A stretch of 64,000 nt of DNA. Origin: Polyangia bacterium. GTDB lineage: Bacteria; Myxococcota_A; Polyangia; JAAYKL01. Every line of letters starts with the position of its first letter. Within the stretch, counting starts at the first letter, position 1. Of this stretch, positions 1 to 64,000 are shown one piece after another. The notes beneath the pieces are model-generated. The model had not been told where the DNA came from. It saw only the letters and a program-made list of their open reading frames with translations, and ran no database searches. The position numbers were made by a program, and so were the translations under genes. The stretch covers positions 18,489-82,488 of the forward strand of contig JBNLED010000218.1 of the NCBI GenBank assembly GCA_050304755.1, given 5' to 3'.

Positions 1-1374
1 GGGGACATCAAGCTCTCGGACTTCGGGATCGCGCATATGGCCGGCGCCTCCCAGATGACCGTGACCGGACAGATCCTCGGATCGCCCGCCTACATGTCGC
101 CGGAGCACGTCGAGATGGCCGAGCTCGACGCGCGCGCCGATATCTTTTCGGTGGGGATCATTCTCTACGAGATCGCCGTGGGGCGCGCGCCGTTCGAGGG
201 CGCCAACCCCCACGCCGTGCTGAAGAAGATCGTCGAGGGGAAATTCAGCGATCCGGTGACGGCGAACCCCGGGATAGGCCATTTCCTATCGAAGACAATT
301 AATAGATGCCTCCGATACGAGCCGAGCGAGCGGTTCGAAACTGCGGCGGCGCTGGGGGAAGCCCTGAAAGAGATGCTCGTCGCGATGGGGCTCGATCAGC
401 CCAGGGAGGATCTGCGGGCCTTCTTCGCGGCCCCGGAGGAGTGGTTCGAATCGCGAAAGTCGGATATCGTTCATCAGACCCTGAACTGGGGCGTCGTCGC
501 CCGAAAGAAGAAAAGATCCCGGGAGGCGATGGATCATTTCAACCGGGTCCTGGCCTTGGATCCGGGCAACGAAAGGGCCATCGAGGCGGTGGCCGGAATG
601 AACCGTCGCAAGCGCCTCCGGACCGTCCTCGAGCGCGCCGCGGTCATCATCCCCGTCGTCATCGCGATCATCGGCCTGGTGTGGGGACTCTCCCGAAAGG
701 CGACACCCGCCCCCGGGCCGGCGCCCGCGCCCCGAGAGCACGGGATCGCCGAGTCGATGATCGCCGACGAGCCTCCCGAGGCGGACACGGGCCCGCCACC
801 CGAGCCCCAGGACACCACGGACGCCACGGCGGCGACGCCGATCGCTCCCGATACCTCGACGGCCTCGAAGCCGCCGCGAACCCGAAAGCGTCCCAAGCCG
901 GACGATGCGCTCGCCACGGTCAGGAGAGTGGTCTTTACCCCGCACCCCCTTGCGGTCGAGATCGTCATCGACGGAGATGCCCGCTTCCCCTTCGGCCCGG
1001 CGAACCGGTTCCGCGAGCTCCCCACCGGGGAGCACACCATCAGCTTCATTCCGAATGATCGCAGGCGGTTCGTCGAGGAGACCTGGAAGGTGACGATCCC
1101 CGAAGGCGATGCGCCGTATCAGTTCCGGAAACGGCTGAAGTGGCGTCCCGCTTCGGTCCTCATCGAAAGTAACGTCGAGGCCACCGTGACCATCCCAGGG
1201 AGAGTCTCCAACAGATCAAACCGCGAGTTTTCGGTTACAATAAAGGACGGCCCCTCGGAGAAGCTGTCCGTCCTGGTGAGCCGGGACGGCTACGTTCCAC
1301 AAACGAAGCCGTTGAATATCAACGCCGGGGAGTTGACAAAGCTGGCGGTGAATCTGGTAAAGAAGAACGATTAG
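1..1374 (+). CDS. Ser/Thr protein kinase, 5' partial (catalytic domain C-lobe, then a basic/Pro-rich region, a TM segment and a C-terminal extracytoplasmic domain)
   Basis: Frame 1 reads GDIKLSDFGIA...GSPAYMSPE...DIFSVGIILYE from base 1. These are kinase subdomains VII-IX (DFG, APE-like), so the start lies upstream of the window. A hydrophobic stretch IIPVVIAIIGLVW follows. Confidence 0.85.
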   Translation, partial: GDIKLSDFGIAHMAGASQMTVTGQILGSPAYMSPEHVEMAELDARADIFSVGIILYEIAVGRAPFEGANPHAVLKKIVEGKFSDPVTANPGIGHFLSKTINRCLRYEPSERFETAAALGEALKEMLVAMGLDQPREDLRAFFAAPEEWFESRKSDIVHQTLNWGVVARKKKRSREAMDHFNRVLALDPGNERAIEAVAGMNRRKRLRTVLERAAVIIPVVIAIIGLVWGLSRKATPAPGPAPAPREHGIAESMIADEPPEADTGPPPEPQDTTDATAATPIAPDTSTASKPPRTRKRPKPDDALATVRRVVFTPHPLAVEIVIDGDARFPFGPANRFRELPTGEHTISFIPNDRRRFVEETWKVTIPEGDAPYQFRKRLKWRPASVLIESNVEATVTIPGRVSNRSNREFSVTIKDGPSEKLSVLVSRDGYVPQTKPLNINAGELTKLAVNLVKKND

Positions 1375-1396
1375 CTATAGGCTCGACGCAGAGGCT

Positions 1397-2350
1397 TTGA
1401 TGAACCACTGGTTGCGACATAGGGGGGCTTGGGGCTCATTCACCGCGGGACTGGTGCTCCTCATGGGGGTAACGGCGGCCGACGTCCGCGCCGATGAATA
1501 CGGATTGTTTTCCAACGCGAAGAACGCGTTCGACGCGGGGGAGTACGAGGTGGCGGTTCAGCGGTTCGAGGAGCTCGTGGCGTCCAACATCCAGAACCCG
1601 GCGCTTGTCTTGGAATCGTACAAGCTCCTCGCGATCAGCTATCTCTTCGCGGGCAACCGCGCCTCCGCGGAGAAAACCTTCACCGAGCTCCTGACCCGGT
1701 CGCCCGACTTCAAGCTGGATCCGCTCCTCTACCCCATGGAAGTCATCGATGTGTTCGCCAAGGTCAAACAGCGGAACGAGAAACGCCTGGAGGAGCTGGC
1801 CAGGGCCCGCGCGGAGGAGGAGAAGAGACGCGTCGCCGAAGAGAAGAGACGTCGCAAGGAGGAGATGGAGCGCCTCACCCGAAATGTCTACATCGAGCGG
1901 ACCCGACAGGAGCGGTCTTTGTTTGTCGCACTGATGCCCCTCGGCGCGGGTCAGTTTCAGAACGGCCACAAGACAAAGGGGGTGATCTTTCTCTCGAGTG
2001 AGGTCGTCCTCGGCACCGCGGCGGTCGTCTCCTACTTCCTCCACTCCGGGCTCCGCCCCGACGCAGAGGATCCCCCGGAGGATCCCGAGATCCGCCGAAA
2101 CTACCAGATACGGGAGCAGGCCTACCGGCTCACCAACCACATTTCGCTGGGGCTCCTCGCCGGGATGATCATCTGGGGAATCGCGGATTCCATGTACCAC
2201 TTCAGGAAGACGGATGTGTCATGGCGAAAGGTGGACGAACGGGAGGTCCCCAAGAATCTCCGGCCCCACACGAAGCTGCGACGCTCATTGAAGGTCACCA
2301 TATTCGCCGAGAAGCAAGGGGTCGTAGCGGGGATCGCGGGCCGCTTCTAA
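1397..2350 (+). CDS. secreted/membrane protein with TPR-like N-terminal region, charged coiled-coil (EEKRR repeats) and a TM segment
   Basis: Starts 23 bp after the kinase stop on the same strand. Has a signal-like N-terminus (LVLLMGVTAADVRA), a KRRVAEEKRRRKEEMERL coiled coil, and hydrophobic helices near the C-terminus. Confidence 0.55.
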   Translation: MMNHWLRHRGAWGSFTAGLVLLMGVTAADVRADEYGLFSNAKNAFDAGEYEVAVQRFEELVASNIQNPALVLESYKLLAISYLFAGNRASAEKTFTELLTRSPDFKLDPLLYPMEVIDVFAKVKQRNEKRLEELARARAEEEKRRVAEEKRRRKEEMERLTRNVYIERTRQERSLFVALMPLGAGQFQNGHKTKGVIFLSSEVVLGTAAVVSYFLHSGLRPDAEDPPEDPEIRRNYQIREQAYRLTNHISLGLLAGMIIWGIADSMYHFRKTDVSWRKVDEREVPKNLRPHTKLRRSLKVTIFAEKQGVVAGIAGRF

Positions 2351-2429
2351 CCCCTAAACCAAGGATCTCGCCGTAGGCCCTGCGGAGGCGGACGTCAAGG
2401 CCGTGCGGACAGACCATTACGTTGAGTTT

Positions 2430-2470
2430 GCGCGCCTCCGCGGACAACGGCGGCGTTCTTCTTTTTGGAC
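2430..2470 (+). terminator. possible rho-independent terminator (weak stem CCGCGG...GCGG followed by TTCTTCTTTTT)
   Basis: GC stem followed by a T-rich run, about 80 bp after the stop of the 1397..2350 gene. Confidence 0.25.
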
Positions 2471-2566
2471 TGGTCACATAAGGTCACGCTTCCATTCCAA
2501 AGAAACAGCTGATTGTCTGAAATGATTTATGAGCGGTTCGACCGTGCGGAAAAAGAAAGAGAGGAG

Positions 2567-2824
2567 TTATTCCATGCCTTCGGCGTCGCCCTCTGCGGCG
2601 GGCTCACCCTCTTCACCGGCACCCTCGTCGCCCATACCTTCATCCGCGGCAGCGGGCTCACCCTCTTCTTCCATAGCATCCCCTTCTCCTGTCAGCTCAT
2701 CGGCCTCTCCGGCGCCCTCGTCGGCAGCCGCTTCATCTGCACCTGCGGGCGCGGTAGAGGCGCCGCCACAACCGAGAGCAAAAGCAAACAGACCGATCAG
2801 TGCGATAGCAATCAAACGCTTCAT
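2567..2824 (-). CDS. small acidic secreted (lipo)protein, Glu/Asp/Ala-rich
   Basis: Signal peptide MKRLIAIALIGLFAFALGCGG with Cys. AAGGAG sits 9 nt upstream of the ATG on the minus strand. The overlapping + frames are low-complexity mirror ORFs. Confidence 0.55.
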   Translation of the reverse strand: MKRLIAIALIGLFAFALGCGGASTAPAGADEAAADEGAGEADELTGEGDAMEEEGEPAAADEGMGDEGAGEEGEPAAEGDAEGME

Positions 2825-3172
2825 TGGATTTTCTCCTTTCAGGGTATGGCAGTTTGGCTCACACCCGCATTCGTTCAGAAGGTTTTAGGAAACCTACTCG
2901 CTTTTTGGGTAAACATCAAGAACACGGATTCAAAAATGTGCTTTTTTTACTTTTTAATATTGTAGAATATATCGGAACGAAATGGTTTTGTTCATCACCG
3001 CATTCAGCATCATATTTCAGACAGAAAACTCCTTTTTAACTCGAGGAAAGAACCGGGGCTCCAAGTCTTGTGAAAGGGGAAGCCTCCTCTCCTCTTTATT
3101 TAATGCGGAAACTATCTTTCCTCGACCATTGTGATAGGTAACCTTTGACAGGATATTTGAATTGTAAATAAG

Positions 3173-5746
3173 ATGAAGATACTCCTAAAAAACATACACT
3201 CTTGCCAAATAATTACAGTCGCCATATGCGTTCTAGCAGGGGTACTGCTCACCTTGACTCGCCGGATCCCGGATACAGAGGGACAGGACGCCGTGCGACA
3301 ACTGTCGAACTCGACCCACCTCGATATTCAACCGGAATCCGTCATGTGGATTTCCGGCGCACCGACCGGATCGTTCAGCGCCGCGCTGACATGGCATGAG
3401 ATTGTCTTCCTGGGACGACGGGACAATGCCAAGGCGCGGGAGCTCTATCGGGCGGAGGTCCGGGCCCTCGACAAAGATAGAATTTTCGGAATTCGGAACG
3501 TCCGGAACCTCTCCAAGACCAAGGTCGGCGACGAATTCACCCTGACCGCCGCCGCGTCACGGGTGGCGGCGGCGACTCAGGTGCTCGGCCAGATACGGTC
3601 AATCACCATTTACGATTTCAATAAGCAAGCCGCGACGGAAACCGGGGAATGGTCTTCGGTCACGCGATGGCTCAACCGCATCACCAACTGGATGGAGACG
3701 GGAAAGGCGGCGGGGCTGGATCGCAAGGTGGTCCGCTTCGCCCGGCCACCCGTGAGCGTCACCATGGCGTTTTCCGGAGATAAGCTTCGCGTCCAGTGGG
3801 AGGATCTCCAGGGGGAGGTGACCCACACCGAGATCCCCCCTGACGGCGCCATCTCCGAGAAGGAGAACCTCACGGTCACGTCCGCGGTCACGCTGGCCAA
3901 GCGTCCGGTGCTCTGGTTGGTGGATACGATCCGGGGGCTCTCATGGGTTGGGCCCGGCCCCATCGAATGGGCCGAAGGACGCTTCTTCGCTTTGAAGGAC
4001 GCGGTGACCCGGACGCGATACGCCCTGTTCGGCGATGAGGAGTTGGGCGAGGAGGACACCCCGGCGGCGGAATCGAAGGCGCTCGCGCCGGCGGTGCTCA
4101 ATCTCCCCCCGGGGTTGGAGATCGGCAAGGATGACCGGGAGGTGTGGCCCCCTCCGAAATTCGATCCGCCGGTGTACAAACGGCGTCTGCCGGGAGAGGG
4201 CACCTGGCAACCGTTCCAGCCGGCTTTCCTGAAGGCGCTGCCCGGGGCGCCCCCCGCCTTCTACAGGAGCATCACGAGGCCGGACGGCGCCAGGCCGTAC
4301 ATCAAGGTGCACCTCTTCGCTATGGACATGCGTCAGCTGGAAATTCACATGGTGGGCGGTCACGAGGACCCCCAGTCCACCACGGGCAGCACCGGGACCG
4401 GTCACTTCCCCCGGCGCCCCGAGATCCTCAACCGCCTGGTGGCGGCGTTCAACGGGGCCTTCAAGACGGAGCACGGAGAGTACGGCATGATCGTCGAGAA
4501 GGATGTGCTCCTGCCCCCCCAGCCCCGCGCCGCCACGGTCGCCTCCCTCGAGGACGGCACCACCCTCGTGGGCTCCTGGCCGGAGGGGTTCTCCGCGCCC
4601 GAGTCCCTCGTCTCCCTTCGGCAGAACATGGATCCCGTCGTGGAGAACGGCGTGGTCAATCCGCGACGACGCTACCTCTGGGGGTTCACACTGGATGAGG
4701 ACATCACCAAGATGCACACCATCCGCTCCGGGGTCTGCATGTCCGACAAGGGATACCTGGTGTACGCCTGGGGCGAGGATCTCACCGCCCAGACCCTGGG
4801 CACCGCCATGAACGCGGCTGGATGCGTCTACGGCGTCCACCTGGACATGAACCCGTTCCACACTTCATTTATCTTCTATGACATCGCGGACTATCAGACC
4901 CCCGGGGAGCGGCCCGAGTTCAAGGCGGAGGTCGCCCTGAAGGAGATGCGCTACTCACCCCACCGGTACATCAACGGCGCGCCCAAGGATTTCTTCTTCC
5001 TGACCCTCCGGGACTCGAGCCCGGGGCCCGGATGGACGGCGGAGGGGATCGCCCAGCCCGCGCCGGCCTTCATCCCGGCGGTGTTCCGGCGGGAGAAGGA
5101 CGGCTGCACGTTCCTCGCGGTGGACCGCACGAGAACCCAGGTGCGTCTGGATCACGGAGATATCCCGTCGTCCCTCGCCCCGAATACCGGCGCCGGGAAG
5201 CAAGAAGACATCGAGAGCGATCTCCTCGTGATCGCCTCGCTGGGCCCCTGGTCGTCCACCCGGGGACAGCTCGTCGGCGAGACCGTTGTGGCGACATTGT
5301 CCGACCACCGGGCAACGCTCGGGATGGGCGGTTCCAAGGCGCTGGTGATCGGCCCGTGGCCGCTCCAGGATGCGCAGCGATCCATCATCGGCAACGCGAT
5401 CCAGGGGAACTGGCTCGATGACGACGCGGCCCCGGAAGGGGAGGTGATGGCACTGGCCGTCAAGGGGGACTGGTTGATGATCGGCCTGGGACAGCGGCCC
5501 ATCATTCGAAGAGAATTCGAAGCATCGGGGCTCACCCAGGGGATCTGCTTCGCCTCGTCCCAGGCGGAGAAGCCCCTCTCCCTGGCCGTCAGGGGGGAGA
5601 AGGGCATGCTGGACGCCGCCGGGAATGCGATGGAGCTCTGGGACAGGACCGCGGCGCTCCGGATCGTGGCCCGGCCCAAACCCCTCGGCGCGAGGAGGCT
5701 CGAGACCGCCTTCGGGCAGCCGATGGTCGAGGCGAAAAAGAAATGA
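3173..5746 (+). CDS. large N-terminally anchored periplasmic protein (857 aa); central region weakly resembles a phosphodiester glycosidase (NAGPA-like) domain
   Basis: N-terminal hydrophobic anchor IITVAICVLAGVLLTL. Motifs FNGAFKTEHGEYGMIV and GCVYGVHLDMNPFHTSF. Ends 19 bp upstream of murI, so likely co-transcribed. The domain call is by recall only. Confidence 0.7.
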   Translation: MKILLKNIHSCQIITVAICVLAGVLLTLTRRIPDTEGQDAVRQLSNSTHLDIQPESVMWISGAPTGSFSAALTWHEIVFLGRRDNAKARELYRAEVRALDKDRIFGIRNVRNLSKTKVGDEFTLTAAASRVAAATQVLGQIRSITIYDFNKQAATETGEWSSVTRWLNRITNWMETGKAAGLDRKVVRFARPPVSVTMAFSGDKLRVQWEDLQGEVTHTEIPPDGAISEKENLTVTSAVTLAKRPVLWLVDTIRGLSWVGPGPIEWAEGRFFALKDAVTRTRYALFGDEELGEEDTPAAESKALAPAVLNLPPGLEIGKDDREVWPPPKFDPPVYKRRLPGEGTWQPFQPAFLKALPGAPPAFYRSITRPDGARPYIKVHLFAMDMRQLEIHMVGGHEDPQSTTGSTGTGHFPRRPEILNRLVAAFNGAFKTEHGEYGMIVEKDVLLPPQPRAATVASLEDGTTLVGSWPEGFSAPESLVSLRQNMDPVVENGVVNPRRRYLWGFTLDEDITKMHTIRSGVCMSDKGYLVYAWGEDLTAQTLGTAMNAAGCVYGVHLDMNPFHTSFIFYDIADYQTPGERPEFKAEVALKEMRYSPHRYINGAPKDFFFLTLRDSSPGPGWTAEGIAQPAPAFIPAVFRREKDGCTFLAVDRTRTQVRLDHGDIPSSLAPNTGAGKQEDIESDLLVIASLGPWSSTRGQLVGETVVATLSDHRATLGMGGSKALVIGPWPLQDAQRSIIGNAIQGNWLDDDAAPEGEVMALAVKGDWLMIGLGQRPIIRREFEASGLTQGICFASSQAEKPLSLAVRGEKGMLDAAGNAMELWDRTAALRIVARPKPLGARRLETAFGQPMVEAKKK

Positions 5747-5764
5747 GAGGCAAAGAGAGTCCGC

Positions 5765-6580
5765 ATGACATCGACACCCAATGAGCTTCCCATCGGCGTT
5801 TTCGACTCCGGGCTGGGGGGATTGACTGTGGTCCGGGCCATCCGGCACCGGTTGCCGAACGAGAACATCATCTATCTCGGAGACAACGCGAGGGTTCCAT
5901 ACGGGACGCGTTCGAGGGCCACCATCGAGCGGTACGCCGAGAACTGCGCCGGTTTCCTCCTCTCGCAGGGGCTGAAGATGTTGGTGGTGGCCTGCAACAC
6001 GGTCTCCGCCGTCGCCCTCCCCGTCATCGCGAAGCGGACCTCGGTTCCCCTGCTCGGGGTCATCGCCGCGGGGGCTCGCGCCGTGACGGTGTCCGGATCT
6101 CCCCGCATCGGCGTCATCGGCACCGTGGGAACCATCCGATCCAACGCCTACCTCGAGAAGATATCCGAACGGGATCCGACCTGCGAGGTATTTCAAAAGC
6201 CCGCCCCCCTCTTCGTCCCCCTCGCGGAGGAGGGGTGGACCACCGGCGACGTCCCGAAGGCCGTGGCCTCCCACTACCTGGAATCCCTGGTGGAGAAGGG
6301 CATCGAAATCCTGCTCCTCGGGTGCACCCACTATCCGCTGCTGACAGACACGATCCGGGAGGTGCTCGGCGCCCTCGGCAGCCGGGCCATGGTCGTCGAC
6401 TCTGCCTCCTCCATGGCCGCGGATGTGCAGCAGACGATCGAGCGTGAGAAGCTTGAAACGGCGTCCGCCGAAAGGGGACGGCTGACCTGTTACGTCACCG
6501 ACCTGCCGGAGAGCTTCGAGGAAATGGCGACCCGATTTCTCGGGGAGAAACCGGAGCGGATTGTCTCTGTGGATTTGTAA
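5765..6580 (+). CDS. murI: glutamate racemase
   Basis: GVFDSGLGGLTV near the N-terminus, ACNTVSA and GCTHYPLL motifs, typical ~270 aa length. Confidence 0.92.
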   Translation: MTSTPNELPIGVFDSGLGGLTVVRAIRHRLPNENIIYLGDNARVPYGTRSRATIERYAENCAGFLLSQGLKMLVVACNTVSAVALPVIAKRTSVPLLGVIAAGARAVTVSGSPRIGVIGTVGTIRSNAYLEKISERDPTCEVFQKPAPLFVPLAEEGWTTGDVPKAVASHYLESLVEKGIEILLLGCTHYPLLTDTIREVLGALGSRAMVVDSASSMAADVQQTIEREKLETASAERGRLTCYVTDLPESFEEMATRFLGEKPERIVSVDL

Positions 6581-6783
6581 AAATTCATTTGACTAATAAT
6601 AATTATAAACACATATATGGAATTTGATTGCGACGGGTAAACCTACTATCATAGTTGATTGAAGCTGTCCCACGGGCGCGGTCCCCCATCTTACCACTGA
6701 AGGCTCTTATGGGGGACTGGAGGCAGCGACATTGGAATTACCTCCCTGATAACGGGAGGTTGGCAAGTGCAAGGAGATAAAAT

Positions 6784-7563
6784 ATGTTTGAAGAATCACC
6801 GATGAGTAATGAACGCGGGGACGAGCGGGAGGCGGCCGAGGGGCCGGTTGACGAAGAGCGGGGGGAGTTCGACGCGCCCTCCTCGGACGAAGAGGAGCGC
6901 GCGCCCGAGAACGGTTCCGAGACCATCAAGGTGGCCATCGATTGGGTCGAGTTCGAAGGGGCGCTGGAGAACAACTCGCCGGATCTGCGCAGCTTCCTCA
7001 ACAAGATCACCGGTGATGTGATCCGCGTCTTCGAGAGCGGGGACGGTTCCGATCTCAAGCTCCGGCAGACCGAGGAGAACGATGACTTCATCTACATCGA
7101 ACCCATCTCCTCCAGGGAACAGTATCGCTGGATGGAGGAGTTCATCGAGGTGGTGGAGGAGTCGACCCTCAAGGACAAGCTCAACATCGCCATTGACGGG
7201 AAGGGGGCCTTTCGGCGTTTCAAGGACGTTTTGATGGCCTACCCCACGGAGCGGGAGCGGTGGTTCGCGAAACGATCCAGCAAGCTGCACGCGCACATGG
7301 TGGAGTGGCTCAAGTCCAAGAACGTCCAATCCACCAACACCCCTCCATGGGAGGACAACGAGAGCGCGGGGCGCCGCGACGAGCGCAGCAGGGGCCGCGG
7401 AGACTCCGATTCCCGAAACTGGCGGGACAACTCCGCCGATCTGAGGATAGTGGCCCGGGAGCTGCTCGATTTGATCCCCTCCCGGGAGCTCCCCACCGCT
7501 GTGGCGTTTCTCGAGTTCCTGAAAGGACGGCGGGGATATCGCCGCTCAAATAACTTCAGCTGA
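6784..7563 (+). CDS. acidic cytoplasmic protein, UPF0158-like (IDGKGAFRRFKDVL...RWF.KR motif)
   Basis: AAGGAG RBS 7 nt upstream of the ATG. Conserved-looking block NIAIDGKGAFRRFKDVLMAYPTERERWFAKR. Family assignment is by recall. Confidence 0.65.
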   Translation: MFEESPMSNERGDEREAAEGPVDEERGEFDAPSSDEEERAPENGSETIKVAIDWVEFEGALENNSPDLRSFLNKITGDVIRVFESGDGSDLKLRQTEENDDFIYIEPISSREQYRWMEEFIEVVEESTLKDKLNIAIDGKGAFRRFKDVLMAYPTERERWFAKRSSKLHAHMVEWLKSKNVQSTNTPPWEDNESAGRRDERSRGRGDSDSRNWRDNSADLRIVARELLDLIPSRELPTAVAFLEFLKGRRGYRRSNNFS

Positions 7564-7564
7564 C

Positions 7565-8236
7565 GTGCCGAATCTCCCCCACCATCTCCTGTCCCTGCTC
7601 TTGGTCTTCTCTTGGTCGACGGTCGGAAACGCGGAAGAGAGCACAGACAACGCCCTCATCGTGGACGGCATCTCGGTTCTCTCGGGCAGCCGATCCGCCA
7701 ACGAATCTGAGGCGGTCCCCGTCCTCCTCTCGGATATTGAATTCGAAGCCGTCCTTATCATCGCTTCCAGAATGGGCCCCGCGGGGCTCGATCATCGCCC
7801 CACCGAGGACGACTGGGTTCGGGCGCGACGAAGGGCCACGCTGATTCGACTGCTCGCCGACCAGGCGCGCCATCTCCACGAGACCGCGGCGCCCCTGATC
7901 AAGCGCCAGCTCCTGAACCAGGTGGTCTACGACCTGGGGGGGGAGGAGGCGCTCGACGGCCTGCTGGCGCGGTTCGGCATGCGTCGCTCGGCCCTCGACA
8001 GCTGGGTGGAGGACGCGGCCTTGGCGCTCATTCAAATTCGGTACATAAAAGACCAGGTGGAGAGACCCTCGAGGAGAGACGTCGAGGCCAAGGCGCGGGC
8101 CGCGGGCGCGACGCAACCGGACACCGAGAAACGGGAGGAATACCGGCGGATGATTCTCGAGGAGAAGATGGACAAGCAGATAGAAAAATGGCTTGAAGAG
8201 ACGAGACAACGGGGACATATTCGGATAATTCGATGA
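7565..8236 (+). CDS. secreted protein, SurA-N/PpiD-like chaperone domain possible
   Basis: GTG start 1 nt after the previous stop. Signal peptide LLSLLLVFSWSTVGNA. Helical, charged C-terminal half. The start codon is uncertain. Confidence 0.5.
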   Translation: MPNLPHHLLSLLLVFSWSTVGNAEESTDNALIVDGISVLSGSRSANESEAVPVLLSDIEFEAVLIIASRMGPAGLDHRPTEDDWVRARRRATLIRLLADQARHLHETAAPLIKRQLLNQVVYDLGGEEALDGLLARFGMRRSALDSWVEDAALALIQIRYIKDQVERPSRRDVEAKARAAGATQPDTEKREEYRRMILEEKMDKQIEKWLEETRQRGHIRIIR

Positions 8237-8727
8237 AGAATGAGGCACATCTCCCGTTCGCCGAGCAACCGGCGAGCACCGCGCCCCGAATCCGCGTCGC
8301 GAGCCTCGGGGATCTCGACGCCATCATGGATATCGAAACCCTCTCCTTCACCACCCCGTGGTCGCGCGAGGCCATGGTCCAGGAGATAGAGCAGCGGGAT
8401 TGGTCGCGGGTGGTCGTCGCCACGGTGGAGAAGAAGACGGTCAGCTTCATGGTGTATTGGGTGGTGGTGGACGAGCTTCACCTGTTGAACCTGGCGGTGC
8501 ATCCCAAGTGGCGCCGACGCGGCATCGGCAGGGCGATGGTGAGGTATCTGGCGGAGCTCGCGGAGGAGAACTATCTGACCACCCTCTTTCTGGAGGTCCG
8601 CGTCTCCAACAAGGCGGCGCAGAAGCTCTACTGGGAGTTCGGATTCAAACCGGTCGCCATCCGGCAGAACTACTACTCCGACAACGGAGAGGACGCTATC
8701 GTCATGTGCCTAAGGAGGAATGGATGA
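8233..8727 (+). CDS. rimI: ribosomal-protein-alanine N-acetyltransferase (GNAT)
   Basis: GNAT motifs LAVHPKWRRRGIGRAMV and AAQKLYWEFGF. 164 aa. Overlaps the neighbouring genes by 4 bp at each end. Confidence 0.85.
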   Translation: MKNEAHLPFAEQPASTAPRIRVASLGDLDAIMDIETLSFTTPWSREAMVQEIEQRDWSRVVVATVEKKTVSFMVYWVVVDELHLLNLAVHPKWRRRGIGRAMVRYLAELAEENYLTTLFLEVRVSNKAAQKLYWEFGFKPVAIRQNYYSDNGEDAIVMCLRRNG

Positions 8728-9827
8728 AATCCTGGAAGCCAGTGTTTGTATTCGTCGCCATCGCGCTGCTCACCGCTTGCGGCGGCAAAAAGAAAGACGC
8801 CACGACGCCCGATAAGGAGGCGACGACCGAGGAGTCGAAGGGGGACGAGAGGGCGGGAGAGGCGGAGAAGAAGATCAGGACATGGCTCAGCACGGATCTC
8901 GCGAAGAAGATGTCCGAGATGGGCAAGGCCATCGGCAAGGACGTGGGGGTGAAGCTCGCCAAGAATCCGGAGGTCATCAGCAAGGCCAAGGCGCTGAGCG
9001 GCGCGATCTTCAAGGACGGGGCGGTCAAGCCGAAGCTCAAGGCCATCGAGGACCGGGCCACCGCAGGGTTCGGGAAGAAGCTCAGCCTCGGGTGGAAGGC
9101 CATCAAGTCCGGCGGCCTCGACAACTTCAAGAAGAAGGTCGCCGCGGACGCCCAGCGGGTGGCGATGGAGGTCATGTCCGTGTACCTCAAGGAGAACCTC
9201 CTCAAGGACGAGCGGACCGCCGCGCTGCTCAAGGAATTCACACCGGTCCTCAAGCTCCAGGGACAGATGGCCGCCTTGGCGCTTCAGGAGAACCTCTCCC
9301 CGAAAGCGACCAAGAAGATCGTGGGCATCGCGCTGCGCCTCTCCTCCACCGGGGCGAACCCGGACATGGCGGACAGTGTGGACGCCTGGATCAAGGAGTG
9401 CGAGAGCGACGTCGACTCGAAGATGGAAACCCTGGTCGCCCAGGTGGGCAACCTCGAGTCCCTCCAGACGGCCGCCGCGGGGGTCGCCGTCGATGTCCTG
9501 GCACATCCCCGGACCAAAAAGGAGCTGGCCGACCTGGCGGTACGGCTCGTGGATGACAAGGCCGTGAACCAGGCCCTCACGAAGGTGTACGAAGCCGCCG
9601 CGTTCGAAAAGGGGGACGCGGCCATCCGGCAGGCCATGGAGGGCGTCCTGGCCATCGATACCGTGGACCGGGAGCTCTTCACCACCCTGGAGCGCCTCTC
9701 CTCCGCGCCGGGAGCGGGGGCCATCATCGGCAAACACCTGAACACCGTCACCGAGGATCCGAAGCTCGCGGCCATCGTCGAGGACTTCGTCATCAGCGTC
9801 CTCGAGACCTGCGGTGATCCCTCCTGA
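8724..9827 (+). CDS. Lys-rich alpha-helical lipoprotein
   Basis: Internal ATG with AGGAGG 5 nt upstream. Lipoprotein signal MKSWKPVFVFVAIALLTACGG. ATGA overlap with the rimI stop. The long upstream extension of the ORF was rejected. Confidence 0.7.
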   Translation: MKSWKPVFVFVAIALLTACGGKKKDATTPDKEATTEESKGDERAGEAEKKIRTWLSTDLAKKMSEMGKAIGKDVGVKLAKNPEVISKAKALSGAIFKDGAVKPKLKAIEDRATAGFGKKLSLGWKAIKSGGLDNFKKKVAADAQRVAMEVMSVYLKENLLKDERTAALLKEFTPVLKLQGQMAALALQENLSPKATKKIVGIALRLSSTGANPDMADSVDAWIKECESDVDSKMETLVAQVGNLESLQTAAAGVAVDVLAHPRTKKELADLAVRLVDDKAVNQALTKVYEAAAFEKGDAAIRQAMEGVLAIDTVDRELFTTLERLSSAPGAGAIIGKHLNTVTEDPKLAAIVEDFVISVLETCGDPS

Positions 9828-9876
9828 TCCCGATCTCGATGATGGGTTCCCCTCACAATCAAGGCGGCGGCGCATC

Positions 9877-10779
9877 ATGGGGGTGAGGCCTCTCATCCTC
9901 CCCCCGCGGATAACCCCCGGCGACGCCGTCGCGGTGGTCGCCCCCGCGGGACCGATTGACGAAGGGCACCTCGACGTTGGCGTGCGCCAACTGTCCCGCC
10001 GCTACCGGCCGGTCATCCGAGGCGACATCCTCACCCGCAGGGGCTACTTCGCCGGCGATGCCCACCGGCGACTGGCGGAGCTCCAGGGCGCCCTCGATGA
10101 CGAGACCGTCCGGGGCATCATCTCGGCCCGGGGGGGCTTCGGCATCACGGACATCATCGATCGCCTGGATTTCAGCGCGTTCACGGCGTCTCCGAAGTGG
10201 ATCGTCGGGAGCTCGGATATCACGGCGCTGCTCATCCATCTCTTCACGTCGCACCGCTGCCTCTCCATCCACGGCCCCATGGCGGCGGGGTTCCACAGAA
10301 CGGAATCGAGCGATGTGGAGACCCTGTTCAGCCTCCTCGAAGGACGCGGCAGCCCCCTCCCCTGCCTGACGGGGTTGTCCGACGGCGTCGCCCGGGGCCC
10401 GTTCATCGGCGGCAACCTCACCATCCTGGCGCACCTGGCGGGGACCCCGAACCTCGAGAGGGCCGACGGCGCCGTGCTCTTCCTCGAGGACGTCGGAGAG
10501 CACCCCTACCGCCTGGATCGCTGTCTGGTCCAGCTCAGGCGAGCCGGGCTTCTGGATCATTTGGCCGGTGTGGTGATCGGCGAGCTCACGGCGTGCCCCC
10601 ATGGATCGGACGGGGTGACCCCCTTCGACGCAGTGGCGCGCCATCTCGTCCCCCTCGGCATCCCCGTTGCGTACAACTATCCCGCGGCCCATGGCCCTCG
10701 CAACGCGCCGTTCATCCACGGCAAGGACGTCGACCTCGAGGTGAGCGGGCGGACCGCGACCCTGACGTATTCAAGTTGA
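9877..10779 (+). CDS. ldcA: LD-carboxypeptidase (peptidase S66, muramoyltetrapeptide carboxypeptidase)
   Basis: GDAVAVVAPAGP, ARGGFG and VGSSDITAL motifs typical of S66. Confidence 0.8.
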   Translation: MGVRPLILPPRITPGDAVAVVAPAGPIDEGHLDVGVRQLSRRYRPVIRGDILTRRGYFAGDAHRRLAELQGALDDETVRGIISARGGFGITDIIDRLDFSAFTASPKWIVGSSDITALLIHLFTSHRCLSIHGPMAAGFHRTESSDVETLFSLLEGRGSPLPCLTGLSDGVARGPFIGGNLTILAHLAGTPNLERADGAVLFLEDVGEHPYRLDRCLVQLRRAGLLDHLAGVVIGELTACPHGSDGVTPFDAVARHLVPLGIPVAYNYPAAHGPRNAPFIHGKDVDLEVSGRTATLTYSS

Positions 10780-10857
10780 ATTTAGTCGAACTTGTGTTAG
10801 TTTATTTAAGGAAAACCGGTGGGTTACACCCCATCAGGAATGGACTACGGAGTGGAT

Positions 10858-11535
10858 ATGTCGAATAAGACACTGCACGTTATCATGCTCGATGGGCTCA
10901 CGCTGTACGAGGAAGCGCACACCTTGCAACGGGGAAAGGTCTCGAGCCGCGTGGCGGATGACATCCCGGACACGCTCATCATGCTGGAGCATCCGGCGGT
11001 CATCACGCTGGGACACAACGCCAAGGAGTCGGACATCACGGTCAAGCCTGTCGTGCTCAAGATGAAGAACATCGCCGTCCACAAGACGGAACGGGGCGGG
11101 AAGGTGACCTATCACGGCCCGGGGCAGATCGTGGGATACACCATCTTCGACCTTCTGGCTTTGAAGATCCGGGTCGAGGACTTCATCACCAAGGTTGAGG
11201 AGTCGATGATCCGAGCGTGCGAGAAGCTGAGGGTGGAGGCCCACCGCGTCGCGGGGAGCCCGGGGGTCTACACCTCCCGGGGGAAGGTCGGCTCCATCGG
11301 GGTGCGGGTCACGCGCGGGGTGACCTATCACGGGTTCTCCCTGAACCTGGACCCCAACCTGGATCACTACCGGTACATCAAACCCTGCGGGGGGAGCCCG
11401 TCCGATATCACCTCCATCAAAGCCGTCAAGGGCTCGGCCCCTCCCCTGAAGGAAGCCCGCAAGCTCGTCGTGGACAGCTTCGCCGAGGTCTTCGGCATGA
11501 GCGTCCAGATCGTCACGAAGAAGCCGATCGTTTAG
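10858..11535 (+). CDS. lipB: octanoyltransferase (lipoyl(octanoyl) transferase)
   Basis: RGGKVTYHGPGQ motif, downstream catalytic Cys region KPCGG, ~225 aa. Confidence 0.9.
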   Translation: MSNKTLHVIMLDGLTLYEEAHTLQRGKVSSRVADDIPDTLIMLEHPAVITLGHNAKESDITVKPVVLKMKNIAVHKTERGGKVTYHGPGQIVGYTIFDLLALKIRVEDFITKVEESMIRACEKLRVEAHRVAGSPGVYTSRGKVGSIGVRVTRGVTYHGFSLNLDPNLDHYRYIKPCGGSPSDITSIKAVKGSAPPLKEARKLVVDSFAEVFGMSVQIVTKKPIV

Positions 11536-11572
11536 CCCGCGCGTTTCACGACACGAGGTGAAGGAGGAGAGA

Positions 11573-12148
11573 ATGAGAGTCGTGGCATTCAACGGAAGCC
11601 CCCGCGAGGACGGCAACACCTTTCAATTGATTCGCCTCGTCCTCGGAACGCTCGAGGGCGCCGGCATCCGGACCGAGATTGTCCAGCTCGGCGGTCAGGC
11701 CATTCACGGGTGCAGGGCGTGCTATCAGTGTGCCGCCAACCGGGACCGACGGTGCGCGGAGACCGAGGACGCGGCGAACGCGCTTATCGAGAAGATGCTC
11801 GCCTGCGAGGGGATGATCATCGCCTCCCCCACCTACTTCAGCAACGTGACCGCGGAGGTGAAGGCCCTCATCGACAGAGCGGGGCTCGTCGCCAAGGTCA
11901 ACGGAGACATGCTCCGGCGGAAGGTCGGCGCCGCGGTGATCGCGGTCCGGCGGGCAGGGAGCACCCAGGCGTTCAACGCCATCAACCAGTTCTTCACCAT
12001 CAACCAGATGATCATTCCGGGCTCCGACTACTGGAACGTCGGCATCGGACACGATAAGGGGGATGTGGAGTGGGACGCGGAAGGTCAGGCGACGCTGCGG
12101 CTGCTCGGCGAGAACATGGCCTGGCTCATGACGCGGCTCTACGGATAA
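11573..12148 (+). CDS. NADPH-dependent FMN reductase / iron-sulfur flavoprotein (flavodoxin-like fold)
   Basis: MRVVAFNGSPREDGNT, then a GCRACYQC cysteine cluster and IIASPTYF. AGGAGG RBS. Confidence 0.8.
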   Translation: MRVVAFNGSPREDGNTFQLIRLVLGTLEGAGIRTEIVQLGGQAIHGCRACYQCAANRDRRCAETEDAANALIEKMLACEGMIIASPTYFSNVTAEVKALIDRAGLVAKVNGDMLRRKVGAAVIAVRRAGSTQAFNAINQFFTINQMIIPGSDYWNVGIGHDKGDVEWDAEGQATLRLLGENMAWLMTRLYG

Positions 12149-12231
12149 CTCCCCGGTCAACTGCGACCAAGCCCCCATTTTCACCAACACAAACTGAATT
12201 TTTCCAGTAGAATTGCTGACTGGAGGTGAGC

Positions 12232-14124
12232 ATGACAAGACTGGCGATAGGGTGGCTAGCGGGGCTATGCCTGGGGCTCCTGACAGGATGTAACGACAGC
12301 GCGGAGGAGACCGGAGACACGACAAGCGATACCGGCAATGACGGTGACACGGGCACCGATGCGGACGGAGATGGGGACTCGGATGGTGACGGGGACACAG
12401 ACGCTGACGGGGATGGCGACACGGACGCCGACAGCGACACGGACGCCGACGGGGATGGCGACACGGACGCCGACGGGGACACGGACGCTGACGGGGATGG
12501 CGACACGGACGCCGACGGGGACGGCGACACGGACACCGACGGGGACGGCGACACGGACGCCGACAGCGACACGGACGCTGACGGGGATGGCGACACGGAC
12601 GCCGACGGGGATGGCGACACGGACACCGACGGGGATGGCGACACGGATGGCGACACAGACGCCGACGGGGATACGGACTCCGACACGGATCCGCCAGAGG
12701 TCTGCGCCCCCACCATCGAGTTGTACGACATCGGCAGTCCGGCGGCGGTCATCGGGGACGGCGCCCCCGAAAGCTGTAATGAAGCGGATCTCCGGGACGC
12801 CGTGGGGAGCGGCGGCGTCATCGTATTCGACTGCGGGCCGGATCCGACCACCATCGATATTACCGAGACCCTCACGCTGCCGGTTGACGAGACGACCGTC
12901 ATCGACGGAGGGGGCCTGATCACGCTGGACGCGGGGTACCGGACGAGGCACTTTCTCTTCGACCATCCGGACTGGATGAACAACCCGAACGGCGTGGTGC
13001 TCCAACGGCTGACCCTCACCCGCGGCGAGGCTCCGGCGGGCGAGCTCGTGCCCCAGGACGCGGACAACCCTCAATGCGCGTGGGGATACGCCGAGGGGTC
13101 GGGGGGGGCCCTCTATGTCCGAAACGGGGTCGTCCACATCATCGACTGCGAATTCCGCGACAACCGGGCGGCCCTCATCGGCCCGGACGTGGGCGGGGGC
13201 GCGGTCTACGTCGTCGGGGTTCCGGAGATCATCATCTCGGGCAGCGTCTTCACCGGAAACCGGGGCTCCAACGGCGGCGGGGTGGGGATGCTCTTCGCCG
13301 GCGATCCTCAGATTTACAACTCGCTCTTCGAGAACAACACCGCGGAGGGGACGGGACAGAACGGCTGCTGTGACGCCGCATGCGAAGGCCTGGGCCACGA
13401 GGAGCAGACCGGCGCCGGGGGCAACAGCGGCGCGCTCTACTTCGACGGAATGAACGATGACGGCAGGGTCTACACCATCTGCGGCACCACCTTCAGGAAC
13501 AACCGGGCCAACGAGATCGGGGGCGCCATCTTCAGGACCCCCAACGTGGAGATGCGGGAGATGCTGATCGACCGGTGCGTCTTCGACGGCAACACCGCCC
13601 TCCTCGGCGGGGCCACGTTCATCAAACAGAACGATCTGGTGGTGCGTCGCAGCACGTTCATGAACAACCGGGCGGGCATCGACATCGAGGGGAACGACGT
13701 CGGTGGCGCCATCGGCGGTCTCTGGGTCAACGAGGGGAGCATGGACGTGGAGAACTGCACCTTCTATAACAACCAGCCGTCGGGGCTGACCGTGGATGGG
13801 GCCGGCGCGATCCGCAACGCCACCATCGTGGACAGCCGGCTCGACGGCGACTTCACCGTGAGCAACAGCCTCCTCGTCGACATGTCCTGCGGCGGCGGTC
13901 TCGGGGGAACCAACAACCTCCAATGGCCCGAGGGGGACGCCTGCGCCGACGGCACCACCTTCGCGGATCCCGAGATCGGCGACATCGGCGACAATGGGGG
14001 GGCGACCCCGACCTTCCTCCCGGCCGGGCCGATCCGGGACGTGGGCAGCGACTGCCCGGCGACGGATCAGCGGGGTGAGCCCAGGGACACCGGCAGCTGC
14101 GCCGCGGGGGCCGTGGAGCCTTAG
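12232..14124 (+). CDS. lipoprotein with DTDADGDG repeat linker and polymorphic-membrane-protein-like (GGA[ILV]/FxxN) parallel beta-helix domain
   Basis: Lipobox LLTGC, about 15 copies of a DTDADGDG linker, then repeated GGALYV/GGAVYV/GGAIFR with FTGN/FENN/FRNN/FDGN/FMNN/FYNN motifs. Confidence 0.75.
   Translation: MTRLAIGWLAGLCLGLLTGCNDSAEETGDTTSDTGNDGDTGTDADGDGDSDGDGDTDADGDGDTDADSDTDADGDGDTDADGDTDADGDGDTDADGDGDTDTDGDGDTDADSDTDADGDGDTDADGDGDTDTDGDGDTDGDTDADGDTDSDTDPPEVCAPTIELYDIGSPAAVIGDGAPESCNEADLRDAVGSGGVIVFDCGPDPTTIDITETLTLPVDETTVIDGGGLITLDAGYRTRHFLFDHPDWMNNPNGVVLQRLTLTRGEAPAGELVPQDADNPQCAWGYAEGSGGALYVRNGVVHIIDCEFRDNRAALIGPDVGGGAVYVVGVPEIIISGSVFTGNRGSNGGGVGMLFAGDPQIYNSLFENNTAEGTGQNGCCDAACEGLGHEEQTGAGGNSGALYFDGMNDDGRVYTICGTTFRNNRANEIGGAIFRTPNVEMREMLIDRCVFDGNTALLGGATFIKQNDLVVRRSTFMNNRAGIDIEGNDVGGAIGGLWVNEGSMDVENCTFYNNQPSGLTVDGAGAIRNATIVDSRLDGDFTVSNSLLVDMSCGGGLGGTNNLQWPEGDACADGTTFADPEIGDIGDNGGATPTFLPAGPIRDVGSDCPATDQRGEPRDTGSCAAGAVEP
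12340..12700 (+). repeat. tandem 24-bp (GACACGGACGCCGACGGGGATGGC) repeat array encoding DTDADGDG
   Basis: Near-perfect 24-bp periodicity visible in the DNA across ~360 bp. Confidence 0.85.
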
Positions 14125-14162
14125 TTAGGATCGTTTCGCTGATGCACCTACCGCCGACGCGT

Positions 14163-15122
14163 CTACCGTGAGGCGTCTTCCCTCAGGAACCCAATGATGA
14201 TCGGATTGACCACGGCGGCCTGTTCGTAGTGGGGGACGTGCCCCGCCTCTTTGATCTCGTGAAAACGAACACCGGGGATCGCGGATTGGATGGCGTCGAT
14301 GTTCTCTTGGGTGATGGTGCGATCCGCTGCCCCCCGAAAGAGCAGCACCCGCCGCCCGGCCCGGCCGAGGGCCCGGTACTCGACCAGCGGATCGACATCC
14401 CGCATGAGGTTCCGGAGGGTGGAGAGGATCGCCCGGCGGTACCCTTTATACCGCATCTGGACCTGGTACCGCGCCACCCAGTCGGGGAAGCGCTCGGGCC
14501 GGTAGAAGTCCTTCTTCTGCGAGGCCGGGAACAGGAACGGGATCGCGTAGACCGCCATGACGTACTCTCCGATGAGGGGGACGTTGGTGGGGAAGACCTC
14601 CTGCAAGGTCAGCGCCTCGGTCAGGGGATCGATGAGCGTGACCGTACGCACCCTGGCGGGGAACCGGTTGGCGAAGGCCGCCGCGATGGGCCCCCCCATG
14701 GAGAGCCCGACGATGTGGAACGGCGCATCGATCTTCAGCGCCCCCACCAGCTGATCCAGCTGGGAGACGAAGAGATCCAGGTCGTACACCACATCCGGGC
14801 GATCGGAGAATCCGCGCCCGAAGAGATCGTACCGCAGCACCCGGAACCCCGCCCCGGTCAACGCCTCGAAGGTGGGATCCCAGATGTGGCTCGGCACCGA
14901 GAAGCCGTGCACCAGCACCACGAGGGGGCCCTTTGCCGGCCCCTCCAGCTCATAGCGCACCTCGCCCTGTTGCAGCGAGATATACTGCCCGGGCAGGGCG
15001 GAACGGGCCGCCGCGTCCAGCGCGGCATGCTCCTTGTCCAGCACCAGGAAGGGGATCAGCAGGACTAGCGCCAGCGCCGCGCCGACAATCCCCATCTTCC
15101 TTATTCGTCTCCGGGCGTTCAT
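14163..15122 (-). CDS. alpha/beta-fold hydrolase, secreted/anchored
   Basis: HGFSVPSHIW, GLSMGG nucleophile elbow and a signal/anchor MGIVGAALALVLLIPFLV. Internal ATG chosen at 15122. Confidence 0.8.
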   Translation of the reverse strand: MNARRRIRKMGIVGAALALVLLIPFLVLDKEHAALDAAARSALPGQYISLQQGEVRYELEGPAKGPLVVLVHGFSVPSHIWDPTFEALTGAGFRVLRYDLFGRGFSDRPDVVYDLDLFVSQLDQLVGALKIDAPFHIVGLSMGGPIAAAFANRFPARVRTVTLIDPLTEALTLQEVFPTNVPLIGEYVMAVYAIPFLFPASQKKDFYRPERFPDWVARYQVQMRYKGYRRAILSTLRNLMRDVDPLVEYRALGRAGRRVLLFRGAADRTITQENIDAIQSAIPGVRFHEIKEAGHVPHYEQAAVVNPIIIGFLREDASR

Positions 15123-15202
15123 CTCACTGTTTGGAACGCGATATGGGGGGGGTGTCAAGGGCTTTCCGATGACGGACAGAAAGTGTCTCGAGAGGTGTCT
15201 CA

Positions 15203-15856
15203 TTAATGAGTGGAGAGACAATCTCCGACAGAAACGATCCACAGTTCACCGGTCTCGAAGTCATAAACGGGAGCGGACGCTGAATCCGACGCCAGCTGCT
15301 CGGTGACCTCCTCGGGCAACACGGTATCGATGGTCTGGAGCGCCTTCACGGCATGATAGCGGATGCTCGCCTTGGGGGCGCCGGCCAGCGCCAGCAACGC
15401 ATCGGCGTTCTCCTCAATGAGGGAGGGGGCGAATCGCCCTACCCGGGAGAGGGCCAGGACGGCGCCGGCCTCGAAGGGCTCCTCATGGAAATAGTGGGGC
15501 AGAAGCCCCCCGTATTCAGGGATTAGCTCCGGAACGTTGACGAGGATTTCGCCAATAACTTCGGGAGAGTGCCAGCCCAACCCTCCGGATTCGTCGTTCA
15601 TGAGCCAGATACACCGCCGAATGAAATCCCGCACCTTCTCCAGGTCCTGATCGGCCTTGACCCTCGCCGCGATTCCGACGGCCTCGATGGCCCGCCACTT
15701 GATCAGCGCGTCCGCCTCGAACGTCAGGGAGTAGAGCGTGGCCAGCGCTCTCCGGTTGGCGGCGACCCATGACTTGAGGGGCTCGAAATCCCGACGTTGA
15801 AGCAAATCTCTGACAATCTGTTTTTGCACCGCGCTCATAATAGGAAAAATGAGCAA
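15203..15856 (-). CDS. HEAT-like repeat hypothetical protein
   Basis: 217 aa helical-repeat protein with no recognisable catalytic motif. The start (MLIF vs MSAV) is uncertain. Confidence 0.5.
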   Translation of the reverse strand: MLIFPIMSAVQKQIVRDLLQRRDFEPLKSWVAANRRALATLYSLTFEADALIKWRAIEAVGIAARVKADQDLEKVRDFIRRCIWLMNDESGGLGWHSPEVIGEILVNVPELIPEYGGLLPHYFHEEPFEAGAVLALSRVGRFAPSLIEENADALLALAGAPKASIRYHAVKALQTIDTVLPEEVTEQLASDSASAPVYDFETGELWIVSVGDCLSTH

Positions 15857-16021
15857 GAATCATACCATAACAAGAGGGGGTTGTCAGGGAATGGCCGCCG
15901 TTTTGCATCAATCGACGGGTCGTGGAGGCATTGAGACAGATTCAGGCGCGGCTCCCGAGGGTGGCGCTCGGAGTGTCGGTCGCAGCGAGATGGGGCTGCC
16001 GAAAAATCGAGGAATATAACA

Positions 16022-18145
16022 ATGGAAAAGGCCAGAGCAATAGAGAAACGGCAGAATCGCCTTTCGGGGGAATCCAGCCCCTACCTCCTACAACACGCCG
16101 ACAACCCGGTCGACTGGTATTCGTGGGGGGAGGAGGCGTTCGAGCGGGCCGCGGCGGAGGACAAGCCGGTGTTCCTCTCCATCGGTTACGCGACCTGTCA
16201 CTGGTGCCACGTGATGGAGCGAGAATCCTTCGAGGACGCGGAAGTCGCCGCCCTCATGAACGAGACGTTCGTCTCCATCAAGGTGGACCGAGAGGAGCGG
16301 CCGGACATCGACCACATCTACATGACCGTCTGTCAGCTGATGACCGGCGGAGGGGGCTGGCCCCTGACGATTGTCATGACGCCGGACAAACGGCCGTTCT
16401 TCGCGGCCACCTATATCCCCAAGACCGCCCGGTTCGGTCGCAAGGGGATGACGGAGCTGATCCCGGCGATCCGGCGGGTGTGGAACGAGAACCGCGGGGA
16501 CATTCGCCGCTCGGCGGACGAAATCTCGGCCGCCCTCGCCCGAGCGGGGCACACCGGAACACCGGGGGATATCAAGCCCCCCGGCGAGGTGGCCATGGCG
16601 CTCGGGTACCGTCAGCTGAAGGCCGGCTTCGATGCCCGGAACGGCGGCTTCGGGACCGGGATGAAGTTCCCCACGCCTCACCAGCTCATGTTCCTCCTCC
16701 GCTATTACGCGAGGACCCGGACCCCCGCGGCCCTCGACATGGTGGAGAAGACCCTCACCGCCATGCGCCAGGGGGGAATCTACGACCACATCGGCTTCGG
16801 GTTCCACCGCTATTCGACGGATCCAGAGTGGCGGGTGCCCCACTTCGAGAAGATGCTCTATGACCAAGCGCTGCTCCTCATCGCCTACCTCGAGGGGTAC
16901 CAGGCCACCGGGAAGCCCGCCTACAAAGAGACCGCCCGGGAGATCGCCACCTACGTGCTGCGGGACATGACCTCCCCCCTCGGCGGTTTCTACTCCGCGG
17001 AGGACGCGGACTCGGAGGGGGTGGAGGGCAGGTTCTACACGTGGACCACCGAGGCGCTCCGGCAGAGCCTGGACAGCGCCGCCTTCGACTTGGTGGCGGA
17101 ACGGTTCGATCTGCGGGAGGAGGGGAATTTCGATGACGGCGAGGAAATGAGCGCGGGCCGAAACGTGCTCATCGCGAGGGCGCCCCTCGAGACCGTCGCC
17201 GGAAGGCTCGGTCTGTCACCGGAGGAGACCGCCCGGCGGTCCGAGACCGCCCGGCGGGTGCTCTTCGAGACCCGGGAGGGGCGAATCCATCCGCTCAAGG
17301 ACGACAAGGTGCTCACCGACTGGAACGGCCTGATGATGGGGGCCCTGGCCCGGGCCGGACGGGTGCTCGGAGACGCCGACCTCGTCGCGGCGGCCCGGCG
17401 GAACGCGGCCTTCATCCGGGAACGGCTCACCGGGGCGGACGGCCGCCTCCTCCACCGCTTCAGGGACGGAAACGCCGGGCTGCCGGCCCACCTGGACGAC
17501 TACGCCTTCGTGGCCTTCGGGCTCCTCGAGCTCTACGAGGCCACCTTCGATCCCGCCTATCTCGCGGAGGCCCTCCGGCTGACCGGGGTGATGCTCGAGC
17601 ACTTCGCCGACGCCGAAGGGGGCGCCCTTTTCCTCACCTCCGACGACGCCGAAACGATCCTCGTCCGCGCCAAGGAGCTCTATGACGGCGCCCTGCCCGC
17701 CGGCAACTCCGTGGCCCTCGGCAACCTGCTCCGCCTCCATCAGATGACCGGACGCCCGGCGCTCGAGCGGGCCGCCCGTCACATCGCGGCGGGGTTCGCC
17801 CGGGACGCCGGCCAGCGCCCTATCGGCCACACCATGTTTCTCTGCGGGCTCGACTTCGCCGTCGGGCCGTCCGTAGAGGTGGTCATCGCGGGCAAGCGGG
17901 AGGCGGAGGACACCCGGGAGATGGTGCGCGCCCTCGAACGCCGTTTCCTGCCGAACAAGGTCGTCCTCCTCCGAGACGAGCAGTGCCTCCCGGCCCTCGA
18001 GGCGATCGCCCCCTTCGTCGCCCATCAGCCCCAAAGAGACGACCGGGCCACCGCTTATGTCTGCGTCGATCACGCCTGCTCGACCCCCACTACGGATCCG
18101 GAGGAGATGGTGCGGAAGATCACGGCCTACGTCCGACCGGAATAA
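16022..18145 (+). CDS. thioredoxin-domain protein YyaL/DUF255 family (N-terminal Trx fold plus six-hairpin glycosidase-like domain)
   Basis: [21 protein letters not shown]...[19 protein letters not shown] is the hallmark DUF255 N-terminus. 707 aa. Confidence 0.9.
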
Positions 18146-18172
18146 CCCGCTTCGCCATTCGCAACGTCCACC

Positions 18173-18191
18173 AAGGCGCCAGGCGCCTTGC
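18173..18191. terminator. perfect palindrome CAAGGCGCCAGGCGCCTTG between convergent genes (bidirectional terminator candidate)
   Basis: 9-bp inverted repeat located between the YyaL stop (18145) and the LRR gene stop (18199). Confidence 0.4.
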
Positions 18192-18198
18192 CTCGCGT

Positions 18199-19317
18199 TC
18201 ACTGACAGTCGTGGTTGAGCTCGACCCCGCGATCCTCGAGGGCCGCGATATCTCCCTGAGTGACGGGATCGTCGCAGTCGAGAGGGTTGTCGTCGATACG
18301 CACCCTGTCGCCATTCCCAACGCCGGGGTTGCTCACGAGCGCCGAGAGGTCGGTGATGTTGTTGTCGTCGAGGAGGAGATCAACCAGGTCGGCCAAGCCG
18401 GCCAGGGGCGAGAGGTCGCTGACGCTGTTTTCGCTGAGGAAAAGGAGTGTCAGGTCGCCCATACCGGCCAGGGAGGAGATATCGCTGATGCGGTTGCCCC
18501 AGAGGTAGAGGACCGTCAGGTCGGTCAGGTCGGCCAGGGACGAGATGTCGCTGAGGTCATTCGAGTAGAGGTAGAGCTCTTTCAGCTGGGTCAGGCCGGC
18601 CAGGGGCGAGACGTCGCGGAGGTCGTTGGAGCTGATGTAGAGGACCGTCATGTCGGTCATGCCGGCCAAGGGCGTCAGGTCGCTGATTTGGTTGCTGGAA
18701 AGGTTGAGGATCGTCAGCAGGGTCATGCCGGCCAAGGGCGAGATATCGCGGATTTGGTTGCGGTAGAGGGAGAGATCCCTCAGGTCGGTCAGGCCGGCCA
18801 AGGGCGAGATGTCGACGATGAAAATGTTTAAATTGAGGTTGAGTTCGCGGAGGTGGGTCAGGCCGGCCAGAGGCGAGATGTCGGTGATGCCGGAAAAGAA
18901 GCGATAGACATCCGCCTCCAGGTTAAGAGACCTCAGGCCGGTCAGACACTGGATGCCGGTCAACTCTGAGATCTCCCCTCCGTTCGCGGACAATTCACGC
19001 AGATCGTCGACATCATCATAGTAAATGTCCCCGCTCGACTTTCCAATCGCATCCCTCACCCGTTCCAACAAATACTCATCCGGAAAGTCAATCGGACCGC
19101 GGCATCCTTGAGGCACAGTCATATCACTTTCCGTCCCGGCGGCGGTGTCGACTTCAGTGTCTGCGAAGAACTTTGAGTCCGTATCCGTAACCACGTCCGT
19201 ATCACCGTCGGTCGAACGGTCTCCCTCGCCCACCGTGGCCTCATCCCCTCCCGTAACTCTGCGGCATCCGGATGCCCCCCACATCCCTACAAGAATAGTA
19301 AGTACGATCAGCTTCAT
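18199..19317 (-). CDS. leucine-rich-repeat (internalin-like) lipoprotein
   Basis: Lipobox GASGC, Asp/Thr-rich linker, then 10 or more 22-residue LRRs (L.DLS.N.ISDISPLAGLT.L..L.L). Confidence 0.85.
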   Translation of the reverse strand: MKLIVLTILVGMWGASGCRRVTGGDEATVGEGDRSTDGDTDVVTDTDSKFFADTEVDTAAGTESDMTVPQGCRGPIDFPDEYLLERVRDAIGKSSGDIYYDDVDDLRELSANGGEISELTGIQCLTGLRSLNLEADVYRFFSGITDISPLAGLTHLRELNLNLNIFIVDISPLAGLTDLRDLSLYRNQIRDISPLAGMTLLTILNLSSNQISDLTPLAGMTDMTVLYISSNDLRDVSPLAGLTQLKELYLYSNDLSDISSLADLTDLTVLYLWGNRISDISSLAGMGDLTLLFLSENSVSDLSPLAGLADLVDLLLDDNNITDLSALVSNPGVGNGDRVRIDDNPLDCDDPVTQGDIAALEDRGVELNHDCQ

Positions 19318-19373
19318 GATGGTCTCCCGAGCGCCATGGTATCACATCCGCGGCGCTCGAGGCGTCGATTGAT

Positions 19374-20867
19374 TTACGGCGTCCCTGCGAACGTGGTCAC
19401 GCTGCGAGCGGGCAGCTCATAGGTGAAGCGGGACTCGCTGACGGACACAGCGGTTTTGGCGGCCAGGTCGTCGCTGGACGAGGTCACCCAGGGGATCATG
19501 GCGCACGGCGCGGCGTCCTCGATGAAGACCGAGAGCGCGGTGGCGCTGTTGTTGTTGTTGGCGGCCACCACGACGACGGTGCCGTCGCCCGGGTCCTTGT
19601 AGGCCGACAGGAGCACCCCCGCGGGCACGCTGCCCGAGGTGACCACCCGGAGGAAGTCGGGTCTCGCGAAGCGGCTGTAGTTCCCCATGACCCAGAGCCG
19701 CTTGGTGGGCTGATTGGTGTTGAGATCCCAGAGGGCCCCGTTGTCATCGCAACAGGGATAGACCCACCAGAAGTGCCACGCGCTCATGTTGATACGGGTC
19801 AACGAGTCGTGCATCATCGCGACGACTCGGAGGGCGCTGTCCATCCCCGTGTCCGCGACGTTCGATTCCTGGTCATAGATCTCGGTCTGCCAGAACTCCA
19901 TCCCGGCCGCCGCGATTTCCGGGTAGGGGACCTTCCAGGTCTGATCCCTGCACCCGTATTCGTGGGTGGCGAGGATGTCGGTATAGGACGCGGCCGTCCC
20001 GTTGCCGAGGATCGCGTCGACGTACTGACCGAACCCGCACCAGTTCTGGCTCTCCCCCGCCATGATCCGCACCCCGGTTCCCTCCAGCGCGGGGCCGAGG
20101 TGGTCGGCGACGAAATCGGCCATCTGCGGTCCGGTGTAATCGCACGACTCGTAGTCCACCGTGGCGTCCGGCTCGTTTTGCACGGACACGGCATAGAGGT
20201 CCACGCCGTTCGACTGCATGGTGCTCACGAAGGCGGCGAGGGTAGTGGCCCATCCCGCGCCGTCGGTAAGCGTCCCCCCGACGTCGCTGTTGTTCGACTT
20301 GAAAGACGGCGTGGGGGTCCAGGGGGTCGCCCAGACAAGGGCGCCGCGGGCGACGGCCATCTTGGCGATATTGGTCTCGGAGGTGCCGCCGTCCGGCGCG
20401 ATCCGGATGCGATGTAGGGAGAGCCCCGCCCCGCTCTCGGTGGACCAGAGCAGGTCCGCGTCCGACTCGCTCATGCTGGATCCCCACGCGGTGGAGGCGC
20501 CGAATCCGGCGATCCGCTGCTGTTCACCGGAGAGCTGAATCACCACATCACCGCCCGACGGGGTCCCGCCACCGCAGACATCGGTGTCCGCGTCCGTATC
20601 CGCGTCCGTGTCTGCATCGGTATCCGCATCCGTATCCGCATCTGTATCCCCGTCGGCATCTGAGTCTGTATCTGTGTCCGTGTCCGTGTCCGTGTCGGTA
20701 TCTGCATCGGCGTCGGTATCCGCGTCCGCGTCGGTATCCGCATCTCCGCCCATGCCGGTATCCTGACCGCCGGCGTCTACCGCGTTTTCATTGCTATCGG
20801 AGCAGCCCGACGCGAGCGCGTTCGCCCAGACAGCGCATAAGGTCAGCAATAATCCAGAGAGTCGCAT
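19374..20867 (-). CDS. glycoside hydrolase family 30-like (xylanase/glucosylceramidase clan) lipoprotein with poly-(DT/DA) linker
   Basis: Lipobox LASGC, a (DADT)n linker, GFGASTAWGS and the catalytic-region motif SVQNEPD. Confidence 0.75.
   Translation of the reverse strand: MRLSGLLLTLCAVWANALASGCSDSNENAVDAGGQDTGMGGDADTDADADTDADADTDTDTDTDTDTDSDADGDTDADTDADTDADTDADTDADTDVCGGGTPSGGDVVIQLSGEQQRIAGFGASTAWGSSMSESDADLLWSTESGAGLSLHRIRIAPDGGTSETNIAKMAVARGALVWATPWTPTPSFKSNNSDVGGTLTDGAGWATTLAAFVSTMQSNGVDLYAVSVQNEPDATVDYESCDYTGPQMADFVADHLGPALEGTGVRIMAGESQNWCGFGQYVDAILGNGTAASYTDILATHEYGCRDQTWKVPYPEIAAAGMEFWQTEIYDQESNVADTGMDSALRVVAMMHDSLTRINMSAWHFWWVYPCCDDNGALWDLNTNQPTKRLWVMGNYSRFARPDFLRVVTSGSVPAGVLLSAYKDPGDGTVVVVAANNNNSATALSVFIEDAAPCAMIPWVTSSSDDLAAKTAVSVSESRFTYELPARSVTTFAGTP
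20578..20745 (-). repeat. tandem 6/12-bp repeat (GTATCCGCATCC-like) encoding (DADT)n
   Basis: Visible short-period repeat within the GH30 gene. Confidence 0.8.
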
Positions 20868-20936
20868 GAGTCACCTCCCTAAAAAAAAGTTATCCCTTCA
20901 ATAAACTGAGAAGTCCAATCGGACGGCAAGATAAGG

Positions 20937-21455
20937 CTATGCGTCGGACTTGACGCAGCGGACCCCGTGGCGGTCTTCCTTCCGGATGGGGATCACGGTG
21001 CCGCAGTCGAAGCAGACGCCCCAGATGGTCTCGGCGTCGTTCTCGTCCGTGGTCCAGCTGTAGTCCGTGTAGGTGTCGAACATCGACTTGCAGAGCTCAC
21101 TGTCGGAGCAGCGCTTGCACTTGCCGGCCTTGCCGGCCTTGACTTCCCCGTCGCAGCCCACGAGCAGTGAGACCAGCTCTTCTCTCGCGGGCAGCCGGTA
21201 TCCGGGCGGACAGGCCGCCCCCACGTCGGCGTGTCGGAACCGCTTCATCGCGCCGGTGCAGTCCCAGCCGTCCCAAGTCATCCCCACGGGGCACCGCTGC
21301 CAGATCAGGTTGGCGCCCTCCTGGGTCACGTCCGGCGGCCTTTCGAGGCCCTTGTCCTCCTCCTCGGCCTTGCCGCATGCGGCGGCCAACCCCAGCGAGA
21401 GCAGGAGCGCCGCAATTCTCAGGACCCGACCGGTATCTCTTGTGCTTATCATCAT
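20937..21455 (-). CDS. DUF1566 (Lcl C-terminal domain-like) lipoprotein
   Basis: Signal LLSLGLAAACG. WDGWDCTGA...GYRLPAREELVSLL matches the DUF1566 W...C...GyRLPt.eEL.sL signature (by recall). Confidence 0.65.
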   Translation of the reverse strand: MMISTRDTGRVLRIAALLLSLGLAAACGKAEEEDKGLERPPDVTQEGANLIWQRCPVGMTWDGWDCTGAMKRFRHADVGAACPPGYRLPAREELVSLLVGCDGEVKAGKAGKCKRCSDSELCKSMFDTYTDYSWTTDENDAETIWGVCFDCGTVIPIRKEDRHGVRCVKSDA

Positions 21456-21540
21456 TCAAACCTTTCCGAGGTCGCGTTGATAACGAAGACCCGAAGATAA
21501 TCCCGATGCCGGAAGGCGGTCAAGGGCTGCGATCGATCGC

Positions 21541-24111
21541 CTACTGAACGGGATAGAGCCGGAACGCCTCGGCGGTGCCGGGGAGGCCGTCCAGGCCCGG
21601 GGTGCCCGGGGAGAAGCCGCCGTTGCCGGCGCCCCCCGGCGCGGGGAGCGGGTCCACGTGGTTGAGCGCCCGTAGCGTCTCCACATAGGGTGCGCCGTCG
21701 ACTGTCGCGGGCTGTACCACATGGAAGCCGGAGACGGAGCCGCCGCAACCGCCGCCGCCGCCGCCGCCCGCGCCGCCGGCCCCGCCGTCTCCGCCCCGAC
21801 CGCCCCGCCGGCCGCACCAGTAGTTGCCGTCCCCGCCGTCTCCACCGGTGCCGGGGGCCCCTCCCGCGGCGCCGAGCCCGCCGTCTCCGCCGTCACCGGC
21901 CCGGGCCGGAATCACCCGGACTTTCTCGACGAGCGGGCCGCCGCCGTCCGACGTGAGGACGATGGCGAGACCGATGGAGCTGCCCCCCCCGGTGCCCGCC
22001 GCCGCGCCCACGGCGCCGCAACCGCCGGAACCGCCGCCGCCGCCCGCGCCGCCGATCCGATCGGTGTAGCTCGAGGAGATGCTGTTCCATTGGAGCACGT
22101 CGTAGCCGTTGCCCTGGGTTCCGCCGCCGCCGCCGCCGCCGTCCGTGCCGTCCCCGCCGGCGATCCCCGGTGAGGTGGTCCATAGCCCGGTGGCGAGGTC
22201 GAAGGTCCCGAGGGCCGTCCGGCACCCATCCCCCCCCGCTCCGTCCGCGCCGTCTCTTCCCGGCTCGCCGTTGCCCCCCACCCGCTGAAGTGACGGATCA
22301 TCGGCGCAGTAGTTGCTGCCCGCCCGCGTGGTGGGCGCGTCGTAGGTCACCGGCCCGGCCGCCCCACCGCCGGCCCCGTGACCCGCCTCCGCGGAGGGAT
22401 TGGAGACGGCCGCCGCCTGCATGGTCTCGTAGTCGCACGCGTCGCCGAGCATGAAGTCCGTACAACCGGCGTTGGGGCAGGGCTCCCCCTCCAGACAGCC
22501 GGTGTCCGGGCAGGAGGAGCTCCCGCCGAGGCCGCCGCTGATGTCCGCTCCGGTCGCGGGGCAGGTCTTCAGGCCGCCGTCACCGCCGGGCGCCGACTGC
22601 CCCTCGCAGAGGTTCGTGTTCGCGTCGAACCCCTCGGCCCCCTCCCCGCCGGAGAACCCGTCGAGGGTCGAGAGGCCGCCGCCGGTAAGCGCTTCCAGCA
22701 CCTCGGAGGAGGAGCTCCCGTCCCCGCCGTCCACCCCCTGCCCCGCGATAATCCGGATATCGTGAAAGTAGAGGTTCTCGTCCGAGTCCGACAAAAACGC
22801 CGCGGTGGAGCCGGTCCCCGGAGACTCGCCGTTCGACCCCACCAGCGTCAGCCCCGAGATCTCCGTGGGAGATCGGATCCCATCCCCCTCCAGCACCGGG
22901 AGCCCTTGGCGCTCCGTCGGGCGCTCCACCTTCACCTCGAACACCTCCGGGTCGTGGTCTCCGAAATCCGACCGGTACCCCCCGAACACCGACACCCCCG
23001 CCCGGAGCACCACGGTCTGATCATAGCTCCCCTGGGCCACGACCACGGTGAGGAGGCGGGGGGTCGCCAGCGCGATCCCCCGGTTGATCGTCGCCACGGG
23101 GAACTCGAGGGTGCCGGGGTTGCTATCGTCGCCGGTCTTGGAGACGAAGATGAACGCCTCGGTGGTGTCCACCGTTCCGTCGCAGTCCATGTCCCCGCCG
23201 AAGGAGAGGGGGGGCCACACCGAGTTCACCTTGAAGCACTCGCACCCGTTCAGGCTGAGCCCGTCGAGGTCCACGTGGTTGTCCGCGCACTCCCGCACGC
23301 AGGTGGGCTGCCCGCCGATGTTGCGGCAGGAGGCCACGGTGTTGGGGGCGAGCTCGTCGCACGGGTGGTTGCAGGCGCCGCAGTGATCGTCCGTGAGGTA
23401 GAGGCCGTCGCGGGTGAAGTCCTCGTCGATCCGGCCGTTGCAGTTGTTGTCCTCGCCGTCGCACTGCTCTTCGTGGACGGGCCCGCAGAGGGAGAGGGCC
23501 TCGCCGTCACACGCCTGGGTGCCGTAACAGAGCCGGTCCCCACGGGGGCTCTGGAGCCAGCAGCCGAATACGGCGCCCGCCTGGTCCGGGGTGCAGGCGC
23601 AGTGGCCGCTCACCGGCACGCAGAGCTCCCGCTCCCCGAAGGGGGTGCAGGTGAACCCCGTGTCGCAGCGACCGTCGTCACAGGGAACGAGGCAGCGCCG
23701 ATCGCCGAAGGGCAGCGGGACGCAGGTCGCGGACGGGTCCACCGCGGTGCAGTCCTCCTCGAAGGTGCAGGAGAGGCAGGTGATGTTCCGGTCTGGAACG
23801 CAGGCCGCCTCCCCCACCAGGTGGGTCCCCTCCGGACACTGGACGATCTTGCAGGCGAACCCGAGATCCGAGGGCTCGCAGGCGACGGTCTCGGCGGTGG
23901 GGAAGACCTCGTTGCAGTCGATGCCGCAGCCGCCGCAGTGTTCCACGAGGTGGTACTCCCCGAGTTCGTTTACGAAGTATTCGTCAACAATGCCGTTCCA
24001 GTTATCGTCCTCGAAGTTGCAGATTTCATCCTCGCCGATACTCGTCTCGAAGCAGGCGACGGCCCCGAGAGCGATCAGGAGGATTGCTCCGAATTTAACG
24101 AACGACGACAT
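21541..24111 (-). CDS. giant secreted protein: MopE-like Cys-rich repeats (C..DNDC.G..DE...HCG.CG..C), a beta-helix-cap-like domain, and a Gly-rich C-terminal half
   Basis: Signal MSSFVKFGAILLIALGAVAC. At least 3 DN[DN]C[DN]G..DE motifs. IFVSKTGDDSNPGTLEFPVATINRGIALA resembles a pectin-lyase-fold N-cap. Long GGxGGxGG tracts. Confidence 0.75.
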   Translation of the reverse strand: MSSFVKFGAILLIALGAVACFETSIGEDEICNFEDDNWNGIVDEYFVNELGEYHLVEHCGGCGIDCNEVFPTAETVACEPSDLGFACKIVQCPEGTHLVGEAACVPDRNITCLSCTFEEDCTAVDPSATCVPLPFGDRRCLVPCDDGRCDTGFTCTPFGERELCVPVSGHCACTPDQAGAVFGCWLQSPRGDRLCYGTQACDGEALSLCGPVHEEQCDGEDNNCNGRIDEDFTRDGLYLTDDHCGACNHPCDELAPNTVASCRNIGGQPTCVRECADNHVDLDGLSLNGCECFKVNSVWPPLSFGGDMDCDGTVDTTEAFIFVSKTGDDSNPGTLEFPVATINRGIALATPRLLTVVVAQGSYDQTVVLRAGVSVFGGYRSDFGDHDPEVFEVKVERPTERQGLPVLEGDGIRSPTEISGLTLVGSNGESPGTGSTAAFLSDSDENLYFHDIRIIAGQGVDGGDGSSSSEVLEALTGGGLSTLDGFSGGEGAEGFDANTNLCEGQSAPGGDGGLKTCPATGADISGGLGGSSSCPDTGCLEGEPCPNAGCTDFMLGDACDYETMQAAAVSNPSAEAGHGAGGGAAGPVTYDAPTTRAGSNYCADDPSLQRVGGNGEPGRDGADGAGGDGCRTALGTFDLATGLWTTSPGIAGGDGTDGGGGGGGTQGNGYDVLQWNSISSSYTDRIGGAGGGGGSGGCGAVGAAAGTGGGSSIGLAIVLTSDGGGPLVEKVRVIPARAGDGGDGGLGAAGGAPGTGGDGGDGNYWCGRRGGRGGDGGAGGAGGGGGGGCGGSVSGFHVVQPATVDGAPYVETLRALNHVDPLPAPGGAGNGGFSPGTPGLDGLPGTAEAFRLYPVQ

Positions 24112-26689
24112 CGAAAGTGCCTCCATCCTGACCCGGAACGCCCCCCGCGCCGCCCACGCCGTTGTTCCCCCCCTCCCCCGGACGCCCCAGATCGAAGCGA
24201 TTCTGCTCGGTCAACCGGGCGCTCACCTCCGGGGCCGCGCCGCCGCCGAGGGCCAACCAGACACCGACGGTGGAGCCCCCACAGCCCCCGCCGCCCCCGC
24301 CGCCCCGGCCCCCTGCGCCGCCGGCCCCCCCGTGGCCGCCGCCGTCCGGCCCCGACAGGGACGGGATAGTCCGCTCGGTGGGGCGCAGCTCGCCGCCCTG
24401 GCCGCCCTGGCCGCCCTGGCCCCCATCGCCGCCGTGCCCCCCGGCGCCGCCGTCGCCGCCGTCACCGGTGACAATGGAAACATCCGTTATGGCGGGGGCC
24501 TCCTCGGGCCGCTCCAGGATCAGGACGATCCCCACGGCGGGACCGCCGGAGATCCCGGGGGCGCCGCCTTGCCCCCCGCAGCCGCCCGCGCCGCCCCCAC
24601 CGCCGCCGCCGCCGATGCCGTCCGCGTAGGGGCAGAGGGCGCCGTTGATGCCCGCGCTGCCGCCCGCGCCGCCCCCACCGCCGCCCGCGCCCGGGCTACC
24701 GTTCGTGCCGTTAGACGCCTCCGCGCCGCTCCAGATGCCGCCCGCGATAGCCCCAAGCGCGTCTACGCACCCACCGCCGCCGACGCCGGCGGCGCCGTTC
24801 GCCCCGGCGGCGCCGTCCCCCGCCATCTCATGGGAGCCCGACACCGTGAAGTCCGCGAGGCCGCAGTAGACCGTGCCATTGATCGTGATGGGCCCGAGGG
24901 CGTCCCAGCCGCCGCTCCCGCCGACGCCGCCGGAAGCCCCCTCGACGCTCTGGCCGTCCTCCCCGGCGGGCTGGATATGCTCGTAGCTCACGGCGCAGGT
25001 GCTGTCCCCGCCCTGGCCGCCGCTGACCTCGACGCCGCCGCAGGAGAAGCGCCCCCCGTCGCCCCCCTGGTTGATGTTCTCCTCGCCGTCGACGCAGGAA
25101 TAGCCCTCGTCCTCCACGGCGATTCGCTGGGGGCTGCCCGCGGCGCCGGAAGCGGCGGATTCACCGACGTCTCCGTCCGGGCCGTTCTCGCCGTCCGATC
25201 CGTCGCCGGTCCGGACGGTGCAGCCCGTCATCGTGAAGCCGCCCCCGGGGGTGTCCAGAAAGGCGCCGAAGGCGTATCGCTCCCCGAGGGGGGCCGAGGC
25301 GCCGCGGAATACGAGACCGTCGATGACGGTGGGCGAACGCGCCGCTCCCGCCTCGGCCACCAGGGCGGCGCCGCCGGGGCTGCCCTCCCAGTCCGGGGCG
25401 TGGATCTCCGTGGCGTAGGCCTGGGGATCCCGCTCGAGGAAGTCGGGCCGGTAGCCCCCGTGGATGTGGACGCCGTCCCTCACCCGGAGCACCTCATTGT
25501 AGACCCCTGCCGCCACGTAGACGTGGGGTCTCGGGTGATTGGTGGTGAGGGATCGGGCGGCCGCGTCCACTGCCCCCTGGAGGGTGGCGAGGGGATCCGC
25601 CGGCGTTCCCGAAGCGCCGTCATCGCCCGTGAGGACGACATAGACCCCCTCCTCCACCACGCCGTCCGCGCCGTCGCAGTTGGCGTCGAGGAGCGCCGGG
25701 TGCTCCGGCGAGTCGGCGCCGGGGTGGTCCTCCAGGCGCAGCATCTCGCACTCGCAGCCGTTCTCCGGATCGAGATCGGCGTCGACGAAATCCCCGACAT
25801 CGACGCCGTCGAAGGTGTCCTCGCAGAAGATGGCGCACACCGGCCGGAGGGAGTGGCCGCCGCAGGTGATCTCGAAGTTCGCCACCTGGTTGAGGGTGCA
25901 GTCCACCCCGCAGGCCCCGCAGTTGTGCAGGTCGGTGGTGTAGCGGCCCTCCGAGTCCACGAAGGGCTCGTCGGTCTCGCCGTCGCAGTCGTTGTCCACC
26001 CGGTCGCACACCTCCTCGCTGCCCGCGCAGGGGGAGAGCCTCCCGTCCTCGCAGCGGGACGTGCCGAAGCACTCCGCGCCGTTCACATCGATGGTGCACG
26101 ACACCGTGAAGTCGTCCTCCGGACCGCAGTTGCAGCTCCCGGAGGGGGGGATGCAGCGATCCCCGTCACACGCGTATCCCCCCGGACAGCCCCCGTCCTC
26201 GCAGGCCACGGTGCACCGGAGCTCGCCGGCGATATCCTCGCAGCGGGCCCCGTCGAAGCCCCCGCACTCGCCCCGGTCGAGGCACGGAGCGCAGAGCCAT
26301 CCGTCCCACGGGAGGCAGGTGGCGGATCCGCTCGGCACATACCCCTCGATGCACCGCGTCGCCACGCAGGCCGCGCCGGCCTCCGTCGATCGGCACTCCG
26401 CCGCCTCGGTGACCTCGTCCGGCACGCAGGGGGCGCCGCATCTCCCGCAGTGCGCGTCATGCACATAGACCCCCGCGTCGTTTCGGAAGTCCTCGTCCAC
26501 GAGCTCGTCCAGATCGTTATCGATGCGGTCGCACACCTCGGTGGTCGACATCCGGGATCCGTCCTCCCGCGGCACCGCGTAGGGGGACGTCACGTTGCAC
26601 GCCGGCCCCATCGCCGCGATGGCGAGCAGCACCCCCGCTTCGGCGGCATTCCTCAATCCGCGGTTTCTCATGGCGCTGCGGTTTCTCAT
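24095..26689 (-). CDS. giant secreted protein, paralog of 21541..24111 (MopE-like Cys-rich repeats plus Gly-rich beta-helix-like region)
   Basis: Same architecture: VCDRIDNDLDELVDE, VCDRVDNDCDGETDE, YVVLTGDDGASGTPADPLATLQGAVDAA, long Gly tracts. The start lies within an 18-bp tandem duplication MRNRSAMRNR. Confidence 0.75.
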   Translation of the reverse strand: MRNRSAMRNRGLRNAAEAGVLLAIAAMGPACNVTSPYAVPREDGSRMSTTEVCDRIDNDLDELVDEDFRNDAGVYVHDAHCGRCGAPCVPDEVTEAAECRSTEAGAACVATRCIEGYVPSGSATCLPWDGWLCAPCLDRGECGGFDGARCEDIAGELRCTVACEDGGCPGGYACDGDRCIPPSGSCNCGPEDDFTVSCTIDVNGAECFGTSRCEDGRLSPCAGSEEVCDRVDNDCDGETDEPFVDSEGRYTTDLHNCGACGVDCTLNQVANFEITCGGHSLRPVCAIFCEDTFDGVDVGDFVDADLDPENGCECEMLRLEDHPGADSPEHPALLDANCDGADGVVEEGVYVVLTGDDGASGTPADPLATLQGAVDAAARSLTTNHPRPHVYVAAGVYNEVLRVRDGVHIHGGYRPDFLERDPQAYATEIHAPDWEGSPGGAALVAEAGAARSPTVIDGLVFRGASAPLGERYAFGAFLDTPGGGFTMTGCTVRTGDGSDGENGPDGDVGESAASGAAGSPQRIAVEDEGYSCVDGEENINQGGDGGRFSCGGVEVSGGQGGDSTCAVSYEHIQPAGEDGQSVEGASGGVGGSGGWDALGPITINGTVYCGLADFTVSGSHEMAGDGAAGANGAAGVGGGGCVDALGAIAGGIWSGAEASNGTNGSPGAGGGGGGAGGSAGINGALCPYADGIGGGGGGGGAGGCGGQGGAPGISGGPAVGIVLILERPEEAPAITDVSIVTGDGGDGGAGGHGGDGGQGGQGGQGGELRPTERTIPSLSGPDGGGHGGAGGAGGRGGGGGGGCGGSTVGVWLALGGGAAPEVSARLTEQNRFDLGRPGEGGNNGVGGAGGVPGQDGGTFDVVVR

Positions 26690-26696
26690 GGCGCTG
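26661..26696 (-). repeat. perfect 18-bp tandem duplication (CGGTTTCTCATGGCGCTG x2) spanning the start codon of giant protein 2
   Basis: Exact duplicate in the DNA. Encodes SAMRNR twice and creates two in-frame ATGs. Confidence 0.9.
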
Positions 26697-27210
26697 ATGT
26701 TTTGCTCTCCTCGCGAGTGTTTATTGCCTCGAATTGGAATTGTATAGAATGGATCCGCTTCCTGCAAACTTCAAAAGAAGCCTCTCCGTTAAAGGTATCG
26801 ATAATCGACCGACGGAATTCGCGGTGTCCTCGAAGACCTATCTAAAACACACGCGGCGGACGACAGGCGGGCGGATTTTCGGGAGGGTTGAAACCTCCGA
26901 TTTCTGGTACACTCACCCCACGGACAAAAAATCGGAGATGCCATGCCGACACCGAAAAGGCCCGACAACGGCGTAACGAAGCGGGCGGTCTGGAATGACC
27001 AAACGGAGCTCTGGGAGCAGGTAGTGATATAGAAGGCGGTCGCCGCGGGCCGGGCGACCTGCCCTCACGCAATGAACAGGAGGTCTCAAATATGCAGGCC
27101 GTAGAAGCGAGTGAACCTCGGCCGCCGAAAGTGAACGCCGGACATGGTTGTATTTGTCTCCAATTTCTCTATAACGAATTGTAATTGTCTTGGTTCGAGA
27201 AGGAGAGATC

Positions 27211-28191
27211 ATGGCTGATTTGACGACCCGGTATTTGGGGATGACGCTGAAAAACCCAGTGATGGTGGCGAGCTGTGGGCTCACGGAGACCGCGACCGGA
27301 GTGCGGAAGGCCGAGGACGCGGGGGCCGGCGCCGTGGTGATGAAGTCGGTCTTCGAGGAGCAGATCAACGCCGAGGTGGACGCCCTGGCGGATCAATCCC
27401 CCCAGGACCACCCGGAGTGGCAGGACTACCTCGGGGCGTTCGGCAAGGAGGACAGCCTGAAGCAATACCTGTCGGAGATCGAGAAGGCCAAGAAGGCCGC
27501 CTCGATTCCCGTGTTCGGCAGCGTGAACTGCGTCTCCAAGGGGGGGTGGACCGACTTCGTCCGGCGGCTGGAGGCGACCGGCGTCGACGGGATGGAGCTG
27601 AACGTCTTCGTCATCCCGAGCGATGTCCAGAAGACCTCAGAGGAGATTGAGAAGACTTATATCGATATCTTCAACGAGCTGAAGTCTCTCATCAGCATCC
27701 CGGTGGTGTTGAAGGTGCCCCCCTACATCACCACGCCGGGCCGCTTCATCCGCCGGCTGGTGGACCACGGCGTCAAGGGGCTCGTGCTCTACAACCGCCC
27801 TGTGCCCTTCGATGTGGACATCGAAAAACAGCGGGTGGCCGTACGCAGCGTTATCAGCGCGCCGGAGGAGCTCGCCTTCTCCCTTAGAATGAGCTCCATC
27901 GTCTCGGGCTATTACGAGTGCGATATCGCCGCCAGCACGGGAATCCACGACGCCGAGGCCGCCATCAAGCACCTCATGGTGGGGACGGACGTGGTCCAGC
28001 TCTGCTCCGCGATCTACAAGAACGGCTTCAAGTATATCCGTAAGGTCATCGACGACATCAACGAGTGGCTGGATACCCACCGCATCGCATCGGTCGACGA
28101 TATCCGGGGCCGGCTGTCGCGGAAGAACAGTCCTCATCAATTCGACTACGAACGGGCCCAGTACATCAAGGCGTTCGGGAACATCAAATAG
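27211..28191 (+). CDS. dihydroorotate dehydrogenase-like TIM-barrel flavoprotein (DHOD/DHPD family) lacking the canonical SCPN catalytic Cys
   Basis: MVASCGLTET...AGAVVMKS, then ELNVFVIPSD where ELNxSCPN is expected. AAGGAGAG RBS. Confidence 0.8.
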   Translation: MADLTTRYLGMTLKNPVMVASCGLTETATGVRKAEDAGAGAVVMKSVFEEQINAEVDALADQSPQDHPEWQDYLGAFGKEDSLKQYLSEIEKAKKAASIPVFGSVNCVSKGGWTDFVRRLEATGVDGMELNVFVIPSDVQKTSEEIEKTYIDIFNELKSLISIPVVLKVPPYITTPGRFIRRLVDHGVKGLVLYNRPVPFDVDIEKQRVAVRSVISAPEELAFSLRMSSIVSGYYECDIAASTGIHDAEAAIKHLMVGTDVVQLCSAIYKNGFKYIRKVIDDINEWLDTHRIASVDDIRGRLSRKNSPHQFDYERAQYIKAFGNIK

Positions 28192-28204
28192 GAGCGACGG
28201 ACCG

Positions 28205-30007
28205 ATGAGGGGACAAGGGATTTGCCTCGCGATTGCCGCGGGGCTGGTAGTTCTGGCCTGCGGAGATCGCGCCCCCGTGACCGCCGGCGTCGATACGGAT
28301 ACCCGACACGGCGGCGTCACGCTCCTCGCGGATACCGCGACGGTCGAGGGTGACACCGCGACCGCCGGGGGCGACACCGCCTCCGCCCGGGGCGACACCG
28401 CCTCCGTTGAAGAAACGCCGGTGACGCTCGAGAATATCGAAGTGCTGCTCAATCCGTACGGACGGGCTCCCCTCACGGCGATCATCAAGGTGACCCACCC
28501 GCTCCTGGTGCCGGAGGAGGTGAGATCGATCCGGGTGACCGTCGAGGGCCAAGGGGATCCGCCGGAGGATCTGGTCGCCGAGCTCGACCCCCGATCGGAG
28601 GCGTACAGGACGAGCTTCGACATGGGCGATCAGGTGTTCGCGGGGGAGTTGGGGATTCCCGTGCTGGGGCTCTATCCGGAGTCGGACAACCGGATCGGGC
28701 TCGAGGTCGGCACCCCTGATGCGACTTTTCGCGGGGAGGTGGTGATCACCACCGACGTCATCCCGGAGCTCGAGGGGGAGACGGCCCGCGTCCAGGTCCT
28801 CGATCCGGATCGCATCGAGCCCGGGTGGACCTATATCGACAAGCGGGTCTACGACCACCAGGGGCGCTGCCGCTGGATCGGTCCGCGGCTCTACCACATC
28901 CTCGAGAATGGCAACATCCTCATCGCCATCGACGAATACAACTGGCTCGGCCGGCGCGTCAGGGATCGGAGCCTGTCGAGGCAGTTCGAGTTCCATCACG
29001 ACGCCATCGGGCTCGGGAACGGCAACTACGTGGTCTGTGTCAACGACCCCGAGACGACCATCGTCAACGCCTTCGGCGAGCTCGTCACCGAAGAGGACCA
29101 AGCCGTGGAGGTGGACGGGGAGACCCGGGAGATGGTCAATGTGTGGGACATGAGGGGGGTGCTGGACGTGGACCGGCACACGGTCTCCCTGAACTACCAA
29201 GGGGCGGACTGGTTTCACATGAACACCGTGACCTACAGCGCCGCGGATGATGCCCTGCTGTTCTCCGGACGGTACCAGGGGATCGTCAAGATGACCCGGG
29301 ACGGCGTCCACGGGGAGGCCCCGAACGCGGGCAAGTCCCTCGTCTGGATTCTGGCCCCCCACATGGGCTGGGGGCCGTCAGGGCCGGACGGCGAGGGGGA
29401 TATCGATCCCAACGACTACCTGCTCACCGCGGTGGACTCCGAAGGTCGCCCCTATCCGGAGGAGGTCCAGAACAACCTGGCGCCCCCTTCGGCGGACCGG
29501 GAGGCGTTCTACTGGCCCATAGGGCAGCACGGCATCGAGATCACTGATCGGGAGGAGGGGAAGATCGCCTTTCTCACCTTCAACAACCAGGCGTCCTTTA
29601 TCTTCGACGGCGAGGACACCATCGACAACGGGGTGACGACCGCCAAGCAGGGAGACCTGAGCAACGACCGCGCCGAGGAGCCCTTCAGCCAGATCATCGA
29701 GTACGAGGTGGACGAGGTCGCCATGACGGTCCGGCAGAAGTGGAGCTTCGGCGAGTATCGCAGCGAGCTCTACGGCGCCTACAACTCGGACGTGTGCGTA
29801 TTGCCCGTTACCCGGAACCGGATGATGACCACCAACGGCGCGGACTGGCACGAGGACAGGCCGCCCCACCCCCACGTCATCGAGATGACCCTGGAGGGGG
29901 AGGAGCTGTATCACCTGGAGATCGAGAACGCGACCTTCTCCGCCATGCGCGGCGGGCGCATCGATCTCTACCACCCGGAGCGACTGGCGCCGCGGTCGAA
30001 CCGATGA
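28205..30007 (+). CDS. arylsulfotransferase (ASST)-family-like beta-propeller lipoprotein
   Basis: Lipoprotein signal LVVLACG. FEFHHDAIGLGNGNYVV, WDM, DWFHMNTV match ASST (PF05935-like) motifs (by recall). Confidence 0.65.
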   Translation: MRGQGICLAIAAGLVVLACGDRAPVTAGVDTDTRHGGVTLLADTATVEGDTATAGGDTASARGDTASVEETPVTLENIEVLLNPYGRAPLTAIIKVTHPLLVPEEVRSIRVTVEGQGDPPEDLVAELDPRSEAYRTSFDMGDQVFAGELGIPVLGLYPESDNRIGLEVGTPDATFRGEVVITTDVIPELEGETARVQVLDPDRIEPGWTYIDKRVYDHQGRCRWIGPRLYHILENGNILIAIDEYNWLGRRVRDRSLSRQFEFHHDAIGLGNGNYVVCVNDPETTIVNAFGELVTEEDQAVEVDGETREMVNVWDMRGVLDVDRHTVSLNYQGADWFHMNTVTYSAADDALLFSGRYQGIVKMTRDGVHGEAPNAGKSLVWILAPHMGWGPSGPDGEGDIDPNDYLLTAVDSEGRPYPEEVQNNLAPPSADREAFYWPIGQHGIEITDREEGKIAFLTFNNQASFIFDGEDTIDNGVTTAKQGDLSNDRAEEPFSQIIEYEVDEVAMTVRQKWSFGEYRSELYGAYNSDVCVLPVTRNRMMTTNGADWHEDRPPHPHVIEMTLEGEELYHLEIENATFSAMRGGRIDLYHPERLAPRSNR

Positions 30008-30026
30008 ACCGAGCCGCTGATCCGAG

Positions 30027-31781
30027 ATGATAGTTACTTTAGGGCATTTGAGTATTGTCGGCCTTCTCTTCTTTGGAGCGGCGTGCGGCGATCACGCCCC
30101 CTTCCGCCCTTTGGAGGAGGAGGGGGACACCGTACCGATCCCCGATTCCGATCCCGTCATCCTTCTCGAGTCGATCGGGAGTGACACCGGAGAGGTCGAG
30201 GTCGAGGCCGCCACCCCCCTTCCGGAGGAGAGCGTCGAGGTCCTGCTGAACCCCTACGACAGCGCGAAGCTCGCGGCCATCGCCGTCGTCCGCCACCCCG
30301 ACGTCTCCCCCGAGGCGGTGGACGAGATGCGCATCACCGTCACCGGTCAGCGGGGGGCGGAGAACCTCACAGCGATGCTCGATCCCCGATCGGCGGCCTT
30401 CGAAGCCCACTTCGGCATGGACGATCAGCTGGCCGACGGGGAGGTGGGCGTCCCAATCCTCGGGCTGTTCGCGGGCCTCGTGAACGAGGTGGCGATCGGG
30501 CTCCGCGTCGAGGAGACGTGGTACGAGGGTCGAGTCGACATCCCGGTGGAGCCGATCCCCGAGCTCGACGAGGAGAGCGTGACCGTCGACCTCATCGCGC
30601 CCGAACGGATGGCGCCGGGGTGGACCTACCTGAACGGCCGGGTCTACGATCACCAGGGCAACTGCCGGTGGATGGGCCGCAAGATCTTCCACCTCCTCGA
30701 CAACGGCAACATCCTCTCCGGGATCGACGAGCGCAACTGGCTCGGACGGAACGTCAACAACCGGAGCCTGCCGGGCCACCTGGGCTTCCACCACGACGCC
30801 GTCGATCTGCCGAACGGAAACATCGTGGCCTGTATCAACAACCAGGAGACCACGGTGGTGGACGCCTTCGGAGACAAGATCACGAGCGTCGAGGACTACA
30901 TCGTCGAGCTGGACCCGGCGGGCGAGATCCGGAACGCGTGGGACATGCGGGAGTTCCTGGACGTGAACCGGGGCACCGTGGCGAGCCTCGGGGACGACTG
31001 GTTTCACATGAACACCCTGGCCTACGACGAGCAGGACGACGCGCTCCTGGTCTCGGGGCGCTTCCAGGGCATCGTGAAGGTCACCCGGGGGGGGATCCGG
31101 GGGGAGACGGCCAACGCGGGCAAGGCGCTGGTGTGGATCTTGGCCCCCCACCTGGACTGGGGCCTGGCGGGGCCGGACGGCGCGGGGGATATCGATCCCA
31201 ACGACTACCTGCTCACCGCGGTGGATTCGAACGGAACGCCTTACGCCCAGGCGGTCCAGGACAACCTCGCGGCGCCGGAGCCGGGGGAGGAACCGTTCCA
31301 CTGGCCGGTGGGGCAGCACGGCCTCGAGATCACCGAGCGCGGCGAGGGCCGGCTCTCAATTCTCACCTTCAACAACCAGGCCTCCTTCATCTTCGACGGC
31401 GAGGGGACGGTGGACAACGGCGCCGGGCTCACCTTCGAGGGGGACCTGAGCAACGACCGCGCCGAGGCGCCCTACAGCATGATCATCGAGTACGAGGTGG
31501 ACGAGATCGCCATGACGGTCCGGCAGAAGTGGAGCTTCGGCGAGGGGGAGCACGACTGGTACGGCGGGTTCGCGTCCGGCGTGGCGCAGTTGGGGACCAC
31601 GGGGAATCGCATGATGATCTCCAACGGCGCGGAGCAGCTGCACATGCGGATCAACCCGTACAACCCCCACGTTATCGAGGTCGCCGAGGACGGGGAGATC
31701 CTCTATCACTTTGAGGCGGTGGACACCCAGGAATCGGCGCACCGCGCCGGCCGGATCGACCTCTATCATCCCAGCCCCTGA
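30027..31781 (+). CDS. arylsulfotransferase (ASST)-family-like lipoprotein, tandem paralog of 28205..30007
   Basis: Roughly 60% identical by eye to the upstream gene (FHHDAVDLPNGNIVACIN, DWFHMNTL, GRIDLYHP). Signal LLFFGAACG. Confidence 0.65.
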   Translation: MIVTLGHLSIVGLLFFGAACGDHAPFRPLEEEGDTVPIPDSDPVILLESIGSDTGEVEVEAATPLPEESVEVLLNPYDSAKLAAIAVVRHPDVSPEAVDEMRITVTGQRGAENLTAMLDPRSAAFEAHFGMDDQLADGEVGVPILGLFAGLVNEVAIGLRVEETWYEGRVDIPVEPIPELDEESVTVDLIAPERMAPGWTYLNGRVYDHQGNCRWMGRKIFHLLDNGNILSGIDERNWLGRNVNNRSLPGHLGFHHDAVDLPNGNIVACINNQETTVVDAFGDKITSVEDYIVELDPAGEIRNAWDMREFLDVNRGTVASLGDDWFHMNTLAYDEQDDALLVSGRFQGIVKVTRGGIRGETANAGKALVWILAPHLDWGLAGPDGAGDIDPNDYLLTAVDSNGTPYAQAVQDNLAAPEPGEEPFHWPVGQHGLEITERGEGRLSILTFNNQASFIFDGEGTVDNGAGLTFEGDLSNDRAEAPYSMIIEYEVDEIAMTVRQKWSFGEGEHDWYGGFASGVAQLGTTGNRMMISNGAEQLHMRINPYNPHVIEVAEDGEILYHFEAVDTQESAHRAGRIDLYHPSP

Positions 31782-31885
31782 CCCGTACCCGTCGGACGGC
31801 GCGACCTCGCGGACACGGCGGCCAGCGCATCAGCCCCATCGAGATCGAGGTAAAGAGGTCAGACTTTGCAGGTGTCCGAAGCGGT

Positions 31886-32314
31886 CTACTCGGGAGAGGA
31901 CGCGTCGATCCGCTTGGCCCGGCAATCGGTGTCGATGACCTCGATGTTCAGCCCCTTCCCGAAGAAGAAGGCGATCGGGTGGTCGCCGAACGCCTCCCCG
32001 GGTTGCGGTGGGACGATGGATCGCAGGCCTCGCTCCTTCAGCTCGACCACGCCGCTGTCGAGGTCCTCGGTCTTGAAGCACAGGTGATGGAGGGTTCCGC
32101 CTTTCTTTAGAAATCTCGTAACGGTCGAAGACGCCTCGCTCGGCTGGATGAGCTTGACCGTGAGGGAATCGTCCTTCTCCATGAAGGCGACATAGACCTT
32201 CTGGCGGGTGTTGAGGACGACCTCCGTCGCCTGACGATAGTCGAACACGGTCTCCCAGTAGCGGATGGCCTCCTCGATGTCCTTCACCGCGATTCCGATA
32301 TGATCGATATGCAT
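31886..32314 (-). CDS. VOC-family protein, methylmalonyl-CoA epimerase-like
   Basis: MHIDHIGIAVKDIEEAIRYWETVF and GTLHHLCF are typical of the MCE/glyoxalase fold. ~142 aa. Confidence 0.8.
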   Translation of the reverse strand: MHIDHIGIAVKDIEEAIRYWETVFDYRQATEVVLNTRQKVYVAFMEKDDSLTVKLIQPSEASSTVTRFLKKGGTLHHLCFKTEDLDSGVVELKERGLRSIVPPQPGEAFGDHPIAFFFGKGLNIEVIDTDCRAKRIDASSPE

Positions 32315-32393
32315 GGTCGCGTTCTCCTCCTTCTGAATCGTTCGGATCACTCTACGTTATCCCGATCCTAACGGCAATTCATTGAGGGCGGCG

Positions 32394-33071
32394 TCATGAT
32401 TTCGTCCGCCGCCCCACCCAGATGACGTGGTGCGAACCCTTGCGTGTCGTATGGGACCTGACCCGGTGGCACACCACCGCGAAGCCGGCGCGCTTCAGAC
32501 GATCGCCGAACCCCGTGTCTTCGCCGGCGGACCACACGGCGACGACGCCGCCTCGTCCGAGCACCCGGGCGACGCGGGAGAGCCCCGCCGCGGAATAGAG
32601 CCATTCGTTGCTCTCCTGAGTGAGCCCCTCGGGGCCGTTGTCCACATCCAGCAGCACGAGATCATACCGGGATGACGGATTGCGCAGCAGATCGATGATA
32701 TCGCCCACGATCACCGTGACCCGTGGATCCGACAGCGGATGCCCCGCGTGCTCCCCGAGGGGACCGCGATTCCACTCTACCACCGCCTCGACCAGCTCGG
32801 ACACGGTGACCGACGCCGTCGGCGGGAGCCGGTCCAGCGCCGCGCGCAGCGTGTACCCGCACCCCAATCCCCCGATCAGCACCCGCGCGCCGCGGCGGGC
32901 GCCCAGAGCGTCGATGGCCAGCCCGGCGAGGGCGGTCTCCGAGCGCATGGCCCGCGTCCCCATCAGGACCTGGCCGTCGGTGCGGATCACGAGCTCCCCG
33001 TCCCGCTGATACAACTCGATCAGGGTCCCGTCCGGCGTGCGACCGTGGTCGAGGCGGATCCAGGGTTTCAT
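32394..33071 (-). CDS. spermidine synthase-like class I SAM-dependent methyltransferase fold protein
   Basis: VLIGGLGCGYT (GxGxG), DLVLLDVDNGPE, ~225 aa. Confidence 0.7.
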   Translation of the reverse strand: MKPWIRLDHGRTPDGTLIELYQRDGELVIRTDGQVLMGTRAMRSETALAGLAIDALGARRGARVLIGGLGCGYTLRAALDRLPPTASVTVSELVEAVVEWNRGPLGEHAGHPLSDPRVTVIVGDIIDLLRNPSSRYDLVLLDVDNGPEGLTQESNEWLYSAAGLSRVARVLGRGGVVAVWSAGEDTGFGDRLKRAGFAVVCHRVRSHTTRKGSHHVIWVGRRTKS

Positions 33072-33214
33072 AGCGGCCCCGCGGGGCGTGTCAACGCAGT
33101 GATGATCAATCGCTCCATGCTCCGGAAGGTGTACCGCGTCCCGCGCCGATCCTGAAACGAAAAGCGACAGGTTCCGGTCAGCCGGCAGGCGCCGTCGGCC
33201 GGCTGGCGGGCGGG

Positions 33215-34999
33215 GTGGCGCACGATTTCAACAACCTGATCACCGTTCACCCCCCGGGGCCTGCTTCAGCGCGTCCGGAAGATCCTCGACAGGTAGGCGC
33301 CGTCCGGCAACATCGCCGAACCGCGGAATGTCCCTCCGGGCCGATCGAATTCTTCCGGTTGTGGTATTCTTCACCTGTGCGGCATCGGTCAAAACAACGC
33401 GGACGGGCTCCCTTTCTCGCATTCTCACTCGTCACCCTGGCCTTCGGTGGTGTCCTCTCCGCACGGCTGTTCCGGATCGCCGGCGGGCCCGAGGCGCTGT
33501 CGTTCACTGCGATCGGCGTCGCGGGCGCACTCGCCGGCCTCACGGCGCTCACCTTCCCCGGATGGCTCCGGCGCCGAGATCACTGGCTGCTGCTGTTCCC
33601 ACTACTCGGCGCCGTCGCCTCCGTCGTTCACGTCGCGCTATCTGGCCCCGTCCTCGCCGATCTCTACCGCGCCCTCGCGGCGCCCCCTGGCGCCGACGCC
33701 CTCGCGGCCCATCACCGCGCCCGCCTCCAGCTGACCGGCGTCGCCTTCGGCTTCTTTGTCACGGGGCTCCACGGTCACCTCTGGATCGGCGTCACCGCCG
33801 CCCTCGCCCTATTCGCCCTGGCCGGCCGAGCGACGCTCGAAGACGGGCCGCCGAGTAAGACACCGATCCGGCGGCTCGTTCTCTTGGAGGGGCTCGCGCT
33901 CCTGCCCCCGCTCCTGCTCCTCGGGACGGCGATCTATTACCACACAACGTCCTATCCCTTCGGCCGCGCCGTCGCCGTGGTGCTCGGCGAAGTCGTCGGG
34001 AGCAGAACCCTCGTCTCCTATTTGCTGCTGCTGGTCCTGCTGCTCTCGTGCTTCCTGCAGCTGAACGTCATCGCGCTCCTCCGGCTCCACCAGGGCCCCG
34101 TCGTCGAGGGGGCGCGGTTCCAACCGGCCGTTCTCAGCGCGCCGGCGATGCTCATCGCCGTCCTCTCCGCGGCGTTGCTGCTCTCGGGGATGCTCGGCGC
34201 TCAGATCGCCGGACGCCTGCTGCCGCTGTATCCGGACACGACCCAAGACGTCCTCGCAGGTCCCTTCTTCATCAGGACGCTGACGGAGACCGCCTACCTC
34301 TGGCTCACGCCGGTCTACTGGTGCCTCGTCGCGGCCGGGGTCTCCTTGTCGATCTATGCGCTGTGGCGGATGACCGCCCGGCGGTGGGCGCTGGGGCTTC
34401 CCCTGCTGGTGGCGGGGTTGCTCGTCGCCCCGGACGCGCTCCTCGGCGCCCGGCTGAACGCGCTCCCCGAGCCTTCCCGGGACGAGCGCTGTGACAACCT
34501 GGACGAGTGGATCCTGCTCCTCCAGCGCCGGACCCTCGCGACCCCCATGCACTTACTGGACGACCTCGACGGGCTCGTCGTGGCGGAGGCTCTCGACCTC
34601 CCCGAGAGCACCGCCGACGGCCGCCTATGGGATGTCACGACGGTCGTCGTAACGAAGAAACATCTCCTCTTCAACGGGAGAAAGCTGAGCGGGATCCGGG
34701 ACGGACGGATCGTCAATAACGCCTCCGACCGCGCGCCGCTCCTGCCCGCGCTCTACGACGGGCTGCGGGAGGAGAGACGGCGGTACCAGGGCCTCGGCGA
34801 GAGCGCGGTCAACAACGAGTTCCTCCTGGCGATGGACCGAAGCACCCGAATCCAGACCCTACACCGCGTGCTGCTCACCGCCCGGAAGGCCGGGTACACT
34901 ACCGTCAACCTGGCCACGAAGGACGACACCCCCCACTTCGACGGGTATCCCCGCTGCCCCCGGGTGTCCGGAGTGTCCGCGCAACTTAATCCGCGATGA
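33215..34999 (+). CDS. polytopic inner-membrane protein (10 or more TM helices) with a soluble C-terminal domain faintly ExbD/TolR-like; start codon uncertain
   Basis: Long hydrophobic helices throughout. C-terminal HLLFNGRKLSG...STRIQTLHRVLLTARKAGYTTVNLAT. Divergent from the spermidine-synthase-like gene. Confidence 0.5.
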   Translation: MAHDFNNLITVHPPGPASARPEDPRQVGAVRQHRRTAECPSGPIEFFRLWYSSPVRHRSKQRGRAPFLAFSLVTLAFGGVLSARLFRIAGGPEALSFTAIGVAGALAGLTALTFPGWLRRRDHWLLLFPLLGAVASVVHVALSGPVLADLYRALAAPPGADALAAHHRARLQLTGVAFGFFVTGLHGHLWIGVTAALALFALAGRATLEDGPPSKTPIRRLVLLEGLALLPPLLLLGTAIYYHTTSYPFGRAVAVVLGEVVGSRTLVSYLLLLVLLLSCFLQLNVIALLRLHQGPVVEGARFQPAVLSAPAMLIAVLSAALLLSGMLGAQIAGRLLPLYPDTTQDVLAGPFFIRTLTETAYLWLTPVYWCLVAAGVSLSIYALWRMTARRWALGLPLLVAGLLVAPDALLGARLNALPEPSRDERCDNLDEWILLLQRRTLATPMHLLDDLDGLVVAEALDLPESTADGRLWDVTTVVVTKKHLLFNGRKLSGIRDGRIVNNASDRAPLLPALYDGLREERRRYQGLGESAVNNEFLLAMDRSTRIQTLHRVLLTARKAGYTTVNLATKDDTPHFDGYPRCPRVSGVSAQLNPR

Positions 35000-35113
35000 T
35001 GAAATCCGGGCAGATCTCCATTCCGGCGAAACACGGTAAAGTGACGATGATGGCGTAGCAGCTCTCTGCGAGGGGCTCGACTATTTACAACGCCGCGCGG
35101 GACGCAGTGACGT

Positions 35114-37465
35114 TCACCGCGCCTCCTTCTCCATGCAGTACCCCTTGTAGCAGCCCACCCGCTCCTGTCGGTCTGTTTCGAGGTTGTAGCGGTATTCGTA
35201 CTCATCGCCGCAGCACCCGGCGGTGAATCTGAGATCGTCGTCCGTTTCCCATCTCAGGAACGAGAGGAATCCCTCGTCTTCATGAAGGCCGCCCGTCACC
35301 TGCCGATGGGGAACGGTCTTCTCGGTGACCCCCGCGGTCATCTGCTCGGCGGTGTAGATGAGATAGCGCTCCCGGTCCGGAGAGATCGCCGCGGCGTATT
35401 TTCCGGAGGGGGACCACTGGATGCCGGAGACCTCCGGGCCGAAGGGGATGAACCACGGGGTGGCGGTCCCGGCCTCCGCGTCGACGACGAACAGCGCTTC
35501 GATGCAGCACTCCAGGCAGTCCGCGATGTCGCTGGAGGTGGCCTGGCCGACGGCGACCATGACCAGGGGGACCGCCGGGTTGGGGCGGACATCGATGATC
35601 CGCCGGTCGAACGGGAGGGCGTGGCGGAGCTCTCCGGACCGGAGGATTTCCAGGGTGCGGCGACCCCGTACGCTGAACGCGAGGCCCTTGGCCAGGGGGG
35701 TCGGCGCCTGGCACCGCTCCCGGTAGACCTCGGCCTTGTCCCTCAACACCTTGGGCAGGCGCGCCAGCTGGGCGTCGTCGACGACGAGCGTCCGCAGCGC
35801 CGGGAGCGACGTCAGGGGGCTGAAGTCCTCGACGCTCGCGTGCTCGATACCCAGGAAGGTCAGGTGCTTCAGGGTGGCGAGGGGACCGAGGTCGGTCACC
35901 CGGGTGCCGGCGAGGCTCAGCCACTTGAGCTCGCCCAGCCCGGCGAGGGCCGCGACGGAGGTTATCTTCGTCTCCCCCAGGTTGAGGTGCTCGAGCTTGG
36001 TCAGATCGGCCAGGGGGACGATATCGGCGATGGGGGTGGCGGAGAGGTCCAGGTGCCATTCGAGGTCGGTCAGGAATCGTAGCGGCGTCAGATCCCGGAC
36101 GGCGGTGCCGTTCAACGAGAGGGAGACCAGCGAGGTGAAGCGGCAAAGCGCCCCGATGTCCTCGATGGGGGCGTTGGTGAGCAGGAGGGCCCGCACCTTG
36201 CCGGTGCGCTTGAGGAGGGCGAGACTCTCGACGCCGGTGCCGCTGAGATCGAGGCTGTCGATCTCCCGGAGGGCGTTGAGGGGGGAGAGGTCGGTCACCT
36301 CCGGCGAACGGCAGGTCACGCTGCTCTCGTCGCTCGCGAGGGTCTGTCCGCAGAACGGGATCCGCCGGGTCTTGTCCTCGAATTCAACGATGATCTCGTC
36401 GGCGCGCCGGCAGGGCACCTTCGGCGACGGCTGGTCGGGATACGCCCCGCCGTACTCTCCGCACACCGAGTCCAGGCGGCGCAGGCGCCCGAGGGGGACC
36501 CCTTTCGCCGCGTCACTCAGCGTGAGGGAGCGCAGCTCCCGGAGGGCGGCGAGGGGCCGGAAGCTCTTCGGGGTGACGTTCCGGAGGGTCAGCCGGGTGA
36601 GGCGCTTCAGCCCTCGGACGGGGGAGAGATCGGTCACGCCGGTGTCGCTCAGGCCGAGGGCGCGCAGGGATCGGAGCCCCTTGATGGGCGCGAGATCCGC
36701 CACCGGCGTCCCCCGGAGGTCGAGGGCCTCGAGGCGGGTCAGGCCGACCAGGGGAGAGAGGTCCGTGACGTTCGTTTCGTGGAGGTCGAGGCGCTCGAGA
36801 TCGCCAAGCGCCGCGAGGGGAGAGAGGTCCTCCACGAGGGTGGCCCCCAGGAAGAGCGCCCGCAGGCGGGAGAGCCCTTTGAGGGGGCTCAAATCATCCA
36901 CCGGGGACTCGTTGAGGTTGAGCTCCTCGAGCAGGGGCAGGGCTGCGACGGCGCGGAGGTCCAGCCCATCCGGCGGATCCTGGTCGGGACCGGTCTCGTT
37001 GCCGACGCCGAAGACCACCAGCCGCGTGAGCTTGTCGAGGCGGCGGAGGGGCTCCAGGCTCGACACGTTGGTCTCCCAGAGCTCCAGCTCCCGGAGCGCC
37101 GTGAGCCTTTCGACAGGGGAGAGATCGGTCACGCCGATCCCCCGGACCTCGAGCCGTTGCAGCGCCGAGAGCCCTCTGAGGGGGCTCAGATCGTCCAGGT
37201 CGATGTCCCGGCAGACCACCTCCACTGCGTCCTTCGGGATGACCTGATCACAGAAGAACACTGCGTTCTCCGGGAGGTCGACGGCGATCGGGGGGGCGAC
37301 GCAGACCGGCGGCATACGGGGGCCCCCGGGGGGCGCGATCGGGCCGGGGCCGGGCTCGGAGGGGGGCGCCGCGGGCGTCACCGGTCGCGGCCGATCGCCG
37401 CAGCCGAGCAGCACGATGAGAGAGAGAAAGGTCGGCCAAGACACACACCGATGAGCCGTTGACAT
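35114..37465 (-). CDS. LRR lipoprotein (about 20 LSPL-type repeats) with a C-terminal beta-propeller/TolB-like domain
   Basis: GGAGG RBS before MSTAHRCVSWPTFLSLIVLLGCG. Repeats TDLSPL..L..L..L.L. Tail WFIPFGPEVSGIQWSPSGKYAAAISPDRERYLIY. Confidence 0.8.
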   Translation of the reverse strand: MSTAHRCVSWPTFLSLIVLLGCGDRPRPVTPAAPPSEPGPGPIAPPGGPRMPPVCVAPPIAVDLPENAVFFCDQVIPKDAVEVVCRDIDLDDLSPLRGLSALQRLEVRGIGVTDLSPVERLTALRELELWETNVSSLEPLRRLDKLTRLVVFGVGNETGPDQDPPDGLDLRAVAALPLLEELNLNESPVDDLSPLKGLSRLRALFLGATLVEDLSPLAALGDLERLDLHETNVTDLSPLVGLTRLEALDLRGTPVADLAPIKGLRSLRALGLSDTGVTDLSPVRGLKRLTRLTLRNVTPKSFRPLAALRELRSLTLSDAAKGVPLGRLRRLDSVCGEYGGAYPDQPSPKVPCRRADEIIVEFEDKTRRIPFCGQTLASDESSVTCRSPEVTDLSPLNALREIDSLDLSGTGVESLALLKRTGKVRALLLTNAPIEDIGALCRFTSLVSLSLNGTAVRDLTPLRFLTDLEWHLDLSATPIADIVPLADLTKLEHLNLGETKITSVAALAGLGELKWLSLAGTRVTDLGPLATLKHLTFLGIEHASVEDFSPLTSLPALRTLVVDDAQLARLPKVLRDKAEVYRERCQAPTPLAKGLAFSVRGRRTLEILRSGELRHALPFDRRIIDVRPNPAVPLVMVAVGQATSSDIADCLECCIEALFVVDAEAGTATPWFIPFGPEVSGIQWSPSGKYAAAISPDRERYLIYTAEQMTAGVTEKTVPHRQVTGGLHEDEGFLSFLRWETDDDLRFTAGCCGDEYEYRYNLETDRQERVGCYKGYCMEKEAR

Positions 37466-37495
37466 GCGCCCTCCATCCTGCTGAAGCGTGGTCAC

Positions 37496-37930
37496 TCGAC
37501 GGTAGGGGCTTCAGCCGTTCGCGCGATGACGTTCTTGGTTGTGGCCCCGTTAGCGGCCCCTAGCGGCCCCTATTCCAGATCCTTGAGATTGTCATCGGCC
37601 CGACCCGCGGTCGCCATGGTGATCAGGATCGTCAATAAGCTGGTACAACAGAGAAAACGCATCGCGAGAGCACCTCCCTCATCTGGATAATGGATGGTAC
37701 TATAGTTCCATACTTCCATCAATTATCCCTTCGGAAAGACCGACATGGCCGGTCAGTCATTCGACACGGCACGCGAACTCGTCCACCGCCAGCCCCCCCT
37801 GCGCCGCCGTTCCATATCTGAAAGCCGAAGTGGATGTCTTCGAAAATCGCACTTCGTCAATTTGTCGACACGGTTGTCGCCGTTCCGGGTATCATGTATA
37901 AACTGTGCTTTTACATAAAAGGGAAAATCG
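37496..37930. promoter_or_regulatory. divergent intergenic region between two LRR genes with an AT-rich patch and TAGCGGCCCC x2 direct repeat
   Basis: 435-bp gap with local GC drop at 37680-37740. Presumed divergent promoters; no consensus element identified with confidence. Confidence 0.3.
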
Positions 37931-40879
37931 ATGCGCTTAATCGGCCTTATATTGGGAATCCTTGTCGTGTCCCAAAGCTGTATTTCATGCAAAACGGTGA
38001 CTCACGCGGACGAGGACACTCAGACGGACTCGGAGACCGAGACGGGCGCGCCGGGAACGGGCGACGGCACCGAAGACGCGCCCCCCACCGACGACCGTGA
38101 CTCGGCCACCGAAGCGCCGACCGACCTCCCGTCCGATTCCGACACCCCCTCTTCATGGGGGCGCGACTCGGCGTCCGACACCTGGCCGGAGTCGGACACG
38201 TCGACCGCGGACACCGGGGAGGATACGGAACCCCGAGGCACAGGGGAGGACACGGACCGGGGCACCGGGGAGGACACAGAGCCCGCAGGCACTGGGGAGG
38301 ATACGGAAACCGAGACCGCGTCAACCTGGGAGACGGACACCACCGATGCGATGACCCTCTCCATCGTCCCGCTGGCCGGAACCGAGACATACGCCTACCG
38401 CTATCTCAGCTTCTTCGCCGTTTGCACCACCCTCGACGGAACGCAGGAAGTCCAGCGGGAGTGCACGGATGAGGTGACCTGGCAGAGCTCGGACGAGGAG
38501 ATCGCCGAACCACAGTTCGGCGGAGAGGTTTATACCTGGTCCCTCGGCACGGCGACGATCAGCGCGACCCTCGGCCACGCGTCCGACGAGCTCACCATAT
38601 CCGTCCTCGAGGTGATCGGCGTCCAGGTCACCCCGGAGACGTTGACCGTGCCCCTCAACAGCGCAGATGCCCGATTCCACGCGGACTGCACCCTCTCGAG
38701 CGGCACGGTGGTGCCCTGCACCCAGGAGGGGGTTCAGTGGTCCTCGTCGTCCGAGGAGATCGCCGCCCCGACATCGCTTTTCGAGGGCAGGTTCGACCTC
38801 AAAGCGATCGGCGTGACTGAGATCGTCGCCACCTTCGATGATATCGTCTCCCCCCCCGTTACCCTCACCGTCACCCCGATCACCTGCGACGGCGTCATCG
38901 GTTTTCCGGACAAGGTCCTTCAGCGACATGTGGCCAAGGCCGTCGGTAAGACCGTCGGGAATATCACTATCGACGATGTGATCGATCTGACGGAGCTTCG
39001 GATTGACAACAGCGAGAACCTCGAGAGCGGCGCCCGGGGATTCGCCGTTTCCGATCTCACCGGCATCGAGTGCCTGACCCACCTCGAGACGCTCGTCATC
39101 GACAACCACGAGCTCTACACGGAGTTTCGGATCCTCAACGACGCCACCCCGCTCAAGGCCCTGACCGGGCTCAGGCATCTCGTCCTCACCGGGAACAACC
39201 TCCCGGACATCTCCTTCTTCGCCGGGATGCTCCTCCTCGAGACCCTCGACATCTCCTACAACGGCGTCCAGGACTACAGCCCCCTCGCCGCGCTCTCCAA
39301 TCTGACCGCGCTCGACATCTCGGGGAACCCGATTGATGATATCGGCTTCATCTCCGCGTTCGAGAACCTGACGCGGCTGTCGGCGACGTGTCATCCCCTG
39401 TGGAACCAGAACGAAAACGATTACGCGTCCGTCGCCACGGACTGCCGGAACGGAATCACCGACTACGCCCCGCTCAGGGACCTGACGCGACTGACCGATC
39501 TGAGCCTCTGCTCCAGGACCGTCATCGACGGGGGCGCGCTCGCGGGCCTCGACGCGCTCGTCACCCTGAGCCTTCGCGCCCCGGCTCTCGAGAACCTGTC
39601 GGCCCTCGACGGGGCGGCGGATCTTCGACACCTCGCGTGCGATCTCGGCGACCTCACCGAGCTCCCCTCCCTCGAGGGGCTCACCCAGGTAGAGACTCTC
39701 GATCTGAGCAACAACGCGCTCGAAGACGGCGAGACACTGTCGAACCTCGCCGCCATGACATCCCTCGCGGAGCTGAGCCTGGCGCACAACCGGATCGCCA
39801 CCGCGCCGGATCTCTCGGGGCTCGACCGGCTGGCCGTCCTGAGCCTCTCCGAAAACGTTCTGACGGACACCTCGGGGCTCACCGAGCTCCCGGAATTGGC
39901 GCACCTCGACCTCTCCCACAACCGGCTCGAGGCGCCGCCGGATCTGGCGGCGCCGGAGCAACTCGAATTCCTCGACTTCAGCTTCAACGCGCTCCACGAT
40001 CCCGCCTCCATCGCGTCCATGACCGCCCTGGTGACCCTGGATCTCTCCAACAACCCGCGGACCACCCTGCCGAGCCTCGACGGCCTGGACGACCTGACGG
40101 AGCTCGTCCTCGACGCCACCCAGATCGAGGATCTCTCCCCGGTCTCCGGAATGGAGCGCCTGACCCGCCTCTCGGCGATGAGCTGCGGCCTGGTCGAGCT
40201 GCCCCCGTGGACCGGACTCGACGCCCTCGCCACCCTCGATTTGAGTGACAACCAGCTGAGCGATATCTCCGGCCTCGCGCGCCTGGTCGGCCTCGAAGAG
40301 GTCAACCTCTACCAGAACCGGATCACCGACCTCCCCGACCTCGACGCGCTCGAACACTTGAGGGAGCTCGACCTGAGCTACAATGACATCGCCGATATCA
40401 CCCCCCTCTCGTCGCTCGCCGGGCTCGAGATCCTCGGCGTCGGCGGCAACCGGCTGTCCGAGTCCCCGGATCTCGACGGCTTCGAGCACCTGACGACGCT
40501 CGATATCGCCGGGAACCGTCTCCGGGATCTGTCGGCCTTCTACACCCTGACCCGGCTTCGTCGCCTCGATATCAACAGTAACGACTTTGTCGAAATCGAA
40601 GACATGTCGCCCTTCGCGGCCCTCGAAGAGCTGTCCACGGACAACCTCATCGGCGGCCTGGCGTTCCTGAACGATCTCCCCGAACTCGGGACCCTGTTCA
40701 TCTTCGCGCTCAACGTCCCCCTCACCGACCTCGACGTGCTCGTCGCCCACCCAGGCATCGACGCCGGCGACACGGTATACATCTACAGCCGGCCCCTCGA
40801 CTGCACGGCTCCGGCCCTCCGCGATGATATCGACACGCTGAGCGACAGGGGCGTCACGCTGAACATCACCTGTAACTAG
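37931..40879 (+). CDS. giant surface protein: lipoprotein signal, (TGEDTEP) linker, bacterial Ig-like (Big_2-like) domains, then about 25 LRRs
   Basis: Signal VVSQSCISC, TGEDTEPRGTGEDTDRGTGEDTEPAGTGEDTE repeats, LRR units L..L..LDLS.N.L.D. Ends DCTAPALRDDIDTLSDRGVTLNITCN, similar to the tail of the 18199 LRR protein (LDCDDPVTQGDIAALEDRGVELNHDCQ). Confidence 0.8.
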   Translation: MRLIGLILGILVVSQSCISCKTVTHADEDTQTDSETETGAPGTGDGTEDAPPTDDRDSATEAPTDLPSDSDTPSSWGRDSASDTWPESDTSTADTGEDTEPRGTGEDTDRGTGEDTEPAGTGEDTETETASTWETDTTDAMTLSIVPLAGTETYAYRYLSFFAVCTTLDGTQEVQRECTDEVTWQSSDEEIAEPQFGGEVYTWSLGTATISATLGHASDELTISVLEVIGVQVTPETLTVPLNSADARFHADCTLSSGTVVPCTQEGVQWSSSSEEIAAPTSLFEGRFDLKAIGVTEIVATFDDIVSPPVTLTVTPITCDGVIGFPDKVLQRHVAKAVGKTVGNITIDDVIDLTELRIDNSENLESGARGFAVSDLTGIECLTHLETLVIDNHELYTEFRILNDATPLKALTGLRHLVLTGNNLPDISFFAGMLLLETLDISYNGVQDYSPLAALSNLTALDISGNPIDDIGFISAFENLTRLSATCHPLWNQNENDYASVATDCRNGITDYAPLRDLTRLTDLSLCSRTVIDGGALAGLDALVTLSLRAPALENLSALDGAADLRHLACDLGDLTELPSLEGLTQVETLDLSNNALEDGETLSNLAAMTSLAELSLAHNRIATAPDLSGLDRLAVLSLSENVLTDTSGLTELPELAHLDLSHNRLEAPPDLAAPEQLEFLDFSFNALHDPASIASMTALVTLDLSNNPRTTLPSLDGLDDLTELVLDATQIEDLSPVSGMERLTRLSAMSCGLVELPPWTGLDALATLDLSDNQLSDISGLARLVGLEEVNLYQNRITDLPDLDALEHLRELDLSYNDIADITPLSSLAGLEILGVGGNRLSESPDLDGFEHLTTLDIAGNRLRDLSAFYTLTRLRRLDINSNDFVEIEDMSPFAALEELSTDNLIGGLAFLNDLPELGTLFIFALNVPLTDLDVLVAHPGIDAGDTVYIYSRPLDCTAPALRDDIDTLSDRGVTLNITCN

Positions 40880-40924
40880 AGTCTCGGGTCAAAATATAGC
40901 TTCCAATCTGGCAATTGCTGTGCC

Positions 40925-41200
40925 CGTCCGGCAAGAACTTTAGGGACGGAGACAGCTGCTTCATCCGCTTCAAGGACTACAAGAGGAACTTTGGGGACGG
41001 AGGCAGCGAACTGCGGAACTTTGGGGAACTTTTGGGACGGAGGCCGCTGGGAACTTTAGGGACGGAGACAGCTGGACCAGAACTTTGGGCCGGCAGGGTC
41101 CGATTGCGTCGTCTGATGGATGCGATCAATCCGTCGCCACCTCCGGGGCTCTCCATGGCCTCCGTCCCTACATTCCCGTCCCCGTCCAAGCCGCAGTAAC
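40925..41200 (+). repeat. array of 4-5 GAACTTTRGGGACGGAGRC units plus CAATCCGTCGCCACC, inverted relative to the array at 43381..43607
   Basis: Direct visual alignment of the units. Shares the GGGACGGAGG core and the CAATCCGTCGCCACC block with the downstream cluster in opposite orientation. Confidence 0.6.
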
Positions 41201-41370
41201 CCCACCGGGTGTCAAGGCGGTTTACACAACGTAAGCCGTCGTTTCATCAAAGACGGGCTGCTTCTGCCCGCCGGAGCAACGAAGATCCGAGTCATTTGGT
41301 GTTGATGCCGGCGCCGGCGCCTCCTGGTGTCTCCGTTGCATCCGAATGGAGACGAAAGGAGGACAGCGCA

Positions 41371-42192
41371 ATGATGAGAGCAAGCCGCCGTTCGGTCATA
41401 TCGGTCCTGGCGCTGATGATGTTGAGCCCCGTACCGGCGTCGTCGGAACCCCTCCCCGGGACGTTCGACGACAACCGCGCCGCCGCCCGGATTCGGGAGA
41501 TCGCCGACGCGTTCTATCCGAACTACGACGCGGGGCTGTGCCCCTATTACGGCCGGATCTGGAAGGATGAGTACGCGACGAAGCAGACCTTCGGGGATAC
41601 CGGAACGACGGTCTGGAGACACTACACCGAGGCCCTGGCGGCCGCGGGGCTCTCCCCGGAGCGGCTAGACTGCACCCTATACGCCAAGGAGATCCTCAAG
41701 GCGGGGCTCCACCGGCGGGACTACCGGCGGCTCTGGCGGGAGCACCACAAGATATGGAAGGATGACGGGTTCTCGGGCTGGAGCGTCGGGTACCTCCTCA
41801 CCGAGAAGTTCGGCTGGCGGGCCTACGCCGTCATCGATCCGGAGGCGCCGGACTACGCCTACTACACGAGCTTCTTCGAGAACCGGAACGAATACCCGGT
41901 GTGGCGGCAGCCCAACATCCCCATCGCGGGGTACTTCATCGCGGGCAGGGACGACTCGGCCATCGAGGCGCTGCTCCGCCGACATCCCTTCGGCTGGGGC
42001 TTCAGCGAGGGGGGGATCCACACCTGGATCACCCAGGGGACGGACCTCAGGGAGTGTCACTTCGACAGCGGCCCCTCGAGGCGCTACGACGCCGACAAGC
42101 CCTACCGCCTGCTGGAGTCCACCCGCTTCATCCGCTTCAACGACTACAACGTCCACCTGGTGGTCTTCCCCCCGGAAGCCGATCCGCAGTGA
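41371..42192 (+). CDS. secreted hypothetical protein (Trp/Tyr-rich; conserved-looking Cys, His, Asp could form a papain/transglutaminase-like triad)
   Basis: AGGAGG RBS. Signal SVISVLALMMLSPVPASS. No recognisable family. Confidence 0.6.
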   Translation: MMRASRRSVISVLALMMLSPVPASSEPLPGTFDDNRAAARIREIADAFYPNYDAGLCPYYGRIWKDEYATKQTFGDTGTTVWRHYTEALAAAGLSPERLDCTLYAKEILKAGLHRRDYRRLWREHHKIWKDDGFSGWSVGYLLTEKFGWRAYAVIDPEAPDYAYYTSFFENRNEYPVWRQPNIPIAGYFIAGRDDSAIEALLRRHPFGWGFSEGGIHTWITQGTDLRECHFDSGPSRRYDADKPYRLLESTRFIRFNDYNVHLVVFPPEADPQ

Positions 42193-42229
42193 CCGAACCG
42201 CCCCTGTCGTAAAGAAATCCCCATCAATA
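42186..42229 (+). repeat. 44-bp direct repeat copy 1 (GCAGTGACCGAACCGCCCCTGTCGTAAAGAAATCCCCATCAATA), covers the stop codon of 41371..42192
   Basis: Second copy at 43611..43654 with 1 mismatch. Brackets the transposase and its REP array. Confidence 0.8.
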
Positions 42230-42565
42230 CGGATGGGGACGGGGGAATGCCCCGTGCCTCGAGGACGGCGCCTTTGTCGTCTCCGGTCAGGCGCATCCGG
42301 GGGACATCTTCGGTCGTGGCGAGCCCGGGGAGACGGTGCTCTATGCCGACAGCTTTCCCGGCGAGCCGGGGATCCTGATGCATTTTTCGCTGAGTACCGT
42401 AACGACGGTACCCTGTCAGGGGAGAGAGGACACCCGTTCAGAGCGGCGAAAACGCAGTGGCGGCCCGGCCGGCTTTTCAGGGTCAAAACGGGTTGACGAA
42501 AAGCGAGGGACACCTGGAACGCAGGCGGCGCCAGCGACCGTGATCAGGTTACAGCAGTTGACTTA

Positions 42566-43291
42566 TCACTTCTTGGAGACCCCGGCGTCCGGATCCCCTC
42601 GGGAACAGGGGAGGACCGACAAGCCGTCAGTTTCAATTGTGGCGCCCAGAGGCGTCTCGCCCCGTTCCGATGGTCGGTCGTCGATCAGGCCGTTCTTCCT
42701 GAGATACTCGTCGCAGAGCTCGCGGTACCGCTTCTGTCTTTCTGCAGCGCTCTTTCCGAGGGAGAGGTATTCCCGCGGCATCGTGAGCATCCCAGTGAAC
42801 CACGACTTCTTGCCGTTGGCGTAGAACTGGTACGTGGAGTAGGCGTAGCGCGACGGATGGCTCACCATCCCGGCGCGGACGGGATTGGCGTCACCGTAGA
42901 ACATCACCTCGAGCAGCCTCCCCTTGGCATCGATCTCTTTTGTTTTGGGGCGGTCATAGGCCACCTTGCCCTGTCTTCGGTGTCGGCGGTTGTATCCGGC
43001 GCCGAACCGAGAATGGGCGTTTCGCATCCAGTTGCCGAAGGCCTTCAGGCAATCCTCGAGGGGGTGATTGGCGTAGTCGAGCTGTCCGGTCTCATGGGGG
43101 TGGTTGCTCATGATGCAGAAGGAGAAGAAGCGCACGAACTGCAGTATACCGGGGGTCAGGGTTTTTTGGAGGCTGGCCAGGTAGGCGTTTTTGTCCTCGC
43201 TGGATTCGAGGACCCTCTCGCGATTATGTCCCCGCCACATCTTGTGAAAGATGCCGGTGGTACGGATGGTATCGCGTCGGGCCCGTCTCAT
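42566..43291 (-). CDS. IS200/IS605-family (RayT-like) HuH Y1 transposase
   Basis: HPH (HuH) motif in CIMSNHPHETGQ, C-terminal Tyr region YAYSTYQFY, ~240 aa. The annotated ORF's N-terminal 96 aa merely translate the REP array (IGGTEVP repeats) and were trimmed. Confidence 0.7.
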   Translation of the reverse strand: MRRARRDTIRTTGIFHKMWRGHNRERVLESSEDKNAYLASLQKTLTPGILQFVRFFSFCIMSNHPHETGQLDYANHPLEDCLKAFGNWMRNAHSRFGAGYNRRHRRQGKVAYDRPKTKEIDAKGRLLEVMFYGDANPVRAGMVSHPSRYAYSTYQFYANGKKSWFTGMLTMPREYLSLGKSAAERQKRYRELCDEYLRKNGLIDDRPSERGETPLGATIETDGLSVLPCSRGDPDAGVSKK

Positions 43292-43380
43292 GCGGAGGAT
43301 GAGGAGCAAGAAGCCTGCCAAAAGTCGATTCGTGACATTACAGAGAGTTAGCCGATAAATCGCTGAAAAGGGCGGCGACG

Positions 43381-43607
43381 AGAACAGTGCTACACCGCCA
43401 GAGGGCCAATCCGTCGCCACCCTTGGGACCTCCGTCCCTCCGATCTTCTCCAACCCTGCTCCGATCTCTGGGACCTCCGTCCCTCCGATTTCCGATCTTC
43501 GATCTCTTGGGACCTCCGTCCCTCCGATCTCGATCTCTTGGGGACCTCCGTCCCTCCAACCCTCCTCAACCCTCCTCAACCCTCCGGCCTCCGTCCCTCT
43601 CCGATCT
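43381..43607 (+). repeat. REP-like palindromic unit array (4x TTGGGACCTCCGTCCCTCCGATCT plus degenerate copies)
   Basis: GGGAC-CTCC-GTCCC is an imperfect palindrome (hairpin). Lies immediately 5' of the Y1 transposase and is the reverse complement of the 40925..41200 array core. Confidence 0.7.
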
Positions 43608-43610
43608 CTC

Positions 43611-43654
43611 GCAGTGACCGAACCGCCCCTGTCGTAAAGAAATTCCCATCAATA
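43611..43654 (+). repeat. 44-bp direct repeat copy 2
   Basis: See 42186..42229. Confidence 0.8.
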
Positions 43655-43730
43655 TATCAGGAATATAACGGTGGTCATGGGATGGGTTCCGCTGCATCCA
43701 CTTGTTCGACTTTGAAAAGTCACGACGGGC

Positions 43731-44255
43731 TCAGTGCTCGACCGTCGACGCGACCGTCGGCACCCCCCGGGTGGCCGGGATCTCTCCTTGCCCCACCACC
43801 GCGATCTTGAGGGGGGACGGGGGGGCGCCGAGCAGGAGCGTCTTGTCCGTCGGGGTTCCCGTTATCTGACCGCGGGCTATGACCACGTCACCGGGACGGA
43901 GATACGCCACGAAGAATCTCCGCTTCTTGTTCCCCTTGACCAGCCCCGAATCCTGGTGCAGCCCCTTGGGCTTGACCTGCTCGCCGGAGGCGGTGACCTG
44001 AATGCATCCCGTGTCGTCCGCGATGGTGAACTCGGCACAGCGAACCTCGAAGGTCTCGGGAAACCAGAGCGGCCGCCCCTGTCCGCGCGCCCCTTTCTTG
44101 AAGCGCTCCTCCATCAGCGAGTAAAACACGCACCCCATTCCGGTCGGCGGGATCTTGAGGCAGCGGTCGCACTGAACCACCCCTCTGATTGTACGGGTGC
44201 TCCCGGGAACGAGGTCCCCGATGTCGGTTTTCTTGTGAAGCCACGGCAAAAACAT
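43731..44255 (-). CDS. hypothetical protein (174 aa, C..C/GMGC cysteine pairs; no family recognised)
   Basis: 41 bp downstream of the HPF-like gene on the same strand, so a likely two-gene operon. Confidence 0.5.
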   Translation of the reverse strand: MFLPWLHKKTDIGDLVPGSTRTIRGVVQCDRCLKIPPTGMGCVFYSLMEERFKKGARGQGRPLWFPETFEVRCAEFTIADDTGCIQVTASGEQVKPKGLHQDSGLVKGNKKRRFFVAYLRPGDVVIARGQITGTPTDKTLLLGAPPSPLKIAVVGQGEIPATRGVPTVASTVEH

Positions 44256-44296
44256 TCAAGCCTCCGACGGTTTGGTGTGATCTGTCCCCTACCGAC

Positions 44297-44680
44297 TTAC
44301 TGGACTACCGATACCTCTGCAAGCCGTAAAGGGACTTTCATGAGAGCCCTGCCCCGGTTCTTTTGGAGGTGCTGATCCACCGCAAGGCTCGCCGCGTGGA
44401 ACGCCCGGCGGAGGGCGACGATGGCGTTGTCGTCCTCTTCCATGCCGTCCACCGCCTTGGTGACGATGATGTCGAGGTCCGGGGCGAAGACGCTCACCTG
44501 CGCGCGGACCTGATTGCCGCGCTGACGTCGCAGGTTCGGGACGTCGAGTTGGATCTTGAACCCCTCGATACCGGGATGCCGTCTCTGTATCCGTCCGGTC
44601 TCCTCGTCGATGATTTCGAGGAGGGGGTTGGGAGAGCTGATGTGCCGAAAGTGAGTGGCAATATTTCTTCTCATTTTCAT
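44297..44680 (-). CDS. possible ribosome hibernation factor / RaiA (YfiA/HPF short-form)-like protein
   Basis: GGAGG RBS then ATGAAAATG. ~128 aa. The C-terminal half AQVSVFAPDLDIIVTKAV...DNAIVALRRAFHAASLAVDQHLQK aligns by eye to HPF (ATLHVNGGEIHASAE.QDMYAAIDGLIDKLARQL.K). Tentative. Confidence 0.45.
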   Translation of the reverse strand: MKMRRNIATHFRHISSPNPLLEIIDEETGRIQRRHPGIEGFKIQLDVPNLRRQRGNQVRAQVSVFAPDLDIIVTKAVDGMEEDDNAIVALRRAFHAASLAVDQHLQKNRGRALMKVPLRLAEVSVVQ

Positions 44681-44759
44681 ACCTCCGTTGACGCATTTGG
44701 GCGCCGGATAGCGGACGAGGTCGCTGGGCGGCGCTTCGTCCATTGATGTGTCTCTCTCG

Positions 44760-45116
44760 TCAGACAGACACGGGGGTCGGAGGACTGTGCTTCGGGGCGG
44801 TCAGGAGCGGGGAACGCCGCGGTCTCGCGCCGGCCGCGGAAACGGCGCAATCCGCATTCGGCACAACGCAGCAACGGTCATCAGCGGGGGGGGAGTCGAC
44901 AGATGGACTGAAGCGCTGAGCCTCGTCGTCGGAGGTCTCCGCCGAAACGGCGAGCCGGTGGTCACGATATGACGGGCTGGCGGGATGACCGTCGAAGCCG
45001 CGGCGAAGCTGTTTACGGGGGGTGTCCCGCGATTCCTTCCCTGAGGCGCCTTCGGTCGTAAGCAGAACCCCGACGGTCATCAACAGGCTCCAGGTTGTCC
45101 AAGCAAATCGCATCAT
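44760..45116 (-). CDS. possible small secreted protein
   Basis: Signal-like MMRFAWTTWSLLMTVGVLLTTEGA, weak RBS. Could be a frame artifact. Confidence 0.25.
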   Translation of the reverse strand: MMRFAWTTWSLLMTVGVLLTTEGASGKESRDTPRKQLRRGFDGHPASPSYRDHRLAVSAETSDDEAQRFSPSVDSPPADDRCCVVPNADCAVSAAGARPRRSPLLTAPKHSPPTPVSV

Positions 45117-45249
45117 CTCGCTTCCCCTTCGGAGGGGGGAACCCCTGAGGTGCCGAATTCATTCCGCGCCATCGAGGAAAAGATGAGAAAAACCGGTTTT
45201 GGTGGAATAGGGACGGTGGCGCGCGGGTTTCCTCCACGGAGAGTGACTC

Positions 45250-45618
45250 GTGATTTACCCCGAATCCCAGAAGTGTACATTCTACACGCCGTTCCTGGCG
45301 ATGACGGGGCTGATGGGGGTTCTGTCCTGCGGATGGCGTCAGGGATCGGAATCACAAGACGCCGCCAACGGACGCCTCCGGAGCACCCCCGTCGCCGTCA
45401 CCGGCGCCGTCCTCCCTGTGGAGGAGGAGCCCCCCTTCGTCGACAGCGTCGCCGTCGGGATGGACACGGGGGGCAGGTTCCTGTGCTCTTTCGAGCCGGT
45501 CATGTGGTCCGCGCCCCCCGGCCCCCGCCGAGCCTTCCGCTTTACTGATGCGATTGCCGTCGCGCCCAAGCAGAGCCCCCCGGCGCCCCCTCACTCATTG
45601 ATGCAGCAAAGGATCTGA
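45250..45618 (+). CDS. possible small lipoprotein
   Basis: LMGVLSCGW lipobox-like. Overlaps antisense ORFs; weak support. Confidence 0.2.
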   Translation: MIYPESQKCTFYTPFLAMTGLMGVLSCGWRQGSESQDAANGRLRSTPVAVTGAVLPVEEEPPFVDSVAVGMDTGGRFLCSFEPVMWSAPPGPRRAFRFTDAIAVAPKQSPPAPPHSLMQQRI

Positions 45619-45671
45619 ACAATGACAGGAAGGGGGCCAAGCCCCGCCTTCCGGAGTGAAAGGGGAAATAT

Positions 45672-46301
45672 ATGAATAACTCCAAGAACAAGCTGCTGGC
45701 GTGCCTCGCCGGCGCGACCCTAACCGTGTCGTCCGGGGGGACGGAGGCGGCACAGAACAGTCTGACCGAGGTGCCGGAGGAGCTTATCGGCGGCGGCGAC
45801 ACCGACGGAGATCTCCTGCGGGATCGCGAGTGGGCGGCCTCGACCGTTCCCGCCATCAACCCGGATCTGGATATCCTGACCCACGCGCGCCGCTCACTCC
45901 CCTGGGAGAACCTGGAGACGCTCCTGATGATGGTGGCCGATGAAGCCCCTGAATCCCTCGAGGGCGTTGAGCGGATCTTGGTCGCGGCGCTGAAGGCGAG
46001 CGGCGGAATCACCCGAACGCGGGTGATCTCGGAGTGGGCGTTGTCCCTGTCCGATGCCAGACGGACCACCGTCGCCAGAGCGCTGGCCCATGACTTCTTC
46101 TGCCTCGGCGCCGACATCGCGGCGGCCCACCTCGCCGCCGATTCGAATCGCGAGGTCCGCCGAGCGGTGGTCGATATCGCCGGGGCGCGGATGAGAGAGT
46201 ATCCCGAGCACTACAGGGGGATCCTTCATGAATTGTCCGATGATCCGGACGCGCAGATCCGCGCCGCCGCCAGGGCGGTTCTGAGAACAACGTCACACTA
46301 A
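45672..46301 (+). CDS. secreted HEAT/PBS-lyase-like repeat protein
   Basis: Signal KLLACLAGATLTVSSGG. Repeated ..AR..A...L......R....A...A helical motifs (NREVRRAVVDIAGA, DAQIRAAAARAV). Confidence 0.65.
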   Translation: MNNSKNKLLACLAGATLTVSSGGTEAAQNSLTEVPEELIGGGDTDGDLLRDREWAASTVPAINPDLDILTHARRSLPWENLETLLMMVADEAPESLEGVERILVAALKASGGITRTRVISEWALSLSDARRTTVARALAHDFFCLGADIAAAHLAADSNREVRRAVVDIAGARMREYPEHYRGILHELSDDPDAQIRAAARAVLRTTSH

Positions 46302-46302
46302 T

Positions 46303-46583
46303 CCCGAGATCCCCAGCAGAGATCCTCACCCGAGTTATCCTTTATCTTTTAATTTAAAGGAGTTATAACTTTCTAGAAAACTTTTGGTCCTCTTCGTCCG
46401 ATAGGGAGGGCATGACACTGCCAAAACAAGGGCCGTGATGTAACGCCACACCGACAAAATCCGACCTGCGACCATCGGGAATAGGCTGATCGAGGGCTCG
46501 CAAAAGAATCGGCCGGGACTCAGAAAGGCGACGTCAACATTTCAACCCGGGTGGGGATTTTCTCAACCCGGGTGGGGATTTTC
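46303..46583 (+). mobile_element. MITE-like element copy A (degenerate left end, duplicated right TIR AACCCGGGTGGGGATTTT)
   Basis: Shares ~100 bp left and ~90 bp right blocks with copy B, including the GGTCCTCTTCGTCCGATAGGGAGGGCATGACACTGCCAAAACAA core. Confidence 0.6.
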
Positions 46584-46630
46584 TGATAGTGAATATATAG
46601 GATGTTACGCATTATCGGGAGAATGCTACT

Positions 46631-48052
46631 TTGAATCCCAAATTGTTTTGCCGTTTGAGCACGGGCGGCGGTGGGCCTTATAACGCCTTAGTCGGTTTCC
46701 CGTGTTGGGCAGTCGCAGTCCTGTCGGGACTCACGGCGCTGCTCATGTGCTGCTCCGGCGCACCGGGCGATCGAAGAACCGCCACTCCTTCGGGGACTGT
46801 GACTGCCGATACCGTAGTCGACGCTCCCTGGAATGTCCCGAGCACACGCAGCGAATCGTCGTCATCGGTTTCACAGGTCACCAATCGCTGTCGCTGCGAA
46901 AGCCGGGCTTCGTTGCTCGGATGGGTCGGCTCCACCGCGGTCGTCAAGCGCGAGGACTGCTTCATACAGACGACGGACAATTCCCTCGATTGCGAGACAC
47001 GTTCCGTTCTGGCAGTGCGCAGCGTTGACGGGCGAACTGTGGTCGAGACGATAAGCGACGTACCGAGCGAGTTGATGCCCACCCCGAAAGCCGATACACT
47101 TGAGCTCGCGCGGCATCGAATTCTTTTGATTGAAGCATCGGATACACTATATTCATCCGTACGGCGTTACCTGCTGCGGGTCATCCCGGTCGACGGGGCC
47201 GCTGAGCTGCTCGACGAGAGTGTTGCGATCGCGCAGGATAGACGAACTTATCATTGCGGCAACGTCTCCCTATCCCAAACCCTGTCGGTCAGCGGCGACG
47301 GGGTGCATTTGGAGCACGATCCGGAGTTCGGCTGGGCACCGTCAGTGGACGGCGCGACGATCTTGGCGGTGACCGCATCGGAATCCGCCGGAGACCCGGG
47401 GGACGGGGATCCGGAGTTCGACTACCTCATGGCAGCGCCGGCCGAGCACACACCGAAGAGTATACTGCGCGCAAAATCGACGCCGTGCCGGGTCGTAACA
47501 CAATGGGGTTTCGACGGCAGCGAGGACGCGCATCCCGATGAGACCTTCTTGGGCTGGGACGGCGATCGAGCGGTGTTTGAGCCGTGGGGCGGGCATCCGT
47601 ACACGCTCGATCCGAGGCACAAATGTGCTCGCCGTCACGCAACCGGAACCGTTGATCCAAACCCGGGCCAACCGGTTTCGGGCAACTACGACATGTATCC
47701 GGAAAAGGAACGTGAGCGGGACGACCCGCAGCTGGTGCTGGTAACCGATGCCGACCCCGCGGTCCTTGAGAAGCAAATTGAAATGCTCATGGAAGCCTCT
47801 CCCACCGAGGCGCCCCCTGTGCCCACACACCTTCTCTTATTGTTGGTGTCTCCGCATCGGGTCCAAACAGCAGCGGCATGGACACAGTTGATGGGATACG
47901 TTTCCGGAGAAGCATCGAACCTGTCCGCCGCCTATCCTAGGCTCGCCGGTGCCTGTCGTTCGTTGAGCGGCAAGTCACTTCTCATCAATTTGTCGTTCGG
48001 CGATGCCGACGGTTTCGAAAACCATGTGATCGCGTTGCCGGAAGAGCAATAG
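46631..48052 (+). CDS. hypothetical lipoprotein (473 aa), lower GC than flanks, directly flanked by two MITE-like copies
   Basis: Signal AVAVLSGLTALLMCCSG. No family recognised. GC about 58% versus about 68% nearby. Confidence 0.6.
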   Translation: MNPKLFCRLSTGGGGPYNALVGFPCWAVAVLSGLTALLMCCSGAPGDRRTATPSGTVTADTVVDAPWNVPSTRSESSSSVSQVTNRCRCESRASLLGWVGSTAVVKREDCFIQTTDNSLDCETRSVLAVRSVDGRTVVETISDVPSELMPTPKADTLELARHRILLIEASDTLYSSVRRYLLRVIPVDGAAELLDESVAIAQDRRTYHCGNVSLSQTLSVSGDGVHLEHDPEFGWAPSVDGATILAVTASESAGDPGDGDPEFDYLMAAPAEHTPKSILRAKSTPCRVVTQWGFDGSEDAHPDETFLGWDGDRAVFEPWGGHPYTLDPRHKCARRHATGTVDPNPGQPVSGNYDMYPEKERERDDPQLVLVTDADPAVLEKQIEMLMEASPTEAPPVPTHLLLLLVSPHRVQTAAAWTQLMGYVSGEASNLSAAYPRLAGACRSLSGKSLLINLSFGDADGFENHVIALPEEQ

Positions 48053-48054
48053 GA

Positions 48055-48374
48055 GATCCCCACCCGGGTTATCCTTTATCTTTTGATTTCTAGGAGATCC
48101 AACTTTCTTGGAAACCTTTGGTCCTCTCCGTCCGATAAGGGAGGGCATGACACTGCCAAAACAAAACAGAAGATTTTTCTCTTCGCATTCCCGCGATGCC
48201 AACGGAGACGTTTGTCCACCGCGCAACTCCCGCCAGGATAGCGTGTCGTTTTGGCGACAAATCATCCGAAATCCGACCGGCGACCATCGGGTATAGGCTG
48301 ATCGAGAGCTCGCAAAAGAATCGGCTAGGACGCAGAATGGCGACGTCAACATTTTAACCCGGGTGGGGATTTTT
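48055..48374 (+). mobile_element. MITE-like element copy B (complete; TIRs GATCCCCACCCGGGTT / AACCCGGGTGGGGAT)
   Basis: 16-bp terminal inverted repeats read directly from the sequence. ~320 bp with no ORF. Confidence 0.65.
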
Positions 48375-48390
48375 CGGTATTTTTCGGATT

Positions 48391-48573
48391 TTAGCGGGGC
48401 GAACGAGCACACCGAAACCCGAGGCCGTTGTTCCAGAACGTGGGCAAATCCCAGTGTGAGAACCTAACAAGTTCGTCGGAATAAATAGTGTTCCATCCGC
48501 CGCCATGCAGCATCGGATAGACGCCCTCGTCATCCCAATGCGAGATCGACCATTCTGACACGTTTCCAGTCAT
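48391..48573 (-). pseudogene. C-terminal fragment of a formylglycine-generating-enzyme (FGE-sulfatase/SUMF1-domain) gene
   Basis: GNVSEWSISHWD...LHGGGWNT...GFRCARSP matches the FGE-domain C-terminus (GNVWEW...RGGSW...GFRc). Upstream frames are broken. GC about 52%. Confidence 0.6.
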
Positions 48574-48874
48574 GTCGCACAGACCGCTTCATGGCGGCCA
48601 CCAGACGCCGGCGTTGCTCCACGTAGGCCGTCGCCTGGGAGCACGACTGCTCCGCCTTGACCCGGTAGGGATTGGGCTCTCATGAACAGTCCAGTTCAGC
48701 TCCTGATGTCAAAGGCTCCGTGCGACCACTGCTGACGCACCTTGCCGCGTTTTTCCTTGCCGATCTATTGGGATTTCAAGGTATAACCTTCGTGGTCTAG
48801 CGCCTTCATTTCTTGTAAGGGATGCTCTCGCTGGGGAAATTATCCTTTGAAAAAACTCGAACAGAAGGATTTCA

Positions 48875-49984
48875 TTGCGCCGCTCTTTCGTCATTGCATT
48901 TATTTTTATTCTGATCTCGATTGCCCCGCCTGGCGCGTCTGCACAAGAGAGCGCGGTTTCTACGATGCCGTCGAGTCCCGGCCCTGTTTGGACCGTGGTT
49001 CTGATGGAAGGCACCGATTCATCGCCGACTCTGCAACTGGTCGATGAGCTTTCGTTGGTCACCACCCTGGTGTCCATCGAGGTCGTTCAAGTACCGGCAA
49101 CATTCGATACCGCCGATCTGTCGGAAAAGCTTCGGCTCATCCGCGAGGTGTCGCCGGCGGCCGCAGCGGCCATATGGCTCGATGGAGCGGCGACCTATCG
49201 CCTGGCCGTTGTCGAAGACGTTGCGGCGCCCGGCCCGCCGTCTGTCCACTATATAGAGGCCGACGCGTTGCCGTCGGTGGCGCTCCTCACCCGGGATTTT
49301 CTCATCGGGCGGGGGGCTGTTTCGGAAGCGGAGGCGCTACCGGATGACGCTCAGAATCCCGTGCCGAAAAGCCAGGCCGCTGATGCGGAAACTCCGTGGG
49401 ATGAACCGGCTGAAGCGCCTCGGACGCCGTCGCCGACCCTGCTCGGAGTGGGCTTACTCGGGGAAGGGGGGAGCGGTCTCCAAGGGGGAAAGAGCGCGGG
49501 GGATTGGTTTGCGGGGGGCGGCATAACCGTTCATGTCGCGCCGTGGAAAATTTTGGCCCTTCGGTGGACGATCACCGGCGGCTCCGGGGCGTCTCGCACC
49601 ACAGAAGAGGTCGTCATCCATCAACATTGGGGGGCGGCGGCGCTTTCATTGTTCCTGAGGTCCAAGGTCGGGACGCATCTCTTCATCGGCGGTTATCTCT
49701 CCGCCGGCGTCGTGCTCAACCGCGTTCGGCTCGAGCACGAGGACACCGGGATGGCGCCGGTGACCGCCAACAAGTGGACGCCCGAGGTCGGCGCAGGGGT
49801 TCATCTCGCGGTACCGGTCGGCGCCCGGGTCCGGGTCGGCCTGGACGCGGGAGGGTACGGACGCCTTCTCAAATACCACTACAACAACGCGCGGACCGGC
49901 GAAGAACTCTTTGCATCGACCACCTGGGTATGGAAGGCCTCTGCTTGGGCGGTCGTTTTTCTGCCGTTCGAAAAAAAGCCGTAA
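48875..49984 (+). CDS. secreted protein, possible outer-membrane beta-barrel C-terminal half
   Basis: Signal VIAFIFILISIAPPGASA. Gly-rich middle. Alternating hydrophobic C-terminal strands. Confidence 0.6.
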   Translation: MRRSFVIAFIFILISIAPPGASAQESAVSTMPSSPGPVWTVVLMEGTDSSPTLQLVDELSLVTTLVSIEVVQVPATFDTADLSEKLRLIREVSPAAAAAIWLDGAATYRLAVVEDVAAPGPPSVHYIEADALPSVALLTRDFLIGRGAVSEAEALPDDAQNPVPKSQAADAETPWDEPAEAPRTPSPTLLGVGLLGEGGSGLQGGKSAGDWFAGGGITVHVAPWKILALRWTITGGSGASRTTEEVVIHQHWGAAALSLFLRSKVGTHLFIGGYLSAGVVLNRVRLEHEDTGMAPVTANKWTPEVGAGVHLAVPVGARVRVGLDAGGYGRLLKYHYNNARTGEELFASTTWVWKASAWAVVFLPFEKKP

Positions 49985-50025
49985 AGAATGCGAACGCCGG
50001 GGAAATCAGCGGGCGAGGAGATTTG

Positions 50026-50631
50026 ATGAGCATTCAGGAAATACAAACCGACGACTCGCTCATGGCCCGCCTTAAACAAGGGGACATCGACGCCCTCGGC
50101 GTTCTGTTCGAGCGGCACGGCGCCATGACAGCGCGGGCGATTCGCCGGTTTGCCCCCCATATCTCTGATGATGAGGTAAGGGATCTGGTCCAGGATGTCT
50201 TCCTGAAGGTAAGGCGCCTCTCTCGAAATTACACGGCCCTCGAGAAATGTTCGGCGTGGATCTTCGGCATCGCGGCCAATACCGCCGGCAATTGGAAGAA
50301 GAAGGGGGCGAAGCGGGCGACGCTGCTCGCGGCGCATCGCGAAAAGTCGGTCGGGCTCAGCCTGGTGGTGGACAATTCGCCCGAAGCCGCTGTGGCAAAT
50401 CGGGAGCTGGTCGAGCGGATCCTCGATACGCTGTCATCGGAGGACCAGCGGCTGTTCGTCCTCTCGGAGGTGGACGGGTTTTCCGCGCGGGAGATAGGAG
50501 AGATGGTGGGGCTCAAAGAGGGAGCGGTATGGACAAGGCTCCATCGAATTCGAAATACGCTGCTCGGCAAATCGCGACAGCCCCGGAAAAGGGATGCCCA
50601 TCGGCTTGCACCCAAAAAGAGGATGTCATGA
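50026..50631 (+). CDS. ECF-type RNA polymerase sigma-70 factor
   Basis: Region 2 (DLVQDVFLKVRR) and region 4 (LSSEDQRLFVLSEVDGFSAREIGEMVGLKEGAVWTRLHR) motifs. Confidence 0.85.
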   Translation: MSIQEIQTDDSLMARLKQGDIDALGVLFERHGAMTARAIRRFAPHISDDEVRDLVQDVFLKVRRLSRNYTALEKCSAWIFGIAANTAGNWKKKGAKRATLLAAHREKSVGLSLVVDNSPEAAVANRELVERILDTLSSEDQRLFVLSEVDGFSAREIGEMVGLKEGAVWTRLHRIRNTLLGKSRQPRKRDAHRLAPKKRMS

Positions 50632-51974
50632 GGTACTGTGACAATATTCATCGATATTTGGACGGAGAGCTCACGTGTGACGATGCGGTGCAATTCATGT
50701 CGCATCTAGATAACTGTCCCGCTTGCAGTGATGACCTCGCCTTTTTGGATCTCGCGCGAGAAGTGGGCACGGCGCGGTGGGGACTGACGGTCGGCGCGCC
50801 CGATGCACCGGCGGTCTCGACGCTTTTGGAGCAGGCCACACTCGAGCAGGACCGCGAGGTCGCCCGTCGCCGCTACCGCCGTGTCTGGTTGGCGGTCGCG
50901 TCGATAACGCTGTTCCTGGCGGTCGGAGCACTTTTCGCGGGGTATGGCGCTGAGCACACCGGCGGTGTTGCGACGGGCGCCTCCTTCAACCAGCGGTCAC
51001 TTATCCCATCGACACGCGTCGAGGGCGGTGAGGCTCGGGGCGGGGTGCTGTTGCCCGAGGGGATTACCGAGCGACCGCATCGAATATGGACCGGGCCGGA
51101 GAGTCGCGTCTTTGCAGTTTCGGACGATGCCGCGCTTCTCGACATCGAATCCGGGAGTGTGGTCGTGCACACTGTGCCGGACGCACCGTCGTTGACGATA
51201 TATGCCGGTCCCTATGTCATCTCCGATATCGGCACTACCTTCGAGGTACGGTACGACCCCGCGCGAGGTCTGGATGTCACGGTGGCGCGCGGACGGGTGA
51301 GCGTGGACGGGTTCGGTGATGTCCCGGTACGGATCGAGGCCGAGCAGTCGCTGACGATCGTGCCGGAGGACGGCTTTATGGCGCTCTCGGTGGATGACAC
51401 CGCGGCGGCACGCCTTGACGAAATGCTCGGTGATTCGGCGTCTGACGAAGCGCTCCTTCGGCCTCCGGCGGTCGCCACGAGCAAGGGCCGGCTTTCGGTT
51501 CAGGGCCCTGCGCCGCCCCTCGACGCTTGGCGCAAAATGGTGCTCTCGGGGCGCTACGCCGAGGCAGAGGACGAGATGACCGCCTACCTCGCTCGGGACA
51601 GTCGAAACGCCGATGTCTGGTCGATGCTCGGGGATTGCCGGCGAAAGGCCAGCGACTGGCGGGGTGCCGTCTCGGCCTATGAGCAGGTGTTGCGATACGG
51701 CAGCGGCGTGGGCGCCCGGCGGGCGGCGGTTCTGATGGGCGAGGTCTATCAGGACGAGCTGGGAGAGCTGGACCGCGCGGCGGCGGCATACGAGCGATGT
51801 CTCGAGCGCGGAGACGGGGGGCGGCTCCGCGGCACAGTGCTCTTGAAGCTGGCGCGCGTCCGGCAAGCGCAGAAGAAAACCGACAAGGCAATAAAAGCGC
51901 TCGAGGAGATCCTCGAGGGCCCGTTCGACGAGTCCTTGAAACAGCGTGCGGAAGAGCTCAAACGTACGTTGTAG
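50628..51974 (+). CDS. anti-sigma factor: zf-HC2 N-terminus, single TM, FecR-like and TPR periplasmic domains
   Basis: HLDNCPACSD zinc-finger anti-sigma motif, TM VWLAVASITLFLAVGALFAGY, ATGA start/stop overlap with the sigma gene. Confidence 0.75.
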   Translation: MRYCDNIHRYLDGELTCDDAVQFMSHLDNCPACSDDLAFLDLAREVGTARWGLTVGAPDAPAVSTLLEQATLEQDREVARRRYRRVWLAVASITLFLAVGALFAGYGAEHTGGVATGASFNQRSLIPSTRVEGGEARGGVLLPEGITERPHRIWTGPESRVFAVSDDAALLDIESGSVVVHTVPDAPSLTIYAGPYVISDIGTTFEVRYDPARGLDVTVARGRVSVDGFGDVPVRIEAEQSLTIVPEDGFMALSVDDTAAARLDEMLGDSASDEALLRPPAVATSKGRLSVQGPAPPLDAWRKMVLSGRYAEAEDEMTAYLARDSRNADVWSMLGDCRRKASDWRGAVSAYEQVLRYGSGVGARRAAVLMGEVYQDELGELDRAAAAYERCLERGDGGRLRGTVLLKLARVRQAQKKTDKAIKALEEILEGPFDESLKQRAEELKRTL

Positions 51975-52011
51975 GACATCGTCCCGATGGCATGAATAAG
52001 GAGGAAGAGCG

Positions 52012-53571
52012 ATGAGGAAAACAGTGTTGGTGACAGGGGTTATCGTGTGCGGTTTGTGCGTGCTGCAGTGCGACGTGCCGGTGGATGTCGAGTTTACCCC
52101 GACAGTCGGATTGGTGGGAGCAGGTGACGACCCGATGGTGGTCAATCTCGACGAAGGGTGCGAGCCCGGGGAGACGCTGGTTTATCCCATACGCGACCGA
52201 AAAGGGATCACCCAGGTGACGACCGGGCTGGACGGTGAGTTGCTCGCCAAGGCGGACGACTGCCGAACCTACACATTTGACGGCGAAGCCTGGCGACCCA
52301 ACTATTCGCTGATATATCGGTATGCCCAGCCGGGGATTATCCCGAATGGGGCGGAGGGGGACTATCCCCGAGGGAACAGGTGTGTCGACATTTGGTACCC
52401 GGAAGGATTGGGGGAAATCCTCGAGTTAAACGTTGCCGGGATTGGAGTTTACAACCGAAACTATATCAACACCCTGGATTTCGGGCTTTTCGCTGTGGAC
52501 GAGGGTTGGAGCAGCGACGATGCAAAGTTTACTTACGGAACGGCGGTTTGGGGCACGTCCCGGTACGCGTATCTGGAAACACGCATAAGGCTTTATTATC
52601 CGCCGGAATTTTTCTCTGTGGAAGGCAATGATGTGACAAAGAGTGATGAGTTCGTTTCCGAACGGTTCTTCAAGGCGGGGGGAGGGATTTCTCTGTACGA
52701 GTATGCAGATGACGAGGGAGCTCATATGGATAGGGGCTTGACCTATGTACCGGATATCCCCTTCATGGATGTCTTCGGCAACTCGATCGCCGACTTTTTT
52801 GCCGTTGGCAACGAGCTCCAAACGGCATGTCCCCGAGTGACAGGGAATGTGTACCACTGCAACGACAGCGCCTGCGAGCTGGAGCTCAACGTTTCCGGAG
52901 TAACCCTCAAATCGATCCACGGCGTCTCGGGGGACAACCTCTTCGTGGTGGGCGGCAACGATGAGCGCAGCACCAACGGTGTGATCTTTCAACGCAGAAA
53001 GGGGAAATGGATTCGATACGACCTTCCGACGGACATCCCCTTGAACAAAGTCTGGGCGGCCGATTCGAAAACGGTGTACGCGGTGGGGGGCGCCTACGAC
53101 AAGGACGGCGCGCCGAGCAGTGTCGCCCTGAGGCTTTCGGGCGGCGAATGGGAGATTCTGGATGTCGACTCGACGCGCCCCCTCTATGACGTGTTCGGTC
53201 TGTCCGGCGACGATGTCCACATCGTCGGGGAGGAGGGGTTCTTTCATTACGGCACCGCGCGGCAGAACGACTGGCCCGCCATCCAGGCCGATGAGCTCTG
53301 CGATCTGTACAATAAGATGTACGACGGGTGTCACTTCGCTGAGGTCGGCGACCCATTGGGAGTCCAAACCTGTGAGACCGCGCTCCTGGACGTTTTCGCC
53401 GAGGGCGGCGATTGCGCGGATTCGGCTTTCTCGCTGCTTGACTGTATGTTGCACCAGTCGTGTGACGAGGCCCTGAAATTCAGCGAGGATCCGACGAACC
53501 CGGACGCCGCGTGCGCAACCGAATACGCCGCCGTGGACTGTCCGTCATTCCCTCCTGAGATCTCACAGTAA
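52012..53571 (+). CDS. secreted/lipoprotein hypothetical (519 aa) downstream of the sigma/anti-sigma pair
   Basis: Signal VIVCGLCVLQC. Cys-rich C-terminal tail. Propeller-like repeats (VYAVGGAYD, VHIVGEEGF). Confidence 0.7.
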   Translation: MRKTVLVTGVIVCGLCVLQCDVPVDVEFTPTVGLVGAGDDPMVVNLDEGCEPGETLVYPIRDRKGITQVTTGLDGELLAKADDCRTYTFDGEAWRPNYSLIYRYAQPGIIPNGAEGDYPRGNRCVDIWYPEGLGEILELNVAGIGVYNRNYINTLDFGLFAVDEGWSSDDAKFTYGTAVWGTSRYAYLETRIRLYYPPEFFSVEGNDVTKSDEFVSERFFKAGGGISLYEYADDEGAHMDRGLTYVPDIPFMDVFGNSIADFFAVGNELQTACPRVTGNVYHCNDSACELELNVSGVTLKSIHGVSGDNLFVVGGNDERSTNGVIFQRRKGKWIRYDLPTDIPLNKVWAADSKTVYAVGGAYDKDGAPSSVALRLSGGEWEILDVDSTRPLYDVFGLSGDDVHIVGEEGFFHYGTARQNDWPAIQADELCDLYNKMYDGCHFAEVGDPLGVQTCETALLDVFAEGGDCADSAFSLLDCMLHQSCDEALKFSEDPTNPDAACATEYAAVDCPSFPPEISQ

Positions 53572-53670
53572 GATCCCCACGAGTAAGATCCCCACCGGGT
53601 TGTCATTCAGAATCCCCACCCGTGTAAGATCCCCACCCGGGGTATCCTTTATCTTTAAGAGATCCCTCAC
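53569..53670 (+). repeat. cluster of four tandem MITE left-end fragments (GATCCCCAC...) ending with GGGGTATCCTTTATCTTT
   Basis: Starts exactly at the stop codon of 52012..53571. Matches the left terminus of the MITE-like family. Confidence 0.55.
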
Positions 53671-53796
53671 CCTATCAGCGTCTGTGTTCGATGTCTGGAG
53701 CGAGAGTTTGGGGTAGGGTTCAGGCTTGCGATGGAACAACTGGGGTTGAGAAATGTTACTACATACGAAGGTATTTTAGCCACAAGGAGGTGTCAA

Positions 53797-54234
53797 ATGC
53801 CACGGAAGATGCTTCGAAAAGTGACGAGCGTGGGTGTCGCCGCCATTCTGTGCAGCCTCGCGCTTGTCGGGTGTACCGGAGAGAAGGTCTACAAGATGAA
53901 AGCCACTGCCGCATTGCCGGCGGCCGAAGGGTCGGTGTCCGCGTGGGAGGGCAGCATGGACGAGACAGTGGTCGAAGTCGATGCGCAGTATCTCACCCCG
54001 ACGGAAGAGACCAAGGATCCGCTCTACTACACCGCCTGGGCCAAGAACGGTAACACTATCACTCGCCTTGGCAACCTGAAGCTGGAGGGAGATCGCTTCG
54101 GCAGGCTTGTGTCATCCACCCACATGACGAATTTTGAGGTCATGGTCACTGCCGAGGAGAAGCCCGTCCTGAAGAAACCCCAGTCGCTGCCGATCCTCAC
54201 GTCCACGACCATCTACAGTTGGGATTTGACCTGA
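53797..54234 (+). CDS. small lipoprotein (145 aa)
   Basis: AAGGAGG RBS. MPRKMLRKVTSVGVAAILCSLALVGCTG lipoprotein signal. Confidence 0.6.
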   Translation: MPRKMLRKVTSVGVAAILCSLALVGCTGEKVYKMKATAALPAAEGSVSAWEGSMDETVVEVDAQYLTPTEETKDPLYYTAWAKNGNTITRLGNLKLEGDRFGRLVSSTHMTNFEVMVTAEEKPVLKKPQSLPILTSTTIYSWDLT

Positions 54235-54382
54235 AATAGAAGCACGGAACTCAGGACAAACATTGGAACTTGACCGCGATACCTGTCCGCACGGGTAGGA
54301 CACCACGAGGAGCACGAAGACAATTTTCAATTTTGTCCACATCTTCTCGAGGGCGCTGCCCCTCACCTGTTTTCCGACGTCG

Positions 54383-55135
54383 TCAACTTTCGAGGGAAGC
54401 ACTCGAATTTGAAGACGCCCCGTACAAGACGGGCATTCTTCCTTTCCATTTTTGCCACAAGTCATCGTCGCTGATCAGTTCTGTCATAAAATGCGCGACG
54501 TTGATGCGGCTTATCTTACCGGCATTAAAAATCGCACTGCGCGTTGGGGAAACAAACGCCTCATATTCAGACACCGTATCTTCATCGATCAACCCGTCGG
54601 GTCGAACCGCGCTCCATTCAATCATACTATCGTTCGGGCCTATTTGTGTGCGCAAATAGTCTGCTGCCGATTCATTGTCCTTATGCGGAGGCACCAGCAG
54701 TCGAATCAATCCGACCACGAAGCGTTGGGCGGCGGAAATGCGCTCATCTTCATCCTTATTGACAACACCCGAGGAGCTCATCAGCACAAACTTCACGCGG
54801 TTTCCTACCGAAGAAGTTTTTCGAATCGCTTCGCAAAACCGACGTTCCGCCTCAGCAACAAGTCTTCGCGGATGACCGTACATCCCTTTAAACGAAATGT
54901 TGTGCCCCAAACAGGATGCCACGACATCACACCCCTGCACGTACGATTCTATCTCCGCATCGCTTAGATCCGATACACTGCCGCCGATTGTCGTAAGCTT
55001 CTCTCGATTTTTGAGAAACTCCGGCAGTTTTTCCGGCGAACGAACGACTATCGTCACCTCATGGCCGCGACTGAGCAACATATCGGCAACATGACGACCC
55101 GTGGCGCCGCTGGCGCCGAGCAGTACAATTTTCAT
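54383..55135 (-). CDS. NAD(P)H-binding atypical SDR / NmrA-like oxidoreductase, low-GC (about 50%) gene
   Basis: GGAGG RBS then MKIVLLGASGATGRHV Rossmann motif. GC clearly below the window average. Confidence 0.8.
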   Translation of the reverse strand: MKIVLLGASGATGRHVADMLLSRGHEVTIVVRSPEKLPEFLKNREKLTTIGGSVSDLSDAEIESYVQGCDVVASCLGHNISFKGMYGHPRRLVAEAERRFCEAIRKTSSVGNRVKFVLMSSSGVVNKDEDERISAAQRFVVGLIRLLVPPHKDNESAADYLRTQIGPNDSMIEWSAVRPDGLIDEDTVSEYEAFVSPTRSAIFNAGKISRINVAHFMTELISDDDLWQKWKGRMPVLYGASSNSSASLES

Positions 55136-55525
55136 TTGACTCTCCTCCAATTGTCTACTCCGGAAATACCGGAGACGGCGGCCTCATGATTTCAATCGAA
55201 AACGCACTCGTATAGCCAAAGGGCCCCGTTCTGTTAGGTAGATAACCCGCCAAACTGTAAATGCAACGTTAGTCGCCTGTCGGAAAAAGGTTCGTCAATC
55301 GTGGGTGACTGTGCCCTTTCGGCCCGCGATCTCGACCGCCAATCGGGCGTCGGGGCGGAACACGCCTCTCGCTCCCTTGGCGGCCACGCTCATCTGCGTC
55401 TCGACGTCCCGTCCCGGCGTCGCTTCCGCATCCAGCTCGACCTCCAGTTCTATGATGATTTCTCCGTCGCCTCAGGAGCCACCGAAGCCGTTTAGGCGAA
55501 GGCGGGCCTCGTCGACGTCGACAAG

Positions 55526-56179
55526 TCAACCCGGGTGGGGATTTTTGCAGATCGACACGGTGGCAGCCCCGGAGAGGCCGCAGATCCCCGAGGTCGAGGG
55601 CTCAGTGTCCCCCACGTAGGAGCATACCCCGTCCCGGTGGTCGTAGCTCAGCTCGCCGGTCTCCGGATCCCAGTTGGCGGTGGCCGAGCCCCCCCACTGG
55701 CCGGCGTCCTCGTTGTAGCGCATGAGGATGCTGGTGTGCCCGACGTACTCCCGCGCGAACCCGTAGGCGATCCGCTCTCCCACGGCCGCCGCCATCTCCG
55801 CCTCGGTCAGGGACAGGTCGCTGTTGGCGCAGGCGCCGTGCTCGTCGAGCACCACCTCCGGATCGCCCTTCTCCACTACGACACTCCATTCGCAGAAATC
55901 GCACGGGATCGAGGGATCCGCCACCGCGGTGAGCGGATACCGCACGCGGCATACGTCGGCGGGATCGTCGCTGTTGGTCAGGATGTACAGATCCTCGTAT
56001 CCATCATACGCGATTGTCGCCTGGCTGGTCTCGGGAACGGCGCCCGACTCCGAATCGCCCTCCGGACCGGCATCGGCCGTATCGCCCGGCGCGATGTCGT
56101 TTGTCTCGTCGGCGTCGTCGCAGCCGCTCGCCGCAAAGAGCGTGCAGATGATCATGTGTAAGAGCGCATTCCGATTCAT
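55526..56179 (-). CDS. acidic lipoprotein hypothetical
   Basis: MNRNALLHMIICTLFAASGCDD lipobox. Confidence 0.6.
   Translation of the reverse strand: MNRNALLHMIICTLFAASGCDDADETNDIAPGDTADAGPEGDSESGAVPETSQATIAYDGYEDLYILTNSDDPADVCRVRYPLTAVADPSIPCDFCEWSVVVEKGDPEVVLDEHGACANSDLSLTEAEMAAAVGERIAYGFAREYVGHTSILMRYNEDAGQWGGSATANWDPETGELSYDHRDGVCSYVGDTEPSTSGICGLSGAATVSICKNPHPG
55529..55548 (+). repeat. solo MITE right-terminus fragment (CAACCCGGGTGGGGATTTTT)
   Basis: Identical to the right TIR of copies A and B. Abuts the 3' end of the 55526..56179 gene. Confidence 0.45.
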
Positions 56180-56222
56180 TGTAGTCTCCCTCTTTTCTCG
56201 ACGCATCTGAAGAGCGCCGGAT

Positions 56223-56531
56223 TTACCATCCCTCCGTCAGGGCGTATAGGTCGTCGATCAGGATGGTGTGCCCCAGCACGGTCTGGAGGGTCTTGGTGAC
56301 GGTCTGGTTTTCGAGGACGACCTCCTTCTCAAGGATCCCCACGGCGATATCCGGACCGGTCTCCTCGTCGCTGCTGCTACTGTCCGCGTCAGAACCGGTG
56401 TCGGGGAAGCCGTCCATGGTCGAGGTATCGCGTGCAACATATGACCCGGCCGGTCCGTTGCTCGTGTCCGAGCAGGAGAAGAACAAAACGCACAGACCGG
56501 GTAGTAGTCGAACCGCGCTCGAGTGGGTCAT
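56223..56531 (-). CDS. small lipoprotein hypothetical
   Basis: MTHSSAVRLLPGLCVLFFSCSD lipobox. ~100 aa. Confidence 0.45.
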   Translation of the reverse strand: MTHSSAVRLLPGLCVLFFSCSDTSNGPAGSYVARDTSTMDGFPDTGSDADSSSSDEETGPDIAVGILEKEVVLENQTVTKTLQTVLGHTILIDDLYALTEGW

Positions 56532-57178
56532 GAGAAACCGCCTCCTTTGGGGTGTATTGGGATGGAAGTAACCGATTTGATTTGTCTGATAGTCCATTCC
56601 AAAGGTGGAGATGTGCGAAGAATGTGCCAATGCCTGGACGACACATATCTATAATAATTACGAGATATAATAGATTGTGCCAAAAACAGGATTGTGCCAC
56701 CTCGACCCTCCCCGCGGCCCGATCGACCCTTCCCGCGGCCCGATCGACCTCGCCCGATCTCCGATGTCTTTTTACCTTCAGGGAAAATTATTCACGCCGT
56801 CCACTCCGGCCGCCGCCTTTCGCTTGAGCGAATAATACGACTCCCGTAGAAGCTCAATGGTGATGTGGTGAAAGAGCGCGGTGAACCCCCGCTGTCGCGA
56901 CTTCGAATACCGACTTCGAATACCGACGGGAATGGACTCACCAGATGGCGAAGTCAACGCACCAGTTTATCCTTTTGATATATAATATTGCGGGAGTCTT
57001 GCTACTATCATAACCTTTGGGGAAAAGAACAGTCGGTAAAAGTGAATGAGGTTTGCGGTGGAAGGTCAGATTTTTGGGGATTCAGAAGAAAGCGGAGATG
57101 ATCGGATCTTGGATTTGAACGCTCATGTGCAAACGAAGAGGGCGCTCATTTGTCGTACCCGTACAGCGGGGGGGCCTC

Positions 57179-58906
57179 ATGAAAACAAAAGCACTATGCT
57201 ATTTGACGGCCCTGCTCTTCTATAGCCAATCGGGTTGTTACAAGACCTCGGCGGAAGAACAGGATTCGAATTCATCGACCCGCGGCACGAGCGACGCTGA
57301 TGGTGATGCCGACTCGGACGCGGACACAGACGCGGAGGTTTATGTAGATACGGATTCGTCGCCGAAGGGGGATAGTGACGGGGATGTCGATACGGATACG
57401 GATTCATCCACGGAAGGGGACACCGACACAGATACTGACGGAGATACGGACAGCTCCGACTCGGAAAGAGGCGGGTCTATTGACACCCAACCCATTCGGG
57501 ACACGGACACCATACAAGAAAGCAACGGGAAGCTTGTCTGGGTGATTCAGGCAGGGGGCCCCCTCGACGACGGCGTTTCGGCGATCGTGCCACTGCAGGA
57601 CGAATCGTTCTGGATTGTCGGACGATATGCGGACGGCGCGGTTTTCGGCGAAGACGATCCCAGCGAGACCGTATTGTCCGCAACGAATGAACAAACCGGC
57701 TATCTCGCCAAATACCATGCAGACGGCACGTTGGATTTTGTAAAACCCGTGGCCGGCGGCGGCGAGACCGATGTCCAGTCCGTCGCAGCAGCGCCTGATG
57801 GGGCGATCTGGGTTGTCGGCGAGTTTTCAGGCACCGCCGAATTCGAACAAGGCGAGCCGAGTGAAACGACCCTCATCGCTACGGATTGGTCCGATATCTT
57901 CATCGCGAGATATCATTTTGACGGTGCACTAAGCTTCGTCACCTATGTGGATCGCACCGGCAGCTCCGGACACCAGGTGCCGGCGCGTATTTCAGTCGCG
58001 GATGACGGCACGATTTGGGTGTTGGGACGGTTTGAGGGAACCGCCGTACTGGGCGCTGACGAGCCCAATGAAACCACATTGGAATCTGCCGGGGGGGTCG
58101 ACCTTTTCATCGCCAAGTACAATGCCGATGGTTCTCTAAACGCTGCCAAGCGGGTGGGTGGCGATGCCGGCGAGGATGTGGGATACTCCCTGTCGGTGCA
58201 GGAGGACGGGGCGGTTTGGATATCCGGAGTGTACTGGGGCGACGTGATATTCGGCCGGGGCGAGGTCAACGAAACCGTGTTGACATCGATCAATAACAAC
58301 GTCTTCATCGCCAAGTACAATGCCGACGGCACGCTGGCGCAGGCCCAAACGCTGCTGGGAACGGAGTGGGGATGGGAGCCGAGGGTCGCCGCACTCGCGG
58401 ACGGCTCGTTGTGGGTGACGGGCATGTACTACGGCAACACCACTCTCGACCCGGGCGGTCCAAACGAAAGTCCCTTGGCTTCAAGCGGCCAGTTCGATCT
58501 CTATTTGGCCAGGTATCAGCCCGATGGCGCCCTTGTTTCTGCGTCGCGAATCGCCGGGACCGGATGGGATGAGTACAGCCGGATCGCCGTCTCAGAGGAC
58601 GATACCTTTTGGATCACCGGTATGTTTCAGAACACTGTCGTGTTCGGGGAAGGCGGAGTGAATGAAACCCCGTTGACCGCGAGCACCGGTGGATACAGCC
58701 GATTCATCGCCAAGTACCGGGACAACGGGACATTGGCATTTGTCAAAGAGACTGGCGCCAGCCAGGAGATCACGGCGGAGTCCGGCGGCTCGGCCTGGGT
58801 TATCGGTACTTTCGGCGATACCGCAACCTTTGGAAAAGGGGAACCCAATGAGGTCACCCTCACCACAAGAGGGGAAGCGGATATTTCGGTTGCGAAATAT
58901 CGATGA
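57179..58906 (+). CDS. lipoprotein with poly-Asp linker and 7-8 SBBP-type beta-propeller repeats
   Basis: Signal LTALLFYSQSGC. Repeats D[IL]F[IL]A[KR]Y..DG.L (DIFIARYHFDGALSFV, DLFIAKYNADGSLNAA, NVFIAKYNADGTLAQA...). Confidence 0.75.
   Translation: MKTKALCYLTALLFYSQSGCYKTSAEEQDSNSSTRGTSDADGDADSDADTDAEVYVDTDSSPKGDSDGDVDTDTDSSTEGDTDTDTDGDTDSSDSERGGSIDTQPIRDTDTIQESNGKLVWVIQAGGPLDDGVSAIVPLQDESFWIVGRYADGAVFGEDDPSETVLSATNEQTGYLAKYHADGTLDFVKPVAGGGETDVQSVAAAPDGAIWVVGEFSGTAEFEQGEPSETTLIATDWSDIFIARYHFDGALSFVTYVDRTGSSGHQVPARISVADDGTIWVLGRFEGTAVLGADEPNETTLESAGGVDLFIAKYNADGSLNAAKRVGGDAGEDVGYSLSVQEDGAVWISGVYWGDVIFGRGEVNETVLTSINNNVFIAKYNADGTLAQAQTLLGTEWGWEPRVAALADGSLWVTGMYYGNTTLDPGGPNESPLASSGQFDLYLARYQPDGALVSASRIAGTGWDEYSRIAVSEDDTFWITGMFQNTVVFGEGGVNETPLTASTGGYSRFIAKYRDNGTLAFVKETGASQEITAESGGSAWVIGTFGDTATFGKGEPNEVTLTTRGEADISVAKYR
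57295..57470 (+). repeat. Asp-codon-rich low-complexity repeat (GACGCGGAC/GATACGGAT units)
   Basis: Encodes DADGDADSDADTDAE...DTDTDTDGDTDSSDS. Confidence 0.6.
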
Positions 58907-58980
58907 GTCGAGCACAAGATGATTCAGGTATTACCTTTACGGCCTCGTAGAACATCCTCTGTTTGAAGGTCGTCATCGAG

Positions 58981-59975
58981 TTACTCGCCGAGGATGAACG
59001 CGCGTCTCCCATCGACGAAGTTACGGATCTCGTCCACGCGGCTCAGGTATTCGGAATTGTCGGCCCGTTTCCTGCCGTCGGCCATCAGATCCGGTGCGGC
59101 GCGGCAGAGGAGATTATCGATGCGGCCGTCGATGAACTCCCTGTTGAACGTCGTGGAGAGGACGTGTTCCACCAACTCGCAGAACCGATCCTGGTATTCG
59201 GGGATGTCGTACAACCTCGTCATCAGGTGATTGCAGAAGCCGGGACAGATCCCTTCATCAAGGGACGCGTCGGTGATAATCGCTTCATCGAGAACGCCGT
59301 TCTCCTCTGACCAGAGATGGCCGAACGTCAACTCGAGGCCCCAGGGGAAGACCACCCATCTGTCATCCGGAGACTCGGGGTCCCTGTAGAGGTAGTAGTT
59401 CTTCTTGATGTGATCGTGGTTCTGAATGACGGCCATGACGGCCATATGGACGAGATACTCGTTGACATCCAATACCTCATTGATGGCGACCTCGAAATCG
59501 TCTTCGGGAAGCTGAAGGGGTTCTCGATGAGGTCGTCATGTGGGATATCGCCCTTTTTATGGTTGTAGATGCAATCGTAGGTGTCGAGAGAATCCACCGG
59601 CGTCATATCACCCCCCGGCGACCAGCAACTGCTGTCGGGATCGGCCTCGTACATGCTGCCGGTCTCGTTGTTCAACCCCCTCACTCTCAGAAAGTCCCCG
59701 CCGATTCGCTCCAGATGCCACATGACGCCGTAATACTGCCCGTTGATTCTCAAGTGGACCATCTCGGCCTGCGGCGTAGGAATCCACGACGCGTTTCGGA
59801 ACAGCTCCAGACCGAGGTAGTTGCGCAGCATGGACTTGTCGTTCCACTCGGCCCGCAGAATAAGGCGATCGTGTGTATCCGCTAAGGCGCTATTGTGATA
59901 TCCAAGCCGCCTTGATCTGTGGCTTGGTGATACCGCATCCCCCGTCGTTGCCGTGCTTTTGGTTGCGCGGAACAC
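58981..59975 (-). pseudogene. CotH-family (spore-coat-protein-H-like kinase fold) gene with a frameshift near 59470-59530
   Basis: Upstream frame VHLRINGQYYGVMWHLERIGGDFL plus downstream frame KNYYLYRDPESPDDRWVVFPWGLELTFG are both CotH hallmarks. They sit in different frames with ~145 nt overlap. Confidence 0.6.
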
Positions 59976-60681
59976 GAACGGTCCGGACCTCCGGCATCTC
60001 TTGTTCCACGGCGTTGATGTTGGTCCCGGAGTCGTCCCAGAAGATGACCCGGGCGCGGTCTTCGGCGCGGTCGGGGATCATTCCATAGTGAACCATGATC
60101 CGCTTGATGGCCCGGGGTTTCGAGAGGGCGGGCGCCATCTGATAGGCGCACCCGGGGCAGTTCCAGTTTGCCCGGCTGTCTATTTCCGGATAGGAAAACG
60201 CACCGCCCTCTCGCCCGTAGCGCTCGGAGCCGGTCAGCTCGGGGAACTGATCCTCCGACACGATGGGGACCACCTTGTCGTCCCAGCATCCGTCAACGTC
60301 TGCATGGCTGGCGATTCCGATGAACGCCCCCCTTCGGACACACTCGGCCACGGCTTCCCGTGCCGCGATGCCGAGGCACTGATCATTCCAACTGTAGGTG
60401 CCGCACCTGTTGGTTCGACAATGAAACGCTGTTTTATCTTCATCCGGAATCTGTGGGCATGCGTGACTCGAAAGGGTGAGGTCGTAGTCGAATACACACA
60501 GCTCACCTGACGGGATACCCGCCCGCTCCTCGGCCCGAGGCGTCGCAGGCACCATCGATACCTCCGGCGCACCGGGCAGGCCGTCCGAGGCGGCGCCGGT
60601 CTCAGCGGCGACAGCGGCGCCGCCACAGTGGAGCAACATCACCATGTGTATTGACACTATTGAGATTCTCAATGTCGCCAT
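59890..60681 (-). CDS. secreted hypothetical protein with HAD-like DxDxT motif (FDYDLTL) - possible secreted phosphatase
   Basis: Signal IVSIHMVMLLHCGGAAVAA. DYDLT at the position expected for HAD motif I, later WDDSG. Tentative. Confidence 0.5.
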   Translation of the reverse strand: MATLRISIVSIHMVMLLHCGGAAVAAETGAASDGLPGAPEVSMVPATPRAEERAGIPSGELCVFDYDLTLSSHACPQIPDEDKTAFHCRTNRCGTYSWNDQCLGIAAREAVAECVRRGAFIGIASHADVDGCWDDKVVPIVSEDQFPELTGSERYGREGGAFSYPEIDSRANWNCPGCAYQMAPALSKPRAIKRIMVHYGMIPDRAEDRARVIFWDDSGTNINAVEQEMPEVRTVRVPRNQKHGNDGGCGITKPQIKAAWISQ

Positions 60682-60785
60682 GCTACCTTCTCTCGCGGGT
60701 GGTTTCGTTTTATGTACTTGTATAGCACGTTATCGAGGTCAGTCAGCTCTACCCCGCCCCATGGATTGAGGCTATACCCGGGTTA

Positions 60786-60920
60786 TCCTTTATCTTTTGG
60801 AGATCCCCACCCAGGTTATCCTTTATCTTTTAATTTCAAGGAGATCCAACTTTATTGGAAACCTTTGGTCCTCTTCGTCCGATAGGGAGGGCATGACACT
60901 GCCAAAACAAGTATTGCCAA
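60786..60920 (+). mobile_element. MITE-like element copy C (duplicated left end plus conserved core, right half missing)
   Basis: CCCGGGTTATCCTTTATCTTTT appears twice, then ...GGTCCTCTTCGTCCGATAGGGAGGGCATGACACTGCCAAAACAA, identical to copies A and B. No right TIR follows. Confidence 0.55.
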
Positions 60921-61233
60921 ACACCACGTACCTCGTCACACGACGGTGCACTCAAAGAGTAAGAGTAGGGACACCAGCGCCATACTGATTTTTTTTTCAA
61001 CCAGCGGTCTCTGGTGCCCCCTCTTCCGAACCCAGTGTGCACCTTTCGTTGTGCACTGGCTCTCCATAAATCAGAATTATTGCATGAAACCGTGCAGCGA
61101 CTGCTTGATTGCCGCGGGGATTCGACATTATGATGTCCAAGTGCTGGATCTACGCTGACCGAGGTCGCGAGGACGTACGCCGCAAGCTGCGTGGAAGTGC
61201 GCGATTGTATTAGCGTTCAAACTGTTCGGTGCT

Positions 61234-61707
61234 CTATAAAGACAGGCACGCCGCTTCATCTTGCGTCCACATGTCGAGCAGATCGCAATAGAAGAGATAC
61301 CCGGCGTCCGCGCAGCCTGCTGCAGACCACTCGGCATCGTCCATCTCATAGAGACACTCCCCTCGGAAGGCGTTGTAGCAGGCGGCTGAACCGTCCATGG
61401 TCCACACGCAGGCTCCGGCGGGCTCGTCCAGGCATTTGTAGTCGGTCCAGGTGCCGTCCTCGCAGTCGACGAATCCCGCTGTTTCGCACCGCTCCTCCAC
61501 CCGTTCTCCAAACCGAAAATCGCAGACCCATTGGGTCGCGTCGACGCAGACGTAGTCGGAGTTGTGCTCGTCCATCATATCACTCCAGATGAGGCACCCG
61601 GAAATGACGTCCGTCTTTTTGTTTTCGACAAAATAGGCATCGTCCGTGCACGCCGCCGCGAGCGTCGATGCCAAAAAGAGGAGAATAGATATGGCCTTGT
61701 TGAGCAT
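61234..61707 (-). CDS. Cys-rich acidic small lipoprotein
   Basis: MLNKAISILLFLASTLAAAC lipobox, 16 Cys in 157 aa. Confidence 0.5.
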   Translation of the reverse strand: MLNKAISILLFLASTLAAACTDDAYFVENKKTDVISGCLIWSDMMDEHNSDYVCVDATQWVCDFRFGERVEERCETAGFVDCEDGTWTDYKCLDEPAGACVWTMDGSAACYNAFRGECLYEMDDAEWSAAGCADAGYLFYCDLLDMWTQDEAACLSL

Positions 61708-61885
61708 GGTTACCTTCCCGTGGACCCGGTTATCCTATTGGGAAACCAGGGCTACGGCAAAGAAAAAATAGGATGGTCCGCTGGGACTTCCAAAGAGAAC
61801 CGTAGACGCGCCGGGAGATCTATCGCATAAATGGGGGAGCTTATCGAATGGCTCTGTTTCGCAACCACGGAGGGGCATGGGGTCC

Positions 61886-63220
61886 ATGAATCGAAGCAAA
61901 TGGCTAACGGTGCAGGCGCTCGGCATTCTATTCGCGGCAGTGGTTTGTTGTCTGCCAGAAGCCGGGGAGGCCGGAAACAGTCGCGCCTTCTTCCTCGGCG
62001 ACGAAGCCGCGATGACGGGCGGAGCCGGCGTGGCGGTCTCGCGGGACTCCGGTTCCATCTGGTACAATCCCGCGGGGCTGGGCGGGCTGCACTTCGGCCG
62101 CATGGAGCTCACCGCCACCGCTTACAAGCTCAAGATAAGAAGGATCGAGGATTTTATCGTCGCGGATCTGCCCGGCGGCACCTTGCACAAAGACATGAGC
62201 GTCAACTCCTTCGGCGCGGTCCCCACCTCCGTGGTGTTCGTGAGAAACCTCAACGAAGACATCAGCTACGGCCTGGCGATATATCAGACCGGCAACCTGT
62301 CTCAATCGGTTCGTATCGAGATTGACGAATCGTTGTCGGTGGGGCGCTGGGGGCTCGGCATCGAGGACCACGAGGTGGCCGTTACCTATCATATCGGCCC
62401 GGCCATCGGATGGCAGATAACACCCCGGCTCAGGGTCGGCGCCTCGCTTTTCGTCATCTACGATTCGTATACACAGAATCAGCAGGAGTTCTTGTCGCTC
62501 TCGGTCTCGGATTCGTCGGGACAAACCGATTATTCGTATCTCTGGAGCCTCTACTACGATGCCGCATCAATCGGATTCATGATTCAGGCGGGGCTCCAGT
62601 GGGAGTTTGTCGAGAACTGGCACGCGGCCCTGGTGCTGCGCTCCCCGACCATGAACTTTCACTACAGCGAAAATGAGATTGTGTACGACCTCACCATTGA
62701 CGAAGATTTCGAAGACGAATCATTCGGGGACCAGGAAGCGATCAGCGAGTGGGATTTCGATTCGGGCCCGGACATGGAGACGCAAATCGGCCTGGCGTAT
62801 AAAACTGATAAATTCTGGATCGCGGCAGAGGCCGCCTTTCGTCCACCGGCCAATGAGTACGAGGACTGGCTCTGGAACGCCAGCCTCGGAAGCCGGTTTC
62901 AAGTGACGAAAACCATTAATATGGGCGCGGGCGTCTTCACCGACCGGTCAAAGGGGCTGGAGCCGACCTACTTTCTGGAGGAGAGCACGGATCGGTACGG
63001 TATAAGCCTTGGCCTCGAGAACCGTACCCCGGTCACCGTCAAGAAGGAGGGGGGCGATACCTCTCTCGAATGGACCACTACCCTGGCCGTGATCTACTCG
63101 TTCGAAATCGGTCAGGTGGGATCCCTGGCGTTCGATTCGGAGAGCTTTGGAGAGGTGGTCCTGACCGATGTCCTGTTTCATCAGGTGTTCCTCCACCTGG
63201 GAACGGCGCTCTATTTCTAA
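61886..63220 (+). CDS. FadL/OMPP1/TodX-family outer-membrane hydrophobic-compound transporter
   Basis: N-terminal AAMTGGAGVA...SIWYNPAGL hallmark. Ends in aromatic F (beta-barrel C-terminal signature). Confidence 0.75.
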   Translation: MNRSKWLTVQALGILFAAVVCCLPEAGEAGNSRAFFLGDEAAMTGGAGVAVSRDSGSIWYNPAGLGGLHFGRMELTATAYKLKIRRIEDFIVADLPGGTLHKDMSVNSFGAVPTSVVFVRNLNEDISYGLAIYQTGNLSQSVRIEIDESLSVGRWGLGIEDHEVAVTYHIGPAIGWQITPRLRVGASLFVIYDSYTQNQQEFLSLSVSDSSGQTDYSYLWSLYYDAASIGFMIQAGLQWEFVENWHAALVLRSPTMNFHYSENEIVYDLTIDEDFEDESFGDQEAISEWDFDSGPDMETQIGLAYKTDKFWIAAEAAFRPPANEYEDWLWNASLGSRFQVTKTINMGAGVFTDRSKGLEPTYFLEESTDRYGISLGLENRTPVTVKKEGGDTSLEWTTTLAVIYSFEIGQVGSLAFDSESFGEVVLTDVLFHQVFLHLGTALYF

Positions 63221-63624
63221 CAAGACCCCCTGAAAACCGCGTGGTCGGTCATTTGGCAGACATGTGACGGTCATTTGGCGGATCGGGCGCGAACGTTACG
63301 CGCCCCGCGAGCAACCCTCCGAGCAACCCTCACCAGGCAACGGATAAATAGTATAAAAACGGTATGTTGTAATGTGTTGCAATATGAACTTTACGACAGA
63401 CGGCCTTTTCATTGGTTTTCTCTAGCGTTCATGGAAGCCTATTACGAAACAGACCAGAAAGACCCTGCCCTTCTCGGACACATTGCCCAAATAGTTTCCA
63501 TTTCAGGATGCTTTACTTCAAAAAGGTCTGTAACCGACTGTAATGACTATATCTATCCATTGGGTGGTGACGGTTACACAGCCTTCTCGGCGGAGACGCC
63601 GCCCTCTATTCAATGCTGTAGACG

Positions 63625-64000
63625 TCAGTCGAGAAACTCGTCGCGAAGGATGATGTCGCCGAACTGGGAGGGGACCCACCACAGGTCGCTGATGGCGTAC
63701 CATCGCACGAGACTGTCTCGTTCGAGGCTGCTGTCCGGTCGGCCGCCGTCGTCGTCGTCCACGCCGATGTCGAACCCGATGGTGCGGTTGTCCTCCGGTG
63801 TGACGCTCAGATACTCCCATTTGATGGCGATCTCCAGCGAGTAACCGGGGCCGTCGAGCTTGTGCCAGGCCACGCTGATGCGGGGGACTTCATCGCTGTA
63901 ATCGCTCCGTCTGCAGTGGGCCGAGTCGTCGCCGTAGGTGAACTGACAGTGGTCGTCGAAAGCATCCAGCGCGGTGCCGCCGTTGTGATTTCCGTCAAAG
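63625..64000 (-). CDS. 3' end of a secreted protein (carbohydrate-binding/DOMON-like domain?), 5' partial beyond window
   Basis: The minus frame is open to the window edge (...FDGNHNGGTALDAFDDHCQF...VAWHKLDGPGYSLEIAIKWEYL...GFDIGVDDDD). Domain guess is low confidence. Confidence 0.5.
   Translation of the reverse strand, partial: FDGNHNGGTALDAFDDHCQFTYGDDSAHCRRSDYSDEVPRISVAWHKLDGPGYSLEIAIKWEYLSVTPEDNRTIGFDIGVDDDDGGRPDSSLERDSLVRWYAISDLWWVPSQFGDIILRDEFLD

Follow-up and report, generated by a model that had tools for sequence, protein, structure and literature searches.

A conserved overlapping gene pair of Myxococcota encoding predicted lipoproteins with a predicted beta-helix and a Gly-rich, possibly polyproline-II domain

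Described proteins with comparable parts

To our knowledge, Gly-rich polyproline-II bundle domains are represented by a handful of solved structures, and we otherwise know of them from phage fibres, arthropod antifreeze proteins, ALK/LTK and mycobacterial PGRS proteins. The systems used here for comparison are gp38 of phage S16 (6F45), gp33/gp29 of Bxb1 (9D93), the antifreeze proteins 7JJV and 2PNE, the Gly-rich domain of ALK/LTK and AlphaFold models of mycobacterial PE_PGRS proteins. The Bxb1 proteins were described as Gly-rich polyproline-II bundles, and it was argued that such domains tend to be taken for disorder and are therefore recognised less often than they should be (PMC13243192). 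PGRS "sails" were proposed to be N-terminally anchored and envelope-exposed (PMC9436101).

Two adjacent genes, B and A, in a 64,000-nt stretch of DNA from a Polyangia bacterium (the window) encode proteins that share GGx/Gxx tracts and a strong period-3 Gly signal with these bundles and would resemble the PGRS proteins in anchoring and exposure. As in the bundles, the confident model of A has no alpha or beta structure over most of its Gly-rich half, and as in gp38 a conserved Gly scaffold is combined with variable inter-tract loops. In contrast to the bundles, the domain of A and B also has predicted beta-strands, helices and 9-12 Cys, and it lacks a significant global structural match to them. 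Unlike PGRS proteins, A and B come from a Gram-negative host and carry the domain fused to a beta-helix. PE_PGRS membership was rejected, given that there is no Pfam PE domain and that a fixed length is kept, gaps among orthologs amounting to 1-3%; the UniRef name "PE-PGRS family protein" of the Sandaracinus amylolyticus ortholog reflects composition only.

The second comparison is with pectin-lyase-fold proteins such as phi29 gp12 (3gq7), AlgE4 (2pyg), Pel9A (1ru4) and PfbA (3zpp). The helix of A and B differs from theirs in having only ~6-7 rungs, set between a disulfide-rich stalk and the Gly-rich domain, and in lacking recognisable conserved catalytic residues; the Pfam match does not reach threshold and extends over only 40 of 257 profile positions.

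The third comparison is with "MopE-related" PF11617 proteins, which are abundant in Myxococcota and share with A and B the motif C-x-[DN]-G-x-D-[DN]-[DN]-C-[DN]-G-x-x-D-E, present twice per protein. Long relatives (1000-5150 aa) score above the Pfam threshold (103.5 bits for P0220) and carry the same unit of beta-helix and Gly-rich C-terminus; a Pfam scan of them for extra domains found only PF11617. In contrast, the window proteins stay below threshold and belong to a subfamily of ~860 aa that is defined by the conserved overlapping gene pair. Searches of PDB chains revealed no homology between A/B and MopE of Methylococcus beyond the short motif. The teneurin Cys-rich motif was aligned to the PF11617 consensus C.DG.DN.CDG..DE (PMC3278476); the teneurin domain shares only this motif of roughly 23 residues with A and B, the remaining architecture being unrelated.

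Gene pair, overlap and paralogy

The sequence-only reading had placed B and A next to each other on one strand, divergent from the DHOD-like and arylsulfotransferase genes and with a slight start/stop overlap. All of this proved correct, both genes lying on the minus strand with a 17-nt overlap (Table 1). The ORF of gene A spans 21541-24126, and translation probably starts at the ATG at 24111 (MSSFVKF...): a GGAGG lies 8 nt 5' of it, and the Met that it specifies is nearly invariant among homologs. P0211, an 856-aa protein from the same contig, clusters at 90% identity with P0001, whose sequence matches A at 100% identity. The ORF of gene B opens at a TTG at 26767, and its database copy P0099 (100% identical) begins at the ATG at 26689. 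The overlap of the two reading frames suggests translational coupling. A sigma-70-like consensus scan gave two sites, against 0.3 expected in shuffles. On the other strand the same DNA contains ORFs of 663 and 1084 aa, which were regarded as artefacts of GC-rich sequence, since homologs of the minus-strand products number in the hundreds.

Table 1. Features of the B-A gene pair in the window.
Feature	Positions	Strand	Description and basis
Gene B (upstream paralog)	24095..26689	-	864 aa, predicted lipoprotein; ORF and identical database protein P0099
Gene A (downstream paralog)	21541..24111	-	856 aa, predicted lipoprotein; ORF, RBS, Met, P0211
Overlap of B stop and A start	24095..24111	-	17 nt, ATGTCGTCGTTCGTTAA; TAA of B at 24095-24097
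Sigma-70-like promoter match	26739..26768	-	TTTGCA-18-TACAAT, ~50 nt upstream of the B start; consensus match only
A, disulfide-rich region	23167..24036	-	residues 31-320 (ORF numbering); Cys, motifs, beta-hairpins
A, right-handed parallel beta-helix	22717..23166	-	residues 321-470, DUF1565-type N-cap; AF2 prediction
A, Cys-bearing middle segment and Gly-rich domain	21544..22716	-	residues 471-861; GGx/Gxx triplet tracts
B, disulfide-rich region	25658..26596	-	~residues 58-370 (890-aa ORF numbering); motifs, invariant Cys, alignment to A
B, beta-helix	25208..25657	-	~residues 371-520 (890-aa numbering); approximate bounds from alignment to A
B, C-terminal Gly-rich half	24098..25207	-	~residues 521-890 (890-aa numbering); 8 Gxx-triplet tracts, invariant Gly

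The pairwise alignment confirmed that A and B are paralogs with a common architecture, as had been supposed: BLASTP showed 32% identity over 786 columns (E=2e-45), and a profile-profile comparison of the two ortholog families covered 782 columns with a probability of 100%, an end-to-end alignment in both cases. The window holds no third copy. Across Myxococcota loci the A proteins group together, as do the B proteins, the bit scores being 400-1000 among A orthologs, 420-1045 among B orthologs and at most 225 between A and B.

Predicted four-part architecture

The signal peptide read from the sequence is present in both proteins, and its type could be specified as a predicted lipoprotein signal with an invariant Cys. 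This residue follows a hydrophobic segment and corresponds to C25 in the A family and to C31 in the B family, where its conservation is 90% or more. Of 57 A1 homologs (mostly A orthologs, with a few of B type), 51 have a hydrophobic-x3-Cys site, which usually reads L-x-G-C; the window copies, AVAC and GPAC, are less canonical. On this lipobox, A and B are predicted lipoproteins.

Each protein has about 34 invariant Cys; in A, 34 lie within the N-terminal 320 residues. AF2 models residues 31-320 of A with a beta-hairpin DSSP pattern at pLDDT 83-95. A regex search for C-x-[DN]-x-x-D-[DN]-[DN]-C-[DN]-G-x-x-D-E followed by [HN]CGxCGxxC returned two copies per protein, so that the Cys modules exist but are not "several". 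The copies are at residues 36-49 and 222-235 in A and at 79-92 and 254-267 in B (890-aa ORF numbering); in both window proteins the first is degenerate and lacks the second Cys (W in A, L in B). In A, the first motif is followed by HCGGCGIDC and the second by CGACNHPC, both of CGxCxxxC type. The likeness to MopE is sound at the level of the family, in which PF11617 is matched at E<0.01 by 42 of 58 homologs (best 9.4e-7), but not for the window proteins, which reach 16.7 bits (A, residues 216-235) and 23.9 bits (B, residues 249-267) against a gathering threshold of 27. The lipobox, the 34 invariant Cys and the thioredoxin and DsbD genes directly after the pair at locus L001 were counted in favour of an envelope location.

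PF11617 is named "Cu-binding_MopE, putative metal-binding motif", and its matches in the window and the family would agree with A and B handling copper through Cys/Asp motifs that bind Cu in the manner of Methylococcus MopE. We consider this very improbable, as the scores are under threshold and the match is limited to a motif of roughly 20 residues. Moreover, no MopE entry came up among all PDB chains, which presumably include a solved MopE structure, in phmmer and profile hmmsearch runs (E up to 1 and 10). By general coordination chemistry, Asp/Asn/Glu-rich ligands favour Ca2+ over Cu, and this motif, rich in the same residues, would be expected to follow suit. Teneurin Cys-rich domains, which have no relation to copper, contain this motif class as well (PMC3278476).

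The region that had been compared with a pectin-lyase-fold N-cap is predicted by AF2 to form a short right-handed parallel beta-helix in A, of ~150 residues and about 6-7 rungs. In B, the beta-helix is predicted by alignment and matches that of A column for column, including the N-cap YVVLTGDDGASGTPADPLATLQ and the GGYRxDFxxRD motif. The comparison held for the fold but not for the Pfam family: PF07602 (DUF1565) scores 19.0 bits in A, below its gathering threshold of 20.3, over profile positions 2-41 of 257, has no Pfam match in B and is found at E<0.01 in 14 of 58 homologs.

Many polysaccharide-active enzymes have a beta-helix fold; in addition, a GH30 glycosidase is encoded two genes downstream of the pair in the window and a Pel9A-like beta-helix protein near the pair in S. 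amylolyticus. These observations would fit A and B being lyases, hydrolases or epimerases with a catalytic beta-helix, the Cys-rich and Gly-rich parts serving as anchoring or carbohydrate-binding accessories. We judge this unlikely. The helix has only ~150 residues, the aligned length is 160-200 residues, and the adhesins PfbA, Vag8 and UpaB score similarly. Pfam covers the N-cap only, below threshold, NCBIfam gives no match, and the glycosidase and lyase neighbours are not kept at other loci. From residue 321 onward, the only invariant residues other than Gly and Cys are V328, D334, Y368, Y384, D387 and P731; D334, Y368, Y384 and D387 are the sole invariant polar residues in 321-470 of A and make up no recognisable catalytic constellation. 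No enzyme family was matched by A or B in Pfam, NCBIfam or PHROGs; apart from the beta-helix N-cap and artificial (GGGGS)n linkers, nothing was retrieved by sequence searches of NCBIfam, PHROGs and the PDB. The small number of such invariant residues and the lack of an enzyme-family match were counted in favour of a non-enzymatic role.

The C-terminal part is dominated by Gly as described from the sequence, with a Gly content of 33% over residues 601-861 in A and 38% over residues 601-890 in B. Its lag-3 autocorrelation is 0.42 in A and 0.46 in B, ~7 sd above the 0 +/- 0.06 of 1000 shuffles. Tracts of at least four GGx/Gxx triplets number 7-8 per protein, and Gly tracts of A lie at residues 617-634, 654-674, 692-709, 746-757, 772-798 and 841-852. 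This half is the most conserved part of the proteins, with a column entropy of ~1.5 (1.48 in B) and 1-3% gaps (1% in B), whereas the loops between tracts are variable (entropy 2.0-2.7 in some 10-residue blocks).

Full-length A was modelled with a mean pLDDT of 90.9 (all five models 89-91) but a pTM of only 0.65, because of which the arrangement of its domains is uncertain. About 77% of residues 601-861 are without DSSP helix or strand at pLDDT near 95-98. The isolated C-terminal half, run with a 23-sequence alignment, gave five unstable models (pLDDT 88, 79, 74, 65 and 55). Foldseek detected no significant structural match to the Gly-rich half in the PDB; four of its five weak matches belong to Gly-rich polyproline-II bundles, with three different structures among them (the Bxb1 tail tip, 9d93, and the antifreeze proteins of springtail, 7jjv, and snow flea, 2pne). 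The period-3 Gly spacing, the scarcity of helix and strand in the model and these matches were counted in favour of a polyproline-II reading, in which the Gly tracts would most likely be packed as polyproline-II/polyglycine-II helices.

The sequence-only reading had named a disordered Gly-rich half, together with Cys motifs that do not match MopE-like HMMs, as the result that would reduce A and B to low-complexity hypothetical proteins; the structure prediction instead gave a confidently ordered half with little alpha or beta structure. That this half is a disordered spacer or a collagen- or RTX-like repeat would be in keeping with a Gly content of 29-38% in the region and with GCC/GCCGCC micro-repeats in the DNA, yet it is hardly credible in the face of dozens of invariant Gly at fixed spacing, almost no indels among orthologs that are 40-70% identical, and pLDDT of 92-98. 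Collagen-like membership was rejected, the Gly tracts of at most 27 residues being too short, and so was RTX beta-roll membership: GGxGxD is scattered only 2-4 times without nonapeptide periodicity, the Gly period is 3 and not 9, and the Pfam search gave no HemolysinCabind match.

Conservation, proposed role and neighbours

The order B then A with a 17-nt or 4-nt (ATGA) overlap was found in the window and in six of six other Myxococcota loci examined (L001, L002, L003, L011, L012 and L013), among them that of the cultured S. amylolyticus, and at least 11 further A and B homologs lie on contigs of identical size. A genome-collection scan from the A1 alignment, in which the back-translated patterns were mostly poly-Gly, yielded at least seven distant loci; L006 alone was useful and contains a more distant tandem pair of A/B relatives. 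There are about 55 full-length A orthologs and about 80 B orthologs of 840-940 aa, including S. amylolyticus I5071_10850, and a profile search retrieved 1,138 clusters (50% identity) at E<=1e-30, all unnamed or "hypothetical". The combination of parts, which the sequence-only reading had not recognised, is not unique but shared by a large family; in the literature searched, the S. amylolyticus orthologs are named in no paper. Between L003 and L012, A is 78% and B 81% identical, against 70-93% for flanking housekeeping genes. Sequence comparison indicates that B and A make up an ancient unit of two genes, conserved as orthologs at all seven loci, and that both are under purifying selection, with a divergence like that of the adjoining housekeeping genes.

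Large secreted or lipid-anchored paralogs with variable inter-tract loops might make up a surface layer, or their genes a fast-evolving locus for adhesins or toxin delivery, under diversifying selection, as the sequence-only reading had proposed, and the known polyproline-II bundle domains of gp38 and PE_PGRS are surface recognition modules. We regard this as quite unlikely. The notion of a fast-evolving locus fails because the pair is ancient, orthologous and housekeeping-like in its rate of divergence. In addition, the proteins keep a fixed length of about 840-940 aa with about 1-3% gaps, each locus has a single pair without cassette arrays or mobile-element context, and no toxin, secretion or S-layer domain was matched in Pfam, NCBIfam or PHROGs.

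Taken together, we propose that A and B are coupled lipoproteins of four-part build that form a non-enzymatic binding or structural hetero-complex in the cell envelope, a functional reading that we think has an even chance of being right. As ancient duplicates, the two genes would be co-transcribed and probably translationally coupled, so that both proteins would be made in equal amounts, oxidised in the periplasm and assembled into an A-B complex on a cell-envelope membrane, most likely the outer one. The lipid-modified Cys would serve as anchor for a rigid stalk of ~290 residues with roughly 17 disulfides, whose two Asp/Asn-rich MopE-type loops most likely bind Ca2+. The short beta-helix of ~150 residues would come next, followed by a domain of ~390 residues in which the GGx/Gxx tracts most likely adopt polyproline-II/polyglycine-II conformation around a few beta-strands; the conserved Gly scaffold would display the variable loops. 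Conserved gene overlap and paralogy point to the hetero-complex, the lipobox to an outer-membrane or surface location, and we infer a binding rather than a catalytic role. More tentatively, and with less confidence, the proteins may represent an undescribed, very large, Myxococcota-centred lipoprotein family in which a new Gly-rich polyproline-II domain is mounted on a beta-helix and A and B form an obligate heterodimer.

If correct, this would be the first such polyproline-II domain family in Gram-negative cell envelopes, and it would give a function to the "MopE-related" and hypothetical proteins that fill myxobacterial genomes. For a fold class with few experimental structures, A and B would be a tractable model system of fixed length; more than 1,100 clusters, invariant Gly, high-confidence models and a cultured host, S. 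amylolyticus, add to their experimental promise, and the strictly conserved overlapping pair makes heterodimerisation a clear hypothesis that can be put to the test. Should the domain turn out to be an irregular solenoid of the ordinary sort, and A and B generic envelope lipoproteins, the outcome would be a useful family annotation and not more.

A conserved third partner gene was ruled out, every neighbouring candidate being lineage-specific. The flanking genes vary in every lineage and are unrelated, often housekeeping; they include those for an Lcl_C-like lipoprotein, GH30, thioredoxin/DsbD, PDZ and GGDEF proteins and PilMNOPQ.

Conservation of a tandem gene pair

The ORF listing of the window contains two long minus-strand ORFs that span 21541-26767. 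Judged by sequence comparison, their products are paralogs: A and B are 32% identical over 786 columns (BLASTP, E=2e-45), and comparing their orthologs profile to profile gave a probability of 100% across 782 columns. No third copy was found within the window. An earlier, sequence-only reading had correctly described the protein sizes, the gene overlap, the Gly-rich C-terminal halves and the DHOD-like and arylsulfotransferase genes that diverge from the pair. The Met at 24111 is nearly invariant among homologs and is likely the true start of gene A, which places the TAA stop of B 17 nt inside A. P0001, a database protein, is 100% identical to A, and P0211 (856 aa, from the same 87-kb contig) groups in its 90%-identity cluster. 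The start region of B (minus strand) is covered by an 18-bp perfect tandem duplication (GCGGTTTCTCATGGCGCT, 2.1 copies, window 26660-26696), which encodes MRNRSA-MRNRGL with in-frame ATGs at 26689 and 26671, so that the start of B is ambiguous by 6 codons. Two opposite-strand ORFs antisense to the pair, of 663 aa (22378-24369, +) and 1084 aa (23591-26845, +), were rejected as genes; both are rich in Arg, Pro and Ala, as is typical of shadow ORFs in DNA of 70-74% GC.

Features of the A/B pair and its surroundings in the window
Feature	Coordinates	Strand	Remarks
DUF255/DsbH thioredoxin-domain protein	16022-18145	+	
Secreted/lipid-anchored envelope protein genes	18199-19317 (-), 19374-20867 (-), 35114-37495 (-), 37931-40879 (+)		GH30 glycosidase and leucine-rich-repeat proteins
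Small predicted lipoprotein, 172 aa	20937-21455	-	85 bp downstream of A, same strand; Lcl_C 31.1 bits (threshold 34.9)
Gene A	21541-24111	-	ORF from 24126; likely true start ATG 24111 (MSSFVKF...); GGAGG 8 nt upstream
Gene B	24095-26689	-	ORF from TTG at 26767; database start ATG at 26689; database protein P0099 (864 aa) 100% identical, begins MRNRSAMRNRGL
Dihydroorotate-dehydrogenase-like (DHOD-like) gene, then two tandem arylsulfotransferase (ASST) paralogs (600 and 584 aa)	27190-31781	+	Divergent from B

The homology searches yielded orthologs of 840-940 aa with 38-69% identity, ~55 of them (full-length) for A and ~80 for B. Where an organism is named, the source is a Myxococcota, Polyangia, Sandaracinaceae or 'Deltaproteobacteria' genome; almost all of the orthologs are unnamed or 'hypothetical' in database annotation. 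In six of the six contigs examined, an A-type gene comes right after a B-type gene and overlaps it by 4 nt (ATGA) or 17 nt. One of the six is from cultured Sandaracinus amylolyticus, whose genome is complete and in which I5071_10850 overlaps the gene downstream of it. At least 11 further A and B homologs sit on contigs of identical length. The genes around the pair vary by lineage (rpsF-rpsR-rplI-dnaB with GGDEF and PDZ genes; ATP synthase; thioredoxin and DsbD; pilMNOPQ). An uncultured Myxococcales contig (L006, 7908-13226) has a tandem pair of more distant relatives, each sharing 32-37% identity with A and with B, and thus tandem pairing reaches beyond the ~860-aa subfamily.

All-against-all comparison gave 400-1000 bits for A against A orthologs and 420-1045 bits for B against B orthologs, whereas A against B reached at most 225 bits. 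Therefore, the duplication is older than the split between these lineages, and neither copy has been lost. Between L003 and L012, two Myxococcota loci with shared synteny, identity is 78% for A and 81% for B, against 70-93% for the flanking housekeeping genes. At the sequence level, these comparisons show that the pair is an ancient, conserved unit under ordinary purifying selection. The finding of a duplicated pair was real, and the pair is more conserved and widespread than first supposed. The accompanying suggestion of a fast-evolving adhesin, S-layer or toxin-delivery locus is contradicted by the conserved pairing, the ancient duplication with retention of both sets of orthologs and an A/B identity within the housekeeping range; we regard a variable surface layer or adhesin as improbable.

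Lipobox and cysteine-rich region

Both proteins carry an N-terminal signal, as had been noted, and it is to be read as a lipoprotein signal, with a Cys right behind the hydrophobic segment. This lipobox Cys never varies in the A family and is conserved to at least 90% in the B family, and a hydrophobic-x3-Cys site, usually L-x-G-C, is present in 51 of the 57 homologs gathered with A (mostly A orthologs).

Residues 31-320 of A (ORF numbering) include 34 invariant cysteines and were modelled by AlphaFold2 as a chain of beta-hairpins containing both Asp/Asn-rich motifs. Several Cys modules per protein had been claimed; a regex finds the Cys/Asp motif with [HN]CGxCGxxC only twice in each, and the first Cys/Asp copy is degenerate in both window proteins. 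The proposed likeness to MopE is confined to the motif: 42 of 58 family members have a PF11617 match (Cu-binding_MopE, 'putative metal-binding motif') at E<0.01, A scores 16.7 bits and B 23.9 bits, both under the threshold of 27, and sequence searches of the PDB returned no MopE entry, with no likeness to MopE outside the motif. The same Asp/Asn-rich Cys motif class is carried by the Cys-rich domains of teneurins (PMC3278476). Because the motif is carboxylate- and amide-rich, we infer that it binds Ca2+ rather than Cu, and a role of A and B in copper handling appears highly improbable.

A glycine-rich half predicted to be ordered

AlphaFold2 modelled full-length A from a 58-sequence alignment with a mean pLDDT of 90.9 (five models, 89-91) and a pTM of 0.65. 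Among orthologs 40-70% identical, column entropy is lower in the Gly-rich half (~1.5 bits) than elsewhere in the protein, gaps make up only 1-3%, and dozens of its Gly positions are invariant in the A and B families. Glycines recur at every third residue (lag-3 autocorrelation of 0.42 for A and 0.46 for B, versus 0 +/- 0.06 in shuffles) in 7-8 tracts per protein, each of 4-9 Gxx triplets, and the loops between tracts are variable (entropy 2.0-2.7 bits). In the full-length model, ~77% of residues 601-861 of A are without DSSP helix or strand, and 10-residue pLDDT means are mostly 92-98. Residues 471-861 modelled alone reached a best pLDDT of 88.2 and a pTM of 0.81, with the five models running from 88 down to 55, so the prediction is less robust out of context. 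Low entropy, scarce gaps, invariant glycines and a confident model led us to reject this half as low-complexity filler, and there is very little chance that A and B are plain low complexity.

Foldseek returned only five PDB matches to the Gly-rich half at E<=10, none significant. Four of these, representing three distinct structures, are Gly-rich polyproline-II bundles: the Bxb1 tail tip (9d93), the springtail AFP (7jjv) and the snow-flea AFP (2pne). A 2026 paper identified 9D93 gp33/gp29 and S16 gp38 as glycine-rich polyproline-II bundles (PMC13243192). We conclude that the Gly-rich half is an ordered domain, distinct from a canonical beta-helix and from an RTX beta-roll and without a solved structural homolog. 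Its most probable predicted build is a set of polyproline-II-type glycine helices that pack against a small number of beta-strands.

Proposed role, relatives and neighbourhood

A and B are two lipobox-bearing, disulfide-rich proteins with a predicted beta-helix and a conserved Gly scaffold, encoded in the same orientation with a conserved stop/start overlap. The lipobox and the disulfide-rich region mark them as envelope proteins. A non-enzymatic A-B hetero-complex has, in our estimate, an even chance of being correct. Translational coupling would yield A and B in equal amounts, and the complex would be anchored by the N-terminal lipid, probably to the outer membrane. A Ca2+-stabilised disulfide stalk and the beta-helix would project the Gly-rich domain, whose invariant scaffold may present the variable loops for binding, a display known from S16 gp38 and proposed for PGRS 'sails' (PMC9436101). 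The main rival, in which the beta-helix is catalytic and A and B are enzymes, is unlikely: no catalytic-type set is recognisable among the conserved residues, and no enzyme family in Pfam or NCBIfam matches.

Searching 1.84 billion cluster representatives with a profile returned 1,138 proteins at E<=1e-30, rising to 6,930 at E<=1e-10. Many members are 1,000-5,150 aa long; in these the Cys-rich module is repeated up to dozens of times and the complete unit (profile positions ~31-845) sits at the C-terminus; PF11617 is the only Pfam domain in these long relatives. In three giants of 3,400-5,150 aa (P0216, P0235 and P0335), up to 46 stretches match the Cys-rich module; the beta-helix/Gly-rich unit lies toward the C-terminus in P0216 and P0235 and is complete in P0235. 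In another relative, P0315 (1283 aa), this unit is N-terminal and is followed by ~590 residues without a Pfam match. The MopE-type motif, the pectin-lyase-fold helix and the Gly-rich triplet domain are each already known; the sources searched did not describe the three in this fixed combination, A and B as an obligate gene pair or the apparently unmatched Gly-rich fold, and did not mention the S. amylolyticus orthologs or the A/B architecture.

The gap between A and the 172-aa predicted lipoprotein gene holds a promoter-like and a terminator-like site, and this gene was not found beside the pair in the other loci examined. The lipobox of the GH30 glycosidase near the pair is followed by a long acidic (DADT)n linker. 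Together with at least three leucine-rich-repeat proteins, this glycosidase makes up a cluster of envelope proteins, secreted or lipid-anchored, around the pair. At L001, another locus with the pair, a thioredoxin gene and a DsbD-thioredoxin gene (12670-14535) directly follow it; these genes and DUF255/DsbH in the window fit a need for disulfide handling, and neither arrangement is kept across the loci examined. GC content is ~0.62-0.74 over the first 46 kb of the window and falls to ~0.57 from roughly 52 kb on, which may reflect a boundary in the contig's base composition.

Follow-up and report, generated by a model that had tools for sequence, protein, structure and literature searches.

A probable TIRtron-like transposable element and a miniature derivative in a Polyangia bacterium

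The locus described here probably carries two copies of an IS-like element of the TIRtron kind, an autonomous one (42230-43609) and a miniature one that lacks a transposase (40935-41169). In such an element, a gene for a RayT-like class 2 HUH/Y1 single-stranded DNA transposase lies between inverted copies of a short, family-specific motif, here GGGGACGGAGG. The window, by which we mean the whole stretch of DNA analysed, comprises 64,000 nt of Polyangia bacterium GCA_050304755.1 (contig JBNLED010000218.1, positions 18,489-82,488, forward strand). An earlier note on this DNA had recorded features that are real and misread their geometry. It called the layout REPtron-like, and inverted copies of a short motif do flank the gene, but a true REP system is not seen: the remaining 62 kb show no dispersal of the core, and the relatives are multi-copy. 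The features, in window coordinates, are as follows.

42230..43609, minus strand: full element, 1380 bp; exact bounds given by a 45-bp direct repeat, with a layout that agrees with homologous loci
43425..43598, minus strand: left-end array of five units, core GGGACGGAG(G) on the gene-sense strand
43368..43424, minus strand: left-end subterminal hairpin AAGGGCGGCGACG ... CGTCGCCACCCTT, 13-bp arms with one mismatch, 31-nt loop
43306..43320, minus strand: sigma54-like -24/-12 box TGGCAGGCTTCTTGC, 14 nt ahead of the ATG; a consensus match with a putative function
42566..43291, minus strand: HUH/Y1 transposase gene, 241 aa, RayT/TnpAREP-like class 2
42235..42245, minus strand: degenerate right-end core, GGGGACGGGGG on the plus strand and CCCCCGTCCCC in gene sense
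42217..42240, minus strand: palindrome TCCCCATC-AATACG-GATGGGGA over the right-end/target junction; the stem found by the scan has a ninth pair, and a T-rich run follows
42185..42229, plus strand: 45-bp direct repeat, copy 1, with 8 bp of the end of the 273-aa gene and 37 bp of its 3' flank
43610..43654, plus strand: second copy of the 45-bp direct repeat, which runs on into the 3' flank of the 174-aa gene
40935..41169, minus strand: miniature transposase-less derivative
40953..40982, plus strand: 30-nt fragment between two units of the miniature element, copy of 42120-42149 (27/30; core 24/25; E 1.7e-7)

The element, its ends and its surroundings

The order of parts is left-end unit array, subterminal hairpin, promoter-like box, transposase gene, a 320-nt non-coding tail and right-end core. 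Cores in the left-end array lie at 43430-38, 43475-83, 43514-22, 43546-54 and 43589-97. The tandem palindromic units reported earlier 5' of the gene are present as four exact 14-nt copies of GGGACCTCCGTCCC (at 43425, 43470, 43509 and 43541), and a fifth, degenerate unit occupies 43585-43598. The hairpin attributed to the unit holds for this array (5-bp stem, -4.3 kcal/mol), but not for the far array, where the units (40935-41169) do not fold. Across the family a hairpin stands next to the innermost left-end unit (mean z = -0.95, 29 loci, p = 4e-4); here it includes the CAATCCGTCGCCACC block and has a DNA fold of -18.5 kcal/mol (z = -3.3). The form TGGC-N8/9-TG[CAT] of the promoter-like box recurs in 20/25 loci, 12 of these 20 having it 14-15 nt from the ATG. 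The 9-mer core has 12 occurrences in the window, where the expectation is 2.45; none of 100 shuffles reaches 12, and 10 of the 12 copies fall within the two arrays. The 62 kb of the window outside both arrays holds 2 copies versus 2.2 expected, which is chance level.

The right end consists of a single degenerate core, which counts against the TIRtron reading. It overlaps a small hairpin, ACGGGG-GAATG-CCCCGT, with a computed fold. It lies +1046 from the start codon, the position of the right end in the family, and the same variant is found in a related locus (L016). The far array (40925-41200), 2.3 kb away, had been taken for the partner end; the real partner is this core (42235-42245), which adjoins the 45-bp repeat. 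The palindrome over the junction was flagged as terminator-like by the scan, and within it falls the sole mismatch between the two repeat copies (42219 C vs 43644 T).

These copies are 44/45 identical. The duplication had been described as the last 44 bp of a gene; it is real, but measures 45 bp and covers just 8 bp of the 273-aa gene. The transposase-plus-REP segment of about 1.38 kb does sit within it, 1380 bp being bounded exactly. Both junctions were assembled independently in sister assemblies, and a 30-nt stretch of the repeat has no other match in the 64-kb window. The repeat is missing from 13/13 other family loci having enough flank on both sides; it is a property of this copy, not of the family. 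Target-type duplications are indeed unusual for Y1 transposases, as remarked earlier, and this one is not a family trait. To our knowledge, no HUH/Y1 mechanism accounts for the repeat, which we count against the TIRtron reading. The most economical candidate origin would be a circle, made of the element and 45 bp of flank, that reintegrated by recombination across those 45 bp; a widely staggered insertion is an alternative candidate.

The complementary core array on the other side of the gene was correctly noticed, with four GGGACGGAG cores on the plus strand (40943-41067) and one on the minus strand (41160). Its parts are those of a miniature element: four right-end-type units (40935-41074), an GGTGGCGACGGATTG block (41127-41141) and one left-end-type unit (41157-41169). 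The block shared with the autonomous copy had been called inverted; its copies at 41127 and 43407 form a direct repeat. The 30-nt fragment, whose match lies towards the 3' end of the 273-aa gene, was overlooked in the earlier note. A comparable miniature element occurs in another genome (L022 12811-13060).

The genes beside the element (273-aa, 174-aa and HPF-like) are ordinary neighbours around a convergent intergenic region. The latter two had been proposed as passengers; both lie outside the repeat-bounded element, and most related elements with both ends recovered are ~1.2-1.4 kb long, which leaves space for the transposase gene alone. Behind the "HPF/RaiA-like" label there is only a sub-threshold PF02482 match (E 0.036, 15 bits vs a cut-off of 23.7).

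The transposase and its family

The HuH and Tyr motifs read earlier in the minus-strand ORF are present, as NHPHE and conserved tyrosines. The 241-aa protein has the class-2 HUH/Y1 core (HuH together with a Y-x3-NP tyrosine motif), and its Y-x3-NP and SS motifs fit the class-2 signature (PMC6006769). In the profile comparison, of a kind suggested earlier, NF047646 was matched at 31.3 bits, short of the equivalog cut-off of 80, and there was no Pfam Y1_Tnp match. All 36 family members match NF047646, with the scores seen far under the 80-bit cut-off; PF01797 has no match in the query and weak matches in 2/36 members. This position below the Pfam and NCBIfam family cut-offs counts against the TIRtron reading. 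No C-terminal HTH (Bac_DnaA_C / HTH_23 / HTH_28) appears among the listed Pfam matches of the 36 members at E <= 1, and residues 210-241 of the protein are predicted to be disordered. Structural matches include IS608 and ISDra2 TnpA, the better match being the E. coli-type RayT/TnpAREP (PDB 4er8), at 16% sequence identity. Among ten relatives at a greater distance (profile E about 1e-26 to 1e-57), five score above the Pfam Y1_Tnp cut-off. One such relative (P0293) combines Y1_Tnp with a sub-threshold Bac_DnaA_C match, which is the architecture of TIRYT subclass 2.1.

We mapped motif position and orientation in 60+ loci; inverted cores flank homologous genes in many Myxococcota MAGs. The motif stands on the gene-sense strand 110-380 nt before the start codon and inverted 250-400 nt past the stop, mostly repeated in short arrays, and this placement holds to about 45% identity and over a host GC of 0.36-0.70. 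Among homologues of >= 45% identity, the upstream core was found in 16/19 loci (at -110..-380) and the downstream inverted core in 11/14 (at about +970..+1160); the opposite orientation was seen at 1/19 and 0/14, respectively. It is a linear core of 9-11 nt that is conserved across the family; the palindrome is not.

Related genomes carry multiple copies of the element. In Polyangia MAG F1F2.bin.2 there are at least 9, which share 79-100% identity across about 1.16 kb and of which several lie at contig ends, and copies within one MAG occupy unrelated genomic contexts. Of two other MAGs, one has at least 4 copies and the other 4, one of them truncated; their 3-4 paralogues are 70-86% identical in amino acids. 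For the genome studied here, of which 64 kb were covered, we found neither a transposition intermediate nor an empty site nor an identical second copy, which counts against the TIRtron reading; we place under copy-number evidence that sister assemblies break within the transposase gene, at 42973/43009. Derivatives include, besides the miniature element, a solo array of 9 units (L025), and some relatives (L018, L019 and L086) have inverted-doublet, REPIN-like units. Within any one copy the prefixes of the array units are uniform; between copies of one MAG that are 90-97% identical, they differ.

Relation to known systems and rival readings

RAYT-like genes with flanking TIRs that share GGGGWSAS have been termed TIRtrons, and TIRYTs are the TIR-associated tyrosine transposases (Di Nocera et al. 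2013, PMC3733652), which correspond roughly to TnpAY1 subclass 2.1 of Quentin et al. 2018 (PMC6006769). The present element shares with them a RayT-like Y1 gene, here within non-REP terminal inverted repeats (cores at 43430-43597 and 42235-42245) set at roughly fixed distances, with no classical REPs. The repeat motif is likewise G-rich: GGGGACGG / GGGGACGC matches GGGGWSAS (PMC3733652) at 7/8 positions, departing at position 7, and GGGGACAG in the outer units of one relative (L002) matches at all. Repeats occurring as singles, dimers or clusters, moderate abundance, frequency in "delta-proteobacteria" and a protein of ~240 aa with a Y-x3-NP motif and an SS tail motif are further common points. 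RAYT Group 1 of Bertels et al. 2017 is reportedly a rough counterpart of TIRYT. The differences are that our protein is under the Pfam Y1_Tnp threshold and has no DnaA_C/HTH C-terminal domain as in subclass 2.1, that the end arrays reach about 9 units with copy-specific spacers, that one MAG can hold at least 9 copies versus a published mean of 1.9, and that this copy has the 45-bp flanking duplication.

A genuine REPtron would be a domesticated, single-copy RayT gene with GGGACCTCCGTCCC REP/REPIN hairpins scattered genome-wide in tens to hundreds and with the arrays as BIME-like clusters. The RayT-like fold and motifs, the inverted units around the gene and the REPIN-like doublets of some relatives agree with this, and in one distant relative (L065) 13 cores lie within 8.6 kb, a dense dispersal that counts against the TIRtron reading and indicates REP-like behaviour somewhere in the wider family. 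We nevertheless judge it improbable: dispersal of the high-copy REP type (> about 100 per genome) was not seen in 62 kb of the window, no cores occur in some 200 kb of sequence surrounding relatives from other MAGs, and single-copy vertical inheritance is not what the relatives' MAGs display, their multiple copies arguing against a single-copy domesticated gene. Inverted cores do flank the gene, but only left-end units fold, their hairpin is minimal and the palindrome is not conserved in relatives. GTAG-tagged 20-40-nt palindromes, as in E. coli-type RayT/TnpAREP systems with REP/BIME/REPIN, are absent here, and the equivalog cut-off is missed (31 bits vs 80). A larger composite of 2.7 kb, with ends at 43425-43598 and 40935-41074, the 273-aa gene as cargo and the 42235 core and 45-bp repeat as rearrangement scars, appears very unlikely. 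The outer arrays are inverted to each other and both multi-unit, and a fragment of the 273-aa gene lies inside the far array; yet the repeat bounds the 1.38-kb segment exactly, and the inner core lies as far from the gene as is typical of the family. The far array, in common with the miniature element at L022, includes a left-end-type unit and a block of its own, and no such element accompanies a 63%-identical homologue of the 273-aa gene.

Sigma54 enhancer sites usually lie in a range that overlaps 110-380 nt upstream of a start codon. The upstream arrays could thus be mainly activator-binding sites for the sigma54 promoter of a domesticated HUH gene, rather than transposon ends, and the box in 20/25 loci at a fixed distance to the ATG fits such a role. 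We think this very doubtful, as the motif is found again, inverted, 3' of the gene, miniature elements and solo arrays exist without the promoter, and copies sit in unrelated contexts within one MAG. Least credible is the reading as a canonical IS200/IS605 element, whose left-end and right-end hairpins would lie on the same strand. Its HUH/Y1 fold and subterminal hairpins are shared, IS608 and ISDra2 TnpA are among the structural matches, and target duplication is normally found in neither family. This identity is contradicted by motif (Y-x3-NP instead of Y-x3-Q), length (241 aa vs about 150 aa, some 90 aa longer), end orientation (inverted, not co-oriented), Pfam (no Y1_Tnp match) and structure (4er8 fits better). 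Moreover, no tnpB-like gene was called within the related elements whose gene calls were seen, and the 1.38-kb window element is too small for one.

Proposed mechanism and implications

For a TIRtron, we propose that transcription would start at the sigma54-type promoter 14 nt before the ATG and that the 241-aa protein would bind the motif units and hairpin on single-stranded DNA. Tyr132, with a metal bound by H64/H66, would cut and rejoin DNA as in TnpAREP and IS608 TnpA, and thereby move the element. Inverted ends are awkward for Y1 "peel and paste", since the known chemistry needs both cuts on one strand, and this weighs against the TIRtron reading. The arrays would grow locally by duplication of the end unit with a few adjoining bases, as suggested by unit prefixes that are uniform per copy yet differ among near-identical copies.

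A more specific proposal, which we regard as unlikely, is that the Myxococcota family is a still-mobile, uncharacterised RayT-like Y1 branch that reads a short linear motif of 11 nt instead of a hairpin and duplicates an end unit plus neighbouring host DNA with each action. This would explain together the variation of array spacers among near-identical copies, the 25-30-nt gene fragment in the miniature element and the 45-bp duplication. If true, it would be a target-duplicating chemistry new to HUH/Y1 transposases, and sigma54 might control it.

TIRYTs are common in genomes but scarcely treated in the literature searched, where their mechanism was never tested. The present family is currently missed by Pfam, and the NCBI records seen leave its proteins unnamed or just "hypothetical protein". 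It offers a clean study case, with a strongly conserved, putative 11-nt recognition core, multi-copy, recently diverged elements and miniature derivatives, and with one distant relative in whose genome coding DNA has been invaded by the core. Two peculiarities, the 45-bp duplication and the sigma54-like promoter, are specific enough to be tested. The family could reveal how REP-type repeats originate from an ordinary mobile element, and how Y1 enzymes handle inverted ends.

Class of the transposase

Direct reading and the ORF listing agree that the minus-strand gene at 42566-43291 encodes a 241-aa protein with the NHPHE motif, as the earlier note had it. A Pfam search with this protein returned no match, and the NCBIfam match, to REP_Tyr_transpos (E 1.7e-7), reached 31 bits where the cut-off is 80. 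Among 5.8 billion proteins searched, 226 relatives were recovered. Those carrying an organism name come nearly all from Myxococcota, 'Deltaproteobacteria' or 'Proteobacteria' MAGs, with one labelled Chloroflexi, and none of them has a Pfam domain on record. Alignment of 36 relatives revealed H64, H66, E67, Y132, N136, P137 and S152 to be invariant and S153 nearly so; Y-x3-NP together with an SS tail is the class 2 (TnpAREP/RAYT) signature as defined by Quentin et al. (PMC6006769). All 36 relatives matched NF047646 (best E-value 2.5e-10, the query itself lying far under the cut-off), and two matched Pfam Y1_Tnp, weakly.

A profile search of 1.84 billion representatives gave 91 clusters at E <= 1e-30 and 6031 at E <= 1e-10. 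Of ten relatives sampled at profile E about 1e-26 to 1e-57, five passed the Pfam Y1_Tnp cut-off and one also has a sub-threshold Bac_DnaA_C match, a combination that corresponds to the architecture of subclass 2.1 (TIRYT). PDB sequence searches with the single sequence and with the profile yielded nothing meaningful, and comparison with the PDB succeeded by fold only. The window holds no second transposase copy. Taken together, the class 2 signature, the NF047646 and Y1_Tnp matches and the TIRYT-like relative indicate that the 241-aa protein belongs beside the TIRYT branch of RayT-like enzymes, as a shorter and divergent neighbour, and is not an IS200 TnpA.

RAYT-like genes flanked by TIRs instead of REPs have been named TIRtrons or TIRYT (Di Nocera et al., PMC3733652), and most TIRtrons were equated with subclass 2.1 by Quentin et al. 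(PMC6006769). Many TIRtron TIRs share GGGGWSAS; the TIRs are found at comparable distances from the gene, in some cases as dimers or clusters, and are moderately abundant (PMC3733652). In the literature searched, the term is confined to PMC3733652 and PMC6006769, and no mechanism is known.

Element ends and the family plan

We compared loci carrying transposase homologues: a genome scan supplied 24, a metagenome scan 53, and exact look-ups several more. One recurring plan is common to them. (The motif strings that stand for the units of the window are GGGGACGGAGG and GGGACCTCCGTCCCTCC.) The core GGGACGGAG is on the gene-sense strand, 110-380 nt 5' of the start, usually iterated 1-9 times and replaced in one MAG by the variant GGGGACGCAG, and the inverted core CTCCGTCCC lies 250-400 nt 3' of the stop. 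Among homologues of at least 45% identity, 16 of 19 have the upstream core and 11 of 14 the downstream inverted core, compared with 1/19 and 0/14 for the opposite orientation. The core is retained across host GC from 0.36 to 0.70. The core of the window element fits the TIRtron GGGGWSAS at seven of the eight consensus positions, and the GGGGACAG units of another homologue locus (L002) fit it completely.

The 64-kb window contains 12 copies of the 9-mer GGGACGGAG, where 2.45 are expected (0/100 shuffles reached 12), and ten of these copies lie inside 40943-41168 and 43430-43597. The tandem units reported upstream of the gene are present on the plus strand as four exact GGGACCTCCGTCCC units and a fifth, degenerate one. 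Hairpins had been proposed for both arrays; on folding, the right array (43425-43598) forms a minimal one (5-bp stem, -4.3 kcal/mol), and the units of the left array (40935-41169) form none. At the expected position of the downstream core (+1046), the window carries GGGGACGGGGG at 42235-42245, adjoining copy 1 of a 45-bp repeat, and the same variant is found at the homologue locus L016. The element thus spans 42230-43609. Its true right end is the 42235-42245 core and not the array 2.3 kb away, which had been read as the partner end.

Features of the element and of related arrays
43368-43424: subterminal hairpin (-18.5 kcal/mol, z = -3.3) containing the CAATCCGTCGCCACC block
43306-43320, minus strand: match to the sigma54 -24/-12 consensus, TGGCAGGCTTCTTGC, 14 nt before the transposase ATG
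42218-42239 (9-bp scan stem 42217-42240), minus strand: 8-bp palindrome TCCCCATC-AATACG-GATGGGGA spanning the right-end/target junction
41169-40935, read in the element's orientation, first part: left-end-type unit GGGACGGAGGCC
41169-40935, second part: GGTGGCGACGGATTG block, in the full element one arm of the left-end hairpin
41169-40935, about 90 nt past the GGTGGCGACGGATTG block: four right-end-type units
Upstream arrays of four homologue loci (L014, L015, L025, L026), about -360 to -190 from the gene start: copy-specific prefixes ACTTC-, GTTGTC- and GGTCAT- before GGGGACGCAG

The CAATCCGTCGCCACC block had been described as inverted, and is a direct repeat. The region past the innermost left-end unit is prone to folding (29 loci, mean z = -0.95, p = 4e-4), and one subfamily has a perfect GGTGTCCGGAATCCGGACACC palindrome in its subterminal region. 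A structured RNA at the locus was rejected: Rfam has no match in 40500-45000, the 320-nt 3' tail included, and the 3' tails (250-320 nt) have no conserved sequence apart from the core. Among copies in one MAG that are about 80-97% identical internally, the prefixes of the array units are uniform within a copy and differ between copies, including copies 90-97% identical to one another, which suggests that the end unit was amplified locally together with adjoining DNA.

The genes encoding the 273-aa, 174-aa and 127-aa proteins all lie outside the element. The last two had been proposed as passengers; this idea was rejected because they lie beyond the element boundaries and because most relatives of the element for which two ends could be located are about 1.2-1.4 kb long. 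The 174-aa protein has weak OB-fold matches only, and the HPF/S30AE match of the 127-aa protein, earlier called HPF/RaiA-like, is present but sub-threshold. No Pfam domain was found in the 273-aa protein. Its organism-labelled homologues are few and include Myxococcales and Bacteroidota MAGs, and at the single locus examined the gene context is unrelated. Downstream of the locus, and unrelated to it, are dispersed intergenic repeats of 105-113 nt, 88-95% identical (46319-46430, 46457-46561, 48052-48164, 48269-48373 and 60799-60911). Elsewhere in the window, there are repeats with a tandem period of about 70-85 nt and an inverted partner at 8 kb distance (12340-12690 and 20580-20751) and a second tandem block (18343-18889), and two 1.2-kb segments (28760-29920 and 30555-31715) are 73% identical, probably as paralogous genes.

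The 45-bp repeat and the insertion site

The duplicated junction had been described as the last 44 bp of the 273-aa gene. The repeat is real and is 45 bp long (42185-42229 and 43610-43654, 44/45 identical, bracketing 1380 bp), but it holds only the last 8 bp of that gene and 37 bp of flank. A 30-nt stretch of it has no match elsewhere in the window. Independent assemblies of the organism contain both repeat/element junctions, which shows that the repeat is not a mis-assembly. Nor is it a family trait or a regular target duplication: none of the 13 other family loci whose two flanks are long enough to reveal a flanking direct repeat has one.

The expected empty site is a 113-nt spacer between two convergent genes and would read ...GCCGATCCGCAGTGACC...CCCATCAATA joined to TATCAGGAATATAAC. 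Three other assemblies or read sets of the organism (L003-L007) contain no empty site, all being occupied or breaking in the repeat or the gene. For the 273-aa gene, the best homologue on a long contig is 63% identical and not in synteny, and exact look-ups of P0001 and P0157 gave no hit. The palindrome across the right-end/target junction, which the scan extends to a 9-bp stem with a T-rich run behind it, has a terminator-like score on the transposase strand. Its target half matches 8 nt of the element's own terminal unit, inverted, and the sole mismatch between the 45-bp copies falls inside it. The bases beside the repeat on both sides have CCGATC in common; GATCGG belongs to the left-end unit of the window element's subfamily (also in L086).

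A circle of the element plus 45 bp of flank could reintegrate by recombination across the 45 bp, which would give repeat-element-repeat exactly. Alternatively, the repeat may have arisen by insertion with widely staggered nicks, or by repair synthesis at a fork.

Copy number, a miniature derivative and a promoter-like box

The core is not dispersed in the window: outside the two arrays it occurs twice, against 2.2 expected. In about 400 kb of flanks from all loci, 53 cores were counted where 8 were expected; they cluster in a small number of miniature elements and solo arrays, and most of the MAGs lack any. An array 8 kb from the transposase locus L008 was not counted, as it may be a coding GDGDAD repeat and not an element end. 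In relatives the copy number is IS-like. The Polyangia MAG F1F2.bin.2 has at least nine copies that share 79-100% identity across about 1.16 kb and are frequently located at contig ends; MAG MO_167.B37 has four (one truncated) at 72-81% nucleotide identity, with three proteins from a sister assembly of its organism (QNJ97) 69-86% identical; and the 'Proteobacteria' MAG GY847 has at least four, at 72-84% amino acid identity. Two contigs of one sister assembly for the source organism end within the transposase gene, 35 bp from each other (L003 at 42973, L006 at 43009). This hints at extra near-identical copies or at strain heterogeneity, and it fits a higher copy number without proving it. The exception is the locus of a distant homologue (L065 3180-8231, 33% identity), where 13 GGGACGGAG cores lie in 8.6 kb against 0.12 expected. 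Twelve have the same orientation. Seven fall within an intact DsbD-like ORF of 774 aa, where they use three reading frames and are found for the most part in loops or linkers; among them is a tandem GAPRDGVVD duplication that is in frame. REP-like spread therefore occurs somewhere in the wider family.

Another MAG contains a transposase-less miniature element (L022, 12811-13060), consisting of the left end to just before the promoter box joined to the right end, and a third contains a solo array of nine right-end units (L025). By comparison with these, we read 40935-41169 as a miniature derivative and not as the outer arm of a REPtron. Between two of its units, at 40953-40982, sits a 30-nt fragment, 400 bp upstream of the 273-aa gene, that matches the coding 3' end of this gene (42120-42149, 27/30). 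Together with the copy-specific prefixes, this fragment suggests that end units were duplicated along with adjoining DNA, possibly in relation to the 45-bp repeat. Directly upstream of the miniature element, 37931-40879 encodes a secreted-looking 982-aa protein whose N-terminus is acidic and of low complexity, and which also has a Big_2 domain and a long leucine-rich-repeat run.

The sequence features noted earlier are thus real, and of the REPtron reading the enzyme class and the idea of inverted units stand, but not its boundaries, dispersal or passenger genes. The description that fits the locus best is a TIRtron-type, IS-like element that is accompanied by a miniature derivative and belongs to a Pfam-invisible branch of RayT-like transposases in the Myxococcota. 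The extras of this locus are the iterated ends, the one 45-bp flanking duplication and a putative sigma54-like promoter. The latter, at 43306-43320, is proposed from its consensus match; no sigma70-like promoter was found for the transposase gene. A sigma54-like motif is present in 20 of 25 loci, 14-15 nt from the ATG in 12 of those, and the box (TGGCA-N6-TTGC) occupies the same position in L001, L002, L008-L010, L020, L022, L086, L088 and others. Such spacing from the start codon would imply a transcript that is almost leaderless and depends on an activator, an arrangement that would be unusual for transposases.

Follow-up and report, generated by a model that had tools for sequence, protein, structure and literature searches.

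Repeat loci in a Polyangia contig as probable decay products of an insertion sequence with a RAYT-like transposase

Five repeat loci in a 64,000-nucleotide stretch of DNA from a Polyangia bacterium (the whole of which is referred to here as the window) are very probably decay products of an insertion-sequence-like element of about 1.2 kb, a reading to which we give a probability of roughly 0.85. The intact element would end in one to several tandem terminal units of about 15 nt (here ATCCCCACCCGGGTT), inverted at the other end, and between these ends would lie a 5'UTR of some 75–85 nt, a RAYT-like HUH/Y1 transposase gene about 300 codons long and about 215 bp of 3' non-coding DNA. In one locus, copy B, the deletion has removed precisely the coding sequence, beginning at codon 7 and reaching 3 nt past the stop. 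A second, copy A, has a larger deletion that begins 1–2 nt from the 5' deletion point of B, while copy C consists of the left end and 22 codons only and the pieces at 53.6 kb and 55.5 kb are end fragments.

Judged by homology alone, such an element would move by single-strand “peel and paste” transposition, catalysed through the HUH motif and a tyrosine and leaving no target duplication. Because copies A and B have kept both ends, a full-length copy elsewhere could mobilise them in trans. The truncated fragments (copy C and the 53.6-kb and 55.5-kb pieces) are inert.

Layout of the repeat loci

A preliminary description of this DNA had listed five repeat loci, all of which are present at the positions it gave or a few bases away. 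The 15–16-bp terminal motif occurs 10 times between 46.3 and 60.9 kb against 0.16 occurrences expected by chance (scan with GATCCCCACCCGGGTT, up to 2 mismatches). Allowing up to 3 mismatches to ATCCCCACCCGGGTT gave 18 matches against 4.3 expected, 10 of them genuine and the remaining 8 at chance level; all 10 genuine matches are confined to 46.3–60.9 kb, and a similarity search found no repeat copies in window positions 1–46 kb. About 110 bp of left end is common to copies A, B and C and about 105 bp of right end to copies A and B. Over the left 112 nt the identities are 88% (A/B), 90% (A/C) and 95% (B/C), and over the right 105 nt 92% (A/B).

Copy B (48053..48374, + strand, 322 bp) is a whole element without its coding sequence. 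Its left unit (48053–48070) is followed by the 5'UTR (48071–48146) and by the start of the lost gene, six codons running from an ATG at 48147 up to 48164; a segment from the parental 3' non-coding region (48165–48355) and the right unit (48356–48374) complete it. The inverted repeats match at 15 of 15 nt (ATCCCCACCCGGGTT against its complement), and when the copy is folded as single-stranded DNA the 16-bp inverted repeats at its ends pair. Copy B aligns in two parts, 260–366 and 1257–1472, to L087, a full-length metagenomic element whose ORF ends at 1253, and the two matches overlap by 8 nt at the deletion junction (48158–48165). The residual ORF of 49 codons runs from MTLPKQ into non-coding sequence, and past these six codons it matches no family protein.

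Copy A (46302..46583, + strand) is an internally deleted, gene-less element of 282 bp. A degenerate partial outer unit (46306–46315) precedes the left terminal unit (46320–46336, 2 mismatches), the 5'UTR (46337–46411, with the Shine-Dalgarno sequence GGGAGGG at 46404–46410) and the start of the lost gene, again six codons, from an ATG at 46412 up to 46429. Beyond these lie a leftover piece of the 3' non-coding region (about 46431–46543) and two tandem right terminal units (46544–46559 and 46565–46580), each followed by TTTT. The middle of copy A had been described as different from that of copy B, but it derives from the 3' region also present in B, of which it retains a shorter part. The copy aligns to 260–365 and 1377–1472 of L087, and its residual ORF reads MTLPKQGP and then stops. 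A scan for sigma-70 promoters and terminators gave nothing informative within A or B.

Copies A and B are complete from end to end, and the other three of the five loci are truncated relics. Copy C, to which the coordinates 60786..60920 had been assigned, is a 5' fragment that runs from 60776 to 60958 (+ strand), with a partial extra unit at its start and 22 codons at its end. It is made up of the partial outer left unit (60776–60798), a full left unit (60799–60817), the 5'UTR (60818–60892) and a coding remnant of 22 codons (MTLPKQVLPNTTYLVTRRCTQR) from an ATG at 60893 up to 60958, and it aligns to 260–413 of L087. The tandem left-end array (53569..53670, + strand) contains 4–5 partly degenerate units, without the core and without a right end; its first unit overlaps the TAA stop of the gene at 52012–53571, and its fourth is followed by about 30 nt of left-end sequence (ATCCTTTATCTTT). 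At 55.5 kb there is indeed an isolated right end, as had been noted, but it spans 33 nt (55513..55545, + strand), not just the terminal 20 nt, and is 91% identical to the right end of copy A.

The conserved core

The core reads GGGAGGG-N-ATG ACA CTG CCA AAA CAA, the codons giving MTLPKQ. What it represents is the beginning of a deleted transposase gene: 5'UTR, Shine-Dalgarno sequence (GGGAGGG), ATG and the first six codons. The peptide of copy C matches “transposase, partial [Polyangiales bacterium]” (E 2.7e-5), and tblastn with family proteins covers copy C from 60893 to 60958. Its 22 residues are 100% identical to residues 1–22 of the metagenomic protein P0053, whose family has intact members of about 300 aa, and the contig bearing P0053 (L004) has both 5'UTR and 3' non-coding sequence in common with copy B. 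Searches of Pfam and NCBIfam with fragments of 31 aa and 69 aa returned nothing useful. An exact scan of genome and metagenome contig collections with the 21–22-nt core found no match; the metagenome set evidently lacks L087, which has the pattern, so this negative result is a weak one.

Contrary to the preliminary description, not every copy carries the core. The 46-nt core is restricted to copies A, B and C, being exact in A and C and with one substitution and one inserted base in B, and is absent from the 53.6-kb and 55.5-kb fragments. A further proposal was that the core could be a functional small RNA or a cis-regulatory module carried by the repeat. Such a function would agree with the conservation of the core, which exceeds that of any other stretch when A, B, C, L004 and L087 are compared, and with the ability of the 5'UTR to form small hairpins over the Shine-Dalgarno sequence and the AUG. 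The core is, however, fully accounted for by the Shine-Dalgarno sequence, ATG and N-terminal codons of the transposase, and its constancy agrees with constraint at a time when the copies still belonged to working elements; a fold occluding the Shine-Dalgarno sequence would control the transposase in intact copies and would not be an independent function. The 5'UTR folds no better as RNA than shuffled sequences (z = -0.95), and covariation is minimal, with a double change in 2 of 13 predicted pairs across six sequences. The Rfam 15 covariance models gave no match at the gathering threshold over the whole window and none at E up to 1 over positions 46200–48500. We therefore regard an RNA or regulatory role for the core, separate from the transposase gene, as extremely unlikely.

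The parent element and its family

It had been proposed to look for an autonomous insertion sequence with the same terminal inverted repeats, and one was found. L087 is a full-length metagenomic parent of 1,207 bp, bounded by CCCCACCCGGGTT...AACCCGGGTGGGG, with ends and core as in the window copies and a 302-codon ORF that extends from an ATG at 348 to 1253. Within the 64-kb window, the part of the source genome covered here, there is no intact element with the same ends, and L087 comes from a metagenome. A metagenome scan with P0165 recovered only relatives of at most 58% identity, none of them with the terminal repeat of the window subfamily at the element ends. Two other assemblies from the same population (contigs L085 and L086) are 99.96–99.99% identical and carry identical insertions; an empty site was sought in these orthologous contigs and none was found. 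Most close homologues lie on contigs of 1.0–1.7 kb, as is expected of repeats that break assemblies.

The parent family acts as a multi-copy insertion sequence in Myxococcota. Searching a library of 1.84 billion proteins for the family protein gave 2,068 representatives. Family loci in species-representative genomes number at least 250; among the matches listed most are from Myxococcota, and several genomes have 2–6 loci each. One Anaeromyxobacteraceae MAG contains four family copies (L076, L077, L083 and L084) that are more than 99% identical and have unrelated flanks. For L076, L077 and L084 the identity covers about 1,258 bp and ends exactly at both inverted repeats, and in L083 the identity is lost about 250 bp short of the right end. 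Of 53 loci inspected, most have inverted arms of 9–19 nt on both sides of the gene. At dozens of loci inverted units, often in tandem, lie 50–130 bp 5' of the ATG and 230–320 bp 3' of the stop, and the left end of L089 has four tandem CCCCACCCGGGTTGA units.

The copies in the window could also have arisen by local duplication or recombination within a 15-kb region of lower GC, rather than by transposition of non-autonomous units. Their restriction to 46.3–60.9 kb, with none in the other 46 kb, would be in keeping with such an origin, as would the arrangement of A and B, which lie in the same orientation on either side of one gene and have deletions that start 1–2 nt apart. Against this, the flanks of the copies are unrelated, the copies differ by 5–12% and in their deletions, and the family demonstrably transposes elsewhere, so that we consider a purely local origin very unlikely. 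With all copies within 15 kb, local rearrangement could nonetheless have contributed.

Classification of the transposase

The parent transposase is a RAYT-like HUH/Y1 enzyme and not of the DDE type. The HUH motif SNHYH and the tyrosine in AYxLxNPVxAGLV are invariant in the family proteins, which match NCBIfam REP_Tyr_transpos over nearly the full length of the model (E 1e-8 to 2e-17). Scores against NCBIfam NF047646 are 33–63 bits, below the curated cut-off of 80 bits, and those against Pfam PF01797 (Y1_Tnp) are 12–24.6 bits for a cut-off of 23, which one of six proteins passes. In a PDB profile search 4ER8 ranks first, and fold matches are to the IS608, ISDra2 and IS200 transposases, with the HUH/Y1 fold; the conserved C-terminal half of about 150 aa has no fold match.

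RAYT genes are flanked by inverted REP units (Nunvar 2010, PMC2817692), and RAYTs typically occur at about one per genome (Bertels 2017, PMC5581495). The present family shares with the RAYT of E. coli (TnpA-REP, PDB 4ER8), its best match by both sequence profile and fold, the HUH motif and the catalytic tyrosine in a Y-x-x-x-N-P-V-x-A-G-L-V helix. As in RAYTs, short inverted repeats bracket the gene, often several per side, and repeats adjoin gene ends. The family protein is, however, about twice as long, with its conserved C-terminal half, and scores under the curated RAYT cut-off. Its elements are multi-copy and near-identical, whereas RAYTs are typically single-copy and domesticated (PMC5581495), and the unit of the window subfamily is not a clear hairpin and lacks the GTAG tag.

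These comparisons bear on another reading, in which a domesticated REP/RAYT system is responsible, the 15-nt units being REPs spread by a single-copy RAYT and copies A and B being REPIN-like doublets. REPs are palindromic hairpins, and such systems have tens to hundreds of free REP or REPIN copies beside about one gene per genome. The RAYT-like transposase and the inverted units flanking its gene would be consistent with this (Nunvar 2010, PMC2817692), as would the solo units and tandem arrays that adjoin stop codons. In many Polyangia members the unit moreover forms a short palindrome, AACCT[TCCC]AGGTT, of which compensatory variants occur; subfamilies other than that of the window have a 5–6-bp stem and a TCCC loop, with compensatory changes in some loci, not all. 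The unit of the window subfamily is no more stable when folded than shuffled sequence (z about 0; 0.1 to 0.5 for single units) and has only a 3-bp GC stem, so its hairpin is not convincing. The duplicated right end of copy A, unlike single ends, does fold (z = -2.4), because its two palindromic units pair with each other. What argues further against REPs is that copies A, B and C between them still contain a 5'UTR, a start codon and 3' non-coding DNA that belong to the gene, and are thus gene copies minus the coding sequence, that the family is multi-copy with near-identical whole elements, and that the solo units in the window keep adjoining element sequence, which marks them as truncations. 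A REP/RAYT origin is accordingly unlikely, and decay of an insertion-sequence-like element remains the preferred reading.

Elements of the IS200/IS605 group are not known to have terminal inverted repeats and have different subterminal hairpins at each end; internally deleted, non-autonomous derivatives that keep both ends exist. The family resembles this group (IS608, ISDra2 and IS200) in its Y1 HUH fold, in being multi-copy and in having no target-site duplication, and the internally deleted copies described here likewise keep both ends. It differs in that both ends are one unit, inverted, and in the weak match of its protein to Pfam Y1_Tnp.

The repeats had been called MITE-like, and for copies A and B this is largely apt, in so far as they are non-coding, intergenic, shorter than the limit of about 600 bp for a MITE and bounded by inverted repeats, and are internal deletions of an L087-type element. 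As with classical DDE-derived bacterial MITEs, an autonomous parent with matching ends exists (L087, metagenomic). Only these two of the five loci are complete, the other three being fragments, and the five lie within 15 kb of one another. In contrast to the classical elements, the parent enzyme is an HUH tyrosine transposase and not a DDE enzyme, and copies A and B have no target-site duplication.

Public data already label family proteins automatically as RayT or transposase, so that the repeats are not really a new family. The repeats are an ordinary finding of modest novelty. A literature search found no paper on the Myxococcota clade of these RAYT-like transposases. It is possible, and we put this forward tentatively, that the parent clade forms a branch of the RAYT/IS200 superfamily not yet described and still capable of autonomous transposition, the solo and tandem end units being a stage in the origin of REP arrays. 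The features of this proposed branch would be a RAYT-like protein of about 300 aa with an extra conserved C-terminal half, iterated inverted end units of the CCC(A/G)GGTT type, insertion without target duplication and frequent placement against stop codons. The parent family, with its REP-like inverted end units, could be a tractable intermediate for studying the origin of domesticated RAYT/REP systems from IS200-like transposons.

Target sites and gene ends

The closeness of the insertions to stop codons, pointed out in the preliminary description, was confirmed. Copy B and the 53.6-kb array begin 0 nt past a stop codon, the outer partial unit of copy A begins 4 nt past one, and the final 20 nt of ORF 55526–56206(-) lie within the 55.5-kb fragment. 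IS200/IS605 elements insert 3' of a fixed tetra- or pentanucleotide. In the window, the sequence to the left of the insertions ends in TAA or TAG, and two of the four near-identical MAG copies abut TAG; no common flank motif was evident in L087 or L089. Among 84 element ends, 18% are within 20 nt of a converging stop compared to 4% of random flank positions, a comparison that does not separate target choice from selection against intragenic insertions. An earlier survey of gene ends by a GC3 frame heuristic was too noisy and was discarded. A target preference for gene 3' ends is suggested by these observations.

Target-site duplications, for which a search had also been proposed, were not seen at copies A or B, neither of which is flanked by a direct repeat. 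There were likewise none at the four more than 99% identical MAG copies (both ends of L076, L077 and L084, and the left end of L083).

The window loci are inert or non-autonomous transposon remnants, and their practical value lies in correct annotation: the repeats should be labelled as relics of a mobile element, and the short ORFs that start with MTLPKQ are not genes. The last six codons and the stop of ORF 55526–56206(-) are provided by the 55.5-kb fragment, and these codons should be annotated as derived from the repeat.

Distribution of the repeats

The repeats reported in the preliminary description are present in the sequence where it placed them. The terminal motif GATCCCCACCCGGGTT has 10 matches in the window at up to two mismatches, against 0.16 expected, while the 15-mer ATCCCCACCCGGGTT has 18 at up to three mismatches, against 4.3 expected, the 10 convincing ones all lying within 46.3-60.9 kb. 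BLAST of each copy against the window gave no match before 46 kb. Copies A (46302-46583), B (48053-48374) and C (60776-60958) are 88% (A/B), 90% (A/C) and 95% (B/C) identical in their left 112 nt, and in the right 105 nt A and B are 92% identical. A and C have exact versions of the 46-nt core; in B it differs by one substitution and one inserted base, and it is absent from the left-end array at 53.6 kb (53569-53670) and the right-end fragment at 55.5 kb (55513-55545). Most 500-nt bins of 46000-64000, which holds all element copies, have a GC content of ~51-61%, lower than the profiled 40-46 kb stretch and the window mean of 63%; this may be a variable or acquired region.

The core is the start of a transposase gene

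The core reads ...CCGATAGGGAGGGC ATG ACA CTG CCA AAA CAA and comprises a strong Shine-Dalgarno sequence followed by a start codon and six codons. Copy C has an open frame of 22 codons, MTLPKQVLPNTTYLVTRRCTQR, beyond which it is broken. The 22-residue peptide matches P0001, annotated as "transposase, partial [Polyangiales bacterium]" (E 2.7e-5), relatives of which carry the HUH motif MSNHYHLV, and it is exactly the N-terminus of P0053, one of the family representatives described below. The 822-bp contig of P0053 (L004) contains the 5'UTR common to A, B and C as well as the 3' non-coding DNA common to copy B. The conserved core is the beginning of a lost transposase gene and not an RNA module, as had been considered earlier. 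A CCGATA...GGCATG motif lies upstream of the start codon throughout the family, which explains the constant look of the core. The 5'UTR is able to form small hairpins over the Shine-Dalgarno sequence and AUG, a faint hint of translational damping of the transposase.

The parent element and its derivatives

The closest full-length relative, P0165, is 85% identical to P0053 and is encoded on contig L087 by an element of 1,207 bp, from CCCCACCCGGGTT to AACCCGGGTGGGG. This element has the same core as the window copies; its ATG is at 348 and its ORF ends at 1253. Copy B corresponds to L087 260-366 joined to 1257-1472, so that the coding sequence and nothing else has been lost, and at the junction its two matches overlap by 8 nt. 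Copy A is 260-365 joined to 1377-1472, copy C is 260-413 only, and L004 has an internal deletion of 689-1007. In L089, a 79% relative, four tandem CCCCACCCGGGTTGA units at the left end correspond to the tandem array at 53569-53670 and to the end duplications of copies A and C. The proposal of a MITE-like family was largely right in the sense of non-autonomous deletion derivatives, but the parent is a RAYT-like HUH element and not an insertion sequence of the DDE type, target duplications are absent and only two of the five loci are more than fragments. An intact element with such ends was not found in the source genome; the 64-kb window has none, and the scans of sequence collections carry little weight on this point.

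Copies A and B, in the same orientation, flank one orphan gene (46631-48052, 473 aa) that has no family match and forms a singleton cluster, a layout (46302-48374) that resembles a composite transposon. Directly right of copy B is a 60-aa ORF (48391-48573, minus strand) whose similarity to the FGE-sulfatase domain is confined to the C-terminal end (PF03781 181-255 of 255, E 6e-4) and which looks like a truncated gene remnant. The 53.6-kb array and 55.5-kb fragment are so ordered and oriented that they could delimit the 1.9 kb of lower-GC DNA (51-57%) between them, containing a lipoprotein-like ORF (53797-54234) and an NAD(P)H-binding protein gene (54383-55150, minus strand); 53569-55545 may be a derivative with cargo genes, or the arrangement may be coincidental.

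The transposase family

The family has 2,068 representatives in an exhaustive profile search, and its complete members are ~295-320 aa long. In alignments the HUH motif (SNHYH) is invariant, the tyrosine lies in AYxLxNPVxAGLV and the conserved C-terminal half ends in FPxGT. The NCBIfam model for REP-associated tyrosine transposases aligns along nearly its full length (E 1e-8 to 2e-17) with 33-63 bits, below the 80-bit cut-off, and the Pfam Y1_Tnp score is at or below threshold. The best match in a profile search of the PDB was E. coli TnpA-REP (4ER8), followed by ISDra2 TnpA, and the AlphaFold model of family member P0166 has a pLDDT of 89 and a pTM of 0.87. Many members already bear the JGI name "REP element-mobilizing transposase RayT", and our literature search found no paper describing the clade.

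Among species-representative genomes 250 loci encode a relative. Myxococcota (Polyangia, Anaeromyxobacteraceae, Sandaracinaceae) account for most of the 80 listed loci, of which 2-6 fall in one genome in several cases. Most loci examined share a common plan, with 1-4 tandem short units, such as AACCTTCCCAGGTTCGA or CCCGACCGAGAGT, 50-130 bp before the ATG and inverted copies 230-320 bp after the stop. One Anaeromyxobacteraceae MAG has four copies that are >99% identical: in L076, L077 and L084 identity extends over ~1,258 bp and stops precisely at the inverted repeat on each side, while in L083 it holds from the left repeat until shortly after the ORF, where the sequence diverges. The flanks of these four copies are unrelated and no target duplication was seen, and therefore the family is a working insertion sequence without target-site duplication, as expected of a HUH/Y1 enzyme. 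Just outside the right end of the recently active copy in L077 are degenerate end-like units, ACTCGGTCGTGTCCC and ACCCTCGGACGGGAA (4138-4185), which hint at insertion next to older end units, or at units being left over from the elements. In a Polyangiales MAG (L001, 4746-4820 and 4960-5003) a tRNA-Val gene is followed after ~140 nt by a related element that starts with two tandem CCTAGAACCTTCCCAGGTTGA units, and the contig ends within the transposase gene.

The analysis establishes how A, B and C relate to the parent, what the core is, the enzyme fold, and the family's ends and absence of target duplication. IS608, ISDra2 and TnpA-REP excise and insert single strands via a HUH/Tyr site, and by analogy the present enzyme would do likewise. 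Many Polyangia members have a terminal-unit hairpin, AACCT[TCCC]AGGTT, with compensatory variants (AACGT...ACGTT, CCGA[TCCC]TCGG); it is not universal, the best-conserved part being CCCAGGTTCGA, and in the subfamily of the window the folds of single ends are no better than those of shuffled sequences. When copy B is folded as a single strand, its left and right ends pair. Copies A and B could be moved in trans because both ends are kept, but their mobility is only putative: two sister assemblies (99.96-99.99% identical) have the same insertions as the window.

Position beside stop codons

Copy B and the 53.6-kb array start 0 nt after a stop codon, the outer unit of copy A starts 4 nt after one, and the 55.5-kb fragment overlaps an ORF end. 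Of the four near-identical copies in the MAG, two adjoin a TAG (1 nt overlap; 3 nt gap) and a third is 15 nt from a TGA. Across 42 loci, 18% of the 84 element ends have a converging stop codon no more than 20 nt away, compared with 4% of random flank positions, a control that includes coding positions and so does not separate target choice from selection. The placement at gene 3' ends noted earlier is real in the window, but as a target preference it is suggestive only. In the ORF at 55526-56206 (minus strand) the last six codons (KNPHPG) and the stop codon are supplied by the right-end repeat fragment (55526-55545).

Other repeats in the window

A second, different RAYT-like gene at 42566-43291 (minus strand; NCBIfam REP_Tyr_transpos, E 1.7e-7) carries the motifs MSNHPHE and YGDANPVRAGMV. 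It lacks CCCCACCCGGG units and is thus a separate system. A 45-bp direct repeat, GCAGTGACCGAACCGCCCCTGTCGTAAAGAAAT(C/T)CCCATCAATA, encloses it (42186-42230 and 43612-43655), and upstream (43410-43600) there are about five tandem repeats similar to GGGACCTCCGTCCCTCCGATCT. Other repeats of the window are of coding type (12284-12721, 18272-18892, 20557-20780, 21718-25037 and 28760-31544) and include Asp/Thr/Gly-rich 12-18-nt repeats, 66-nt repeats and long GCC/GCG-rich minus-strand tracts; one further coding-type repeat is a duplication spaced 1.8 kb apart with 72-94% identity.

Follow-up and report, generated by a model that had tools for sequence, protein, structure and literature searches.

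Empty MITE-like repeats around an apparent near-orphan gene, and gene-carrying copies nearby, in a decaying region of a Polyangia chromosome

In the 64,000-nucleotide stretch of Polyangia DNA analyzed here (the window), a gene of 473 codons (ORF473) is flanked by two direct copies, A and B, of a short repeat with terminal inverted repeats (TIRs), and the family to which these copies belong consists of both MITEs and cassette-like (MIC-like) members. This arrangement is probably best explained by A and B being old, independently inserted non-autonomous TIR (MITE) copies that flank a resident, lineage-restricted orphan gene within an atypical, decaying accessory region. By this account one MITE copy would have entered each of the intergenic spaces on either side of ORF473, and all members would have been moved in trans by a TIR-recognizing (DDE-type) transposase whose gene lies elsewhere in the genome. 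The FGE-sulfatase gene fragment that lies next to B would have been truncated at its 5' side by an unrelated deletion or rearrangement and not by the adjacent MITE.

Copy A (46319-46582, plus strand) is preceded by a degenerate extra left-terminus motif (GAGATCCCCAGCA, 46306..46318, plus strand), which has been recognized by reading of the sequence and by motif search and which starts 4 nt past the TAA stop of a 209-aa HEAT-like gene. The left module of A (46319..46430) carries the inverted repeat GAGATCCTCACCCGAGTTA, with two mismatches to the family consensus, and is separated by a short copy-specific middle, delimited by alignments (46431..46446), from a right module (46447..46561) that ends in the terminal repeat AACCCGGGTGGGGATTTT. 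This right terminus is followed by its own 21-nt tandem duplicate (46563..46582; Tandem Repeats Finder: period 21, 2.0 copies, 100% matches). Copy B (48053-48373, plus strand) has the same orientation, and the first base of its left module (48053..48164) comes directly after the TAG stop of ORF473. The 86-nt middle of B (48165..48250) has no similarity elsewhere, and the right module (48251..48373) contains, at 48355-48370, a perfect 16-nt inverted repeat of 48056-48071, the pair being 100% complementary and the same termini recurring in A and in the further copies C and D. A 10-nt tandem (GGATTTTTC, 2.8 copies, 48367..48392, plus strand; all parts of A and B are likewise given on this strand) reaches from the right terminus of B to the stop codon of the FGE fragment.

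Throughout the family, a conserved left module of ~112 nt and a conserved right module of ~115-125 nt enclose a variable interior, and the termini form a ~19-bp inverted repeat (RRARATCCCCACCCGGGTT; TIR length 16-19 bp). At least four members (A, B, C and D) have been located between 46.3 and 65.3 kb, i.e., within 19 kb, and the terminal motif occurs seven times in the 64-kb window by motif search, against 0.06 occurrences expected by chance; no copy has been found in a further ~65 kb of this genome, outside the 19-kb zone. The clustering of all four members is unusual for a dispersed MITE family and speaks against our preferred explanation. In blastn comparisons of A with B, the left modules match at E = 1e-35 and the right modules at E = 5e-40, and copies across the family have been mapped at E = 1e-35 to 1e-46. 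Global alignment of these two copies gives 89.2% identity for the left and 92.9% for the right modules, while the left module of A is 90.1% identical to that of D; for B and D the left modules are 95.5% and the right modules ~94% identical (94.2%; 93.6% over 125 nt). With 264 bp (A) and 321 bp (B), both copies fall within the size range of MITEs (about 100-500 bp), they encode nothing, the only ORFs that overlap them being short (52-65 aa), and their GC content is about 0.50 vs. 0.63 in the host. The initial annotation had regarded the repeats as MITEs in direct orientation, and they are indeed genuine MITE-like elements.

Family copies are located at the very 3' ends of genes, with stop codons at 46299, 48050 and 53569 lying 4, 0 and 0 nt from left termini, and the stop codon is sometimes supplied by the element itself. 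An Rfam search over 45.5-49.5 kb has returned no credible RNA family match, and scans for promoters and terminators have not exceeded the shuffled expectation. MITEs, MICs and solo IRs are recognized derivatives of insertion sequences (PMC3129680). In the ISfinder/ISsaga usage of the term (PMC3129680), A and B resemble MITEs in being short, TIR-bounded, non-coding, multicopy, intergenic at gene ends and AT-richer than the host. They differ in that no target-site duplication of at least 3 nt is seen at A, B or C, no parent IS or transposase is known, the members are clustered in the 19-kb zone, and conservation is concentrated in two long subterminal modules whose inner boundary is sharp.

The gene between the two copies, ORF473 (46631..48052, plus strand), starts with TTG, has a GGGAG-like ribosome-binding site 8 nt upstream, and encodes 12 Cys and a hydrophobic N-terminal segment. 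Its codon-position GC (0.63/0.51/0.675) is coding-like, its frame is free of stops vs. 8-14 in the other five frames, and its overall GC of 0.604 is close to the earlier estimate of about 58%. The protein had been described as belonging to no recognizable family, which holds in Pfam, NCBIfam, PHROGs, PADLOC and PDB. Only ORF473 itself has come back from a word-indexed search of 5.8 billion proteins, and an exhaustive HMMER search of 1.8 billion representatives has yielded one genuine homologue, a 77-aa protein that matches its C-terminus and is encoded in a different genomic context without the repeat. The two proteins share the same final residue, which marks the C-terminus of ORF473 as native. 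A 2017-aa repeat protein has been dismissed as a spurious homologue, its score being inflated by seven weak repeats of ~31 bits each. As judged from these searches, ORF473 appears to be a near-orphan gene. For the full protein, AlphaFold2 has produced an unusable model (pLDDT 35), and a moderate model of the C-terminal domain built with the single homologue (pLDDT 66) does not match any fold significantly (best hit: E = 0.06, TM 0.31). The designation as a lipoprotein has not been borne out: the hydrophobic N-terminal segment is present, but the sequence (…LTALLMCCSG…) does not match the lipobox [LVI][ASTVI][GAS]C of the PROSITE PS51257-type rule, which two neighboring genes, at 53797 and 55526, do pass.

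Since two direct copies bracket a single gene with both outer ends present, A-ORF473-B could be read as a composite MITE-pair transposon that moved as a unit by using A's left end and B's right end, brought in ORF473 horizontally and landed next to or in an FGE gene. As experiments with TIMEs have shown, intervening DNA can be mobilized by a pair of MITEs (PMC4133298); the segment is lower in GC than the upstream chromosome, and ORF473 is not found beside the HEAT-like gene in either of two distant relatives, the only ones found, which have been identified through homologues of that 209-aa protein (~38% protein identity) and in which the gene order is rearranged. We regard a composite origin as unlikely. 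A systematic search allowing 0-9 nt of slack at the boundaries has revealed no target-site duplication of at least 3 nt for A, B, C or the whole A-B unit; the flanks of D show TTTTG, which overlaps, however, with the conserved T-run of the terminus, and 12% of random pairings yield matches of at least 5 nt. As no target-site duplication is identifiable for any copy, we infer transposition from the architecture and do not consider it demonstrated. Further points against the composite are the mismatched outer inverted repeat of A, the orientation of the FGE remnant, whose 3' end faces the unit while its broken end faces away, and the lower GC3, which is common to the entire 46-65 kb zone and not confined to the unit. 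As to movement as a unit, ORF473 has no second copy and three assemblies show the same arrangement. Because A and B are not sisters (B-D about 95% vs. A-B 89-93%), the target-site duplication is lacking and ORF473 is single-copy, a composite transposon is less likely than two separate insertions on either side of a gene that was already resident.

The TIME composites are similar to A-ORF473-B in that two direct non-autonomous copies surround a DNA segment, and they possess 38-bp Tn3-type inverted repeats and 5-6-bp duplications and have been caught transposing (PMC4133298); the repeats around ORF473, in contrast, are unrelated to theirs in sequence, show no duplication and form arms that are not sisters, with no second copy of the unit. 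The geometry is one that a transposase could exploit as a composite, but nothing indicates that it has moved as one. Of the initial comparison with a composite transposon, the structural resemblance is therefore what can be retained, given that B is nearer to D than to A, that no duplication exists and that ORF473 is single. The term orphan cargo is also misleading, as the true cargo of D and C lies inside one element, flanked by its left and right modules, whereas ORF473 is located outside both copies, in the space that separates A's right end from B's left end.

The FGE pseudogene remnant (48391..48603, minus strand; stop codon 48391-48393) comprises the C-terminal ~30% of the FGE-sulfatase domain, and the decayed fragment proposed in the initial annotation has been confirmed by profile search, in which 48391-48573 (minus strand) scores 28.8 bits (cut-off 23.3) against positions 175-255 of the 255 in PF03781. 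An in-frame TGA is located at 48589-48591 and the FGE homology runs on across it; further upstream, no FGE signal has been detected in any of the three minus-strand frames, in line with the earlier remark that an intact upstream frame is lacking, and the 64-kb window contains no FGE paralogue. The complete domain of ~255 positions in one open frame, as required of a functional FGE-sulfatase, is thus not found. Compared with FGE-sulfatase/SUMF1 proteins (PF03781), the remnant still shows the signature of the C-terminus (GNVxEW ... GGxW ... GFRCA) but lacks ~70% of the domain and carries a stop inside the homologous stretch, i.e., it is a pseudogene fragment. The FGE-sulfatase fold is also common to PorK/GldK. 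The GC of the remnant is 0.55, vs. about 52% in the earlier estimate. The intact stop codon of the remnant is followed, 18 nt downstream, by the right terminus of B, and the missing N-terminal two-thirds are expected on the opposite side from B, beyond 48.6 kb; at the truncation point there is no repeat terminus, and the sequence is unique. Since the truncated 5' end is on the far side from B, copy B did not break the FGE gene, and the earlier suggestion that a MITE insertion destroyed it finds no support, as B resides at the intact 3' end.

Copies C and D differ from A and B in their contents. Copy C (53627..55546, plus strand) consists of 1.9 kb between a left family end of ~30 nt and a right family end of ~33 nt and is preceded by an array of three degenerate left-terminus motifs (53569..53626, plus strand), the first of which gives the TAA stop of a 519-aa gene. 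Enclosed in C are a lipoprotein gene (53797-54234, plus strand) and a gene for an NAD(P)-binding protein (NAD_binding_10; 54383-55150, minus strand). The right terminus of C forms the last six codons and the stop of a native 226-aa lipoprotein gene (55526-56206, minus strand), and homologues of this lipoprotein stop where the right terminus of C starts. A 21-bp in-frame insertion at this terminus within a longer gene has been considered and rejected, as the homologues end there and the stretch is unlike the next operon gene. Copy D (plus strand) begins with a left module at 60799-60911, directly behind a truncated left-terminus fragment (60778..60798, plus strand), and extends from 60799 to 64000 and on past the window end. 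The corresponding right module is known from a second assembly, where it is found on JBNLBU010000512.1 (window-equivalent 65146-65268), 4.2 kb downstream of the left module and in the same orientation. The cargo of D comprises genes for a Cys-rich secreted protein (61234-61707, minus strand), a FadL/TodX-like outer-membrane protein (61877-63220, plus strand) and a CBM9 protein (from 63628, minus strand).

No transposase has been found in the cargo of D (about 4.2 kb) or of C (1.9 kb), and both copies thus show what characterizes a MIC, namely IS-type ends around passenger genes without a transposase. Because C and D enclose genes in this manner, the family includes MIC-like members in addition to MITEs. 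Known MICs include MIC231 of Bacillus cereus and the qnrS2 MIC of Aeromonas (PMC5444012); D and C are similar to them in that MITE ends enclose 4.2 and 1.9 kb of passenger genes, and different in that their passengers encode envelope or secreted proteins and not resistance determinants or peptidases.

A, B and D have the same sharp inner edge of the left module, where an invariant 27-mer (ending in …AGGGAGGGCATGACACTGCCAAAACAA) is followed by unrelated interiors of 27 nt in A, 86 nt in B and 4.2 kb in D; the middle of A has no similarity to the middle of B or to the cargo of D. Simple deletion derivatives do not predict such an identical edge, which is a point against the preferred explanation. 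The edge with its unrelated interiors, the position of all members within 19 kb, the lack of target-site duplications and the repeated duplication of termini (motif search, Tandem Repeats Finder) would be in keeping with modules that act as boundaries of a site-specific cassette-exchange system (integron-like or served by another recombinase), in which a fixed junction serves for the exchange of interiors and the clustered copies make up one array. We consider such a system very improbable, as the scanned ORFs include no integrase or recombinase and perfect terminal inverted repeats are a hallmark of transposase substrates. An attC site is defined by the R'' core RYYYAAC and the R' core GTTRRRY within an imperfect palindrome of 57-141 bp, with an IntI integrase nearby. 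The element ends, which read GGGTTATCC and TTTTAACCC, do not fit these cores in either orientation, the elements (264-321 bp) are far longer than attC sites, and in single-strand folding of A and B neither strand folds significantly (z = -1.2 and -1.9). Cores, size and the lack of an integrase among the scanned ORFs all depart from those of an integron gene cassette. It is a long shot that the modules are not simple transposon ends but a cargo-capture platform, in which interiors are exchanged directly after the invariant 27-mer by a recombination mechanism with no recognizable integrase nearby, so that genes for envelope and secreted proteins are shuttled by versions that are either loaded (D, possibly C) or empty (A, B); if this were true, the uncultured lineage would possess a cassette system of a new kind.

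Under the preferred reading of independently inserted MITEs, a transposase would act from elsewhere in the genome. An autonomous copy or cognate transposase with the same inverted repeats has been found neither in the window nor in 19 kb of another contig, and this failure to find either one tells against that reading. For a parent element, one scan of genome collections has remained without matches. The 102 matches to the repeat from a second such scan have been discarded as chance, being single, taxonomically scattered and without extended similarity. Scans of metagenome and viral collections have given no match to the repeat, and BLAST against plasmids and phages has returned nothing relevant.

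A candidate enzyme of another type is encoded 3 kb upstream (42566-43291, minus strand), where a gene matches the profile NF047646 (E = 1.7e-7, profile positions 19-146 of 146), and the repeats might accordingly be viewed as REP/REPIN-type sequences serviced by this RAYT-like tyrosine transposase. REP elements likewise sit just past stop codons without target-site duplications, the RAYT-like gene has a hairpin repeat array of its own, and a short motif (CTCCGTCC...CCGAT) is common to the MITE left module and the RAYT-associated repeat. The match, however, scores far under the family cut-off (31 vs. 80 bits), and the repeats flanking the RAYT-like gene (GGGACCTCCGTCCC hairpins) are unlike the MITE termini, so that the family does not qualify as REP/REPIN. 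Moreover, a REP is a tenth as long as the MITE, which has classical terminal inverted repeats, the common motif is not enriched in the window, and two degenerate search patterns have been uninformative. A RAYT-serviced origin is therefore extremely unlikely.

The whole structure is set in a zone of distinct composition. From 46.6 kb on, GC3 drops to 0.55-0.77 vs. 0.81-0.90 upstream, which agrees with the atypical composition ascribed to the segment at the outset, and this step matches that in overall GC (0.58 in the zone vs. 0.65 upstream). The lower-GC3 zone contains at least four gene remnants, the FGE piece among them; the signs of its decay include a CotH gene split over two frames, an operon gene of ~560 aa reduced to a remnant, and a C-terminal GH9 remnant that adjoins copy D. 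Horizontal acquisition of the segment is possible, and the low GC could equally result from AT-biased decay in a pseudogene-rich zone.

The same arrangement has been encountered in two further assemblies, i.e., in three altogether. In GCA_050303475.1, a 17.9-kb contig runs from A through ORF473, B and the FGE remnant to C, with a homopolymer indel at 53071 as the only difference, and a contig of GCA_050299055.1 covers A and the start of ORF473 with one SNP over 45428-47752. Contigs break inside copy D, at window positions 60899 and 60875, which counts in favor of a multicopy repeat family, and those of one assembly break inside both copy D and the RAYT-like gene, as a mis-join across repeats in a metagenome-assembled genome might lead one to expect. 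Against the continuous contigs from the two other assemblies, we attach hardly any weight to such an artefact.

For the biology of this organism, the finding is an ordinary case of known mobile-element biology that reveals no new mechanism; it provides no link between FGE/sulfatase biology and the element and does not explain the function of ORF473. Its practical value lies mainly in annotation, concerning the pseudogene calls, the contig breaks induced by the repeats and the corrected lipoprotein label, and the sharp module boundary offers a modest lead. Beyond this, a previously undescribed family of non-autonomous elements has been recognized in an uncultured high-GC bacterium, in which empty MITEs and MIC-like members that carry genes occur next to one another and precisely at the 3' ends of genes. 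It is an example of elements that shape a decaying, plastic chromosomal region, in which they flank, and potentially mobilize, lineage-specific genes.

The repeat copies A (46319-46582) and B (48053-48373), both members of one terminal-inverted-repeat family, bracket in the same orientation a gene of 473 codons, ORF473 (46631-48052, plus strand). Before A lies the stop codon (46299-46301) of a 209-aa HEAT-like gene of native composition, and past B a short FGE-sulfatase-like fragment (48391-~48603, minus strand). A and B have in common a left module of ~112 nt and a right module of ~115-125 nt, conserved stretches inside each end of the element, for which blastn E-values of 1e-35 and 5e-40 and global-alignment identities of 89.2% and 92.9% have been obtained, respectively. 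The terminal inverted repeats of B are perfect over 16 nt, and the terminal motif CCCGGGTGGGGATTTT occurs seven times in the window versus 0.06 expected by chance. By blastn, alignment and motif count, the two direct repeat copies around a gene that the initial annotation had described are thus borne out far above chance.

Two further copies, C and D, widen the family. D starts at 60799, where its left module is complete and 95.5% identical to that of B; contig JBNLBU010000512.1 (GCA_050303475.1) reaches 1.8 kb past the window end, and on it a complete right module, oriented alike, has been found at window-equivalent 65146-65268, 93.6% identical to that of B over 125 nt. D is therefore a ~4.5-kb element with ends as in the short copies and ~4.2 kb of passenger genes inside, encoding a Cys-rich secreted protein, a FadL/TodX-like outer-membrane protein and a CBM9-domain protein; no transposase has been found in D. 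Inside C (53627-55546) lie genes for a lipoprotein and an NAD(P)-binding protein, and only ~30 nt at each end of C are common to the family. [quoted passage not shown] It has not been found in the genome, metagenome, viral, plasmid and phage collections searched. The inner edge of the left module is sharp and identical between copies despite unrelated interiors, and all copies are tightly clustered, two features that leave a cassette-exchange mechanism behind the family a small chance, although we regard it as quite improbable.

The left terminus of B begins at the base following the TAG of ORF473, A is located 4 nt past the TAA of the 209-aa gene, and at C, where there are several degenerate left-terminus motifs, the first contains the TAA of a 519-aa gene; the family insertions therefore lie at extreme 3' ends of genes. 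At the other end of C, the right terminus provides the final six codons and stop codon of a 226-aa lipoprotein gene (55526-56206, minus strand), and homologues of that lipoprotein stop just after '...ATVS'. Duplication or degeneration of termini is frequent (two per end in A, four or five in C, one truncated plus one full at D, a 10-nt tandem beside B), and no target-site duplication has been identifiable for the family copies. The 519-aa ORF (52012-53571) is whole in the window and is present as 372-aa and 165-aa ORFs in GCA_050303475.1; at 53071 a homopolymer reads AAAA in the window versus AAA in that assembly. The stretch 55283-55525 (minus strand) is coding-like (codon-position GC 0.72/0.47/0.74, one internal stop) and runs on in phase past the right terminus of C; its assignment to the lipoprotein family has been rejected, and it shows no match to the gene that follows in the operon.

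The comparison of A-ORF473-B to a composite transposon has held only as a resemblance in structure. Because both modules of B resemble those of D more than those of A, A and B appear from their sequences to be independent, fairly old family members, not a duplicated pair. No direct repeat flanking the A-B unit has been found, and ORF473 exists once only in the protein collections searched. The proven cargo of the family, as in the MIC-type D and C, lies between left and right modules within one element, whereas ORF473 lies between two elements, from the right end of A to the left end of B. Most economically, two separate insertions would have entered the intergenic DNA before and after ORF473, a resident gene. 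Since MITE pairs are able to mobilise the DNA between them (TIMEs, PMC4133298), the A-ORF473-B unit is potentially mobilisable.

ORF473 is a genuine gene, a near-orphan whose C-terminus is native. Its frame contains no stop across 473 codons (8-14 in each of the other five frames), its codon-position GC of 0.63/0.51/0.675 is coding-like, with the first ~300 nt atypical, and its TTG start is preceded at 8 nt by a GGGAG motif. No match has been found in Pfam, NCBIfam, PHROGs, PADLOC or PDB, and among 5.8 billion proteins only the self-match, so that profile, protein and PDB searches agree with the earlier statement that it has no recognisable family. Its sole genuine relative, found when 1.8 billion representatives were searched exhaustively with HMMER, is a 77-aa ORF with 56% identity to residues 401-473 and the same final residue; the 1.15-kb metagenome contig encoding it shows a weak match upstream in a different frame, and neither repeat element nor FGE fragment downstream. 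A 2017-aa HMMER match has been rejected as an artefact of seven weak repeats. The N-terminal segment is hydrophobic; the protein fails the lipobox rule, which two neighbouring genes pass, and the label 'lipoprotein' is therefore unsupported. Structure prediction gave no usable fold assignment, and as a best guess we infer a secreted or membrane-anchored envelope protein, as most neighbours encode.

The fragment next to B matches PF03781 at the C-terminal positions 175-255 of 255 only (28.8 bits versus a gathering score of 23.3) and contains an in-frame TGA at 48589-48591, which the alignment to FGE-fold proteins of the PDB crosses ('WWPP*SGLCDM' pairing with 'FSPNDFGLYDM'); the proposed decayed FGE gene is thereby confirmed. 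There is no further FGE signal in the three minus-strand frames of 48.6-49.5 kb and no FGE paralogue in the window. Here the second assembly is identical; the fragment is a genuine pseudogene remnant, beyond rescue by a sequencing error. That a MITE insertion destroyed the gene is contradicted by the position of B, 18 nt past the intact stop codon of the remnant; the 170 profile positions that it lacks would lie on the side away from B, and there the interval to the next gene is 284 nt of unique, non-repeated sequence.

This remnant is one of several in the zone. A CotH kinase gene (58981-59975, minus strand) is split over two frames, with PF08757 positions 33-110 and 168-321 in separate ORFs, and is probably a frameshifted pseudogene. 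Upstream of the lipoprotein gene of 226 aa, a 135-aa ORF (56226-56351, minus strand) is what remains of a ~560-aa gene, cut to ~125 nt; a different contig of this genome (locus L105, 6982-11754) carries an intact paralogue of the operon (560 aa, lipoprotein, 322 aa, arylsulfotransferase), and metagenome relatives have this operon, too. Just outside the window, a GH9 C-terminal remnant (PF00759 383-443 of 444; locus L108 224-469, window-equivalent 65305-65550) begins 37 nt past the right terminus of D, its 5' part missing locally. The GH9 case shows that a gene can be truncated just where a copy of the repeat family lies; no such coincidence is seen in the FGE case.

The upstream 46 kb consist of ordinary chromosomal genes, with neither transposase nor integrase; the 209-aa flanking gene has only relatives of ~38% identity, in a different gene order, so that they provide no empty site for comparison. 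Between 45-nt direct repeats (42185-42229 and 43610-43654, 44/45 identical), a 1.38-kb insert (42185-43654) holds a RAYT-like Y1 transposase gene (43291 to 42566, minus strand; NF047646, E = 1.7e-7, below cut-off) and tandem hairpin repeats GGGACCTCCGTCCC (43400-43600); another assembly's contig breaks inside this gene at 43009, which suggests that it is multicopy. Two tandem arylsulfotransferase (PF05935) paralogues at 28205-31781 have common DNA segments of 72-94% identity. At 21500-26850 (minus strand), two long ORFs of very high GC (71-73%) are densely filled with short-period repeats of the Gly/Pro type, and several LRR-repeat proteins are encoded nearby (18.2-19.3 kb and 35.1-40.9 kb). 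The long AT-rich intergenic region upstream of a DUF5122-like gene carries the tandem 21-mer TCGACCCTCCCCGCGGCCCGA (56702-56756, 2.6 copies) and a tandem 13-mer (56898-56927, 2.3 copies).

GC3 falls from 0.81-0.90 in genes before 46.3 kb to 0.55-0.77 between 46.6 kb and the window end, except for a native lipoprotein gene (0.83), and overall GC is 0.65 upstream versus 0.58 downstream. The compositional step (~46300 onward) is sharp and starts exactly at A. The low GC and GC3 fit horizontal acquisition as well as they fit AT-biased decay in an accessory region rich in pseudogenes. What the initial annotation observed has stood, as have the MITEs, the orphan gene and the decayed FGE gene of its interpretation; the composite transposon and the destruction of the FGE gene have not. 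The description that suits the locus best is a decaying accessory region with a cluster of a new MITE/MIC family, two independent copies of which would have bracketed the orphan ORF473 by chance; the FGE fragment beside B would be an unrelated neighbour.
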